Below the pieces are notes generated by a model. The model saw only the letters and a list, made by a program, of their open reading frames with translations, had not been told where the DNA came from and made no database searches. A stretch of DNA of 64,000 bases from Macrostomum lignano (taxonomy: Eukaryota): positions 40,522 to 104,521 of the forward strand of contig NIVC01003312.1 in the NCBI GenBank assembly GCA_002269645.1, in the 5' to 3' direction. Numbering within the stretch: position 1 is the first letter of the stretch; each line of letters begins with the position of its first letter. Position numbers and translations under genes: made by a program. Positions 1 through 64,000 of the stretch are shown one piece after another.

Positions 1-510
1 AGATGTGTCACACTAGGTGTCCACAATCAGAGTGCCAGATGTGTCACACTAGGTGTCCACAATCAGAGTGCCAGATGTGTCACACTAGGTGTCCACAATC
101 AGAGTGCCAGATGTGTCACACTAGGTGTCCACAATCAGAGTGCCAGATGTGTCACACTAGGTGTCCACAATCAGAGTGCCAGATGTGTCACACTAGGTGT
201 CCACAATCAGAGTGCCAGATGTGTCACACTAGGTGTCCACAATCAGAGTGCCAGATGTGTCACACTAGGTGTCCACAATCAGAGTGCCAGATGTGTCACA
301 CTAGGTGTCCACAATCAGAGTGCCAGATGTGTCACACTAGGTGTCCACAATCAGAGTGCCAGATGTGTCACACTAGGTGTCCACAATCAGAGTGCCAGAT
401 GTGTCACACTAGGTGTCCACAATCAGAGTGCCAGATGTGTCACACTAGGTGTCCACAATCAGAGTGCCAGATGTGTCACACTAGGTGTCCACAATCAGAG
501 TGCCAGATGT
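1..510. repeat. 36-bp minisatellite (AGATGTGTCACACTAGGTGTCCACAATCAGAGTGCC), about 14 apparently identical copies, runs off the window start
   Basis: Direct reading; the ORF track shows the 12-aa repeat MCHTRCPQSECQ. Confidence 0.97.
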
Positions 511-658
511 GACGCACTGTGTGCTCTCGTTTTAGCCCGTGGTGCAGCTTTATTATTTATTCTCGCATGAGCCAAGGCAAGGGCGTAAAGGCCAGATTTT
601 GCTTATCGCTTCCTTAACCAATAAATTACCGGCATGCCCGGCTTACGCGTCTGCTCAG

Positions 659-726
659 TGATCGAGGTGAAGCTCAAGGACACTCCGCAAGATCCCGAGA
701 ACCAGTCGCGAGGCTGCTGGTGCTGA
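659..726 (+). CDS. RAB6: Terminal coding exon A of a Rab6-like GTPase (xIEVKLKDTPQDPENQSRGCWC*)
   Basis: Acceptor ...ctgctcag|, phase 1, 21 codons plus TGA. Ends in the CXC prenylation motif and resembles the Rab6 tail as I recall it (human [21 protein letters not shown]). AATAAA at 994-999. Upstream exons lie outside the window. Confidence 0.65.
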
Positions 727-1159
727 GTTGTGTCTTTTTTGGTTAACTCAACTGACTTTGAGCAATATGGATAATTTCTCGGACCTTTTCTGATGTTTTT
801 TTATCATATCCGGTTTCCTAACTGAAGCTCCTCTGGTCCCTGTTCAGTCTCTGTGATCAACAGGCTTGACCCTTGACCTTGTTTTAGTCTTGTTTTGTTT
901 CGTGTTTCTTTCTCTGTCCAATAATTTTCACTATCTTGCTTGTCTATTGTAACAAACACAGGTAACATTCCAGCCGTATAGTTGTGCTTGACTAATAAAT
1001 TTTCTTGATCTAACTCTTTTTCTATCTGAAATAATAGACAGGTTTTTAGTGTCCAACAGATGCCTTAGCAAGGCCTTGGCAATCAAAGTGTTGGCAAGTC
1101 ACTTTTACGCCTGTTTAGGGCTTATAAACCCTTTGTAATTTTGCAGGCCATTAAACTCT

Positions 1160-1550
1160 TTTGTACTTTAGCGGGCCATTAAACCCCAACTTTGTACTTT
1201 AGCGGGCCATTAAACCCCAACTTTGTACTTTAGCGGGCCATTAAACCCCAACTTTGTACTTTAGCGGGCCATTAAACCCCAACTTTGTACTTTAGCGGGC
1301 CATTAAACCCCAACTTTGTACTTTAGCGGGCCATTAAACCCCAACTTTGTACTTTAGCGGGCCATTAAACCCCAACTTTGTACTTTAGCGGGCCATTAAA
1401 CCCCAATTTTGTACTTTAGCAGGTCATTAAACCCAACTTTGTACTTTAGCGGGCTATTAAACCCCACTTTGTACTTTAGCGCTCCATTAAGCCTATCTTT
1501 GTATTTTTGTGGGTCAGTATACTCGACTGGTTTGTACTTTAGCGGGCCAG
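1160..1550. repeat. 31-bp minisatellite (ACTTTGTACTTTAGCGGGCCATTAAACCCCA)
   Basis: About 9 clean copies followed by degenerate ones. Confidence 0.93.
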
Positions 1551-1946
1551 CATGAGAGAATAAGAGAATTTCACATTAAAATAGCTTAAAAAACATTCCT
1601 TGTTTGCCAATTTCCCTTCCTAATCGCTCTGCTAAAAGCCTTAACACGCTTTGACACCTCTGTTTTGTATGCGATATTCTTTTATACTATTTGTACTATA
1701 TAATAACATATAATAACCATATTCTATTCGCATATAAATTCCCGTTGTGCCTTTATCAATATTAACGGCAATTAGCTCTACTTATTACTGGTCAGTAGGA
1801 GTAGTTTAAAATAACTTTGGTACTTTTTAATAGGTATGCAACATTAAATGTTTTCAAGTTTAATTATTGCACCCCGGATCTACTTTATCGATTTTATATC
1901 GGACTCCTTCACTCTCAATTCTGCCAATTGATTTCTGAAACGCCAG

Positions 1947-2014
1947 ACATCGAACTTCGGCCAGTCGATCCGGACGACTCTAGCGAGCAGGCCAAAGGTT
2001 ACTGCAACTGTTGA
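1947..2014 (+). CDS. Alternative terminal coding exon B of the same Rab-like gene (xIELRPVDPDDSSEQAKGYCNC*)
   Basis: Acceptor ...acgccag|, phase 1, 21 codons plus TGA (68 nt, same as exon A), ends in CXC; ATTAAA at 2094-2099. Confidence 0.55.
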
Positions 2015-2169
2015 ATTATTTTTTTGTTGCTAGCTGGCAACTGTGTTCCAGTTAATGACGGTTGGCTTGAAAAAAGATTAATTTGTTTATTATATTAAAT
2101 TTTGTATTAGCTAATTCTCTTTTGTTTATGGTTGTTAGCTAGCATCTCTGCCATTGCGTGGGTAGATTG

Positions 2170-3500
2170 TTTGATAGATACAAATATAGATGGTTGATAG
2201 ATACAAATAAAGATGGTTGATAGATACAAATATAGATGGTTGATAGATACAAATATAGATGGTTGATAGATACAAATATAGATGGTTGATGGATACAAAT
2301 ATAGATGGTTGATAGATACAAATATAGATGGTTGATAGATACAAATATAGATGGTTGATAGATACAAATATAGATGGTTGATAGATACAAATATAGATGG
2401 TTGATGGATACAAATATAGATGGTTGATAGATACAAATATAGATGGTTGATAGATACAAATATAGATGGTTGATAGATACAAATATAGATGGTTGATCGA
2501 TACAAATATAGATGGTTGATCGATACAAATATAGATGGTTGATCGATACAAATATAGATGGTTGATAGATACAAATATAGATGGTTGATCGATACAAATA
2601 TAGATGGTTGATAGATACAAATATAGATGGTTGATCGATACAAATATAGATGGTTGATAGATACAAATATAGATGGTTGATAGATACAAATATAGATGGT
2701 TGATAGATACAAATATAGATGGTTGATAGATACAAATATAGATGGTTGATAGATACAAATATAGATGGTTGATAGATACAAATATAGATGGTTGATAGAT
2801 ACAAATATAGATGGTTGATAGATACAAATATAGATGGTTGATAGATACAAATATAGATGGTTGATAGATACAAATATAGATGGTTGATAGATACAAATAT
2901 AGATGGTTGATCGATACAAATATAGATGGTTGATCGATACAAATATAGATGGTTGATCGATACAAATATAGATGGTTGATAGATACAAATATAGATGGTT
3001 GATCGATACAAATATAGATGGTTGATAGATACAAATATAGATGGTTGATCGATACAAATATAGATGGTTGATAGATACAAATATAGATGGTTGATAGATA
3101 CAAATATAGATAGTTGATAGATACAAATATAGATGGTTGATAGATACAAATATAGATGGTTGATAGATACAAATATAGATGGTTGATAGATACAAATATA
3201 GATGGTTGATAGATACAAATATAGATGGTTGATAGATACAAATATAGATGGTTGATAGATACAAATATAGATGGTTGATCGATACAAATATAGATGGTTG
3301 ATCGATACAAATATAGATGGTTGATAGATACAAATATAGATGGTTGATAGATACAAATATAGATGGTTGATAGATACAAATATAGATGGTTGATCGATAC
3401 AAATATAGATGGTTGATAGATACAAATATAGATGGTTGATAGATACAAATTTAGATGGTTGATAGATACAAATATAGATGGTTGATTGATTGATCGATAA
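2170..3500. repeat. 23-bp minisatellite (GATAGATACAAATATAGATGGTT)
   Basis: More than 50 copies; generates three spurious 430-470 aa minus-strand ORFs. Confidence 0.97.
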
Positions 3501-3949
3501 AAATATGGATGGGTTGATACATGGATGATTATGCAAACAGACCGCAATTACAAGCTAAGAAAATATTACTATTGATGTATTTCACACAACCTGTCAATGT
3601 GTGTCTGTGTTTAAGTAATTTTCTTCTCTACAAAGCCTCAGTGATATTTTTTCTGCTTTTTTATTCCTACATATTTCAATAGAATCACCTATCGCTTGCT
3701 GTCAATATAGAACAGGCCCACCATATATAGACCACTATTGTCCATGAAGCATTGAAATAAAATTATCTATATAGTCAGGAAATCGTTTGTTCTTTGATCA
3801 TTACTTAACTGTTCGTATTACCATTTTTTCTTTAAATTTTTACTTCTGTTAGACTTCTCTGTAAACTAAGGGTTACAGTGGAGATGTTACCTATCCCATG
3901 TAGACAATCCGGTCCCTCATTCTATGGTAGTCCTCATCCTATGGCTATG

Positions 3950-4900
3950 ATGGTCCTTCTCATCCTATGATGGTCCTTCTCATCCTATGATGGTCCTTCT
4001 GATTCTATGGTGGTCCTTCTCATCCTATGGTGGTCCTTCTCATCCTATGGTGGTCCTTCCATCCTATGATGGTCCTTCTCATCCTATGGTGTTTCTTCTC
4101 ATCCTATGGTGGTCCTTCTCATCCTATGGTGTTTCTTCTCATCCTATGGTGGTCCTTCCATCCTATGATGGTCCTTCCATCCTATGATGGTCCTTCTCAT
4201 CCTATGGTGGTCCTTCTCATCCTATGGTGTTTCTTCTCATCCTATGATGGTCCTTCTCATCCTATGGTGGTCCTTCTCATCCTATGATGGTCCTTCTCAT
4301 CCTATGATGGTCCTTCTCATCCTATGATGGTCCTTCTCATCCTATGATGGTCCTTCTCATCCTATGGTGGTCCTTCTCATCCTATGGTGGTCCTTCCATC
4401 CTATGATGGTCCTTCTCATCCTATGGTGTTTCTTCTCATCCTATGGTGGTCCTTCTCATCCTATGGTGTTTCTTCTCATCCTATGGTGGTCCTTCCATCC
4501 TATGATGGTCCTTCCATCCTATGATGGTCCTTCTCATCCTATGGTGGTCCTTCTCATCCTATGGTGTTTCTTCTCATCCTATGATGGTCCTTCTCATCCT
4601 ATGGTGGTCCTTCCATCCTATGATGGTCCTTCTCATCCTATGGTGTTTCTTCTCATCCTATGGTGGTCCTTCTCATCCTATGGTGTTTCTTCTCATCCTA
4701 TCGTGGTCCTTCTCATCCTATGGTGGTCCTTCCATCCTATGATGGTCCTTCTCATCCTATGGTGTTTCTTCTCATCCTATGGTGGTCCTTCTCATCCTAT
4801 GGTGTTTCTTCTCATCCTATGGTGGTCCTTCTCATCCTATGGTGGTCCTTCCATCCTATGGTGGTCCTCATCTTATGGCGGTCCTTCTTATCCTATTGTG
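3950..4900. repeat. 19-20-bp minisatellite (GGTCCTTCTCATCCTATGAT/GGT)
   Basis: Direct reading. Confidence 0.95.
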
Positions 4901-5021
4901 GTCCTTCTCATTCTATAGTGGTCCATCTCATCTAATCTTGGTCTCTCATCTTGTGATGGTCTTTACTATTTTGTGATGGTAGTTCTCATCGTCCAGTTAG
5001 AGTCCTCATCCTGATGTACAG

Positions 5022-8000
5022 GCTGCTCTTAGCCCTTCGCACCACCTGTTTATAATGCATGCAGCCATGGACAGCAGCGGATCGGCCATGGAAGCCAGCT
5101 TCATCAAATCCCAGGTGTGCGGCTGGCCCGAGCCGCGCCAGCTCGAACTGATCGTGGGCGAGCTGACCGGCACAGACCAGCCGGGCGAGCTCTGCCTGGC
5201 CCGGCTGTCCGGCCTGGCCGGTCCAGTCGGCGGCCTGCTGCGGATTCAATTGGACAGCGGCGAATGCGATGAAATCGGCGATGATGTTGGCGAGGCCGAC
5301 TTGGCCGATCGGTTGCGCCGGTTCTGCCGCTCCCGACGCGACCTTCGCCTGCTGCCGATCCTGTGCTGGCGGGACCGGCTGCCGGCTTTGGAGAGGTCGC
5401 TGGCCCGCCTGCTGGGCGGCCGGTCCGGCCCGTGGACTCCGGCTGAGGTGAGCAAGCGGCATCAGCTCCGGCGCATCCTGCCGATTGAACCGGTGGCCAC
5501 TGAGCTGTGCATCCGGTTCTGCAAGCAGCCTAAGCAGTCGGCCGCCTCAGTGGCTATGACCAACCGCCTGCTAGCTGATTTAAAGCACTGCATTGGCCAG
5601 GATCCGAATTTCTCTCATTTGGCTCTGACTGGCCGGCTGAAGAACTGTAAATTGCATCAAGGCGACTGCGCCTATTATAGATGTCAGGTGAGATAAATAC
5701 CTGTCACTGCACTCATTGATTGATTGCTCCCCGACTCTACAAATGCTGAGTGGCCCTCCCATGGTTACTGAGAATAACTTCTGATAGTACCCTAATCCCT
5801 ACTGAGAATCGCCCCCTAATCCCTACTGAGGATCGCCCCCTAATCCCTACTGAGAATCGCCCCTAATCCCTACTTAGAATCGCCCCCTTATTCCTGACAA
5901 TTTGAGAATCGTCCCTAATCCCTAATGAGAATCGTCCCTTAATCCCTACTGAGAATCGCCCCTAATCCCTACTGAGAATCGCCCCTAATCCCTACTTAGA
6001 ATCGCCCCCTTATTCCTGACAATTTGAGAATCGTCCCTAATCCCTACTGAGAATCGCCCCTAATCCCTACTGAGAATCGCCCCTAATCCCTACTGAGAAT
6101 CGCCCCTAATCCCTACTGAGAATCGCCCTAATCCCTACTAAGAATCCCCCCCTAATCCCTACTGAGAATCGCTCCCTAATAAGAATCGCCCCCTAATCCC
6201 TACTGAGAATCGTCTCCTAATCCCTACTGAGAATCGCCTTCCTAATCCCTACTTAGAATCACCCCTAATCCCTACTGAGAATCGTCTCCTAATTCCTACT
6301 GAGAATCGTCTCCTAATCCCTACTGAAAATCGTCCCCTAATCCCTACTGAGAATCGCCCCCTAATCCCTACTGAGAATCGCCCCCTAATCCATACTGAGA
6401 ATCGCCCCCTAATCCCTACTGAGAATCGCCCCCTAATCCATACTGAGAATCGCCCCCTAATCCATACTGAGAATCGCCCCCTAATCCCTACTGAGAATCG
6501 CCCCTAATCCCTACTGAGAATCGTCCCTAATCCCTACTGAGAATCGTCCCCTAATCCCTACTGAGAATCGCCCCTAATCCCTACTGAGAATCGCCCCTAA
6601 TCCCTACTGAGAATCGCCCCTAATCCCTACTAAGAATCGCCCCCTAATCCCTACTGAGAATCGCCCCTAATCCCTACTGAGAATCGCCCCTAATCCCTAC
6701 TTAGAATCGCCCCCTTATTCCTGACAATTTGAGAATCGTCCCTAATCCCTACTGAGAATCGCCCCTAATCCCTACTGAGAATCGCCCCTAATCCCTACTA
6801 AGAATCGCCCTAATCCCTACTGAGAATCGCTCCTTAATAAGAATCGCCCCCTAATCCCTACTGAGAATCGCCCCCTAATCCCTACTGAGAATCGCTCCCT
6901 AATAAGAATCGCCCCCTAATCCCTACTGAGAATCGCCCCTAATCCCTACTTAGAATCGCCCCCTTATTCCTGACAATTTGAGAATCGTCCCTAATCCCTA
7001 CTGAGAATCGCCCCTAATCCCTACTGAGAATCGCCCCTAATCCCTACTGAGAATCGCCCTAATCCCTACTAAGAATCGCCCCCTAATCCCTACTGAGAAT
7101 CGCTCCCTAATAAGAATCGCCCCCTAATCCCTACTGAGAATCGTCTCCTAATCCCTACTGAGAATCGCCTTCCTAATCCCTACTTAGAATCACCCCTAAT
7201 CCCTACTGAGAATCGTCTCCTAATTCCTACTGAGAATCGTCTCCTAATCCCTACTGAAAATCGTCCCCTAATCCCTACTGAGAATCGCCCCCTAATCCCT
7301 ACTGAGAATCGCCCCCTAATCCATACTGAGAATCGCCCCCTAATCCCTACTGAGAATCGCCCCCTAATCCATACTGAGAATCGCCCCCTAATCCCTACTG
7401 AGAATCGCCCCTAATCCCTACTGAGAATCGCCCCCTAATCCCTACTGAAAATCGTCCCCTAATCCCTACTGAGAATCGCCCCCTAATCCCTACTGAGAAT
7501 CGTCCCCTAATCCCTACTGAGAATCGCCCCTAATCCCTACTGAGAATCGTCCCCTAATCCCTACTGAGAATCGTCCCCTAATCCCTACTGAGAATCGTCC
7601 CCTAATCCCTACTGAGAATCGCCCCTAATCCCTACTGAGAATCGCCCAATAATACCTACAGAGAATCGCGCCTCCTCTCACTGTTTTCGTACTGACCATT
7701 CGTGCTACTACCAGTAGTGAATGCATTTATTCCTTTACACAATCCTCTCGCAGCTGATGGCCAGCGCCATATTTGATGCATTCCGTGATGTCGTCCCGCC
7801 GCCGCCGCCGCCCAACTGCGCCACCGCTGCCGCCGTAGCAGCGGACTCCAACAGTAGAGCGGTCGCGAGTTCGAATCCTGTCGTTTCTAACAGCGAGAAC
7901 GACAGCTCAGAGACCGAAGCTGAATCAGTTTGCACGCCGTTCCCCCGTCCGGAGGAGATGCCAGCTCCAGACCTGCTTCTCATGGCCGGTTTCTGTCCCG

Positions 8001-8191
8001 ACGCCGACTCTGACGGCCCGCCGCTGATGCCGCCGCCGGCGCTTCAGCAGCAGCCAAAGTCTCGCGTTCCGCCAATCGTAGACGTCAGTTCTCTCGGGTC
8101 TGCACTCGTCGCCTGTCGGGATATTCGACTGGGCGATCCGAATTTTGTTAATGACGACAGACCTGACAGGCCCTATGTGCATAATAACTGA
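5022..8191 (+). CDS. Unidentified protein, last two exons (5022-5687 and 7754-8191); 5' exons not located
   Basis: GC-rich open frames; acceptor gtacag| at 5021, donor cag|gtgag at 5688, acceptor ctcgcag| at 7753; all phase 0 and in frame with the 213-aa and 156-aa ORFs. Pro-rich low-complexity C-terminus. Confidence 0.65.
5790..7650. repeat. 22-25-bp intronic minisatellite (CTAATCCCTACTGAGAATCGCCC[C]) with higher-order structure
   Basis: Variant units recur about 930 bp apart. Confidence 0.95.
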
Positions 8192-8249
8192 TAGATGTTG
8201 GCTCGCGTTCAGTGCCTGACCATATAGCCCATTGGATTCGGAGTTAATT

Positions 8250-8810
8250 TAAGAATCGCCCCTTCTGCCCCCTCTAGAATTCCCCTTCTGCCTCCTCTAG
8301 AATCCCCCCTTCTGCCTCCTATAGAATTCCCCCTTCTGCCCCTTCTAGAATTCCCCCTTCTATCCCCTCTAAAATCGCCCCTTCTGCCCCTCTAGAATTC
8401 CCCCTTCTGCCCCTTCTAGAATTCCTCCTTCTGCCCCTTCTAGAATTCCCCCTTCTGCCCCCTCTAGAATTCCCCCTTCTGCCCCTTCTAGAATTCCCCC
8501 TTCTATCCCCTCTAGAATCGCCCCTTCTGCCCCTCTAGAATTTCCCCTTCTATCCCCTCTAGAATCGGCCCTTCTGCCCCTCTAGAATCGCCCCTTCTGC
8601 CCCCTCTAGAATTCCCCCTTCTATCCCCTCTAGAATTCCCCCTTCTATCCCCTCTAGAATCGCCCCTTCTGCCCCTCTAGAATTTCCCCTTCTATCCCCT
8701 CTAGAATCGGCCCTTCTGCCCCTCTAGAATCGCCCCTTCTGCCCCCTCTAGAATTTCCCCTTCTATCCCCTCTAGAATTGCCCCTTGTGTCCCCTCTAGA
8801 ATCGCCCCTG
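8250..8810. repeat. 22-24-bp minisatellite (CTAGAATTCCCCCTTCTGCCCCT / CTAGAATCGCCCCTTCTGCCCCT)
   Basis: Direct reading. Confidence 0.93.
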
Positions 8811-9384
8811 CCCCTATAGGATCGGCCCCTCTTGCCCATTCTATTGTACAATCACTCTGGAACCATAGAAAGTCACTTCCCAAATAGGTTAATATTTATC
8901 TGTATTTACTAAAAGCCAATTTCAATCTGTCACCTCTCTGTCCTCGGATTCCCGAACCAAGATCAGTTTTGTCGTGGCCTATCTGGCAATCGTAAAACTC
9001 CATACGCTACTTATCTTATATATGCAAATCACGACTTTCTTATCTGGCCATCTGTCTGCCTGTTTTTTTTAAGCGGTTCGTTGAAAAACGATTTTTTGTA
9101 CAAACTTGTGCTACTATGGGCCACTCTACTGTGAGTTTACTATTGCTGCTCAAACTGGGGAGATTCACTAAGTCCTACCGTTGGTTTATGTTTTTGCCCG
9201 TGTTTAAATTTTTATTGATCTCAAACTGTTACCTAACATAATATCGTGTGCCAATGCAAGTTTACATATGTGTTTGCAACCTACTGGTTTTACCGGTTTT
9301 AAAATCTGCTTTTTGTTAACACGCAGCGCCTCCTGTTTCTCGCTTCTCCTTTATTTACTGATCTCCCTCCTGTAGCTCGTATTT

Positions 9385-10195
9385 TTGTCACTCTCCCTGT
9401 GTCACTCTCTCCCTCCATGTGTCACTCTCCCTCCCTGTGTCACTTTCCCTCCCTGTGTCACTCCAGCTCCCTGTGTCACTCTCCCCCTCCATGTGTCACT
9501 CCAGCTCCCTGTGTCACTCTCTCGCTCCCTGTGTCACTCTCCCTCCCTGTGTCACTCCAGCTCCCTGTGTCACTCCAGCTCCCTGTGTCACTCCCTCCCT
9601 GTGTCACTCCAGCTCCCTGTGTCACTCTCCCTCCCTGTGTCACACCAGCTCCCTGTGTCACTCTCCCTCCCTGTGTCACTCTCCCTCCCTGTGTCACACC
9701 AGCTCCCTGTGTCACTCTCCCTCCCTGTGTCACTCTCCCTCCCTGTGTCACTCTCCCTCCCTGTGTCACACCAGCTCCCTGTGTCACTCTCCCTCCCTGT
9801 GTCACTCTCCCTCCCTGTGTCACTCTCCCTCTCTGTGTCACACCAGCTCCCTGTGTCACTCCAGCTCCCTGTGTCACTCTCTCCCTCCCTGTGTCACTCC
9901 AGCTCCCTGTGTCACTCTCTCCCTCCCTGTGTCACTCCAGCTCCCTGTGTCACTCTCTCCTTCCATGTGTCACTCTCCCTCCCTGTGTCACTCCAGCTCC
10001 CTGTGTCACTCTCTCCCTCCATGTGTCACCCTCTCCCTTCACGTGTCGCTCTCTCCCTCCCTGGGTCACTCTAGTTCCTTCCCTGTGTCACTCCAGCTCC
10101 CTCCATGTGTCACTCCAGCTCCCTCCATGTGTCACTCCAGCTCCCTCCATGTGTCACTCTTTCCCTCTTTTGTGTCACTCCAGCTCCCTCCATGT
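9385..10195. repeat. 18-20-bp pyrimidine-rich minisatellite (CTCCCTGTGTCACTCCAG / CTCCCTGTGTCACTCTCC)
   Basis: Direct reading; four spurious ORFs. Confidence 0.95.
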
Positions 10196-10419
10196 GTCGC
10201 ATCCTTTGCCATTGCCTTTCCTTATGATTTAGTTTTTACTTTGCCCATGCATGTTGATACGTGTCTTATTAACTCGTGTTTGCAAAATGTTATTTTATGA
10301 AACTGCATTAAAGAACTAAAACGTGCAAGGCACTGCAAGCGCTCATAGATTGTAATAGTAATATTAAATCAGCTGCTAATCTATCTTTTGTTATAAAACA
10401 TATTTGCATTTAAACCTGT

Positions 10420-10986
10420 CCTGTAGGCTGCAGTTGTGCGTGTCGCATCTTGCGTAGTTTTTTATGAATAATCTTGAGCTTAAGCGGATGTACTTTATAC
10501 CGTGACAAGACCGTGACACCGTCACCGTGACAAGAATCGCTAAAGAGTCATTGCAATTTTGCAAACAGCTCATAAATGACCCTAGCAACTATGGGGCGAC
10601 TCTTTAACGACTCAAACGACTGCAATGCGACGGAGAGGCGACTGTTGAGTCGCAAGCGCATCATGTAAGTTGCAGAATCGTTAAAGAGTCGCGCAAAAAA
10701 GGTTGTTCAAGAGTCGTTATTTTAGCGTTATTATAAATGCGAAATGCAATTCTAATTCATAGAGTGACGCAGATGCGCTTTCGATGCAGCTCAGTGATTC
10801 TACAGTAACTCTGGCACGCCTCAATTTGACTCTTAGGCAACTCTTTGACGAATTTTTGGCGACTTGTACCGTGACATCTTGTCGGTTTTAAGTCGTTTAA
10901 GAGTCACTTCTTTTCTATTTTACCTGTGTTACCTGCAACGACTCTGGGTCAACACAAGTGACTCTGGGACGCTTCTTGACCCATGG
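10420..10986. mobile_element. Non-coding dispersed repeat, MITE-like, rich in GACTC/GAGTC motifs; longer copy
   Basis: Two segments (from 10531 and from 10911) are similar to 28796-28950. Termini uncertain. Confidence 0.45.
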
Positions 10987-13455
10987 ACGGCTCCCATGAT
11001 GTGCTTCCTGTTAATTGATGGTGGGCGGGAGCTGTGAGCAGCAGGATATGACAGCACTAATTAATCGTAATGTTATTAACCTTAATAATCAATATACAGG
11101 CCTTGCATATAAAGCTTTACTGTTTGTCTGCACTGTTGCTAATAATGAATTTGTGCCTCGCGCTTTCACGGCTTAGTTGATCATCGGGGACTGGGCCGCT
11201 GGGCTGGTTGGCAAAAGCTGGCGAGTCGAGGAGGCGACAATCGACCCGCAGCCATTCCGCTGACGCCCTGAGCTAGCACACGGATAACAGTGGGTTTCTC
11301 ATGGTTAGTTAGTTGCAATCTCTGTACCTCGGTGGTTGGCTCGCCGCTCTTCTCATGAACCGAAAGATTCAGGTGAATTTTCGTGCACACGTGTATTGAA
11401 AGAGATTGATTTTACTTTGCACTCCTAAATCGTGCAAATATCGCTGCGAAATGCAATGGCGAGATAGGAAGATCAAATGCAATAATTGATTGGGATGAAA
11501 AACTTGATAACTTTAATAACCGAGGCGGCAGTGTTTAATTGCAGGAGTGAGAAAAGGTGCTCGCTTGAGAGCTAGGCTGACAAAATTTGCGCGTGGGGTG
11601 GCGGTTGAATACAATACCATACAAATCTCTAAGCCGGTCAATAACAATCGCCAGTGCTAGTGAGTCAACACTTTAGTGCATGCAACCTATAGCAGAGTTC
11701 ATCATGTCACTATGTCACAAAAACAAATATTTTTTTCTTATCGCCGCACTGTATTTTTATTCGAGGAAATAGGCCTTCAAAAAAGCTACACGATCTTTAA
11801 GTTTCACGTCCTGTTATACTACAGTGGTACTTGCGTCCATAGCTATAGCTAATGCGATGCAATTTCCTTGATGATAGAACACTTCGCCAACAGTACAAGC
11901 GAGCTATCATCACTCAGATTGGCGGGGGAACTCCGAAAGAGGCGATGCAGTGGGAATCATTAGCAGGCCTGACTGCATGCAGCCGCAGTTTTGATTGGGA
12001 AGGCCGCATAGCGACAGCCGGGCAAAGCCTTGAACAAGAAGATTGAGCGTGCGAGCGACCAGTCTTAAAAGAGAATTTATGAATAGAGTGAACAGGAAAA
12101 GGAAACGCGAGAGAGCATAGGAACGAGAAGGAGAAAGAGGCGCATTGAGAACACGGGATGGCGACGGGGGGAATAATGCGTGTGAGAGTGAAGGCATGGC
12201 AGCTGCGATGAGAGTTACCTTATGCTTACTATTACTGGGGAAGCTGCGCCCCTCATCTGCCTATCTATATCAATCCCTGTTTAATCCACCCCAATCTGTG
12301 TCCTCTGGGCATGCAGTGCAGAGCCGAAAATTGCATTAATCCGCAACACAATGTGTGCCCGCCGCGCCCGCACACAGGGGGAGAGGAACGGCTCGGTCGA
12401 CTCAGCTCCTCGTCTATACTTAGTCTCTCCCCACTCCCACGCTGCCTCCGCGTGTCTCTTCAGAAGTTCGAAGGCCCCGCCCCGAGTATCCCCCAGCTCA
12501 GAACGCGGGGAGGGTCGAGGTTGCATCCGCAGCAGCAAATCTCCTGGCCCTTTAGTCTGGATCTCCTGGCCTCAAGCTTCGCTGTCTCCTTGCTTCTTTT
12601 GAGACTTTGCGACAAGAAATTGGAGTGCTGGGAGAGAGGGAGATGCTAAAGCCGCGAGTCGGGGCGCGCTGTCGCTCCGTTTGAGCTCCGCAGCCCGAGC
12701 TGCAGTTCCCTCGCCCCCAATCAGTGCCTACGGGCTGTGCTGGTCGCCAAGGCCCGCCACCTCGTTCCTTCTTCCTTCCTTCAGCGCTTCAACTCTCCCT
12801 CTGCTCTCTCCCTCCGCCCGCGGTTTCTCTACTTCCCAACTTCCTTCTCCCGATCCGATGCCTCTAATACCGTCACTGCCGCGGGTGACACACGAGCTTC
12901 TGCGGCGCTGCTTCGCCGGCCACCCAAACTGAAAGAAGAAAAGAATTAGGGGGGGGGGGAGATGCGATAGGACGGCGCGGGGGACGGCCCTGTGTGCCGG
13001 CATAAACGGCATCGAGGGAAGAGAAGGGAAGCAGGGAAAGGGGGCAGCACACAGTGTGGCGGCTGAGCATATATAAGGTAGCTCTGGAGGCTCCCAGCCA
13101 GCGCTTCCAAAAAAGTAACCACCCCACACTTACCTCGCGTGCGATTCCACATCCTCGTGCAGAGAGAGAGAGAAGCGCCTGTCCCTCCTCTTACACGGAA
13201 CGCGTATTGGAACTCAACTACAGTCGAGGCGTACACGATCGAAGAGTATCAGATTGACGAACTGGGCGGTGAGCGATTGAGTGCACTTCTGCGTAGATTA
13301 GTGAAGAAGCAATAACTGTCAGTAGATTAAATAGCAGCACCCACCCATTGATAGACTGATCAGCAACCTAAGCAATCGAGTTAAAAAAAATCGAACAATT
13401 AGAGGAATTGAAATTGCAGCTTCGTTACTCAGCCAGCCAGCCAGCCACTCACTCA

Positions 13456-13893
13456 AGTCAGTCAGTCAGTCAGTCAGTCAGTCAGTCAGTCAGTCAGTCA
13501 GTCAGTCAGTCAGTCAGTCAGTCAGTCAGTCAGTCAGTCAGTCAGTCAGTCAGTCAGTCAGTCAGTCAGTCAGTCAGTCAGTCAGTCAGTCAGTCAGTCA
13601 GTCAGTCAGTCAGTCAGTCAGTCAGTCAGTCAGTCAGTCAGTCAGTCAGTCAGTCAGTCAGTCAGTCAGTCAGTCAGTCAGTCAGTCAGTCAGTCAGTCA
13701 GTCAGTCAGTCAGTCAGTCAGTCAGTCAGTCAGTCAGTCAGTCAGTCAGTCAGTCAGTCAGTCAGTCAGTCAGTCAGTCAGTCAGTCAGTCAGTCAGTCA
13801 GTCAGTCAGTCAGTCAGTCAGTTAGTCAGTCAGTCAGTCAGTCAGTCAGTCAGTCAGTCAGTCAGTCAGTCAGTCAGTCAGTCAGTCAGTCAG
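13456..13893. repeat. (AGTC)n microsatellite, about 109 units with one variant near 13821
   Basis: Direct reading. Confidence 0.98.
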
Positions 13894-14301
13894 CCCCATC
13901 TCAACCCGAACACTCTCAGCTGGCCTATATTGCATTCTATTTTTGGTTTGCCCATGTTTTTAATTAAAAGCCGATGGACCGCGGCAGGTGTAGGCACGTA
14001 CGAGTAACTGAAAAACTCAAAAAGGGATTAGGGATTAGCGAAGGGCCGAGAGGATCAGAGCCGAAATTTCAAGAGTTAGAACAAATGAAAAAATGAAAAA
14101 AATTAATAAAACTCGTCAGAAATTTAAACACGTTCGCATTTTTACGTAACTTTTATTAAATCCAGAAGCTTTCCTTTTATACGTCTTCAAATTTCCTTGA
14201 AGTTGACTGGATAATAATATTTTGGCTAATTAAAAGCAAAATCAAGAGTCAACCGCGCACCAATTTCAGAGCAACTTACAGTCTCAACTCACTACTCAAG
14301 C

Positions 14302-17300
14302 ATGACTGAGAAGTACAAGCTGATCTACTTTCCCATCCGCTTCCGGGCCGAAGGCCTCCGTTGGACCTTGGCCTACTCTGGCCTGCCCTGGGAGGACAAG
14401 AAGATCATGATGGAGGAGTGGGCCGGACTCAAGCCAAGTGAGCTGTACTGTATACTGTACTGTACTGTACTGGGTTGTGTCTGTACACTCGGATAGATTG
14501 TGTCTGTACACTCGGATAGGTTGTGTCTGTACACTCGGATAGATTGTGTCTGTACACTCGGATAGATTGTGTCTGTACACTCGGATAGGTTGTGTCTGTA
14601 CACTCGGATATGTTGTGTCTGCCTGTACACTCGGATAGGTTGTGTCTGTACACTCGGATATGTTGTGTCTGTACACTCGGATAGGTTGTGTCTGCCTGTA
14701 CACTCGGATAGGTTGTGTCTGTACACTCGGATATGTTGTGTCTGCCTGTACACTAGGATAGATTATGCCTGTACACTCGGATAGAGGGAGAGTTTTGTCT
14801 GCCTGTACACTAGGATAGATTATGCCTGTACACTCGGATAGAGGGAGAGTTTTGTCTGCCTGTACACTAGGATAGATTATGCCTGTACACTCGGATAGAG
14901 GGAGAGTTTTGTCTGCCTGTACACTAGGATAGATTATGCCTGTACACTCGGATAGAGGGAGAGTTTTGTCTGCCTGTACACTAGGATAGATTATGCCTGT
15001 ACACTCGGATAGATTATGCCTGTACACTCGGATAGAGGGAGAGTTTTGTCTGCCTGTACACTAGGATAGATTATGCCTGTACACTCGGATAGATTATGCC
15101 TGTACACTCGGATAGAGGGAGAGTTTTGTCTGCCTGTACACTAGGATAGATTATGCCTGTACACTCGGATAGAGGGAGAGTTTTGTCTGCCTGTACACTG
15201 GACCGCACACGCAGCGTATTATTAATGCCGCATCGATCAGCTTAGGCGGCCAGTTCAGTTACAAGACGGCCCCGTTAATAACAGACTCAAAGCAATCTCA
15301 GCTAGCCCTGACTTCGTTAGGGTGGGGGATGGGGTGCAGACCTGCGCAGAGGATATTGCCCACGGCCGGTAATTGGCGCCTACGGGATGTCAACGGTAGT
15401 TCGAGTCGAGTTCCTCGGCTTGCTTAGCTAGAAATCTCCGTACCGTTTCCACAGCTTCCCGTTCTTGCCCTGGGTTCCTTATTTCTCTTAGCAGAAGAAG
15501 CAACTGTCCTACAAAGCCAAATATCTGCTTCCGCGCTCGTGCAGAGAAAAAAGAAATTTTCCGGCCGGCGTCCTGTCGGCGACCTGTTTTTTATTGCCGA
15601 ACCCTTCCCCTCTGTATCCTCTTCTTGTCTTGTCTCCTCTTCAGCATTCTTTCCTTTTTTACATTCTTCCTCACTGAGTCGCACCCCTCACTGAGTCGCC
15701 CCCCTCACTGAGTCGCCCCCCTCACTGAGTCGCCCCCCTCACTGAGTCGCCCCCCTCACTGAGTCGCTCCCCTCACTGAGTCGCCCCCCTCACTGAGTCG
15801 CTCCCCTCACTGAGTCGCTCCCTCTCACTGAGTCGCCCCCTCATTGAGTCGCCCCCCTCACTGAGTCGCCCCCCCCTCACTGAGTCGCTCCCCTCACTGA
15901 GTCGCTCCCTCTCACTGAGTCGCCCCCTCACTGAGTCGCCCCCTCATTGAGTCGCCCCCCTCACTGAGTCGCCCCCCTCACTAAGTCGCCCCCTCACTGA
16001 GTCGCCCCCTCACTGAGTAGCTTTCTCTTTCATTCCCCCTTCTTCTGCATTTCTCGTTGTTTCTCATCGATTCAATTAGATATTTTTCTGTTTCTGTTCC
16101 CTGTTTCATCCGCCCCCCTCCGCGTGCGACTCTCCTCTCTCTCTAAAATCTTCTCCTGCCCACCCTTTCACCTGGCTGACTGCGGCTCCCCTGGGAGGCT
16201 CTGGGACGCGGAGACTCGATGAAAAACGTGCACGCTGAGTCCCTACACAAGCGGCAGGTGTTCCGGGAGGCCAGGTTAATCCCATTCCTTGTTTTTTCCA
16301 GTCATTCTGTCAGCCTAGGACGGCTACATCGCTTCAGCCTTGACGCTTTTCTGTGCCCCTGAAATCCCCTTTTTTTAACCTTCTCCCATGCCCCACCCCC
16401 TCCTGCTCCGTCCCTCCTCTGCACGGAATCTCTCGGTTTAGCAGAGGAGCTGGGGGGGTGGTGGGGGGCACGTGGCTGCAAGCAGCCTGCATGATGAGCT
16501 ATCCCTCTCTGCTTCTTAAGTCCCAAAAGTTCCGTGACGAACCGAGCTTGCCAGACCAAGAAGCCGCGGAGAAGCAGGCAGGCTTCAGCTTGAAGCAAAT
16601 GGGATTAAAAGAACACAGCAATCCTTGCTCTAATCGCAAGAAGACTTTCTTCTTTCAGGCTTCTTTAGCCGACCCTAGTTCCGACCTGTTTTTTAGAAAT
16701 CCAAGAGTCGCAGGATGAAGAATAGAGGCTGCGTGCACGTTTCCCAGGCTCAGAATCCATCAAGCAGTGTTTAGGCCTGACTGGGCACACATCTTATTGC
16801 CTTGACTGACTCTATTGAAACTCTGCGCGTGTCGGGACTTGCTCAATTAGCCTTGTGTCCTGGGGGCCACTTACTGGCCTGCCAGCCCAAGCGAAAGGCC
16901 CGGAGCAGCCTGGAGCAGCCCTGCGCAACTATTACTACTAATAGTACCTGATCGAATATCGCTAGTAGGCAGCAGGGAACACATCATTCACGCATTACCT
17001 GTCACATCATCCACACCTCACCTGTCACATCATCCACACCTCACCTGTCACATCATCCACACCTCACCTGTCACATTATCTACACCTTACCTGTCACATC
17101 ATGCACACCTCACCTGTCACATTATCTACACCTTACCTGTCACATCATCCACACCTCACCTGTCACATCATCCACACCTCACCTGTCACATCATCCACAC
17201 CTCACCTGTCACATCATCCACACCTCACCTGTCACATCATCCACACCTCACCTGTCACATCATCCACACCTCACCTGTCACATTATCTACACCTTACCTG

Positions 17301-18132
17301 TCACATCATGCACACCACACCTGTCACATCATGCACACCACACCTGTCACATCTAAACATCTTAAATCCGCAGCCGTGCCGTCCGGCATTTTGCCCTGTC
17401 TGGTGACCCCTGACGGCCGCAAGCTCGTCCAGTCGGCAGCCATCGCCCGGTTCCTAGCCGTCCGGGCTGGCATCTACCCGGCCGGCGAGGCCGAGCAGTG
17501 CAAATGCGACGAGTTGATTGCCCTGGTGCAGTGCGACCTCATGGCCGCCTACGAGCAGTTCCTGCCGCTGCGGCCGCAGGAGGAGCGCCGGCGCGGCTAC
17601 GACAACTGGAACGAGAAGGCCGCGCCAAGGATTCTGGGCTATTTGGACGGCATTCTGGCTGACAGCCAGTCGGGCTACCTCATCGGGGACGAGGCAAGCA
17701 GATGCTTTGCACTTTTAGTTTTGAAGAAATCGACTCGCACTTGGAGTTTCCTTGCTAGTAGGGACTTCAAAAGTACCAGCTAGAAATTTACTTAGGAGTT
17801 CCCTGCGAGAGTAAAAATAGATCTGTATTGGGGATTTCCCTCGACCTTGATTTGGGATTCCCCCTGCGCACGTAGAGCACAAAAATAGATCTCTTCTGTA
17901 TAGGCATTTCCCTGCGCACATACGCAAAAGTAGCTTGAACTACCCGCAGCTGACAGTCGCCGACCTGCTAGTAGCAGCGGTCGTGGACTCCCTGTCGCAG
18001 ATCCCAGAGGTCCGAGCGTCGGCCCAGTCCAGGAAGCACCTGACCGCCCACCTGGCCAAGCTGCGCCAGCAGGAGAAGCTGGCCGCCTATTTGAAGTCGC
18101 GAGACGACTCATTTCCCGGCTTTAACGTGTGA
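14302..18132 (+). CDS. GST: Glutathione S-transferase, sigma-class-like, 212 aa; exons 14302-14437, 17374-17693, 17950-18132
   Basis: YKLIYF..R.RAE N-terminus, KPT|VPSGILPCL...DGRKLVQSAAIARFLA, GDE|LTVADL. Phases 1 and 0; total 639 nt; intron 2 has a GC donor. Confidence 0.92.
14445..15200. repeat. Composite intronic minisatellite (core TGTACACTCGGATAG; 23-27-bp units and a longer composite unit)
   Basis: Starts within a few bases of the GST intron 1 donor. Confidence 0.93.
15670..16020. repeat. 17-19-bp minisatellite (CTCACTGAGTCGCCCCC)
   Basis: Direct reading. Confidence 0.93.
16995..17352. repeat. 23-bp minisatellite (CCTGTCACATCATCCACACCTCA)
   Basis: Ends about 20 nt before the GST exon 2 acceptor. 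Confidence 0.93.
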
Positions 18133-18588
18133 GCTGCGGAGGAGGGCAAGCAAAAGAAAAACGCAGGAGGCGAACCGCCAACTGACCCTTTATTTGAGAC
18201 TCGAAGCGACTAATCTTCTCACTGATTCTAATCATAAATCACGTTTAAGAAATTCAGTCCACGCTTTTCTCATTAAGCTGTAGAATTTTCAGCTTGTTCG
18301 CTACCTAATCATTAATTGTTTGAGTCGGCAATTTTCAATAAATAGTAAAATAAACTCTTCAAATGAGTCAGCTTTGCACTCTTGTAAGGCCATCAGCAGA
18401 TAACGGCAAGCAGTCACTGCCGCCTACTTGCCGTCCATTTAAAACTAAGTTGCAAAAAATCACAAATATAATGGCCTGAGTTTGAGTTGAAGAAACTGAA
18501 AAAGCCTTATGCAGCTAGAAGCGCCATTTGAAGGCTAGAGGTGGCAAAGGGGGTCAAATGGAGGTCAAATGGAAGTCTGAGGTGTCAA

Positions 18589-19564
18589 TAATAATAATAA
18601 TAATAATAATAATAGTTACGCCCCACGCCAGCCACAGAAGTGGCCAAAAGGGGGGAGCGTCAAATCGCGCGTTTCAGAGCCAGGTCTTTAATGTGCTTCA
18701 CACCTCGGTTGAGCCTCGCCATCAGGTCCGCTAGCGCGGCGGTGTTAGCGTTCTGGCGTGGCGACACAAACGGGCAGCGCTCGGACCGCGGTGCCACGGC
18801 GTTGAGGTCACCAAGCACCACCACAGTGTCGCGGTGCGCCACCAACTCGAGCTGCTCGGACAGGAGCTCGAAGAACTCCTGTGCCTCCTGCTGATGGGCA
18901 GCCGTGGGAGCGTACGCATAGAACAGCCGCGCATTGCAGCGGCGCAGCCTCACGTCCACGCGCAGCAGTCTGGCTGACAAGCTGACGCAGCAGACGCTCT
19001 CGCCTAGCCGTGGTCCGACGAGCGCGCCGACTCCTCCGCGGCCTCTGCTGTCCGCTGACGTGTAGTGCAGCGTCCAGCCGGCCCCCAGGTCTTCACGGTG
19101 AAGTCCAGACTCAGCAGTGATTGACAACTCCTGCAGCATGACGAGGTCTAGCCGCAGGTCAGATGCCAGCAGTGCGAGCATGCCCCTTCTCCAGGCGGAC
19201 TTCAGTGTTCGGCAGTTAAAGGTGGCTAGTCTTAGAGCGCGGTTTGTAAAGGCTGGGGCCCGGTGTTGGTGGGCCTCACGGTCCCCGGCGCCACCCGGCG
19301 GAGCCGACTGGACGGGGATCGGCGGGTCAGAGTTGACTGACGAAGGCGGCCTTTCGTTCGTCCTCGCCGGTTGCGTTCCCTTCGCCGCTCAATGCGACGT
19401 CGGGCGCTTCGCTGTCCACGCCGTCCTCCTGTCCTGCCGCACTTAGCAGCCGCAGCACCAGGGCGCGGCTCTCCATGTTGGCCGAGGCAAGCGCTGGGGG
19501 CTCCAGCGTCACCAGGAGGCAGCGGCATTTATTTGCATCAGGGTGCAGATTAATTTAATTTATT
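18589..19564 (-). mobile_element. Internally deleted RTE-like non-LTR retrotransposon: 5' region, N-terminal part of the APE endonuclease, 3' end with (TAT)n tail; no RT
   Basis: In-frame motifs LRLATFNCRTL (about 19235-19203), LQE, GGVG, YAYAPT, LGDLNA; (ATA)n at 18589-18614; candidate TSD TGAGGTGTCAA at 18578-18588 and 19565-19575. Confidence 0.8.
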
Positions 19565-19599
19565 TGAGGTGTCAAATAAAGATCTCAAAGATCTTATTT

Positions 19600-19860
19600 G
19601 AGGGTCAAAATAAAGTGTCAAATGAAAGTTAGAGGTGTCAAATGGAGGCAAGAGGTGTCGAATGGAGGTCAGAGGTGTCAATGGGGGTCAGAGGTGTCAA
19701 ATGGAGGTCAGAGGTGTCGAATGGAGGTTAGAGGTATCAAATGGAGGTCAGAGGTGTCAAGTGGAGGTTAGAGGTGTCGAATGGAGGTCAGAGGTGTCGA
19801 ATGGAGGTTAGAGATGTCAAATGGAGGTCAGAGGTGTCGAATGGAGGTCAAAGGTGTCAA
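19600..19860. repeat. 20-bp minisatellite (GAGGTCAGAGGTGTCAAATG); remnant of the same family at 18530-18588
   Basis: Direct reading. Confidence 0.88.
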
Positions 19861-20219
19861 CTGGCGGTTGGATGTGTCAAACGGATATTAGATGCACGAA
19901 GAGGTTCAAAAAAGACATTAAAACACCCGGTTGTTCGAAAAGCTTGCAAACATTAGCCACCAGAGAGAAAGGTCGCTAGAATTCGTCAACAACCAATCAG
20001 AATCCATTCGAATTCAGTTCCGAATTTCGCGTGTTTTTTAGCGGCGAAGCGAGTTTCAATGGGAAGGGAGGTCGCTGACTTTGTTTTGTGTCGCCAGACT
20101 TCATTATATTGATTATTGCATACGGGTTTAAAATCACTGCAACAAAGGTAAATTTGTCTTTAAGTATGGCATAACTTACAGTATCACAGTGGTGAAGAAT
20201 GTCTCTCTCTCTATAGTAG

Positions 20220-20750
20220 CGCTCACACCTGTGTATATAGTGCTAACACCTGTTTATATAGTGCTAACACCTGTTTATATAGTGCTAACACCTGTTTATA
20301 TAGTTCTAACACCTGTTTATATAGTGCTAACACCTGTTTATATAGTGCTAACACCTGTTTATATAGTGCTTACACCTGTTTATATAGTGCTCACACCTGT
20401 TTATATAGTGCTCACACCTGTTTATATAGTGCTCACACCTGTTTGTATAGTGCTCACACCTGTTTATATAGTGCTCACACCTGTTTATATAGTGCTCACA
20501 CCTGTTTATATAGTGCTCTCACCTGTTTATATAGTGCTCACACCTGTTTGTATAGTGCTCACACCTGTTTATATAGTGCTCACACCTGTTTATATAGTGC
20601 TCACACCTGTTTATATAGTGCTCTCACCTGTTTATATAGTGCTCTCACCTGTTTATATAGTGCTCACACCTGTTTATATAGTGCTCTCACCTGTTTATAT
20701 AGTGCTCTCACCTGTTTATATAGTGCCCACACCTGTTTATATAGTGCTCA
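20220..20750. repeat. 21-bp minisatellite (CACACCTGTTTATATAGTGCT)
   Basis: About 25 copies; spurious (LTPVYIV)n ORF. Confidence 0.96.
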
Positions 20751-21042
20751 AGGCCACTAGTGAGTGCACATGCCTGACGAATAGAAAGTCAGGCCCGCTG
20801 TACACCCCGTGTGAACGGAATGGGCCAGAATCGCCGTCAGCGCTGGCTTGTAGGAAGATGTCGCCGAAGATGTTGCGCCCGGGTGCTCACAGTTCCTCTG
20901 CAATAGTATATCATACATGTTACCTGTTATAACTGGGGTCAGCGCCTGCCCCACAGTGATGTCACTTAAATCCTAGACTCAGTTGCGTTTATAAAATCAA
21001 GGCCCAGCTCAAAATTTACTCCTTCTATTTTAGACTTCAAAA

Positions 21043-24000
21043 ATGGTAAAAATGCCATTGATCTGCATCTTGGCAGCTACGTTCGGCGTCGCCATTGCAA
21101 TGAGTTCGGCTTCGGGAGCTTCAGCTGGCGCAGGCTCGGCACGAAGACCCCTGTGCGAAGCTCCCGCAATCGGGTACGCGAGCGTGACAATCAACTCCGT
21201 CTTTCTTCGGAAAGACGCTAGAGAAATAATGGTCCCTCGGGTTCACATTGAATTTATGGTTTCTGTGAAATTGGCCCTTATTCACACTCTATATTCACAC
21301 TCCATATTCACACCCCATATTCCCACTCCATATTCAAATCCCATATTCACACCCATTATTCACACATATTCAATGGTTCTAGGTCACGGCCAAACCTAAA
21401 AAGTCTAAGCTCTGTGGTCAGCAAAATTTCCGACAAAATTTCGGTCTTTAAGATGTTTCCAATAATTATCCCCAAACAAAACTAGAAGTTCGAGCTCGAG
21501 AGACAGCTTGCTTCCCTCCGTCCGAGTGAACACGACAGACCGACTGGCGTCTCTGCGACGCTGGATGGCGCATCGCGGAATCCACTGGTACCTGGAGACC
21601 GGCCGGGACTCCAGCCTGCTGAGAAGGACCGAACCAGCTGATCAGTTTCTGCGCTGGCTAAGCGGCTTCTCCGGCTCCAGCGGTGCGTGGTCTGGACTCG
21701 AGTCTCGGGGCGCTCGGACTCCGGGTCTCGGGACGCTTGGACTCCGGGTTGGACTCGGGATTAGGGAGGCTTGGACTCGGGATTAGAAAGGCTTGGACTC
21801 GGGATTAGAAAGGCTTGGACGCGGGATTAAGGAGCCTTGGACTCGGGTCTCGGGATGCTTGGACCCAGGAATTGGGATGATTAGAGATTTGGATAAAATC
21901 TGATAGCAGCAACGGACGAATTTTCTGCAGCTAAAAAAGCTGAGCTTGACGTTCACGCGCTGGTAGCGGTGTTTACCGGCTGTCTGCAACACAGGCGCCG
22001 CTCATCGTCAATCAATCAAGTCGGCTTGCTGAAACTCGCAAAGTGGCCCTCATTCACTGCCTAATTTGTCACTTCGGCAGTGCCTGTCACCCCTTCCCCT
22101 CCCAGTTGCGAGCCGGGGGTATTAGCCTTGACATTCGCCTAATCGCTTTAATTGCCCGAAGGGGAGCCGGTGCTGAAGCACGAAAACAGATGGCCGGTGC
22201 AAGACCGCACTTGTGGCCTATCAACACTTTCTGGGTAATAAAAGTTTCACTTTGCACTGTTCGAAACCCGTGTAAGTTTGGCATTTCGTGAATGTCAATA
22301 TCGTTGATTTGTCGATTTGAAGAAATTCTGAGCGCTACAGCGAATTTCAGCAGCAAATTTTACGATCTTGTCGTTTCGTCCGATGTTAGACCCGGAAAAG
22401 CTTAACTATAAAATTGTATTATTGTAGATCGGCAACTCTTAAAATGCAGATTAGCACAGATTCGCTTTTGCGTTGAATTGGGTTTTAGCGGAGACGAATC
22501 TAATTTATAATAACAATAATAATTGATTACACCAGTATGTGCAACCGACAGCTCAGCCGCAGCTATTGCGCGGCGCATCTGAAGGCTGCGTACGGCTGTT
22601 CAGTCCAAGGACTGGTCGCCACGCATACCCGCAATTACCCCAGCTAATGCTGGCACCCATTTTACAGCTGGGTGAACTGAAGCAATGCAGAGTTAAGACA
22701 CTTAAGTGTCTTGCTCAAGGACACAAATTGTTCCGGGTGGGTCGAGAATCAGTCTTGAGTCCGACGCTCTAACCACTAGGCCACAACCCTATAGTGTTTA
22801 GAAAAATACACTGTCACAAAGTGAATAGGAACAACTGAAAATTAATAGAAGCTTTCACGTCCTTATTGCGCTGGCTCACTTCAAAGTAATATTGTGGTAA
22901 GTTGCGCGTCTGGTTAATAGTAAAATTAAGGATGTGAGCACTAGCATTTTTGGTAAGCGCCTCGCGTCAGCCTTTGCCCTGTTTCTCCGGTTGCATTTTT
23001 CAAGACAACACACATGCAACCTGCTCTCTTTGTGATTCGGAATCTTATACGGTAAGTTATTCACGAACTATCCGATGCTTCCGCAGGTGAGGCTCTGATT
23101 TCGCACAGCTGGGCTCGCCTGTTCACTGACAGTCGGTACGCGGTGCAGGCGGACTCCGAGCTCGACTGCTCAAACTGGCAGCTGAGCACGGACCAAACAG
23201 TCCAGGACTGGATCTCAGAGTACTCTGGGCCGATCGTCACTCTGGCCTTCGACTCCAGCCGCATACCCTGGACCGACTGTCCCAACGCCGACTCCCAACG
23301 CCTGAAGCTGCTCGCCCTGCTGCCTGGCCAACCGGCCGACATTCTGTGGACGTCTGGCCGGCCGCAGCGTCAGCGGCGCACCGTCTACCCGCTGGCCAGT
23401 CGGTACACCGGCGGCATCTCCTGGCGGGAGAAGGTGGCCTCCGCCCGGCTGGCCATGGCAGCGAGAGGAGCCGCCGCTCTGTCCGTCACGGCCCTGGACG
23501 AGGTCGCCTACCTGCTGAACCTGCGCGCTACCGTGGTGGCCGGCCAGCCCTACTTCCGAGGCGTCGTACTGCTGCTGCGGAACTCCACCAGCCCGATTGT
23601 GTTTCTGGACAGTGGCGTCCTTGCCAACCCGGCCGTTCGGCGCCACCTTCAAGGAGCCACTGTGCGCGACCTGTCTGAGCTGGCAGCATTCGCCGACTCG
23701 GCGAAGTTTGGTGGCAGCTCCGCGAATCGCCTCTGGGTCTCCAGAGTGCACGCGTCTCTCGCAACCGTGGCGACTCTTCTGGGCCCGTCGACAGACCCGC
23801 TGAACCGTTCGGCCGTGGAGAACGTCATCCCGTATCGCACCCCGATTTATTATGCCAAGTCGGTCAAATTCACTTTAGAGCGCGTTGAGTTCGCCGCCTG
23901 CAGCCTGCTAGACTCGGCCGCTCTGGTGGCAGCGCTGAGCGACCTCGAACGGCTGGTGGCCGCTCGCCAGCCGGTAACGGAGCTGTCGGTTGCCAGTTTA

Positions 24001-24894
24001 GTTGACGCGCATCGAGAGCGGCTGCCCAACTACCGCGGCCGGAGCTTCGCCACCATTTCAGCTGTCGGGTCGCACGCGGCTCTCGCTCACTACGTGCCGA
24101 GGCCAGAAACTGATAAGCGGCTGGAGCCCAGCACCAGCGGCCCGGACTCGATGCTGCTACTGGACTCCGGTGGCCAGTACCTCGGCTGCACCACCGACAT
24201 CACGCGCACGTTGTATTACGGACTCGAGAATCCGGCGCCGGAGCTGCGAGATGTCTACACCCGCGTGCTGATGGGAGTCATCGATTTACTAAGCCTGACG
24301 TGGCCAGCTGACACTCCCAGCACATTCCTGGACCCCTTCGCCAGACAGCATCTCTGGCTAGCCGGTCTGAACTACGGCCACTCCACCGGTCATGGGATCG
24401 GCAACTTTCTGGGCGTGCACGAGGGCCCCAACAGTATCCCCAGCTTCCGAAGGCTGACCGAAGGCAACTTCCAGTCTGTTGAGCCCGGCTACTACAGGCC
24501 CGCTTCGCTTGGCGTCCGAGGCTTCGGCATCCGCTTGGAGACAATCACCGGAGTAAAGGCCTGGGCCGAAAAATCACCGGCGACAATTGATGATCCAAAA
24601 AAACTGTTTCTCTGTATGCATCCGGTGACGTGGGTGCCCTATGATCGGCGTCTGATCGAGCCCGCCTTAATGAACCGGCGCCAGCTGAGCTGGCTGAACT
24701 GGTACCACGCCGAGTGCAGGAAGCGGTTGGCAGAGCCGCTGTCTCAAATTGGACAGGCTGAACTGGCCGAGGAGTATCTGGCTCTGGCTACCCAGCCAAT
24801 CAGTAAGACTGAGTCGGCTATGCTTGCCCAAGGAAGCGTACATATCATTGCATCTGCTTCAGTTATAGTTGGAGTAGTGATGTACAAGTTTTGA
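21043..24894 (+). CDS. XPNPEP2: Xaa-Pro aminopeptidase (M24B), membrane/secreted XPNPEP2-like, 704 aa; exons 21043-21173, 21507-21682, 23087-24894
   Basis: Hydrophobic N-terminus; VNTTDRLASLR, WLSGFSGSSG, FTDSRY, DSGGQY, TTDITRT, HSTGHGIG..VHE, EPGYY, GIRLE (all metal ligands present); hydrophobic C-terminus. Phases 2 and 1; total 2115 nt. Confidence 0.9.
21690..21880. repeat. Degenerate short tandem repeat (core GGACTCGGG) just after the exon 2 donor
   Basis: Direct reading. Confidence 0.75.
22505..22790 (-). mobile_element. tRNA-derived CORE-type SINE in XPNPEP intron 2
   Basis: Minus strand: A-box-like GTGGCCTAGTGGTTAGAGCG, CORE-like TGTGTCCTTGAGCAAGACACTTAA (22701-22725) and CAGTTCACCCAGCTGTAAAATGGG, (ATT)n-like tail. 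B box degraded. Confidence 0.65.
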
Positions 24895-26379
24895 CCTTGT
24901 AACTCAAATTAAGGGAGCAAATAAATTATAGGATCTTTTACAATCTTGTACAAAACTTATCTAGTAACGACTTTGATCCAGTAATATTATGTCTAGTTAT
25001 TGATATATTCAAAGGGAACTTAATGTACAGTATAATTACCTTCGACTATTTAATAAAAAACAAACTCATTATTGTATACTACTCAAATGTGTCTCTGAAC
25101 TTTAATTGCTAATGATGATGCGTAGGATTTTTGGTTATTTGTGTGTAAGATAGTATAAGAAAAGCAGAAAAAATATTTACGCCCTCAATTTTCATTGGAT
25201 TGAAACTTAAAGCCATTTGCAACATTAATTTTGTCTATAGAACGTCATGCAGAAACGAAGATTTACACTGGCAACTGGCATCAACTATTTTTAGTGACAT
25301 ACTCATATCAAGTCTTAATTGCCTTACTCCGGACTAGACGTTACCTCTTTGTTTAAGTGGACTGCCTTTTGCACCATAATATGGAATAAAATATACTAAA
25401 AATCAATTAAAGGCCTGAGATATAATTAGGTATAATTGGATTTTTAATTGGTGCGTATTTTAAATACACATTTAGACTATATAGCACTGTTGAAGTCTCG
25501 TCATTTTAAATTGCTTCGTTTGCTCATATTTAAATTTATTATCCGGAAAAAAACAACTAAAATGTATGTTTCGTTAAGTGTGTATGTCAGTGTATAGTGT
25601 TTAAATGTTAATGATTTTTACTTATGAAAGTTATTCTAAGTTAAATTGTTTATTTTAATAGTATTATTTTTGCTCATTGACAGGTGTTCTGTAAAGCTCA
25701 CTCCTTCATTATTCTGAATCCCAAACTTTTGACAGCGTGCAACTTAAATTTGCAAGTCATTAGTGATATTAAAATCAAAACAAAACTATAAGTAAGGATT
25801 AATATTTTGAATTTCCTTGAATACGCTGGCTAAGCTTGTACAGAGCAGCAAGTAACGTTTGACACATGTGAATGATATAATTTTTTTATTTCCCTTTTGC
25901 TTTAGGTTTTATATCTAAGTTTTGCAAAAAATCATTTAAAAAATCGAAATGAAAAATGTATTAAAAATTTTTATTTTATATTTTCCAGTCAAACAGTTGT
26001 AACTTGGAATATATACAATTTAAAATGATTAGCAATTTTTTTTAAAATGAATAAATGAATAATTAAAATGAACCTGGTTTGATTTGTTTTGTGGCTATTT
26101 GTATCTATTTCTATATAGCTTAAAGAAAGACAGAGATGGCTTAAATATCCATATTTTATGTATTGCCTGCTAAACATTTTGCTACTCACAAGAAAGTGTA
26201 CTTTGAGCATATACATAAATGTTTAAAAAATCTATAATTCAAGTCTAAGATAAAAAATGAATCTTTAGAATTTTGGCAAAACTTGTATGGCTTTTTGTTA
26301 AGCTAACTAAAATTAAAAATTCTATAGTAAATATAAAATAGTAAACTTATAATAAATTCGTTACTGCTGCCTGATTAGA

Positions 26380-29300
26380 ATGTCATCAGATGCTGAAATG
26401 CGGCCAATGGCAGCTGGCGAGAAGACGCCGCTTCTTCCAGCCGGGCCAAGCCACACCGCCGACTACAGCGTGCTGCGCATTGAGAATGCTTCCCGGCCGG
26501 GCGGCAGCAGCCCCAGGGCTGCCAGCCTGCACCGCCGCCGGTCCAAGAGCTTCTCGGATCTGGAGGCAGTCATGGACCAGCTGCAGGCCAAGTCCGCTCG
26601 CTCTCAGCAGCAGCAGCAGCAGCAGCCGGGCATTACCGAGGAGGGAGTCGACGGCGGCTCTGGAAGCGTCTGCGCTGACGAATCAGAGCACCGGCCGCCG
26701 CGGTCGCGCCTGTACTACGCCAAGGTTGGCGTCATCTTCGCCATTGTGCTCGTCTCCTGCGTGAGTAGCGCAAATAGCTTATTCACAATATTCACGCCTC
26801 GCCATAACTTCACAAAGCAAGATAAGCATGCACCAAAATATCATCTCTCTTAAACCGCAGACCATCATAGCGGCAACGCCAGAGAAGGAGAGCCTCTTTC
26901 ACCTGTACACTGTGAGCAGCGAGAGGTCGCCTTGTAAGTAGTGCATGCTGTTCTTTTTGCATTGGACTTAAGGCAGGAGTCGGCAAACTTTTTTTTACCT
27001 CACGGGGTAAAGGAAAGGAGAGAGGAGAGGGGGAGATAGATTAGAGAAGAGAGCTGAGAAGAGACACAAACCATGAGCGGGCCGGATTGCTATTGTGAAG
27101 TTTCAAAGGACCCGAGGGCCGGATAGAGAGGCTTTGCGGGCCGGACTTTGCCGACTCCTGCACTCCTAAAGTATAAAAAATCAGATTCGTTCTAAATGCT
27201 GATCTAAAGAAATGCTGAAATTTCTTCCTAGCCATCAACGTGACCCCGTCGATTAATTTCTACTCCGTGGTGCTGGTGAAGCTCAGAGGCGCTCTGTTGT
27301 ACACACCGACTGAGACGTCCACCAACATCACGGTCACTGTGGACGAGGTGTTTAGCGCTGAGAACATGTCGCAGTCTCTGGTGAGCCCTGCAGCAGTGAG
27401 GGGGGTATTTCAAGTAGCTAACAGTTTTTGCGCTTGATCCTTAGTCCTAAGATCCTTAATTAGCTTAGGAAAGACGTCAATAGCAATAACTAATGTTTTG
27501 CCCATCAAAAAACCGCAGGTTTGGACTGTGCCAATTGCGCCCGTAGTAGAAAATGAAGTCTCCGAGGAAATTGTTCGGGAACGCTACTTTCCGCTTAACC
27601 ACACCGCGTGAGTCTTCATGTGAAGATACATGTTTTTTTCTGATTTTAATACTCATCAGTACAGACATTAAAAACCCAACCTCACTACATTGCGAATGTA
27701 CCTGATTGACCACCATCCAGCACCCCATAGACAACGTACAGTACATCAAATCAATCCTTTATCCACTACCCCTAGACATTGTACATCCAATCAATTCTTC
27801 ACCCACCGCCCCATAGACAATGTACATCAAATCAACCCTACACCCACCGCCCCATAGACAATGTACATCAAATCAAACCTACACCCACCGCCCCATAGAC
27901 AATGTACATCAAATCAAACCTACACCCACCGCCCCATAGACAATGTACATCAAATCAAACCTACACCCACCGCCCCATAGACAATGTACATCAAATCAAA
28001 CCTACACCCACCGCCCCATAGACAATGTACATCAAATCAAACCTACACCCACCGTCTCATAGACAATGTACGAGTACATCCAATCAACCCTGCACTCAAC
28101 TTACATTAAAACCCACCCTATTCTCTACCCAGTCAAAAAGGCAGCGCCAAGCTCAGCATCCGTGTTCGCACAAACTACGAGCATTCGCTTCCCCTAGCCG
28201 TGTCCTACGAGACCCTCACCAATGCCGTTTATAACGAAGTGATTTACGCTGCCCTAGTTCTGGCATTCGTGTACGCGCTAATCATATTCGAGCTGGTGCA
28301 CCGGTCCCTGGCCGCCATGCTGGGCTCGCTCATGAGCGTGGCCGTGCTGGCTTTAGTAAACAGGCGGCCCAGCCTCATAGAGGTCATCGCCTGGCTCGAC
28401 TTTGAGACTCTCAGCCTACTATTTGGCATGATGGTCATGGTTGGCATCTTCTCGGAGTCCGGCTTCTTCGACTGGGTGGCGGTGCTGGCATTCCGGCTGG
28501 CCAAGGGCCGCACAATGGCGCTGGTGACGCTGCTGTGCCTGTTCGCTGCAGTGATCTCCGCCTTCTTGGACAATGTCACCACCATCCTGCTGATGGCGCC
28601 GGTCACCATTAGACTGTGCGAGGTGCTCAGACTGGATCCTAGACAGCTGCTCATAGCTCAGGTTAGGCGAATGGAACGCAACCAGTGCCCTTCATGAATG
28701 CTCTCGCTAGATTACTTAAATATCTAAATATAGCTTGCAAAGAGGGTGATCGGTTCAATGCGGCAAATCAAGGCCCCTTGAAAACGTTACTATAACAAGA
28801 ATCGCTAAAGAGTCATTGCTAACAAACAACTCACTAGTGACTCTAGCGGCTCTGGAGCGACTCTCGTACTATTTTGTATTTTACCTGTGTTAACTGCAAC
28901 GACTCTGGGGTGACACAAGTGACTCTGTGACGCGCTTTTTGGCCTATAGGTAGTCTGACCAACAGAAGTTGCAGAAGTCTGCAGAGTCCATGTTTACAGA
29001 TTACTCAAATTTGTCATTGATCGAATTCTTGATCGAGAATTTTCTTGATACTGTTCTTATAGTAGAAATATAAGGAAATACGTTAACAATAAGTCTATGA
29101 AAATATGTTCAACACATGCGCTGTCCTAGTAAAAACAACAGGTCCTAGTTCCTAGAGCGATAATGATTTCCTCTGCACAATCAGGTGATGTTCTCCAACG
29201 TTGGCGGCACAGCCACCGCGGTCGGCGATCCGCCAAACGTGATCATCGCCTCGAATGCCGAGCTGGCGGAGCAGGGCGTCACGTTCACCAACTTCACGGT

Positions 29301-32300
29301 GCACATGACTCTGGGCATCGTGTTCATCACCGTGGCCGCCTACGCCCTCCTCCGCCTGGTTTACTGGCGCCAGGACCTCGAGTCCAACGAGGACCCCGTG
29401 GCCGCCGAGATCCGGCGCGAAGTTGAAGTCTGGCGTCGGACAGCCTACGGTTTCGCCGTGACCACCAGCGAGCAGGCGGCGGTGAAGGCGCTGCTGCAGG
29501 CCAAGATCTGCGAGCTGGAGCACCGCCTGGCCGTGCACCGGGTGACCGCCACGGCTGACAAACCATTTGAGCAGACCCTCGCCGAGCTGCAGCAGAAGGT
29601 TAGGCTCAGAGCTGCTTCTTTTATGCGCATTTCTTTTGGCTTTGTATCTGCTGTACAGGTGGCAATTCTTACTGTAGATCGAAGCACAGCATTGCGCCCA
29701 CTGTTTCATGCCGCATCACTTGACAGCATCATACATCATCACTTGACAGCATCATACAGCATCACTTGACAGCATCACTTGACAGCATCACTTGACAGCA
29801 TCATACAGCATCACTTGACAGCATCATACAGCATCACTTGACAGCATCCTTGACAGCATCACAGCATCATACAGCATCACTTGACAGCATCACTCACAGC
29901 ATCACTTGACAGCATCACAGCATCACTTGACAGCATCACTTGACAGCATCATACAGCATCACTTGACAGCATCATACAGCATCACTTGACAGCATCACTT
30001 GACAGCATTTTACAGCATCACTTGACAGCATCACTTGACAGCATCATACAGCATCACTTGACAGCATCACTTGACAGCATCATACAGCATCACTTGACAG
30101 CATCATACAGCATCACTTGACAGCATCACTTGACAGCATCACTTGACAGCATCATACATCATCACTTGACAGCATCATACAGCATCACTTGACAGCATCA
30201 CTTGACAGCATCATACAGCATCACTTGACAGCATCATACAGCATCACTTGACAGCATCATACAGCATCCCTTGACAGCATCATACAGCATCCCTTGACAG
30301 CATAATACAGCATCCCTTGACAGCATAATACAGCATCACTTGACAGCATCATACAGAATACGCATGGAAATGACCAATTGTACATTTGGCCAGAAAACAA
30401 AAGGGTGTCACGTGATGCAATGTACATCTTAAATTAATACTTTATTGAAATTCTACAAAACTATCCTACATGCATTGAACTTGGTCAGTACGGCATCAAG
30501 GACAAGGAGCTGCTGATTAAGTGTTCCATTGTCCTATCAGCTGTAATTGTCTTATTTTTCCTGTCTTCAACCGTGGATGCCCTGCACTTGGATCTTGGTA
30601 TGGCAACCTGTTATTATCTAAAACTGACTGATTTCAGCATTGATTATTGACCTGTGATTGGGTCTAATTGAGCTGTTGTAGCCACTTGGTACATCAATAA
30701 ATGATTTTCTAATTTTTTAATTTTTTACACCTCTGCAGGATTTTATAATTATGTAGTTCTGTGAAATTCAGGATACTTTTTATATCAAATATTGCAGATT
30801 GGCAGATATCACAGATTTGCAGATTTAGAAGATTTGCAGATATCGCAGATTGGCAGATATCGCAGATTGGCAGATATCGCAGATTGGCAGATATCGCAGA
30901 TCGGCAAATATCATAGATTGCCATATTGGCAGACATCGCAGATTGGCAGATATCGCAGATTGACAGAATAGTAGATATCGCAGATCGGCAAATATCGTAG
31001 ATTGCCATATTGGCAGATATCGCAGATTGGCAGATATCGCAGATTGACAGAATGGCAGATATCGCAGATCGGCAAATATCATAGATTGCCATATTGGCAG
31101 ACATCGCAGATTGGCAGATATCGCAGATTGGCAGATATCGCAGATTGACAGAATAGTAGATATCGCAGATCGGCAAATATCGTAGATTGCCATATTGGCA
31201 GATATCGCAGATTGGCAGATATCGCAGATTGACAGAATGGCAGATATCGCAGATCGGCAAATATCATAGATTGCCATATTGGCAGATATCGCAGATTGGC
31301 AGATATCGCAGATTGACAGAATAGTAGATATCGCAGATCGGCAAATATCGTAGATTGCCATATTGGCAGACATCGCAGATTGGCAGATATCGCAGATTGG
31401 CAGATATCGCAGATTGGCAGATATCGCAGATTGGCAGATATCGCAGATTGACAGAATAGTAGATATCGCAGATCGGCAAATATCGTAGATTGCCATATTG
31501 GCAGATATCGCAGATTGGCAGATATCGCAGATCGGCAAATATCGTAGATTGCCATATTGGCAGATATCGCAGATTGGCAGATATCGCAGATCGGCAGATA
31601 TCGCAGATTGGCAGATATCGCAGATTGACAGATATCGCAGATTGTCAATCGTCAACAAAATTGGCAGGCTGGATCGCCGTGATGGGCGGCATCGCCCTGC
31701 TGGTGCTGACAGACTTCGCAGACATGGACACCCTGCTGCATCGCATTGAGTGGAGCACTTTGATCTTCTTTGCCGCCCTGTTCGCCCTGATGGAGGCCCT
31801 GCGCGAACTCCGCCTAGTCACTTGGATTGGAGACCAGATGAAGCTTGTGATTCTGGCCCTGCCCGAGTCCTCCCAGCTGCCTGTCGCCATCCTCATCGTC
31901 CTGTGGGTGAGCGCGCTGGCCTCCGCCTTCATCGACAACATCCCGTTCACCACGGCGATGATCCCCATCATCCTGGAGCTGGCTGACGTGCTGCCCATCC
32001 TGCCGCTGGTCTGGTCGCTGGCCTTCGGCGCCTGCCTTGGCGGCAACGGCACCATCATTGGCGCGTCGGCCAATGTTGTTGCCGCCGGCATCGCGGAGCA
32101 GAACGGCTACCCGTTCACCTTTGTGCAGTTCTTCAGGTGCGCTGGCGCTGATCTTGTCAAGGACTAATCAAGTGGAAGGACGGGAACCTACGTTTCTAGG
32201 AAAAGCTGACGGAGGCAGGCTTTTTCTGAAAAAAATACATTACGGAGATAGGAGGCAGAAACAATGTTCATATTTTGATATGTCTGTCCTTCCTTATAGC

Positions 32301-34050
32301 TCTGTTGATATACAGATGAACACTGGGTCGGCCTCCTATCGAAAGAAATAACAATTTTTGTGCTGAAAAAAGGAAGACCTATCTCCGTAATGTACTTTTT
32401 TGAAAAACCTGCCTCCTCAAATTTACCAAGAAACGTAATTTCACGTCCTTCTACTTGAGTAGGCCTTGGATTTTGTGTGGGAAAGGAGGGGAGTGAATTT
32501 CCAAGTGAAGCAAGCATATGTTCTGCTCGAGCTGCACTCAAAAGTTTGAAAAATTCCTCAGTCATACACACGACTATTTACTTTGCGAGCGCATGTTCAA
32601 AAGAGAGTTAAAAAAATCCAACTTGCCTACTGACAACAGTAGAGCAAACGGAGCATTTGCTGCCGCCTCTGTGGCTGGACTGCAAAACCGCAGTTAATTG
32701 GCTTCCGGATTTCGGCTTCAGTGTTGAATTTCTTGCCCGAGCTGTCAGCTCAGCCTAAATTTTTCGGGAGCTCAGAGAGTATCGAGGATAATAATCCCTA
32801 CTTGTTATTGCTGCTTGAATTCCCAAAAGGGATTGAAATGGGCTTGCCTTGAACTATTTGAATATTTATTCGCTGGCACATGGCAACCGGTAGATAATTC
32901 GATTTTACAAGCTCGAAGCTTCACATTGTCGAAAAGTCTGCTGATAAATTTCGTCAGCTCAAACCTTCACATTTCGATAATGTGAGTTTTGTCGAGCCTG
33001 TGAATCTTCGAGCTTGTGAATCTTTGGGCCTGTAAACCGTTAAGCTTGTGAATCTTCGAGCATGTGAATCTTCGAGTTTTTGAATCGAGGTTAGGAAGCT
33101 CCGAGGTTGTGAATCTGAGGTTGTGAATCTGAGGTTGTGAATCTTCAAGCTTTGAATCTTCAAGCTTGTGAATCTTCAAGCTTGTGAATCTTCAAGCTTG
33201 TGAATCTTTGGGCCTGTGAATCTTTGGGCCTGTGAATCTTTGGGCCTGTGAATCTTTGGGCCTGTGAACCGTTAAGCTTGTGAATCTTTGGGCCTGTAAA
33301 CCGTTAAGCTTGTGAATCTTTGGGCTTGTGAATCTTTGAGCCTGTAAAACGTTAAGCTTGTGAATCTTTGGGCCTGTGAACCGTTAAGCTTGTGAATCTT
33401 CGAACATTGTGAATCTTTGAGCTTGTGAATCTTCGAGCTTGTGAATCTTTGGGCCTGTGAACCGTTAAGCTTGTGAATCTTCGAACATGTGAATCTTCGA
33501 GCTTGTGAATATTCAAGCATGTGAATCTTTGAGCATGTGAATCTTCGAGTTTTTGAATCCAGGTTATGAAGCTCCGAGGTTGTGAATTCCCGAAGTTTTG
33601 AATCTGAGGTTGTGAATCTTCAAGCTTGTGAATCTTCAAGCTTGTGAATCTTCCAGCTTGTGAATCTTTGGGCCTGTGAATCTTTGGGCCTGTGAACCGT
33701 TAAGCTTTGTGAATCTTTGGGCCTGTGAACCGTTAAGCTTGTGAATCTTCGAGCTTGTGAATCTTCGAGCTTTTGAATCGAGGTTATGAAGCTTCTAGGT
33801 TGTTAATTCCCGAGGTTGTTAATCTTCAAGCTTGTGAATCTTCGAGCCTGTGAAAATTTTAGCCTATGAATTTTAAGGTTGTGAAGTTTCAATCTTGGGG
33901 ATATTCGAGTTTATAAAACGCCCCCAGAAGATCTCTTAATTGCTCACCCGGCATTGCAGGGTCGGATTTCCAATGATGGTTTGCACAGTGACAATTGCAA
34001 TGCTGTACCTGCTAGTCTGCCACTCGCTGATTGGCTGGAACTATTACTGA
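26380..34050 (+). CDS. OCA2: P protein / OCA2 (ion transporter superfamily), 767 aa; exons 26380-26760, 26861-26933, 27232-27380, 27519-27607, 28133-28661, 29185-29598, 30489-30597, 31668-32136, 33960-34050
   Basis: [76 protein letters not shown]|VGFPMM. All junctions GT-AG and phase-consistent; total 2304 nt. Confidence 0.95.
27700..28080. repeat. 41-bp minisatellite in OCA2 intron 4
   Basis: Unit ACACCCACCGCCCCATAGACAATGTACATCAAATCAAACCT. Confidence 0.9.
28796..28950. mobile_element. Internally deleted second copy of the 10420-10986 repeat, in OCA2 intron 5
   Basis: CAAGAATCGCTAAAGAGTCATTGC and TATTTTACCTGTGTT...GCAACGACTCTGGG...ACACAAGTGACTCTG are shared with the longer copy. Confidence 0.6.
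29710..30355. repeat. Composite 10/13-bp minisatellite (GCATCACTTGACA + GCATCATACA) in OCA2 intron 6
   Basis: Direct reading. Confidence 0.93.
30790..31645. repeat. 17-bp minisatellite (GCAGATTGGCAGATATC) with composite variants in OCA2 intron 7
   Basis: Direct reading. Confidence 0.95.
32990..33860. repeat. About 16-bp degenerate minisatellite (GCTTGTGAATCTTCGA) in OCA2 intron 8
   Basis: Direct reading. Confidence 0.9.
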
Positions 34051-34559
34051 ACTTGGCGTGCCAACCAATCACTAAACTGGTGACTGCGACTTTTTCATCT
34101 TTTTGTGTCTTCCAATCAGGTTCAGATTTTTATTCAGGTACTAGAACAAATTTAACAATTGATAATTCCTCCACTGTACATTTATAACTTATGCTCGCAC
34201 CGACTGTTTGGGGCTGTTGCTTTGCGAGCATTCAGAACTGGTTTTATTTTTGAATTGCAAAGATTTTTATCGTGCGAGCTAGAGTTTCGATTTATAATTT
34301 TACTGTTTTTATTGTGTTCATTAATTTTTTCAATGAATTTTATACTATGAGTAAGATTTTGTTTTAATTGTAAAAGCTGCGAGTCAAATTGTAAAACAGA
34401 GGATCCATTAACCCTGTCAGATGTCAGTAAATGTGTCAGTAAGGTGTCATACACTTTTCCGTGTCGGAAAACACTTTGGGTGCATTCGATTGAGTTCAGA
34501 TGTCAGTAGTTAGTTCAGGTGTCATTGAATGAGTCATAATGCTATTGTATTGATTCAGG

Positions 34560-35460
34560 GTGTCATAAAATGAGTCAGGCTGTCATTAAATGAGTCAGGC
34601 TGTCATAAAATGAGTCAGGCTGTCATTAAATGAGTCAGGCTGTCATTAAATGAGTCAGGCTGTCATTAAATGAGTCAGGGTGTCATTAAATGAGTCAGGC
34701 TGTCATTAAATGAGTCAGGGTGTCATTAAATGAGTCAGGCTGTCATTAAATGAGTCAGGCTGTCATTAAATGAGTCAGGGTGTCATTAAATGAGTCAGGG
34801 TGTCATTAAATGAGTCAGGCTGTCATTAAATGAGTCAGGTGTCATTAAATGAGTCAGGGTGTCATTAAATGAGTCAGGCGGTCATTAAATGAGTCAGGTG
34901 GTCATAAAATGAAGTCAGGCTGTCATTAAATGAGTCAGGGGTCATTAAATGATTCAGGCGGTCATTAAATGAGTCAGGGTGTCATTAAATGAGTCAGGCT
35001 GTCATTAAATGAGTCAGGATGTCAATAAATGAGTCAGGCTGTCATTAAATGAGTCAGGCGGTCATTAAATGAGTCAGGCTGTCATTAAATGAGTCAGGCT
35101 GTCATTAACTGAGTCAGGGTGTCATTAAATAAGTCAGGCTGTCAGAGTCAGGGTGTCATTAAATGAGTCAGGCTGTCATTAAATGAGTCAGGCTGGTCAT
35201 GTCATTAATGAGTCAGGCGGTGTCATTGAAGGGTGTCATGAGTCAGGGTGTCATTAAATGAGTTATTAAATGAGTCTGTCATTAAATGAGTCAGGCTGTC
35301 ATCATTAAATGAGTCAGGCTGAGTCATTAAATGAGTCAGGCGGTCATTAAATGAGTCAGGCTGTCATTAAATGAATCAGGGTGTCATTAAATGAGTCAGG
35401 CTGTCATTAAATGAGTCAGGCTGTCATTAAATGAGTCAGGCGGTGATTAAATGAGTCAGG
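34560..35460. repeat. 20-bp minisatellite (TGTCATTAAATGAGTCAGGC), nearly every unit containing TGAGTCA
   Basis: Direct reading; roughly 40 units. Confidence 0.95.
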
Positions 35461-36439
35461 CGTCACAAAAATGAGTCGGGTACACTGAGACGTGCCCCAT
35501 TGTGATATCCGGGATCTGGCAGTACATGGGCGAGCTGAGCAGCTGTGAGTGGAAATTCGTGACTGAGTTGCAGCCGCCTGGATTTGATTTTCGCGCGGCA
35601 GCCGTCAGTTGCGCCTGAGCAGTCTCAGTGACCGGGCGCTCTTTTTGTGCAATCAAATTTCCTCAGCTCATTTCTTTCGCCTTTGATCTGCAAATAATAA
35701 TTATTTATTTATCTTTATAAAAAATGTCCAAATGTCGAAGTTGCAGTCTTTAATCAGGTGCAATTTTTGTCTTTGATTCTGCCCATTTTTTGTCACGAAT
35801 TTTGGCTTGATTCTGCTAGTAAGTATTCGACGTGTACTGAGCCCGCCGGGCTGCATCTGCAAAACAACCTTGCTTTGTCCCTAGATTTTTTCAGTCGGAC
35901 AAAATCAGACCAAATTTTCAGATTAAACCTCATGTACGATTTTTTAAATTCTTGTTGCAATTTTGTGCGCCCCGTCTTTCCGTGTAAGAAGCGAACTGCA
36001 CTTGACAAAAGTGCCTCTGCTAGCAAGAAGCGGGTTGAGAAAATGTAAACAAATACAAAATGGCTGTTTTCGATTTTATAGCATAATACATCCTGTTTTG
36101 ATGGCTTCATTGTTTTCAATTATCCTTGGCATCCGTTTCCCATCCGATTGGGAAAAGCGCTCACTAATTAGGAGACCTATTATTCGAATGTGAATGCTCA
36201 AGATTCCTATTGAAGTAATTTCATTTCGGTGGCTGAAGCTGCTCGACTTGAGTCACGCCAATTTTCTGAAAAGAGCAGTTTGACACTTCGTGAGCGGTCG
36301 ATAGGGGGATTTCAATGAGGCAGAAATCGTTTGGTTTTCTGATTTGTATGTATCCGTTTGCTTTAGAAGAAACTGTCTATTGTTTGAGAAGAAACTGTCA
36401 CACACTGTCACACTTGAGAAGAAACTGTCACACAACTCA

Positions 36440-36900
36440 AATTGTGTGAGGCGCCAGGGAAATTGTGTGAGGCGCCAGGGAAATTGTGTGAGGCGCCAGG
36501 GAAATTGTGTGAGGCGCCAGGTAAATTATGTAAAGCACCAGGGAAATTGTGTGAGGCGCCACGGAAAATGTGTGAGGCGCCAGGGAAAATGTGTGAGGCG
36601 CCAGGGAAACTGTGTGAGGCGCCAGGGAAACTGTGTGAGGCGCCAGCGAAAATGTGTGAGGCGCAGCACGGAAAATATGTGAGGCGCCACGAAAAATGTG
36701 AAGCGCCATGGAAATTGTGTGAGGCGCCATGGAAGATGTGAAGCGCCAGGGAAACTGTGTGAGGCGCCAGGGAAATTGTGTGAGGCGCCAGGTAAATTGT
36801 GTAAAGCGCCAGGTAAATTGTGTGAGGCGCCAGGGAAAATGTGTGAGGCGCCAGGGAAAATGTGTGAGGCGCCAAGGAAATGTGTGAGGCGTTAGGGAAA
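36440..36900. repeat. 21-bp minisatellite (GGGAAATTGTGTGAGGCGCCA)
   Basis: Direct reading. Confidence 0.92.
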
Positions 36901-37314
36901 ATGTGAAGTGCCAATATTGAAGATGTGCGAGGCTCAGAAGTTTTAAGACGCCATGGAAAGTGTAAAGTGCAATTACAACAGCGAATATTTAATTTTTGAC
37001 AGTCTGGCTCGCACAACTGGTACATTTTTAGGCCACATGTGCAACTCAGTCGCTAGCAATTATGACAGTCTTGGACAACCGCGGGAACTGGAGTGAGATC
37101 GTGCATGCTCAAACCCCAGCCTATAGCTACTGCTAGCTAGATAGGCAAATATGATTGGCCTCGGCATAGAAATGGGAATACGCGGCTCACAATGTATATT
37201 GAGCCATGCCAGTTATTTAGACTGAATTCTGTGCGCCTTCGTACTGATCTCTCTGGCAACTTGACTTTACTTCTGTTGACTTCTGGCCTCTCTAGAAAGC
37301 AATTAGCAGGGATC

Positions 37315-38745
37315 ATGATCGAAGACTCCAACGCCTCGGGTCCAGCAGCGCAGCCAATAGCAGTGTGCTCAGTTGAGCACGCATCCGCCAGTGCGGTCGT
37401 CCGCCTGGCCGAGTGGCTCCTCTGCGTGCTGGGCGGCCTGCTCATTATCGGCGGCGTGGCCGGCAACTCCGTCAGCGCCTACCTACAGGCGACCGAGCGG
37501 TCACACCGCGGCACCACCCGCTTCCTGATGGTCTTCCTGGCCCTGGCCGACTGCGCCGTGCTGCTGCTGGCCGTCACCAGGTACTGGCTCATCGAGACCA
37601 TCGGCCTGGACATCCGGGACCTGCACCCGACCGTCTGCCGGCTGCACCAAGCCGCCGTGGCCACCGTCAGCGACCTGGCTGTGTACACCCTCTGCGCCCT
37701 CGGCGTCGAGCGCTACCTTCTGGTGGCCTTCCCGCATTCTGCCGGCCGCCTCATCACCAGGCGCAGCTTCACGGCTGCCTTCGGCCTCCTGGTTGCCAGC
37801 ATCGCGGCCAAGAACTTGCCGATCGCCTTCCACCGCTTCACCGTCAGCTGCGTGCGCATCCTGCAGGCCGCCGCCGCCGGGCCGACGCTGACGGCGGAGA
37901 TTCCGCAGACGCTGAACCAGTCGCAGCTCGGCCAGCCGCCGTACGAAGCCTACCGACTGCTGCCCACCCGCTGCACCTACGACCGCAATTTCGGCAGCTG
38001 GTTTGCCAAACTGGACATTGTAACCTACCTGGTGCTGCCCTACACCATCCTGCTGCTGTGCAACTTCTATATCTACGCTGTGGTGCGCCGCAGGCAAGCC
38101 CTGGTGGCCTTCACTGCCACCGCAGCCGCCGCCGCCACAGCCGCAACATCAAGGACTGGCGTCGTCGGCAGAGGCACCGCCAAGCCGAAGCTGCTGCGCA
38201 GGGCCGCCGAGTCGAGCCGGAACCGGGAGACCGCCACCCGCCTCCTGGCTGTGCTGACCGTCATCCACATCTGCACCACCTTGCCGGCCTCCGTCGGGCA
38301 GCTGCTGAAGGTCACCAGCTGGCTGCCCTGGTCTGACGCTGCCCGGGTCACTCTGGACTGCCTGAAGACGCTGATGTTCGCCAACAACGCCACAAACTTC
38401 CTGGCCTACTTCGCCTCGTGCAGCGGCTTCCGATGCCGCGTGATTCGCTGCCTCGGAGGCGGCTGGCAGAGCCGACGGCGGCAGCGGCGGCGGCAGCAGC
38501 TGCAGCAGCAGCGGGATCGGCGACGGAACTCAGACAGTCAGCCGAAGCACCAGCAGCGAGTCGCTGAAGATGCCACCGAGCTGCGATCTTCGGCTGTACC
38601 GCAGCACCAGAAGCCGGCCTTGGCGACGCCTCAGTCGCACTCGCGGTTGCTGGTGACCGCGGACCTGCCGCCGCCCTCCTGGGCAGCCGCTGGCGGAACC
38701 GAGTCGGTCGGGGACGAACGGGAGCAAGCAGATGTTGAAGACTGA
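37315..38745 (+). CDS. Class A (rhodopsin-like) orphan/peptide-type GPCR, 7TM encoded in one exon
   Basis: TM1 GN, TM2 LALAD, TM3 ERY, TM5 LP, TM6 CTTLP, TM7 NNATNFLAY; N-terminal NAS sequon. Start chosen at ATG 37315; the frame is open from 37192 and a short 5' exon is possible. Confidence 0.88.
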   Translation: MIEDSNASGPAAQPIAVCSVEHASASAVVRLAEWLLCVLGGLLIIGGVAGNSVSAYLQATERSHRGTTRFLMVFLALADCAVLLLAVTRYWLIETIGLDIRDLHPTVCRLHQAAVATVSDLAVYTLCALGVERYLLVAFPHSAGRLITRRSFTAAFGLLVASIAAKNLPIAFHRFTVSCVRILQAAAAGPTLTAEIPQTLNQSQLGQPPYEAYRLLPTRCTYDRNFGSWFAKLDIVTYLVLPYTILLLCNFYIYAVVRRRQALVAFTATAAAAATAATSRTGVVGRGTAKPKLLRRAAESSRNRETATRLLAVLTVIHICTTLPASVGQLLKVTSWLPWSDAARVTLDCLKTLMFANNATNFLAYFASCSGFRCRVIRCLGGGWQSRRRQRRRQQLQQQRDRRRNSDSQPKHQQRVAEDATELRSSAVPQHQKPALATPQSHSRLLVTADLPPPSWAAAGGTESVGDEREQADVED

Positions 38746-40051
38746 CTTGATGAGGGAGGAAAGTTGTTATGATGCCACTTGCCTTTCTCCTCTTCAAATT
38801 CTCATTAAAATTTTGAGATTTTTCAAACGCTTTCTTCTTCTCAGTACGTTCGTATAATCTGCAGCCGCGGCCTCCATCGCACCTTCTCTCCGTCCTAAGC
38901 ATGCAGCTGTTGAACTTCAAGAACCCTCAGCGTTTGGCCCTCTTAATTGGGTGCACATTTTACTGATACAGGCCGAAAAAACCTGTGACTTTAGCAAAAA
39001 AACACGTTTCTTAATTCACTTTTTCTCGTTAACTCTCTTAGAATTACTTACAAGCTAGAGATCAGCAATGTGTAAATAAATTTTGCTGCTAAAGGTTGAG
39101 AATAGATAGAAGGTTTTCAGTTACTTGCAGCCAGTTTTTTAAGTGTATTTCTTTTCGTCAGGTTTTTTTCTACGACCAAGTTTTATGTGTTATGGCTTCT
39201 CGTGTGCAATGATTTGATTAGAGATCGCTAATTCGAATTTTCTTAATGATTTCAATCAACCCCGGTCAAAACACACAAACCGTGTTTGCTCGATTTGAAA
39301 TCTGGGAGAGCTCAAGGTGGGCTGGATATTGTCTATCAATTTAAGACTAAAACACCGTCAAAACTTGTTGCAGGCTAATTTCGTTAAAAAAGTTTCTTTA
39401 AAAAAGTACGAGGTAACTTCCGGTTAGGTAAATTTCGGTTCCAAGGAAAGTAACTTCCGGCACTTGTTCCGGTACCAGTACTTTTCTAATTTTAAAGAAC
39501 CGCATATTAAAAAGTGCTAAACCATTTCCTTGCGAAAAAAAACAAAAACATGTGTCCAGAGTAACCATGCACTCTAGTTTAACTCTACTATTGTTATCAC
39601 ATCCAAAATTGGAGTGAATTAAACAAAACTTTTAGAAAACAAAGATTACTTATCGTAGCAGTATATCAGGATGCTACATCTACAGAAAAAAATTTGGAGG
39701 CCGATTTTTTAATGTTTATTCTGACTTCAGAAGTATGTACGGAGATAGTTTTTGGCCAATAGGTGTGTCACAATGAGTAAAATACTTCAGCCAACTTTTA
39801 CTTTGTGTGGCTCATTCTCGTCGCCTTACTGGTACTTTGCCGTAGTTTACAGCAGCTATTGTTACAGTAGTAACGGTATATTGCAGGGGGGCCGTAGCCC
39901 AGCGGTAGCGCAGGCTCTGGTGTGCCAGCGACCCAGGCTCGATTCCAAGTGCAGTCACATTAATTTGGGGCTGAATTGGAATCTCGGCTTGGCTCTGCTC
40001 GTGCAATTGACGGCCTTGAGAGCCAACCCCCCCAAGGCGCAGTGAAGTGTA

Positions 40052-43000
40052 TGTGGTGAGCGAGAGACAAGCCAGTCAGGTTTAGTCCAACAAACAAAAT
40101 TCAAACCCTCACCCAAAGGGTGGAGCTATTCTTATATTTACTCGAGAACGCATGTACATATACAAACAGAGCGCGCATGTACATCGGATCCCTTGACCCC
40201 CAAACACCGACTAGCAAAACAACCCAGTGAGTAAACTCACTTTACAACATTCACCCTCCTCCTTAACAGTCACTAATTCCCTTCACAGCTGGCAATCAAT
40301 GCGTCACGACCTGGCCGTACCACAACGGTGGTGCCCGCAGTCGCGTACTGCGCCGCAGCTCCGCGTCGGCCTCAGCGGTCGCCGGCGGCGGGTCCGTCGG
40401 GCCTTCTGGCGCTGCCGGCTCTGCAGCCACTGGCGGCTGTGGCGGCATTGCCGTTGTTGAAGTCGTGCTGGCACCCTCGGGCTCCGCATGAGGCATACAG
40501 AGGCTGGTGTGCCACCTTGAGCCGTCCTCTAACCTGACGATCGTCGGGCTGATGATGTCGCTGACCCGTAGAGGTGGTGACACGTGGCTCTGCAGCTTGC
40601 CTCGCATCCGCGGAGATCGCACTCGCACCAGGTCGCCGACCCGGAATTGGCGCGGCGGCTGCCGGGATCTGTTGAGCCGCTTGAACTGCCGTCTTTGCCG
40701 CTCCTGGATCTGATCGGCCAGTGGGTGCTCTCGAGTCGCTCGCTTCGGCTGCAGCGTCCACAGCGGCGTGGTGATCTTGCGGCCGAGCATCAGCTCCGCT
40801 GGCGTCACGCCGGTCAGCGCATGCGGTGTCGATCGGTACGCCCACAGGATGGACTGCACCGCTTCCAGGAACGAGTAGCCGTCTTGAAGGTGGCTCTTCA
40901 AGCCCTCTTTGACTACGCGGTTCAGGCGCTCCACTCCGGAATTTCCTTGAGGGTGGTAGAACGGAGTCTGACGATGATTGATGCCGTACGCCTTTAGGAA
41001 GTCGTTGAACTCCTGGGAGATGAACTGGGGTCCTCCATCGGTGGTGATTACGCGCGGAATGCCCCAGCGACAAAACAGCGCCGTGAGACTCTTGATGATA
41101 GTCGCAGACGTCGCTGAAGAGAGGCAGACCAGTTCGGGCCACTTTGAATGCAGGTCATGTACACCGAGTATGAAACGGCAGTTCTGTGGTGCACCCTCGT
41201 GCAGCTCTCCGAACAAGTCGATCTGCAGCTCTGTCCACGGTTCCTTCGGCCACTTGGTCGGGGTCAGCACTGTCCGATGCGGCTTGAAGCTCTTCTCACT
41301 GATGATGCACGCAGAGCAGCTGCTGACGAACCTCTCGATGTCGCTGTCCATTTTGGGCCACCACGCGGTGTCTCGGCAGTGATGCTTGGTCCTGCTGACT
41401 CCCTTGTGACCTTGATGCGCTAAGTCGAGCACTCGCTGGCGCAATTCTTCCGGTATGACGGCACGAGTTCCCATGGCCAAGCACCTGCCGTTGCTCCAAA
41501 CAGTCAGCTCGTTCCTAACACTCCAGTAGGGCAGCAGGCGCTCATCGAGCTTTTTCTTGTCTGGCCAACCGGAAACTGTGAACTCTGCGACTCGTGCCAG
41601 GAGCTCGTCCTTTGACGTTGCCTCCGCCAGTTCGTCCTCGGTGACCACGGTCAGCGCCTCGGCCAGGAGCACTCTTTGGACTTCCAGACCGTCTGTTTCA
41701 TCGCCTTCCGTCGGCTCGGCCGTGTCCTGGCAGCGCGACAGAAAGTCGGGCACGATGTTCTTGGCACCCGGGACGTACTTGACGGTGAAGGAGTAGTTTA
41801 ACAAACGATCAGCCCAGCGATGCAGTCTGAGTGGCCGGTGTCCGCTCCCAGATGATGACAGCAGCGTGGTGAGAGCCTGGTGATCGGTGTGGAGCTCGAA
41901 CCGTCGGCCGTAAAGGAAGAAGTTCCAGCGCTCACAGGCGAAGATGCAGGCCAGGGCTTCCCTCTCGCTCGCCGAGTAGCGGCGCTCCGTAGCACTCAGA
42001 GTTCGGCTCGCAAAGGCAACCGGGCGCCACTGGCCGTCGGAGTCTTGCTGGAGGAGCATCGCACCGAGAGCTGATGCTGAGCTGTCGCAGCTGACGATGA
42101 TCGGCTGATCTGCGTCGAAAAACTTGAGGCAAGGTGGCTTGCACACTCCTGCCTTCAGCTGCTCAAAAGCCTGCTGGCACTCACTCGTCCACTTCCACGA
42201 CTCGTCCTTCCTCAGCAGTTTCATGAGGGGCTCCGCCGTGCTGGAGAGGCTGGGAATGAAGTTGCCGAAGTACTTCACGACGCCTAGAAACGCAGCCACT
42301 TCCTTGGTGTTCGTTGGCGGCTGTACCTTCTCGATAGCTTCGACGTGTGACTGCAACGGGCGGACTCCAGAAGCGCTCAGCTCATAGCCTAGGAAGTTGA
42401 CCTTGTCCTGGCGCCAGGTGCACTTGGCCGTATTGATAGTCACGTTGTGCGTCATCAGAGCTTGCAGCACCTTGAACAGGCGCTTGTCGTGCTCTTCTCT
42501 TGATGCCGCGTGCACTACGATGTCGTCAATAAAGTGCACTGCGCCTTTAATGCCACTGAGGATCTTAGCCATCACCTTCTGGAACGCAGCCGGTGCACTA
42601 CTCAGGCCGAAGCACACCCTCCGATATCGATATAGGCCTCGCTCCGTCACGAACGTGGTCAGATTTCTGCAGTCCTCGGACAACTCCAGTTGCAGGTAAG
42701 ACGAATTCAGGTCCAACTTGGAGAAGCATCGTGACCCGGCAAACTCGGCGGAGAGCTCCTCAAAGGTCGGAAGTGGGTATCTGTCCGGTACGATGCTCTT
42801 GTTTGGGCCTCTCAGGTCGTTGCAGATCCGGATCGAGCCGTTCGCCTTTGGCACCACGACTAGGTTTGACACCCAGTCTGAGGCGTCGACCTCCTCGATG
42901 ATGCCTTGCTGCAGCAGCTGGTCGATCTCCTTTTGAACCGAATCTCTTAGGCTGAGCGGCACTCTGCGCAACGGTTGAGCAGTCGGTTGCACCGCGGGGT

Positions 43001-44662
43001 TGACTCGCGGCCTGTGCTGAAATCCTTTGATGTGTCCGAGTCCCTGAGTCAACTGGTCGAACCGGCCTGGGATCCAGTCAGGCAGGGCTCTGGTGCCGAC
43101 TGTCTGCACTCGCTCACCGTCTGCAGTGACGATCCACAGTCCCAGCTGATCCATGAGGTCGCACCCCAGGATGTCAGATCCGGTATTAACCACGCTAAGG
43201 TTGACGTAAGGCACTACTTTGTCCTTGAGTTGCACCGAGGTCAGGATATCACCAAGCACGCCGATCTTGCTGCCGTTGAAAGCGACCAGCTTCCGTGATG
43301 ACGCCTGCAGGGGCACGTTGGACAGAAGTCTATTGTACGTCGTCTTGGTGATGATGGAGACTCGCGAACCGGAGTCAACGAGCAGCTTGACAGGCCTCCC
43401 GTTCAGCAGCACTTCGCAGTGCTTGCTTGCTGCCGCAGCTGTCGACACAGTGCAGATGGAGTACTCATCCTGAAGCTGTCGCACTCGGTTGCCGCTCCTG
43501 CAGACTCTGGCGAAGTGCCCGCGCTTGCCGCAGGACTTGCACTTCTGCCCCTTTGCTGGGCAGGTCTGTCCACCGACATGCGCCGCTGAGCCACAGTAGC
43601 CGCAGCTCCGGCCGACGGTTGTCGACTTCAGTGCCTCATGCTGTCTTGCCGCTGCTCCACTGTTCTTAGCCTTGCTGATCTGCTGGACTCCACACGAGCT
43701 GTTTGGGTCTGTGTGGCTGCCTCCCTTGATGGCCTGGGCCTCCAGCAGTCCAGTTTCCAGTCGCTCCGCCAACTGCACAGCTGTCGCCAAGGTCAGCTCC
43801 GGCTCCATAAGCAGTCGCTCCCTGATGTGGTTGCTGAGCACTTTCTCGACGAGCTGGTCACGCAGCATCTCCTCCTGGAAGGTCTTGAAGTCGCAGTTCG
43901 ACGCCAGGTTTCGCAGCGCGGCAACGAAGTCGCTGATCTTTTCGCCCGGTCGCTGAGCTCTCTGTCGGAATCTGTGCCTCTCAGCAACTACATTGACCTT
44001 GGGTCCGAAGTGCGTGTCCAGTAGCTTCAGCGTGTCATCAACTGTTGATGGCGGTTGCTCTCCTTCCTCCTGATTGCTGCTGGCTTGTAGAGACATGTAG
44101 ATGTTTTGTCCCTCTGCACCCAAACAGTGGATAAGCAACGCTTGTTTTCTTTGCTCCGGCAGATCGATGGCTCCCGATGCTAGCAGGTAGTTGCTGAACA
44201 TTGCTTTCCATCGGTTCCATTCAATCAGCGGTGCTCCAGCGGCTGGCAGAAACGGCTGCGGTGGCGAAATGTTGACACTCATTCTGTTAGCTGTATCTCT
44301 GCTTGACTGTTGGGCTGCTGCTTGTTGAGACCCTCTCTGTGGGTCGCCAATTGCACTTGCATTTGCGCCTTCTGTGCTGCTCATGACTTGGCAGATTTTA
44401 GAGTTCGCGCTTGTGCTGAATCACGCTGGCCCAAATCAATTGATTTCTCCGCGCGACGCCAAAATGTGGTGAGCGAGAGACAAGCCAGTCAGGTTTAGTC
44501 CAACAAACAAAATTCAAACCCTCACCCAAAGGGTGGAGCTATTCTTATATTTACTCGAGAACGCATGTACATATACAAACAGAGCGCGCATGTACATCGG
44601 ATCCCTTGACCCCCAAACACCGACTAGCAAAACAACCCAGTGAGTAAACTCACTTTACAACA
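40052..44662 (-). mobile_element. Full-length Ty3/Gypsy LTR retrotransposon (Mag-like), 4611 bp
   Basis: 198-bp LTRs 40052-40249 and 44465-44662 (TG...CA, identical by eye); TSD GTGTA at 40047-40051 and 44663-44667; PBS candidate TGGCGTCGCGCGGAG 44461-44447; PPT AAGGAGGAGGGTGAA 40264-40250. Confidence 0.97.
40296..44384 (-). CDS. Gag-Pol polyprotein, 1362 aa, single ORF
   Basis: Two CCHC knuckles, protease VDSGS, RT YPLP/FSKLDL/FIDD, RNase H CDSS/EREALA/TDH, integrase HHCC and IDL..TDGG..ERLNR; order PR-RT-RH-IN. Confidence 0.96.
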   Translation of the reverse strand: MSSTEGANASAIGDPQRGSQQAAAQQSSRDTANRMSVNISPPQPFLPAAGAPLIEWNRWKAMFSNYLLASGAIDLPEQRKQALLIHCLGAEGQNIYMSLQASSNQEEGEQPPSTVDDTLKLLDTHFGPKVNVVAERHRFRQRAQRPGEKISDFVAALRNLASNCDFKTFQEEMLRDQLVEKVLSNHIRERLLMEPELTLATAVQLAERLETGLLEAQAIKGGSHTDPNSSCGVQQISKAKNSGAAARQHEALKSTTVGRSCGYCGSAAHVGGQTCPAKGQKCKSCGKRGHFARVCRSGNRVRQLQDEYSICTVSTAAAASKHCEVLLNGRPVKLLVDSGSRVSIITKTTYNRLLSNVPLQASSRKLVAFNGSKIGVLGDILTSVQLKDKVVPYVNLSVVNTGSDILGCDLMDQLGLWIVTADGERVQTVGTRALPDWIPGRFDQLTQGLGHIKGFQHRPRVNPAVQPTAQPLRRVPLSLRDSVQKEIDQLLQQGIIEEVDASDWVSNLVVVPKANGSIRICNDLRGPNKSIVPDRYPLPTFEELSAEFAGSRCFSKLDLNSSYLQLELSEDCRNLTTFVTERGLYRYRRVCFGLSSAPAAFQKVMAKILSGIKGAVHFIDDIVVHAASREEHDKRLFKVLQALMTHNVTINTAKCTWRQDKVNFLGYELSASGVRPLQSHVEAIEKVQPPTNTKEVAAFLGVVKYFGNFIPSLSSTAEPLMKLLRKDESWKWTSECQQAFEQLKAGVCKPPCLKFFDADQPIIVSCDSSASALGAMLLQQDSDGQWRPVAFASRTLSATERRYSASEREALACIFACERWNFFLYGRRFELHTDHQALTTLLSSSGSGHRPLRLHRWADRLLNYSFTVKYVPGAKNIVPDFLSRCQDTAEPTEGDETDGLEVQRVLLAEALTVVTEDELAEATSKDELLARVAEFTVSGWPDKKKLDERLLPYWSVRNELTVWSNGRCLAMGTRAVIPEELRQRVLDLAHQGHKGVSRTKHHCRDTAWWPKMDSDIERFVSSCSACIISEKSFKPHRTVLTPTKWPKEPWTELQIDLFGELHEGAPQNCRFILGVHDLHSKWPELVCLSSATSATIIKSLTALFCRWGIPRVITTDGGPQFISQEFNDFLKAYGINHRQTPFYHPQGNSGVERLNRVVKEGLKSHLQDGYSFLEAVQSILWAYRSTPHALTGVTPAELMLGRKITTPLWTLQPKRATREHPLADQIQERQRRQFKRLNRSRQPPRQFRVGDLVRVRSPRMRGKLQSHVSPPLRVSDIISPTIVRLEDGSRWHTSLCMPHAEPEGASTTSTTAMPPQPPVAAEPAAPEGPTDPPPATAEADAELRRSTRLRAPPLWYGQVVTH

Positions 44663-45019
44663 GTGTACATGCCTAACGATAAATGAAGTTAGGGCCGCTG
44701 TACACTCCTGTGTGTGTGTGCCTGCGTACGTATCCGCGCGCTTGTATGCCTGCTCAGGGGAGTCGGCGGAATGGGCAGTAATGCCTCTCGCCGGTTGTGT
44801 GACAATGTCGCTTAAAGTGCGCCAGGGTGCACACAACCCCCGCCTCTAATAAAAAACGGTATATTGCTGATATTGCGGACTCATACAGAATCAATGATAA
44901 TCTCCTAGCAGAGTCAATAGAGAGATTACTCTTACTCTAAAAAGAGCCAAAAAGTGCCACCTAAAAAAAGTAACTTCCAGTACTAAAAGAGCCGGAAGTG
45001 CCAAAACTGCGTACGCAAT

Positions 45020-47200
45020 AGCCAATAGCCAATAAAAATCAGATGTCTCTGGGACCTGTCCAGGGCCGCCATGCCAATAACAATGAGATGTCTCTGGGAC
45101 CTGTCCAGGGCCCCATCCCAATAACAATCAGATGTCTCTGGACCTGTCCAGGGCCCCATGCCAATAACAATCAGATGTCTCTGGGACCTGTCCAGGGCTG
45201 CCATGCCAATAACAATCAGATGTCTCTGGGACCTGTCCAGGGCCCCATGCCAATAACAATCAGATGTCTCTGGGACCTGTCCAGGGCTGCCATGCCAATA
45301 ACAATCAGATGTCTCTGGACCTGTCCAGGGCCCCATGCCAATAACAATCAGATGTCTCTGGGACCTGTCCAGGGCCCCATGCCAATAACAATCAGATGTC
45401 TCTGGACCTGTCCAGGGCCCCATGCCAATAACAATCAGATGTCTCTGGGACCTGTCCAGGGCTGCCATGCCAATAACAATCAGATGTCTCTGGACCTGTC
45501 CAGGGCTGCCATGCCAATAACAATCAGATGTCTCTGGGACCTGTCCAGGGCTGCCATGCCAATAACAATCAGATGTCTCTGGACCTGTCCAGGGCCCCAT
45601 GCCAATAACAATCAGATGTCTCTGGGACCTGTCCAGGGCTGCCATGCCAATAACAATCAGATGTCTCTGGGACCTGTCCAGGGCTGCCATGCCAATAACA
45701 ATCAGATGTCTCTGGGACCTGTCCAGGGCCCCATCCCAATAACAATCAGATGTCTCTGGGACCTGTCCAGGGCTGCCATGCCAATAACAATCAGATGTCT
45801 CTGGGACCTGTCCAGGGCTGCCATGCCAATAACAATCAGATGTCTCTGGGACCTGTCCAGGGCTACCATGCCAATAACAATCAGATGTGTCTGGGACCTG
45901 TCCAGGGCCCCATGCCAATAACAATCAGATGTCTCTGGAACCTGTTCAGGGCCCCATGCCAATAACAATCAGATGTGTCTGGGACCTGTTCAGGGCCCCA
46001 TGCCAATAACAATCAGATGTCTCTGGGACCTGTTCAGGGCCCCATGCCAATAACAATGAGATGTCTCTGGGACCTGTTCAGGGCCCCATGCCAATAACAA
46101 TCAGATGTCTCTGGGACCTGTCCAGGGCTGCCATGCCAATAACAATCAGATGTCTCTGGACCTGTCCAGGGCCCCATGCCAATAACAATCAGATGTCTCT
46201 GGGACCTGTCCAGGGCCCCATGCCAATAACAATCAGATGTCTCTGGGACCTGTTCAGGGCCCCATGCCAATAACAATGAGATGTCTCTGGGACCTGTTCA
46301 GGGCCCCATGCCAATAACAATCAGATGTCTCTGGGACCTGTCCAGGGCTGCCATGCCAATAACAATCAGATGTCTCTGGACCTGTCCAGGGCCCCATGCC
46401 AATAACAATCAGATGTCTCTGGGACCTGTCCAGGGCCCCATGCCAATAACAATCAGATGTCTCTGGGACCTGTCCAGGGCTGCCATGCCAATAACAATCA
46501 GATGTCTCTGGACCTGTCCAGGGCCCCATGCCAATAACAATCAGATGTCTCTGGGACCTGTCCAGGGCTGCCATGCCAATAACAATCAGATGTCTCTGGA
46601 CCTGTCCAGGGCCCCATGCCAATAACAATCAGATGTCTCTGGGACCTGTCCAGGGCTGCCATGCCAATAACAATCAGATGTCTCTGGACCTGTCCAGGGC
46701 TGCCATGCCAATAACAATCAGATGTCTCTGGGACCTGTCCAGGGCTGCCATGCCAATAACAATCAGATGTCTCTGGACCTGTCCAGGGCCCCATGCCAAT
46801 AACAATCAGATGTCTCTGGGACCTGTCCAGGGCTGCCATGCCAATAACAATCAGATGTCTCTGGGACCTGTCCAGGGCTGCCATGCCAATAACAATCAGA
46901 TGTCTCTGGGACCTGTCCAGGGCTACCATGCCAATAACAATCAGATGTGTCTGGGACCTGTCCAGGGCCCCATGCCAATAACAATCAGATGTCTCTGGAA
47001 CCTGTTCAGGGCCCCATGCCAATAACAATCAGATGTGTCTGGGACCTGTTCAGGGCCCCATGCCAATAACAATCAGATGTCTCTGGGACCTGTTCAGGGC
47101 CCCATGCCAATAACAATGAGATGTCTCTGGGACCTGTTCAGGGCCCCATGCCAATAACAATCAGATGTCTCTGGAACCTGTTCAGGGCCCCATGCCAATA
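45020..47200. repeat. 39-41-bp minisatellite (CCAATAACAATCAGATGTCTCTGGGACCTGTCCAGGGCCCCATG-like) with higher-order duplication
   Basis: More than 50 copies; many spurious ORFs. Confidence 0.96.
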
Positions 47201-49369
47201 ACAAGCGCGTGACCGCCCGACCCCCAGCGGCATCAGCTGTTGCGGCAGGATCTGTCCCCAGTCCCTGAGCCGCCCGCTTTCGCAGATCCTGTCATCAATT
47301 TTTATTGCACTGTGTAGATCTGTTGAGCTCCTCATGCGCTTCCATTGACACTGTCACGATTGCGCCTCTCCCAGCCGATTGAGAGAGGGGGAATCAGTTA
47401 ATAAAGCGCCAAGCAGCTGTCAGAGCTACGGCTTCTAGTAGCAGATCTCTAATGATCTTTGCCCCGAGAAAAGCAGCCTATCTACTTCCGCCGCTTCTGC
47501 TGTAATTGGATGCACTGCTTGCTTGCCTAGAAGAGCAATATTGTCAGTGATTTGGATTAACACGGGACAATTGTTGCATAGGCTAAATTCGTGAGGCAAA
47601 GTCTCAAGCAGCTTAATCCGAGGCCTGTCTAATTGAATGGCTACAAGATGATTAATTTTGATTAAACCAGAGGTTTAATTGGCATGGAATTTGGCTGGGG
47701 GAAATCTTGTTTATCTTGCTAAAATGCTTCAGTTGTCTAGGCAGGGCAGGATGAAAGTGCTCGTGCACTTCTATTAGATAAATGCAGCGAATAATTGGCT
47801 TTTTGAATTTCACCATACATGTAGTGATGTAGGAAGGCAAACAGGATGTTCAGGGAGCTCGAAAGCTAGCATCTGGACTGGATTTTTTAAAAGAAAATCG
47901 ACTACAGCGTCCATCTACAATTCAGTCCGTGTGTTTGACAGGCCGAAATTTTCGGAAAGCCCACAAATAAGGACCACTAATCTAGCAGACAGAAGCTTGA
48001 GCCATCAGTTCCGGCCAGTGCTTTGAGATGCCAATCCCTGAGAGCATTCCCCCTCAATTGATACGGTTTCTTCTGTCCACTCCTATTTGCTTGTTTATGG
48101 CTTGATGCCAAGTCAAGCCAAGCTCCTCACTGTGGACAGGTTTCCCACCGGACACTGCGGCCAATATATTTCAAATGCATAAAATTATCATACGAATAGC
48201 AGCTATGGACCCATTATTTCAGCCTGGATTAGAGTACTTACAATTCTCGCACATTGCTCATAGTTTCAATCGAACTGCGCACCTCGGTTGAATCGATATT
48301 GATATGCCTCTACTTGGTATTAAGTTCAGTAAGAGCTTCTGTACATTTATTAAAGCGCTCAGAACTTTATGTTTGCTCCGCTGTAGCTAAATATGACAGT
48401 ACTACTTACTACTCATATTGAAGTAGTATAATTGGCGTGTGTATTAAGTAGTTGAGTTCTAAGGACCAAGTTATCAAAGACGAATCACAAGAGTGAGAAT
48501 CTAAGGACCCGGTTCTCAAGGACGAATCACAGGGGCGAGGATCTAAGGGGCCCATTTTTAGGAAAGATAAATAATTATCCAGTTTATCAGTTTAGGAAAA
48601 CCAGAAGCTCGAGGTACAATTCACTAAATAATTTAGTTCTTCTCTTTAAAGCAAAAGCGCAGCGCAGAGAGCTGCTAGAGAAACTAAAAGTGTTTCAATA
48701 TTTTTGTTGTTTATTGCAAATTAACTGTCGAAGGAAAATGAGAACAGGGAGTTACAACGGAATGCTCTAATACTGAGGATGCAAGCAGGTTCAAGCGGTA
48801 ATTTCGGCTCATGCTATGCAAAGAAAGTTGCATAATAGTCGCCGCCGCAGACAGACAAATAAAACCGATTATTCACGCGTGTATAATTATTGTCGTTATA
48901 AATATATGAAGGTAAAAACTATTAGCGACAAAAGCATCGCTAATACTAACAGTAGTAAGATTGCGGACAACACAAAGACTTCCAATATATAGATTATAAA
49001 GATAATGTGTATATATAAACACAACACAATATAGAATGTGAATTAGCAGGAAAACAAATGCTTATTGTACAAATGTAACCTATAGCTAAAATACGACAAT
49101 GTCTACTGGCGAGTAGAGGGAAATGATAATAATGATGATAAGCAATCGACATTCTAAGAAAGTTCAGCCTTGGTAATAAAAATATCAGATAAAAATCGTT
49201 TCAGGGCCTTTCCGACTGTAAAGTTTTTCTCCGGCCAGCAACTAAAAACTACAGGTTTTTTAGCAGGCAATCTGTGCAGCAAATTAAAAAGCCATCATGA
49301 CAGTGCGGCCCATTAAAACAAAATTTTATTTACAAAACAATTATATAATATGCTTTGAGGATTTAGACG

Positions 49370-50120
49370 CAAAGGGCGGATTTTAGGGGAGCGGATTGTA
49401 GAGGGCGGATTCTTGGGGGAGCGGATTATAGAGGGCGGATTTTTGGGGGAGCGAATTGTAGAGGGAGGATTTTTGGGGAGCGGATTGTAGGGGCGGATTT
49501 TTGGGGGAGCGGATTGTAGAGGGCGGATTTTTGGGGTAGCGGATTGTAGGGGGCGGATTTTTGGGGGAGCGGATTGTAGGGGCGGATTTTTAGGGGAGCG
49601 GATTGTAGGGGCGGATTTTTGGGGGAGCGGATTGTTGGGGCGGATTTTTGGGGGAGCGGATTGTAGGGGCGGATTTTTGGGGGAGCGGATTGTAGGGGCG
49701 GACTTTTGGGTGAGCGGATTGTAGAGGGCGGATTTTTGGGGGAGCGGATTGTAGGGGCGGATTTTTGGGGAGCGGATTGTAGGGGCGGATTTTTGGGGGA
49801 GCGGATTGTAGGGGGCGGATTTTGGGGGGAGCGGATCATAGAGGGCGGATTTTTGGGGGAGCGGATTGTAGGGGGCGGTTTTTTGGGGGAGCGGATTGTA
49901 GGGGCGGATTTTTGGGGAAGCGGATTGTAGGGGCGGACTTTTGGGGGAGCGGATTGTAGGGGCGGATTTTTGGGGAGCGGATTGTAGGGGCGGACTTTTG
50001 GGGGAGCGGATTGTAGGGGCGGATTTTTGGGGGAGCGGATTGTAGGGGCGGATTTTTGGGGGAGCGGATTGTAGGGGGCGGATTTTTGGGGGAGCGGATT
50101 GTAGAGGCGGATTTTGGGCA
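49370..50120. repeat. About 29-31-bp G-rich minisatellite (GGGGGAGCGGATTGTAGGGGCGGATTTTT)
   Basis: Direct reading. Confidence 0.94.
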
Positions 50121-50599
50121 GAGTGTCTCATCATTACAGATGCAAAAGTTTTGGGCGCAGACTAAGTGAAATTTAAGTCTAGATTAAACGAGATTTGTAG
50201 CATGCAAAACAGAGTTCAACTGAAGAGAGTTGAAGCAATAATACACATTAATATGCTTGTAAATTTCAATTTAACATCAGAAGCAGCAATAATAAAAAGA
50301 TTGCTAAAGTGAAACGAGCTGGCAGCCGAAACAAAACAGACTTGCAGACAACAGAAAATTGTGTTCTGAGACACTTCCATTCTAAACCAATGCGTACTTA
50401 AATACTGAATAACAAGCCAAGGAGCCGTTAAGTATTTTTGAAGGCCGATTTTGCAGTGACAGCATATTTGCTTCTGGCTGATCTTTGACATCAACTAGAG
50501 AGTGACAGCTCAGTCAATTTCTGAGCGAATGCTCGATTGATGGCGTGAACAGAGGATAATAAGTGGTCTAATGATAGTCTGTTGTCTTATAACTCACTG

Positions 50600-50965
50600 C
50601 TTATCCCTCAGTGACTCCGGACTTATCCCTCAGTGACTCTCAGTGCTTATCCCTCAGTAACTGACTCTCAGTGCTTATCCCTCAGTGACTCTCGGTGCTT
50701 ATCCCTCAGTGATTCTCAGTGCTTATCCCTCAGTAACTGACTCTCAGTGCTTATCCCTCAGTGACTCTCGGTGCTTATCCCTCAGTGATTCTCAGTGCTT
50801 ATCCCTCAGTGACTGACTCTCAGTGCCTATCCCTCAGTGACTCTCAATGCTTATCCCTCAGTGACTCTCACTGCTTATCCCTCAGTGACTCTGAAGGCTA
50901 CAACTCAGTGACTCTTAGTGCTCAGCCCATAGTGACTCTCAGTGCTACCCCTCAGTGACTCTCAG
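50600..50965. repeat. 24-bp minisatellite (CAGTGACTCTCAGTGCTTATCCCT) downstream of the CEPT stop codon
   Basis: Same family as 51633-52335. Confidence 0.92.
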
Positions 50966-51129
50966 TGTTCAGCGTCAGCTTCAGTGAGACTGGGATCTCT
51001 AGAGCACCAGAGGCTACTACTCCCCTCCGCACCTGCGTCCTATCTCATCAATAAAAAGTCGGCCTCCAAACCAGACTCAACAGCTAGTGGTCCTTGGAAT
51101 CGCCCGATAACAAGCGGACAAAGCGTTAT

Positions 51130-54100
51130 TTAAGAAATTCGCAGCACTTGAACGCCCAGATAAGCTGCAATCTGGCGGCACACACGGCCAGAATATACGG
51201 CGCAGTCAGCAGCCGCGGCGACCGACACCCCCCAGCCGACTTGGCCTTCGGTCAGGCCGAGCCACCGATGACCGACGCCGATGCCAACTGCCAGCAGGGC
51301 CGGCCAGACTAGGCAGAGGTCCAGAGTTCGAATCGATGACCGGGTCATCTGGGCTATGATCAATCGTTGGCAAGTTTTCACAGCCGGGGCGCCCAGAGCG
51401 AATGCCAGCAGGCAGGGGTGGCGATGCAGCGCGCCGGTGGAGACCGCGGCGCCGGCGGCAGCTGCCGACAAAAGTGACAGGGCCAGCCAGGCCAGGCCGG
51501 GCCCGAGGCGCCCGCTGCCGGCTACGCTGAGACCGCCGGGCGTCGCCACGGAGACGGTCAGGCGGCACACAAGAGGAGCCGAGGCCAGGACGGTGGAGAT
51601 CGGCTGGAGAAATGGGGAATTGAATGTGAACTCTGTGACTCTCAGTGCTTATCCCTGTGACTCTCAGTGCTTATCCCTGTGACTCTCAGTGCTTATCCCT
51701 GTGACTCTCAGTGCTTATCCCTGTGACTCTCAGTGCTTATCCCTGTGACTCTTAGTGCTTATCCCTGTGACTCTCAGTGCTTATCCCTGTGACTCTCAGT
51801 GCTTATCCCTCAGTGCTTATCCCTGTGACTCTCAGTGCTTATCCTTCAGTGCTTATCCCTGTGACTCTTAGTGCTTATCCCTGTGACTCTCAGTGCTTAT
51901 CCCTCAGTGCTTATCCCATCCCTAAGTGACTCTCATGCTTATATTTGTGACTCTTAGTGCTTATCCCATCCCTAAGTGACTCTCATGCTTATATTTGTGA
52001 CTCTTAGTGCTTATCCCTCAGTGACTCTCAGTGCTTATCTCTGACTCTCAGTGCTTATCCTTCAGCGACTCTCAGTGCTTATCCTTCAGCGACTCTCACT
52101 GCTTATCCCTCAGTGACTCTCAGTGCTTATCCCCGCGACTCTCAGTGCTTATACCTCAGTGACTCTCAGTGCTTATCTCTGACTCTCAGTGCTTATCCTT
52201 CAGCGACTCTCAGTGCTTATCCCCGCGACTCTCAGTGCTTATACCTCAGTGACTCTCAGTGCTTATCTCTGACTCTCAGTGCTTATCCTTCAGCGACTCT
52301 CAGTGCTTATCCCTGACTCTCAGCACGTATCCCTCAGTGAACTGGAGCTTAGCCCTAAATTAGCCACTCACTGCTGCTGTCTATTTAGCTGTGCACTAAC
52401 CGCAGCCAACTCTGCTTAACCAGCCCAATCCAAGACCCGCGCTAACCAGGCAGTGCCGGACCCGCAGCCAAGGCAGGCCAGCCGCCGGCTGCAAGTCCCA
52501 AACGCCGACGCCAGCGAATGCAGTGGCCAAAAAGACGGCCATGGCAGCCGCTTGAGCTTCGGTGACGTCAACAAAGCCGAATTGCAGGCGGCCGCTGTTA
52601 TAGCCGAGCCAGTGGGCGGCGTAGAACACAGTCTGGGCGGCGCCGATCATGAATAGCAACAGGTGGGGCTCCTCGCCGAAGCCCGCGGCAATGCAGACGC
52701 ACAGGCACAGCAGCAGGGTGTTGGCCGCGTCGCAGCCGTGATCGAACAGCTCGCCTAAGGGGCTGGCCGTGCCCGTTCTGCGATTAGTGAAGGGGGGGGC
52801 AAAAGGTGAGGTCTTTAGCTTCCTTGGGATAGGGGTATTTAAACTCATTAGGATCTGATTGTCTAGAGGCTCATAGAGACCGGGATCTTCAGACTCCTGA
52901 GCATCATTGAAACTCTGAGACCCTCCAAAAAAAGTCTAAAGAGCTGCAAGGAGGCTAGATCTACAGACACAAAAGAGTCTCAATAATACTGGGATCTACA
53001 GACACAAAAGAGCCTCAACAATAATGGGATCTACAGACACAAAAGAGTCTCAATAATACTGGGATCTACAGACACAAAAGAGCCTCAACAATAATGGGAT
53101 CTACAGACACAAGAGTCTCAATAATACTGGGATCTACAGGCACAAAAGAGCCTCAATAATAATGGGATCTACAGACACAAGTGCCTAAAAAATAATGGCA
53201 AAAGAGTCTCAACAATGATGGGATCTACAGACACAAAAGAGTCTCAATAATACTGGGATCTACAGACACAAAAGAGTCTCAATAATACTGGGATCTACAG
53301 ACACAAAAGAGCCTCAACAATAATGGGATCTACAGACACAAAAGAGCCTCAACAATAATGGGATCTACAGACACAAGAGTCTCAATAATACTGGGATCTA
53401 CAGGCACAAAAGAGCCTCAATAATAATGGGATCTACAGACACAAGTGCCTAAAAAATAATGGCAAAAGAGTCTCAACAATGATGGGATCTACAGACACAA
53501 AAGAGTCTCAATAATACTGGGATCTACAGACACAAAAGAGTCTCAATAATACTGGGATCTACAGACACAAAAGAGCCTCAACAATAATGGGATCTACAGA
53601 CACAAAATAGCCTCAACAATAATGGGATCTACAGACACAAAAGAGTCTCAATAATACTGGGATCTACAGACACAAAAGAGCCTCAACAATAATGGGATCT
53701 ACAGACACAAAAGAGTCTCAATAATACTGGGATCTACAGACACAAAAGAGCCTCAACAATAATGGGATCTACAGACACAAGAGTCTCAATAATACTGGGA
53801 TCTACAGGCACAAAAGAGCCTCAATAATAATGGGATCTACAGACACAAGAGCCTAAAAAATAATGGCAAAAGAGTCTCAATAATAATGGGATCTACAGAC
53901 ACAAAAGAGCCTCAAAAATACTGGGATCTACAGACACAAAAGAGCCTCAAAAATACTGGGATCTGCAGACACAAAAGAGCTATAATGACACTTGGATCTG
54001 CAGACAGAAAAAAGCTACGAGACTGGGATCTACAGACACACAAAGCCTCAAAAATACTGGGATCTACAGACACACAAAGCCTCAAAATACTGGGATCTAC

Positions 54101-54533
54101 AGACACACAAAGCCTCAATAATACTGGGATCTACAGACACACAAAGCCTCAATAATACTGGGATCTACAAAGCCTTGAAAGCCACTCACCTCCGCGCCTG
54201 TTTCCCATCGAGAGCGTCAAGAGTCTGATAGCTGAACAGGGCGACAGCGGCATAGAGGCACAGCCAGGCCGGTGGATTCTGCCTGGCATCTGGGCAGAGC
54301 CACAGCATGAGGCCGGCACTGCTGGCATTGAAGGCCAAACCAGTCAGGGTCAGCGCATTGGGGGCGGCCCGCATGGGCACCAGGCAGAGCAGGCGACGCC
54401 AAAGTGGCTGCATGACAATCTCCAGCAGGGAACTGCCGCAGGCATTGTACTTGTGCTGGGCGAGACGGCGAAGCTGACGCTCAATCAGTGGACCAGCAAT
54501 GAAACAACGAGAAGGTGATGAAGGCGAAGGCAT
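51130..54533 (-). CDS. CEPT1: Choline/ethanolamine phosphotransferase (CEPT1/CHPT1 family), 382 aa; exons 54533-54190, 52777-52447, 51603-51130
   Basis: HKY, APNALT, QTLDALDGKQAR|RTGTASPLGELFDHGCD (CDP-alcohol phosphotransferase motif), HPCL. Phases 2 and 0; total 1149 nt. The exon 2 donor (ctg|gttagc) was chosen for phase and alignment consistency. Confidence 0.9.
51633..52335. repeat. 22-24-bp minisatellite (GTGACTCTCAGTGCTTATCCCT) in CEPT intron 2
   Basis: Direct reading. Confidence 0.94.
52960..54170. repeat. About 33-bp minisatellite (CTGGGATCTACAGACACAAAAGAGTCTCAATAATA) in CEPT intron 1
   Basis: A variant block (GTGCCTAAAAAATAATGGC) recurs at about 53181 and 53445. Confidence 0.94.
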
Positions 54534-56599
54534 TTTTGTCTACTTGTGCTGCAGACAATACTTCGCTTTAAATTTGCCTCAAGCAGTGGGGTGGAGAGGC
54601 CACTGAAAAATACACAAAGTATATTTTAGCTGACTGCTCTAACAACACACTTCAACTCGTTTTTTAGAACTGTCAGTTCTAATAAAGAATTTTGTCACTG
54701 TTTAAAACCAATCCAAGGTAAAAAAATAACTTTTTGTGATCTGTTACTTTAATTTCAATTTTCAATAGAAATATGCAAGTTTACATTTGATTAATTATAC
54801 ATTGTATAATAAAATTAAGTAGAGTGAAATATTAGCCCAACTTTTTTAAGTTTAAAGTTTTAACAACTAGATAAAATATTATCACAAGGCACAATGCAAA
54901 TATTTGTATTAAAATTTTATTTTTATACTACATTTTATTTTAAAATATATCATTTGAAACCTAACTTGGACAAAGTTTAAAAATAAAATAACTAAAAAAA
55001 AAAATTACAAAATGTCTTAAATGATAATTAAAAAAATTAAAATTTAAAAAATTTCTTCATATAAAAAATGATTGGTAACTTAATAATTTGAAAAACAAAA
55101 TAGTGACCTACATTATAAAAAATATTATTTTCTATTTATATGTAGGCCTACATGTATATTTATAATACAATTGTATGCAGCTATTTATTTAAATCAATTT
55201 CATTTTAAATGTATTTTATATCTAAAACCCTATATATTTAATCTGCTTGATTTAATATATAAAATCATATTTTCGCTTTTTATTTATATTTTGCCATTTT
55301 TAATAAAAATTATCATTGAAAAGTACTATAGTCATTACCTATATAAAGTTAAACTATTAGAATTGTTAATCAATATAATAGGCTTAGACTCAATTTTAAA
55401 TTCTATAAAAACTTGAATAGCTTTATTTTTCAATGCTTTCTTATAGTTATAGGTCTATTTATAAATTATATTTATTATAAGATATTGTCCAATAAAACTA
55501 CTTTCAATTTTCAAAGCACTAAGTTTCAAAGTAAAAAATCGCCTAGGATTATGCCTAAGATGCTAGGGTAGGCCCCTATTATTGAATGAATGACCTACAT
55601 AACTTTTGCCAATAGTTTTTCAAACACATCTTCTAACACTATTTTAGGCCTACAACAATTAAAATTCCATAAAAAGTTTCTAAAAATGCTATGCTATATA
55701 TAATATAGCTAATATAATTAAATAATAAATTAGAATAATACATATGATATTTTAAATACTAACAGGCATGAATACTAAAATAAATTTAATAAACTAATAT
55801 CCAAAAAAGTGCATCATGAAAGAATATCTAGATATAACTACTATGCTTATTAATATATAACTAAGCTTAGTAAAATATCACAATTGACATGACATCAAAT
55901 AATAATTAAGAAAGGGTATGACTCATGAGAGCTGATAAGGTTTAATCAATGAATAAAACCAGCGAGATATTCGTTTTATAAGCTAGGTATAAAAGGCCAA
56001 CAGCTAGATGCGTTCGATCTTATTACTACTCCGCGGTCGCCAGCAATAGCTCTAGCAATAGATTTTTAAAACTTGTTGTGCCACTTCCAAAATGAGTGGC
56101 TTTTATTTAAACATACTCTTTTTTGCCACCAGAGATGGTCCAAAAGCGTTTTTTCTTGTCGCCAGAGTCAACGAAAACTGTTACTTCTATTCTGTAGCTT
56201 TTGCCGGCGACCACAGAGTACTCTATTCAGATAAGTTCTGCGCTCGGCCTAGAAGAAGCTTATAGCGTATTTAGGTAAGGAAAATAATAGTTGTCAAGAG
56301 CAATCAGATGATTATGTCAAGAGGCAGTGTATGTTTTCATAAATCAGTATTTTTAATTTAATTACTTAATTGTTTTAATAGAAGGTTTATTCAGCACATG
56401 TTTGTTCGATAAAATTATTTTTAGATTTTCTTTTGATTTACTGACTGCTGTCATGGCGTTGTTATAGATATTTGAAGTTATTCAAAACTGCGTAACCGAA
56501 AAAATTTGGACCTGATACTTTACTTTTTTGTCGCAATTTATGAAGAAATTGTGACGCACTGACAGTAGAAGTTTCACCTTCCTACAGCAAGAGTGAAAC

Positions 56600-59500
56600 A
56601 TGGCGAGTGAACTGGAAATAGAAGACAAGCGTGTCTTCTTCCTCGCCGATTATGTGTTGAAGACACTGCGTATGCCAAAGGGAGACCGCTGGCAGAAAAT
56701 GTATCAACTAGAGGACCAGCGCATCATCATTCACGACTTTCTGGATAAGAACGACAATATGCAGCTTTTTATCGTTGCAACTCCATCTGGAGGTCTACAA
56801 GCGCAGTACAACACCCCAAACCTCCTGAAGTCAAAAGGCTGCTTCTTTTTTCGAAAGGGAAAAGAGGCGATCGGAAAGGACACCCAGTTGGCCAAAGTCC
56901 TCACATATGGAGACTTGTCATACAACCCGCTCGACCAGTTTGCTGGTTTTGTTGATGAGGTAAGATGAAATTGTTATATTATATGGACATTTTTGATACA
57001 AGCCTGTTGTTACAAGCTGAGGCTCTCAGAAATTCAAGGATGAAAACTAGTATTTTCTCAAAAATTCCTATTATAGGTTCTCCTCCCGGTGCTGTCAAAC
57101 GAGAAGAACAATGGAGCATGGCCCTACGTGGTCTCACAAGACATTATAAAGCAGATCCACCAACTGAAGCAGCACACTGAAGTGATTCTAGGCCACTCTC
57201 AGGGCAAGACGCACCTTCCAATGCCTGTTGGAGGCGAGAAGATCGACGAAGAGAACGAAAAACTAAAGCAATCCAGCCCGCCGGCTGGAGAAGGAGATGC
57301 AGAAGCGGAGGCGGAGATCGAACAAGGGTACGCTTGTGTTACAGATAAATGACAATACAGTACAAGTGTTGTACCCAGTGTATGTATCGAATAAGACAGT
57401 TTCTCATACGAGCAGACCACGCTAATAAGCCATATGCCAACAACATTTACAGAATGCCGAAGGCCACTCCTGACATTGACTGGAGCCTGGTCTATGCAAT
57501 CGAGACTGTGGTGATCGACTGGACGCACCAGATCCACGAGATCCTGAAGAAGGACTCCGCGCAGGAACTACTAGAGGGAAAGAATCCCTTGCCGGCCACG
57601 GAGATTAGTTTCTGGAGCAGGAAGTCTTCAAATCTGGAGTACGTGTACGAGCAGGTAAACAAATCTCAACTTTAGCTTGCTACCTTGCTACTCTTGACCG
57701 CAGCTCTCAATGCCTTAGAATGCTTTTTGAGCTTTTAAAAATCCATCTTCAATGATTAAAATATTGAAACATTTTTCATTCTCAGCTGACAAGCAGCAAA
57801 GTGCAGAAGATGGGCCACATCCTGGAGGCCGTCAACAGCTCGTACTCGCCGCCGTTCAAAGACATGTTTCGCAGCGTGGTTGCGTCCCTGCACGAAGCTC
57901 AGGACATCAGCTTGCATCTGAAGCCGCTGAACGACTTCCTTTCCGACCTGGAACAGGCTGAGTTCGACGAATGCCAGAAGCAGATCGGCCCCGTGTTCCA
58001 TGTTTTGTGCCTCATCTGGGCGAACAGCAAGTACTACCGCGTGCCCGCCAGGATCATTGTCCTGCTGCAGGAGATCTGCAACCTGTTCATCAAGATGGTA
58101 AGCTTTATTTAAATTTGTACATGGCGATGTTTCACTTCTGGGGCCTTGTAATTAGACTGAATTGACTCATTAACGACTCAAATTCCAGTGCCGCGACTTC
58201 CTTGACCCGAACGAAGTCTTCAAAGGCGAAGTCGAAGAGACTGTGGTCAGAGTGAAGAAAGCCCTGACAATCCTGCACACCTTCAAGAGCACATTCGAAG
58301 AGTACAGGGGAAAAGTGAAAGAATACTTCAAGGAAGGCGAGCCAATGGAGTGGGACTTTGCCAACACCCTGGTCTTTGCGCGCTATGACGCTTTTGTAGA
58401 GCGCGTATCCATGGTAGCCGACATCATGGACACGGCGGTCGAGTTCTCAAGCTCGAGAAGGTTGAATACGGCGGCATGAAGGGCCGAGGCCTCAGCAAAC
58501 TCACTATGGACATCTTCGAGGAGTTCAACAACCACTACAAGGTTTTTAGCGACAAGAGCTACGACGTCCTGGACCCGCTGAACAAGGAGTTCATGGACGA
58601 CTACAATTACTTCCACCAGCAGATTGAAGACATTGACAGGCGCCTGGCCTCCATCGTGTGCCAGGCGTTCGACGACTGCTCGGGACCCGAGTCTGCATTC
58701 AGGGTGAGCCGTCCGAGAATACTGGTTTTTTAAATGCTGCTTTTACTGATTAATTGTATCGTTCATTTAGGGCACGACACGCGGTAATTCTTGTACGCTC
58801 GTTAAATATTTCACCGGATGATTTCTCATCGATTAATCAATTTTCAGCTCATCGACATTCTCTCGACGCTGGTGGAACGGCCGCTAATCAAAGCGGAATT
58901 CGACCAGAAGTACCCGCTGCTGATCAAGATGCTGGACAGGGAGATGGACAACGCCAAAGAGATCTACGACGATCAGATGAAGCGCATCGAGGAGACCAGC
59001 TTCGCCATGGTGCACAAGAATGTGCCTCAGGTGACTGGCAGGCTGAAGTGGGCCGGGGAGCTGCGACAGCGTATTACTGTGCCCATGGACAACTTGAAGC
59101 ACGTTGAGCATCCGTGAGTATAGACTCTTCTGTTTGCTTTGTTTAAATGAAGATACAGCCAGCGAAATTCTAATATGAGATGAATATGGAATTTAAAAAC
59201 TTGCACAGGAACTGCAAGTGCGACTACGTTAAGTAAGATCGGCTGCGAGTCAGAAACAAATTTTTCTAGAGTATCCGCTTTCTATGTTGCCCGATTTATT
59301 AATTTGAACTCCTTCCTCAAGCTTTGAGCCCATCATTCTCAGTGCCACTCTCTCTCCTGAATTTTTTTGTTTATCCACTTCAGTTTTTTTCCTTAATTAT
59401 AGCGATTCGAAATGACGGGTGCGGAACTGACTGTGGCTCAGTTGCTATGCAATCAGCGATGCACTCGTGGGTCTGGACAAGTGACTTTTTGCTTTCGCGA

Positions 59501-62500
59501 ACCATCCTAGCACCCACCTGCAGCCTGTGACCATGCATGTCAGCAGAATTTTTTTGTTCAGAAACCTTGAGCACATATTTGGCTTCTCATCCTCTATTTT
59601 CAGTGCCCTGGAGCAGTGAGTTACGCTCATATTGAACCACCTGAATAACTAGCTTGACTAACCCTAGATTTTCTAATACAAGCTTTTTATATTAACATAA
59701 ACCATTAGCGCATGGTATGATGTTAGCAGATTACTTGCTTGGCTTGCCGAATGCAACTCATTTTAGCATAATCAATCAATCAATCAAACAACCCAGCATG
59801 TCAACCGCATGTGATTACTGTGTACTAATGTATTCCAGCCTGGATCAGTCTGCTAGTGAAATCCACCTGCCAGTGAGCTACTGCCAGCACTGGATAATGG
59901 AGAGGTCTGACTGAAATTCACGCTATGAAATCGAACTGACTATTTCACTTCAGACAGATTAGAGCAGTGGTTAGAGCACTAAATCTCACATTTTTACGAG
60001 CTATAAACAGTAACGCTTGATACGTCATGTAAAATCAGTTCTTTCCCTGACGCTATTTTTGTAGCTTTTTTGCTAACATTGATCCTACATTCTGAGTTAA
60101 GATTTAAGATCGATCTTAATTTGTCTCAAGGGTTTGTGTAATTTGACAAAGTCAAAATTACATTTTTTTCGGGTGCAGTGATTCACTGTTAATGATTTTA
60201 AGTTACAACAGTTCTCACTTCGTCCGTAACACCACGAGAATAAAACAAAAAAGAAGAACGTATCGCCGCAAAGAATTCAATTTTTATAAAAATCATTCCA
60301 TTTAAAACAAACATTCCAGAGCAATCGAAAGCGAGGATGCTCAACTTGTCAAGAGAAAGTACGAGCAGCTCCTGATACTTCTGGATGAGTAAGTAAAATT
60401 TAGCAAACAAAATAACCAATGTGCCTTCAAGCGATGGAGTGTCACAAATCATATTTTAACCCGCACCGAAATACTTTGCTGCAGGTTCCAGAACCGCGCC
60501 TTCCAAGAATGGGTCAGCGGCGTCGACCAGAGCTGCTCCGAGAATCTCAGCCAGCCGTTGATCGTTCGCGACGAGCTCACAAAGCTGATTGCTGTCAACT
60601 TCGATCCCAAGGTAAGTTCAATTGAGAAAATTGGCTGTACTCTTGCATTGAAAAGCTGAACCGCAACAAGCTGCACGCCAACTCTCATTGAAACAGCTCA
60701 TTGCCGTCCTGCGCGAGGTGAAGTATCTGCACCTGCGCTCCGACACTGCTCCAGAAGACGATAAGCCGCAGGAGACAGCTCCGGCTGCGGCCGAGGATCT
60801 GTACTCAAAGAACGACACGCTCAGAGAGCACATCATCAATCTCAACATGACCGTGCAGTGGTACAACTATGTCCGCGAGAACACACTCGAGGTTGAGATG
60901 CCGCTAATTGAAGATCAGCTGGCTGAGATCGACAAAAAGCTCGAACAGGCGGAGACCAGCCTCAACTGGAATGGCGAAAGTAAGTCTTGCTTCGAATGTG
61001 ATTCCGGAATATGATTTGATCAATTTTTGATTTGAACTCACAAGTAGCGTCAAAGCGAAAATATGAATTTCAAATTGCAGTCACAGCGTACATCCAGGAA
61101 GTCAAGGATGCTGTTCATGATCTGCAGAAACGAGTGGTGCAGGCCAAGGATAACGTCGAAAAGATTGTGAAGCTAATGAGCACGTGGCACAAGGTGCCTC
61201 TGTTTGAGAGAAAGGAAGGCAAGCACGAGACCTTGCTCAACCTGGACGATCGGAAAGACCGTCTCGAGAAGCGCAAGAATGAGATCTCCGAGCAGGGACA
61301 GCAGATTCACGCTTTATTGAAGGAAAATCTGGAGTTGTTTAAGGCCACGGACAGCACTGACGAATGGAAAGCGTACGTCGACTACGTAGATGAAAAGGTA
61401 CTAGACGAGTTCATCACACTCATTATGTGCTCGCTGAAGTTCCTGAGCGAGCAGACAGTCGACAGGCAGGGCAACACGCCACTGTTCATGGCCTTCATGG
61501 AGCTGAAGCGGCCCAATGTTGTGTTCGATCCGGCACTTGACAAAGATCAGGCGGATGGCTTCTTCGAGCTGATGGACAGCATTACCACCGACATCTACCG
61601 GCAAGCGTCCTACATTCCGCGTCTGGCTGCGCACAGCGGGCACGAGCACTACCAGCAGGAAATGGAAGACAACGATGAGCTGCAGGCTGTACGCACCGAG
61701 ATCATGGAACGGGTGGAGCGAATCATGCAGAAAGCCATGGAGTACAAGAGCAGCTTCGACACCTATGCTTACTTGTGGGTGGAGGATCGTGAAGAGTTCA
61801 AGAACCAGTTCCTCAAGTATGGCCACGTCCTTACACCTGAGGAGATTGATGCGCACGGAGAGGATGGAGTCCCGGAGAGCAAGCCAACGCTGGAGCAGTT
61901 CAAGGAGCAGATCGACCACTACGAGACCATATACGAAGAAGTTGAAAAGATTGAGCGAACTGTTGTGCTTGAGACTTGGTTCAGGATTGATTCGTCGAAG
62001 TTCAAGCAAGCGCTACTGAACGAGATCAAACGTTGGTCTCTTATGTTTAAGCAGCATCTTATCGACAGCGTTACAAAGGCACTGGATGAACTGGAGCAGT
62101 TCATCAAGGAAACTGATGCTGGTCTGTCAAAGGAGCTGGAGGAGGGCGACTACGATGGACTAGTGGCTGTCATGCACCACCTGATGCGCGTCAAGGAGCG
62201 GCAGTCGGAGACAGATGAGATGTTTGAGCCTCTAAAGCAGAAAATCGAACTGCTGAAGACGTACAACCAGGAAATGGACGAATCTGTGTATCGCCAGCTA
62301 GAAGTGCTGCCAGAAAAGTGGAACAACACTAAGAAGATTGCGATTACAGTGAAGCAGCAAGTCGGCCCACTGCAGACCAACGAGATTCAGAAGATCAAGC
62401 GCACTGCGTCTGAGTTTGACGTTCAGCAGCACAGCTACCGCGAGCAGTTCCGCAAGATTGGGCCATTCCAGTACTCGTGCCCTAATTCGTACGACGAGCT

Positions 62501-64000
62501 GGATGCTAAGAACAAAGAGATTGGAGACATGGAGAACCGCATGGCGAAGCTGAGCGAGTCGCTAGCTTGTTTGAGGTTCCAGTGTCGGACTATAAGCAGT
62601 TGAAGCAGTGCCGAAAGGAGCTCAAGCAGCTCAAGCAGCTATGGGACTACATCTTCCTCGTCCGCTTCTCTATCGAGGACTGGAAGACAACGCCGTGGCG
62701 GGAGATTAACGTCGAGCAGATGGACCTGGACTGCAAGCGTTTCGCCAAGGATGTGCGTGCGCTGGACAAAGAGATGCGGGCTTGGGATGCTTACACTGGA
62801 GTTGAAGAGGAAGTCAAGAACATGATGACTTCCCTGCGAGCGGTCAGCGAGTTGCAAAATCCTGCTATCCGAGACCGCCACTGGCGCAGCTCATGCAGGC
62901 AACTGGCGTCAAGTTCACAATGGATGACAAGACCACTCTGGCGGATCTGCTGTCGCTCAACTTGCACAAGTATGAGGAGGACGTGCGCAACATCGTAGAC
63001 AAGTCTGTCAAGGAAATGTCAATGGAGAAGGTGCTCAAGGAGCTGGAGGTTACCTGGGCACAGATGGAGTTCGAGCATGACAAGCATCCGAGAACTCAGG
63101 TTACACTGCTGAAGGCAAGCGAAGAATTGATTGAGACGTTGGAGGACAATCAAGTGCAGCTCCAGAACATGATAACATCAAAGTACATCGCGCACTTTGC
63201 CACTGAAGTAAACTCCTGGCAGCAGAAGTTGAGCACGGCCGATCAGGTAATCCAGATTTGGTTCGAGGTTCAGCGGACCTGGTCCCATCTTGAGTCGATC
63301 TTCATCGGTTCTGAGGACATCCGGAAGCAGCTGCCAGAAGATTCAGAACGCTTTGACCAGGTGGACAAGGACTTCAAAGAGATTATCTCCGAAGTGGAGG
63401 TAACACAGAACGTTGTAGAGGCGACAAGCAAGCCGCGCTTGTACGAGCGTCTGGAGGCTATCCAGGGCCAGTTGGTCTTGTGCGAGAAGGCTCTAGCAGA
63501 ATATCTCGAAACCAAGCGCCTGGCCTTCCCTCGATTCTACTTCGTGTCTTCGGCTGACTTGCTCGACATCCTGTCGAATGGAAACTCGCCACCGGCGGTG
63601 ATGAAGCACTTGACGAAACTGTTCGACAGCACAGCGCGTCTAGAATTGAAGAAGGAAGGTGGCGCAGAGACCAAGGTGGCGACCGACATGTACGCCAAAG
63701 ACGGTGAGAAAGTCAAGCTGTCAAAGATAATCGATCTGAGCGGCCAGGTAGAGGTGTGGCTGAACCGCGTACTTGATGAGATGCGCGACACTGTTCGGAA
63801 GTCGCTAGCTGACGCTGTCAGCACCTACGAAGAAAAGCCGCGTGACCAATGGATTTTCGACTATCCGGCGCAAGTGGCCTTGGCTGGCAGTCAGATTGGC
63901 TGGTCTGGCGAGGTCAACATTGCCTTCGCCCGCCTTGAGGAGGGTTACGAGAACTCGCTGAAAGACTATAACAAGAAGCAGATCGCACAGCTGAACGCCC
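56600..64000 (+). CDS. DNAH9/17-like: Axonemal dynein heavy chain, outer-arm beta type (DNAH9/11/17 family), 5' part; exons 56600-56959, 57077-57327, 57453-57654, 57786-58097, 58189-58703, 58848-59113, 60320-60388, 60485-60611, 60697-60979, 61081-beyond 64000; three 1-nt frameshifts
   Basis: [21 protein letters not shown]|[79 protein letters not shown]. Junctions are phase-consistent once single C's are restored near 58446, 62560 and 62887. Confidence 0.93.

What the first reader, a model, noticed from the sequence alone, without database searches (positions are those of the whole stretch)
659..2014. Two tandem, equal-length, CXC-ending alternative last exons for a Rab6-like GTPase
Seen: two separate 68-nt segments (659-726, 1947-2014). 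Each follows a CAG acceptor in phase 1, encodes 21 residues starting IE, ends C-x-C-stop (GCWC, YCNC) and has its own downstream poly(A)-type hexamer. Neither is called as such in the ORF track. Established: CXC is the Rab geranylgeranylation motif, and the hypervariable tail contributes to Rab membrane targeting; the known vertebrate Rab6A/A' switch is an internal exon, not the tail. Inference: one Rab GTPase core can be spliced to either of two prenylated tails, a tail-switching mechanism made by terminal exon duplication.
Basis: partly seen in the sequence, partly recalled or inferred. Interest (0 to 1): 0.75.

Follow-up and report, generated by a model that had tools for sequence, protein, structure and literature searches.

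The report
Two alternative tail exons of flatworm Rab6
The Rab6 gene of the flatworm Macrostomum lignano ends in its normal lipid-anchor exon, followed 1.2 kb downstream by an intact, unannotated second copy that could give the same GTPase a different membrane tail; insects, ticks and nematodes have the same layout, but use of the second exon in this flatworm is not yet shown.

Summary
The window is the last 64 kb of Macrostomum lignano contig NIVC01003312.1.

- **Rab core found.** It has seven GT-AG exons, and exon 7 ends in phase 1 (T|GTATCC).
- **Exon A (659-726).** This is the real last exon. It matches GenBank PAA52036.1 exactly, and a spliced transcript of a related Macrostomum species joins exon 7 to position 659.
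- **Exon B (1947-2014).** It is unannotated. From the same donor it would give a 209-aa Rab6 ending ...DNDYIELRPVDPDDSSEQAKGYCNC.
- **B is neither chance nor a decayed relic.** It ranks second after A among 1,674 stop-terminated 21-mers in the window. It is a sharp GC island. It keeps the acceptor, frame, length, a hydrophobic-x-hydrophobic motif and CXC-stop at only 41% nucleotide identity to A; neutral decay keeps these in about 8e-5 of runs.
- **Same layout elsewhere.** A second phase-1 CXC exon follows the canonical one in a butterfly, a tick and a filarial nematode. Deposited protein models from Lepidoptera, Chironomus and Brugia use it.

No RNA or protein evidence for B exists in M. lignano itself. 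Verdict: probably a real alternative last exon (about 0.7), and a new member of the CDC42/KRAS tail-switching kind.

The parts
1..658 (+). 3' part of the last intron (intron 7) of Rab6. The intron starts off-window at L001 11518. This part holds a 36-bp minisatellite (1-518, 14.4 copies).
   Evidence: Window 1 = L001 12701 at 100% identity. Exon map. Tandem repeat.
656..658 (+). CAG acceptor of exon 8A.
   Evidence: The junction is used in the spliced Macrostomum transcript L004 (L004 635|636 aligns to L001 11517|13359).
659..726 (+). Exon 8A, the canonical last coding exon of Rab6 (BOX15_Mlig021079g2). Phase 1: T+TG = Leu, then IEVKLKDTPQDPENQSRGCWC and stop.
   Evidence: Exact C-terminus of PAA52036.1/P0123 and of P0241-P0243. 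Profile of non-Macrostomum Rab6 tails: 22 bits, E = 1.4e-5. Highest GC in the region, 0.60. Assembled CDS verified.
727..1010 (+). Inferred 3' UTR of the A isoform, with AATAAA at 994-999. The end point is not determined.
   Evidence: Hexamer position. The extent is inference only. The 3' UTR of the related-species transcript L004 does not align.
1131..1549 (.). 31-bp minisatellite (13.6 copies) between the two terminal exons. Copy number differs among the three M. lignano loci.
1944..1946 (+). CAG acceptor of candidate exon 8B. A TTGAT branch-point-like motif lies 15-19 nt upstream.
   Evidence: The context gccag| resembles the other acceptors of the same gene (ctgcag, ccgcag, ctcag). The branch-point reading is inference.
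1947..2014 (+). Candidate exon 8B, an unannotated alternative last coding exon. Phase 1: T+AC = Tyr, then IELRPVDPDDSSEQAKGYCNC and stop.
   Evidence: GC island of 0.54 against flanks of 0.2-0.38. Identical in the loci L002 and L003. Neutral decay test 8e-5. No ATG in the 69-codon open frame, so it is not an independent ORF.
2094..2099 (+). ATTAAA hexamer 80 nt after the stop of 8B. A possible poly(A) signal for the B isoform.
   Evidence: Weak evidence, because such hexamers occur 1.8 per kb on this strand.
2163..3490 (.). 23-bp minisatellite (57.7 copies) that bounds the locus downstream.

Best explanation
The window starts inside the last intron of the Macrostomum lignano Rab6 gene (GenBank BOX15_Mlig021079g2, contig NIVC01003312.1).

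Shown:
- Seven upstream exons encode the GTPase core.
- Exon 7 ends ...AAC GAC T|GTATCC, in phase 1.
- This donor is spliced to 659-726 (exon 8A), giving the canonical Rab6 tail ...DNDLIEVKLKDTPQDPENQSRGCWC.

Proposed (inferred):
- The same donor can instead skip 8A and its poly(A) site and join 1947-2014 (exon 8B). This would give a 209-aa Rab6 with the same core and the tail ...DNDYIELRPVDPDDSSEQAKGYCNC.
- Both tails keep the two elements needed by the Rab escort protein and Rab geranylgeranyl transferase: a hydrophobic-x-hydrophobic CIM motif (IEV in A, IEL in B) and a terminal CXC. Both isoforms should therefore be doubly geranylgeranylated.
- The tails differ in the 15 residues between those elements. 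B is more acidic and has prolines in different places.
- In yeast Rab6 the stretch around the CIM binds the Rgp1 subunit of the Ric1-Rgp1 exchange factor and affects activation and Golgi localisation (PMC11618376). The switch would therefore most likely tune activation, GDI handling or membrane targeting, not lipidation chemistry.
- 8B arose by duplication of the terminal exon. Whether this happened within flatworms or much earlier is open.
For: - **Locus identity.** The window is 100% identical to NIVC01003312.1.
- **Gene model.** The 8-exon GT-AG model gives a 630-nt CDS with either last exon, and the A model contains PAA52036.1 exactly.
- **Junction to A.** All junctions, including exon 7 to window 659, are confirmed by a spliced Logan transcript of a related Macrostomum species.
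- **B is not chance.** Rank, pattern and shuffle tests are.
- **B is not neutral.** At 41% identity to A, substitution-only decay keeps AG + open frame + CXC-stop in 8e-5 of 400,000 runs. Indels, which are frequent in the local alignment, are not even counted.
- **Exon-like composition.** B is a GC island.
- **Preserved in paralogues.** B is present without change in all three M. lignano loci.
- **Same arrangement in three other phyla**:
  - Pararge aegeria: canonical exon 20039-20106, second exon 27271-27341.
  - Haemaphysalis longicornis: 21933-22000 and 25023-25090.
  - Cercopithifilaria johnstoni: 11223-11293 and 12689-12759.
  - All second exons are in phase 1 and 68-71 nt long. Their non-CXC residues score in the top 0.01-1.1% of random peptides, while three other pattern hits score at 16-72%.
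- **Second tails are used in deposited models**:
  - Chrysodeixis and Heliothis proteins end ...PPEDTVDLQTQSPMGSEQEG..GCVC, which is the Pararge second exon read from the same donor (A+CT = Thr).
  - The Chironomus protein ends ...TVDLQTQ...GGCMC.
  - Brugia and Elaeophora models contain PVIEIGPIKPRKIETEEGSCWC, identical to the Cercopithifilaria exon.
- **Role of the tail.** The function of the Rab6 hypervariable domain and CIM is described in PMC11618376.
Against: - No transcript or protein with the B tail is known for M. lignano or any Macrostomum. None appears among the 6 members of the M. lignano Rab6 cluster, among the top 120 of 1,201 Rab6 hits to a query that contained tail B, or among 1.84 billion cluster representatives.
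- GenBank annotators ended all three gene copies at exon A.
- The related-species transcript L004 assembled straight through to tail A without a branch. A is therefore at least the dominant form there.
- A local profile search with canonical Rab6 tails did not pick up B.
- The acceptor of B has a weak polypyrimidine tract.
- The three M. lignano loci differ by only about 1%, so identity of B among them proves nothing.
- B is closer to its own neighbour A (z = 4.1) than to the second tails of other phyla (mean z = 2.3). The cross-phylum parallel may therefore be convergence, not shared ancestry.
- The insect and nematode proteins are gene models. I could not check their RNA support.
Confidence: 0.7

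Rival explanations
1. Exon B is a silent relic. A terminal-exon duplicate (or the last piece of a lost tandem Rab6 copy) is no longer spliced into any mRNA and only looks intact.
For: - No B-tailed product was found in any collection searched.
- All three gene copies are annotated as ending at A.
- The transcript L004 runs into A.
- B has a weak polypyrimidine tract.
- B is not detected by a local profile of Rab6 tails.
Against: - At 41% nucleotide identity, a neutral copy keeps acceptor, frame and CXC-stop in only about 8e-5 of simulations, before counting indels.
- B keeps exactly 68 nt and the IE[VL] motif, and it forms a GC island in AT-rich flanks.
- Equivalent second exons in insects and filariae are conserved at 20-22 of 22 residues across families and are used in protein models.
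Confidence: 0.22
2. Exon B is a chance open frame that happens to end in C-x-C-stop after an AG.
For: - C-x-C-stop frames do occur by chance: 9 others in the window.
- Three non-Rab-like hits to the strict pattern occur in about 246 kb of strand length.
- Further non-Rab-like hits lie in the tick and Gongylonema loci.
Against: - The joint requirement is roughly 2e-5: same strand within 2 kb (about 0.05), AG at the exact phase-1 position (about 0.06), and non-CXC residues in the top 0.6% of Rab6-tail likeness.
- A versus B scores z = 4.1 without the cysteines.
- The chance hits score at 16-72% on the same matrix.
Confidence: 0.03
3. B is used, but downstream of a shortened exon A and not instead of it, as in the deposited Brugia pahangi and Elaeophora elaphi models. 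Those models leave the canonical exon through an internal donor just before its CXC and continue into the second exon.
For: P0261 and P0264 read ...QVQMQES|DPVIEIGPIKPRKIETEEGSCWC. Gene finders, and perhaps transcripts, therefore chain the two exons in filariae.
Against: - In M. lignano exon A has only three GT dinucleotides (667, 705, 720). They leave phases 0, 2 and 2, and B needs phase 1, so none gives the CXC frame of B.
- The filarial models may themselves be artefacts of predictors that cannot model alternative last exons.
Confidence: 0.03

Closest known systems
CDC42 alternative last exons (ubiquitous exon 7 form ending CVLL versus brain exon 6 form ending CCIF)
   Same: One small-GTPase core and two alternative 3'-terminal coding exons. 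Each exon encodes only the short C-terminal tail with its own lipidation motif and stop, and the choice is made by splicing. Basis: my own knowledge; the papers are listed in PMC9714508.
   Different: CDC42 is a Rho-family protein with CaaX chemistry, and its two tails receive different lipids (prenyl versus prenyl plus palmitoyl). Here both tails end in CXC and should receive the same double geranylgeranylation, so the difference lies in the hypervariable linker. Use of the second exon is not yet shown here.
KRAS4A / KRAS4B alternative fourth exons
   Same: Alternative C-terminal exons give one GTPase two membrane-targeting hypervariable regions, and the pair is conserved over long evolutionary time (abstracts of PMC9663995 and PMC12309726).
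   Different: The KRAS exon also encodes the end of the G domain. Exon 4A is a cassette whose stop turns exon 4B into UTR. The tails differ in their second membrane signal (palmitate versus polybasic). KRAS belongs to the Ras family, not the Rab family.
Vertebrate RAB6A / RAB6A' mutually exclusive exons
   Same: Same gene family, and again a duplicated exon used alternatively.
   Different: The duplicated exon is internal and changes three residues of the G domain, while the tail is shared. PMC9714508 lists two RAB6A transcripts, both encoding 208 aa. The rest is my own knowledge.
Second terminal Rab6 exon of insects, ticks and filarial nematodes (database models, no paper found)
   Same: - Same position: 1.4-7 kb downstream of the canonical last exon, on the same strand.
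- Same phase 1 after the conserved ...D|GTAT donor, and a length of 68-71 nt.
- A hydrophobic-x-hydrophobic start, an acidic middle and a CXC-stop end.
- Used in deposited proteins CAH0592825.1, A0A2A4K9E0, CAH1728711.1 and VDN81195.1.
   Different: Sequence orthology with the flatworm exon B is not established. The M. lignano exon is unannotated and has no product on record.

Membership tests
Rab6 subfamily GTPase gene | A Ras-type GTPase core encoded upstream on the same strand and joined to the tail exon. | tested here: met
   L001 exons 1-7, GT-AG throughout. The CDS contains PAA52036.1 exactly. The product carries Pfam PF00071. The junction to window 659 is seen in the spliced transcript L004.
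Rab6 subfamily GTPase gene | A tail that matches the conserved Rab6 hypervariable tail. | tested here: met
   Exon A scores 22 bits, E = 1.4e-5, against a profile of 72 non-Macrostomum Rab6 tails, and it is the top 21-mer of the window. It shares 15 of 22 residues with the coral Stylophora tail (counted by eye). Exon B is not found by the local profile. It ranks second among stop-terminated 21-mers and in the top 0.6% without CXC, so for B alone this feature is inconclusive.
Rab prenylation substrate (REP / Rab geranylgeranyl transferase) | A C-terminal CXC (or CC) motif plus an upstream hydrophobic-x-hydrophobic CIM motif. | tested here: met
   Read from the sequence: A has IEV...CWC and B has IEL...CNC. 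The CIM and its role in Rab6 are as described in PMC11618376. Actual prenylation is not testable here.
Alternative-last-exon tail switch of small GTPases (CDC42 / KRAS type) | Two terminal coding exons, each with its own acceptor, open frame, lipidation motif and stop, both compatible in phase with one upstream donor. | tested here: met
   The donor T|GTATCC is at L001 11517|11518. Both exons are in phase 1. Both assembled CDSs are 630 nt.
Alternative-last-exon tail switch of small GTPases (CDC42 / KRAS type) | Both splice junctions and both 3' ends observed in RNA. | not testable with these tools
   The junction to A is supported. No RNA data for M. lignano were reachable. Protein collections hold no B-tailed product. 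The full-length A isoform used as a control was also absent, so this absence is weak evidence.
Alternative-last-exon tail switch of small GTPases (CDC42 / KRAS type) | A separate poly(A) signal after each terminal exon. | tested here: inconclusive
   AATAAA lies at 994 and ATTAAA at 2094, but such hexamers occur 1.8 per kb on this strand.
Alternative-last-exon tail switch of small GTPases (CDC42 / KRAS type) | The isoforms differ in lipidation, localisation or partner binding. | not testable with these tools
   Both tails are CXC by sequence. A functional difference is inferred only from the role of the Rab6 hypervariable domain in Rgp1 binding (PMC11618376).
Invertebrate Rab6 second-tail exon (Lepidoptera, Chironomus, tick, filariae) | A second phase-1 CXC exon of 68-71 nt downstream of the canonical last exon on the same strand. 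| tested here: met
Invertebrate Rab6 second-tail exon (Lepidoptera, Chironomus, tick, filariae) | Sequence orthology of the second tail across phyla. | tested here: inconclusive
   B versus second tails gives mean z = 2.3. B versus canonical tails gives 1.7. B versus its own exon A gives 4.1.

The most novel reading that the evidence does not exclude
The pair of alternative Rab6 tail exons is not a flatworm oddity. It is an old, protostome-wide (perhaps bilaterian) feature that has gone undescribed. In this reading:
- The ancestral Rab6 gene already carried two terminal exons after the conserved phase-1 ...D|GTAT donor.
- Lineages then kept both (flatworm, Lepidoptera, Chironomus, tick, filariae) or fixed one. 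Strongylid nematodes and Romanomermis carry only a second-type tail in the proteins seen here.
- The switch changes how the Rab6 tail engages Rgp1, GDI or effectors in different tissues.
Probability: 0.3. Interest if true: 0.65.

Novelty: new member of a known kind. Interest (0 to 1): 0.45.

Why it matters
Rab6 is the central Golgi Rab. Its tail was recently shown to bind its own activator, Ric1-Rgp1, and to matter for activation and localisation (PMC11618376).

A natural splice switch that swaps just that tail, while keeping the CIM and the CXC, would be a ready-made experiment of nature on what the Rab6 hypervariable domain does. It would also extend tail switching, known for CDC42 and KRAS, to a core Rab.

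M. lignano can be made transgenic, so the two tails can be compared directly in vivo. On the practical side, the three M. lignano Rab6 gene models are incomplete. Gene models in other invertebrates pick one tail or the other, or chain them, which points to a systematic annotation gap.

I found no paper that describes alternative Rab6 tails. The library searched is limited to open-access papers and preprints.

Tried and rejected
Searches that failed or were uninformative:
- The two tails joined into one query found no candidate. This was a false negative of the word index, because P0123 carries tail A exactly. It says nothing about B.
- Exact look-ups of ten hypothetical full-length and partial B isoforms were negative. 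The full-length A control was also negative, so the result is uninformative.
- The 30-aa window frame ending in B gave 0 hits among 1.84 billion representatives. A 21-aa match is near the detection limit, and full-length isoforms would be hidden inside Rab6 clusters.
- Comparing the three M. lignano loci for selection has no power. Only 15 substitutions occur in about 1.6 kb, and none falls in either exon.
- A local HMM of canonical tails finds A but not B. I replaced it with an anchored position matrix.

Other loci:
- Gongylonema locus L007: no second exon in the 2.8 kb left on the contig, which holds 503 N.
- An intron-poor eukaryote (L009/L010) has no last intron and no second exon.
- Cnidarian and vertebrate control loci could not be retrieved. 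Whether vertebrates or cnidarians have a second exon is therefore untested.

Readings considered and rejected:
- B as an independent small ORF is rejected, because the 69-codon open frame has no ATG.
- B chained to a shortened exon A is rejected for M. lignano, because it would be out of frame.
- The bacterial promoter and terminator scan is irrelevant for a eukaryotic locus.
Full report
**Observation.** Both segments are exactly as described.
- A CAG at 656-658 precedes 659-726, which reads TG + IEVKLKDTPQDPENQSRGCWC + TGA.
- A CAG at 1944-1946 precedes 1947-2014, which reads AC + IELRPVDPDDSSEQAKGYCNC + TGA.
- Both are 68 nt and in phase 1. They share 28/68 nt and 6/21 aa.
- AATAAA lies 268 nt after the first stop and ATTAAA 80 nt after the second. 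Such hexamers occur 1.8 times per kb on this strand, so they add little.

**Where the window comes from.**
- The window is eukaryotic and full of minisatellites.
- An aminopeptidase P reading frame at 23143-24894 has its best named match in Macrostomum lignano.
- A search with a Rab6 core fragment joined to each tail returned M. lignano protein PAA52036.1 (P0123), which ends in tail A exactly.
- Its locus L001 (GCA_002269645.1, contig NIVC01003312.1) is 100% identical to window 1-10726, with window 1 = L001 12701.
- The window is therefore the last 64,000 bases of that contig (record 40522-104521).

**The gene.** L001 supplies the 12.7 kb upstream of the window.
- It holds seven GT-AG exons of a Rab6 core, in L001 coordinates: 3949-4018, 9999-10057, 10148-10201, 10283-10388, 10481-10592, 11272-11365 and 11451-11517.
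- Exon 7 ends ...AAC GAC T|GTATCC, in phase 1.
- Joined to 659-726, the split codon is TTG (Leu). The 630-nt CDS gives a 209-aa Rab6 that contains PAA52036.1 exactly.
- Joined to 1947-2014, the split codon is TAC (Tyr). The CDS is again 630 nt and ends ...KQDNDYIELRPVDPDDSSEQAKGYCNC.
- A 1,115-nt Logan transcript contig from SRR30276804 (L004) comes from another Macrostomum species, with CDS pieces 77-88% identical. It aligns exon by exon and places the last junction at L001 11517|13359, which is window 659.
- Exon A is thus the real, annotated, transcript-supported last exon.

**Is exon B real sequence signal?**
- C-x-C-stop occurs 11 times in six frames of the window. Five have at least 21 open codons, and two of those are A and B.
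- The strict pattern AG + 2 nt + 20-23 codons ending CXC + stop finds A, B and one poly-Cys frame on the other strand.
- On a position matrix from 72 Rab6 tails of other organisms, B is second after A among 1,674 stop-terminated 21-mers. Without the cysteines it is in the top 0.6% of all 53,632 stop-free 21-mers.
- A versus B without the cysteines scores z = 4.1.
- A local profile search did not find B, so B is a strongly diverged relative.
- The open frame upstream of B has no ATG. The 1.2 kb between A and B holds only UTR-like sequence and a 31-bp minisatellite, so B cannot belong to a separate gene.

**Is exon B maintained?**
- The two GC maxima of the region are exon A (0.60) and exon B (0.54, against flanks of 0.2-0.38).
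- If B descends from an A-like exon, 41% identity means about 1.16 substitutions per site. In 400,000 substitution-only simulations, acceptor, open frame and CXC-stop all survived in 8e-5. Indels, which are frequent in the local alignment, would lower this further, yet B keeps exactly 68 nt.
- B also keeps I-E-L where A has I-E-V. This hydrophobic-x-hydrophobic element is the CIM motif needed for Rab prenylation. In yeast Rab6 it lies in the stretch bound by the Rgp1 arrestin domain (PMC11618376).
- The two other M. lignano loci (L002, L003) carry both exons unchanged. Background divergence is only about 1%, so this has no power.

**The same layout elsewhere.** I scanned Rab6 loci that could be retrieved.
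- Second phase-1 CXC exons lie downstream of the canonical one in three species:
  - Pararge aegeria: 20039-20106 HEVILRQAPGDSKEPDAGCAC, then 27271-27341 VDLQTQSPMGSEQEGNESGCVC.
  - Haemaphysalis longicornis: 21933-22000 VDVDLKDGPTETPRPEGGCAC, then 25023-25090 VPLKPQEPPKVMKDEEGGCIC.
  - Cercopithifilaria johnstoni: 11223-11293 QEVKLSDAPIRQVQMQESGCWC, then 12689-12759 PVIEIGPIKPRKIETEEGSCWC.
- Their non-CXC residues score in the top 1.1%, 0.01% and 0.02% of random peptides of their loci. Three other pattern hits score at 16-72%.
- The donor is of the same kind in Pararge and the filaria as in M. lignano...GAC A|GTATCC in Pararge and ...GAT A|GTATGT in the filaria.
- Cluster members show that these second tails are used in deposited proteins:
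  - Chrysodeixis includens CAH0592825.1 and Heliothis virescens A0A2A4K9E0 end ...KPPEDTVDLQTQSPMGSEQEG..GCVC. The Chrysodeixis tail is identical to the Pararge exon read from the shared donor (A+CT = Thr).
  - Other Lepidoptera models with the same core end in the canonical tail.
  - Chironomus riparius CAH1728711.1 ends ...TVDLQTQQTSTNDQNQDSEGGCMC.
  - Brugia pahangi VDN81195.1 and an Elaeophora model contain the filarial second exon unchanged. They enter it from an internal donor of the first exon.
- Identity of 20-22 of 22 residues across insect families and across filarial genera shows purifying selection on those exons.
- Not every locus has a second exon. None was found in the short, gapped Gongylonema contig or in an intron-poor eukaryote that lacks the last intron.
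- B is closer to its own exon A than to any foreign second tail. An ancient origin versus repeated duplication therefore remains open.

**What is missing.** I could reach no RNA evidence for M. lignano.
- No protein with tail B is in the M. lignano Rab6 cluster, among the top 120 Rab6 hits, or among 1.84 billion representatives.
- These negatives are weak. The word index missed even tail A. The full-length A isoform is itself absent from the collection. Isoforms more than 90% identical are folded into one cluster.
- L004 ran into tail A without a branch, which suggests that A is the major form.

**Mechanism proposed.**
- One donor (exon 7, phase 1) is paired with either of two acceptors.
- Use of 8A with its poly(A) site gives the canonical tail. 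Skipping 8A gives the B tail.
- Chaining A to B is out of frame in this species, so the two exons are mutually exclusive.
- Both products keep the CIM and CXC and should be doubly geranylgeranylated.
- They differ in the residues around and after the CIM, which is the part of Rab6 that contacts Rgp1 and influences activation and localisation.
- Shown: the gene, the donor, exon A and its junction, and the intact state of B. Inferred: splicing into B, its 3' end, prenylation and any functional difference.

**Comparison and novelty.**
- The closest known systems are the alternative last exons of CDC42 and the alternative fourth exons of KRAS, which give one GTPase two lipidated tails. Vertebrate RAB6A/A' differs by an internal exon instead.
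- Four literature searches found no description of alternative Rab6 tails.
- The insect and nematode second tails exist only as database models.
- I rate this a new member of a known kind. Confidence is about 0.7 that B is a working alternative last exon, 0.22 that it is an unused relic, and about 0.03 each for chance and for chained use.

Noticed in passing
L001 8706-8890 (intron 1 of Rab6, upstream of the window): A 185-nt copy, 98.4% identical, of exon 5 with both of its splice sites sits in intron 1. If spliced in, this 112-nt exon copy would shift the frame. It is a recent local duplication or an assembly artefact.
   Followed up: partly
window 1-518, 1131-1549, 2163-3490, and further arrays up to about 10160: The Rab6 3' region is packed with minisatellites of 36, 31, 23, 20, 24 and 18 bp. 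The 31-bp array between exons A and B differs by two to three units among the three M. lignano loci.
   Followed up: partly
window 1947-2041, frame +1 relative to exon B: Read in phase 0, exon B and the next 27 nt stay open and end ...VELFFCC-stop, which is a CC-type ending. An 8-nt piece of exon A (659-666, followed by GTGAAG) would deliver that phase. This is probably a coincidence.
   Followed up: no
L006 11223-12759; proteins P0261 and P0264: Deposited Brugia pahangi and Elaeophora elaphi Rab6 models chain the canonical last exon, cut at an internal G|GTTGT donor before its CXC, to the second exon. This is either a third isoform type or a gene-finder artefact.
   Followed up: partly
proteins P0236, P0268, P0160 and P0212: Strongylid nematodes, Romanomermis and an unnamed eukaryote carry Rab6 tails of a second type (IVNMDPIKQRQIV..GSCWC, IVNVRPEDKP..GGCWC), not the canonical xEVxLKDxP type. 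The filarial second exon shares 13 of 22 residues with the strongylid tail (counted by eye).
   Followed up: partly
window 40296-44384 (- strand): An intact 1,362-aa Ty3/gypsy-type retrotransposon polyprotein is present, with PNMA-like gag, aspartyl protease, reverse transcriptase, RNase H and integrase.
   Followed up: partly
window 17331-64000: Neighbouring genes, by Pfam:
- Weak GST-like (17331-17783, +) and endonuclease/exonuclease/phosphatase (18660-19181, -) fragments.
- Aminopeptidase P, with 583 aa in one exon (23143-24894, +).
- A CitMHS / P-protein-like transporter (about 26380-32167, +).
- A rhodopsin-type GPCR (37192-38745, +).
- An axonemal dynein heavy chain that runs off the end (about 56600-64000, +).
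   Followed up: partly
The word-index protein search reported no candidate for a query that contained tail A. The database nevertheless holds P0123 with that exact 21-residue tail. Short-query negatives from that tool should not be trusted.
   Followed up: yes
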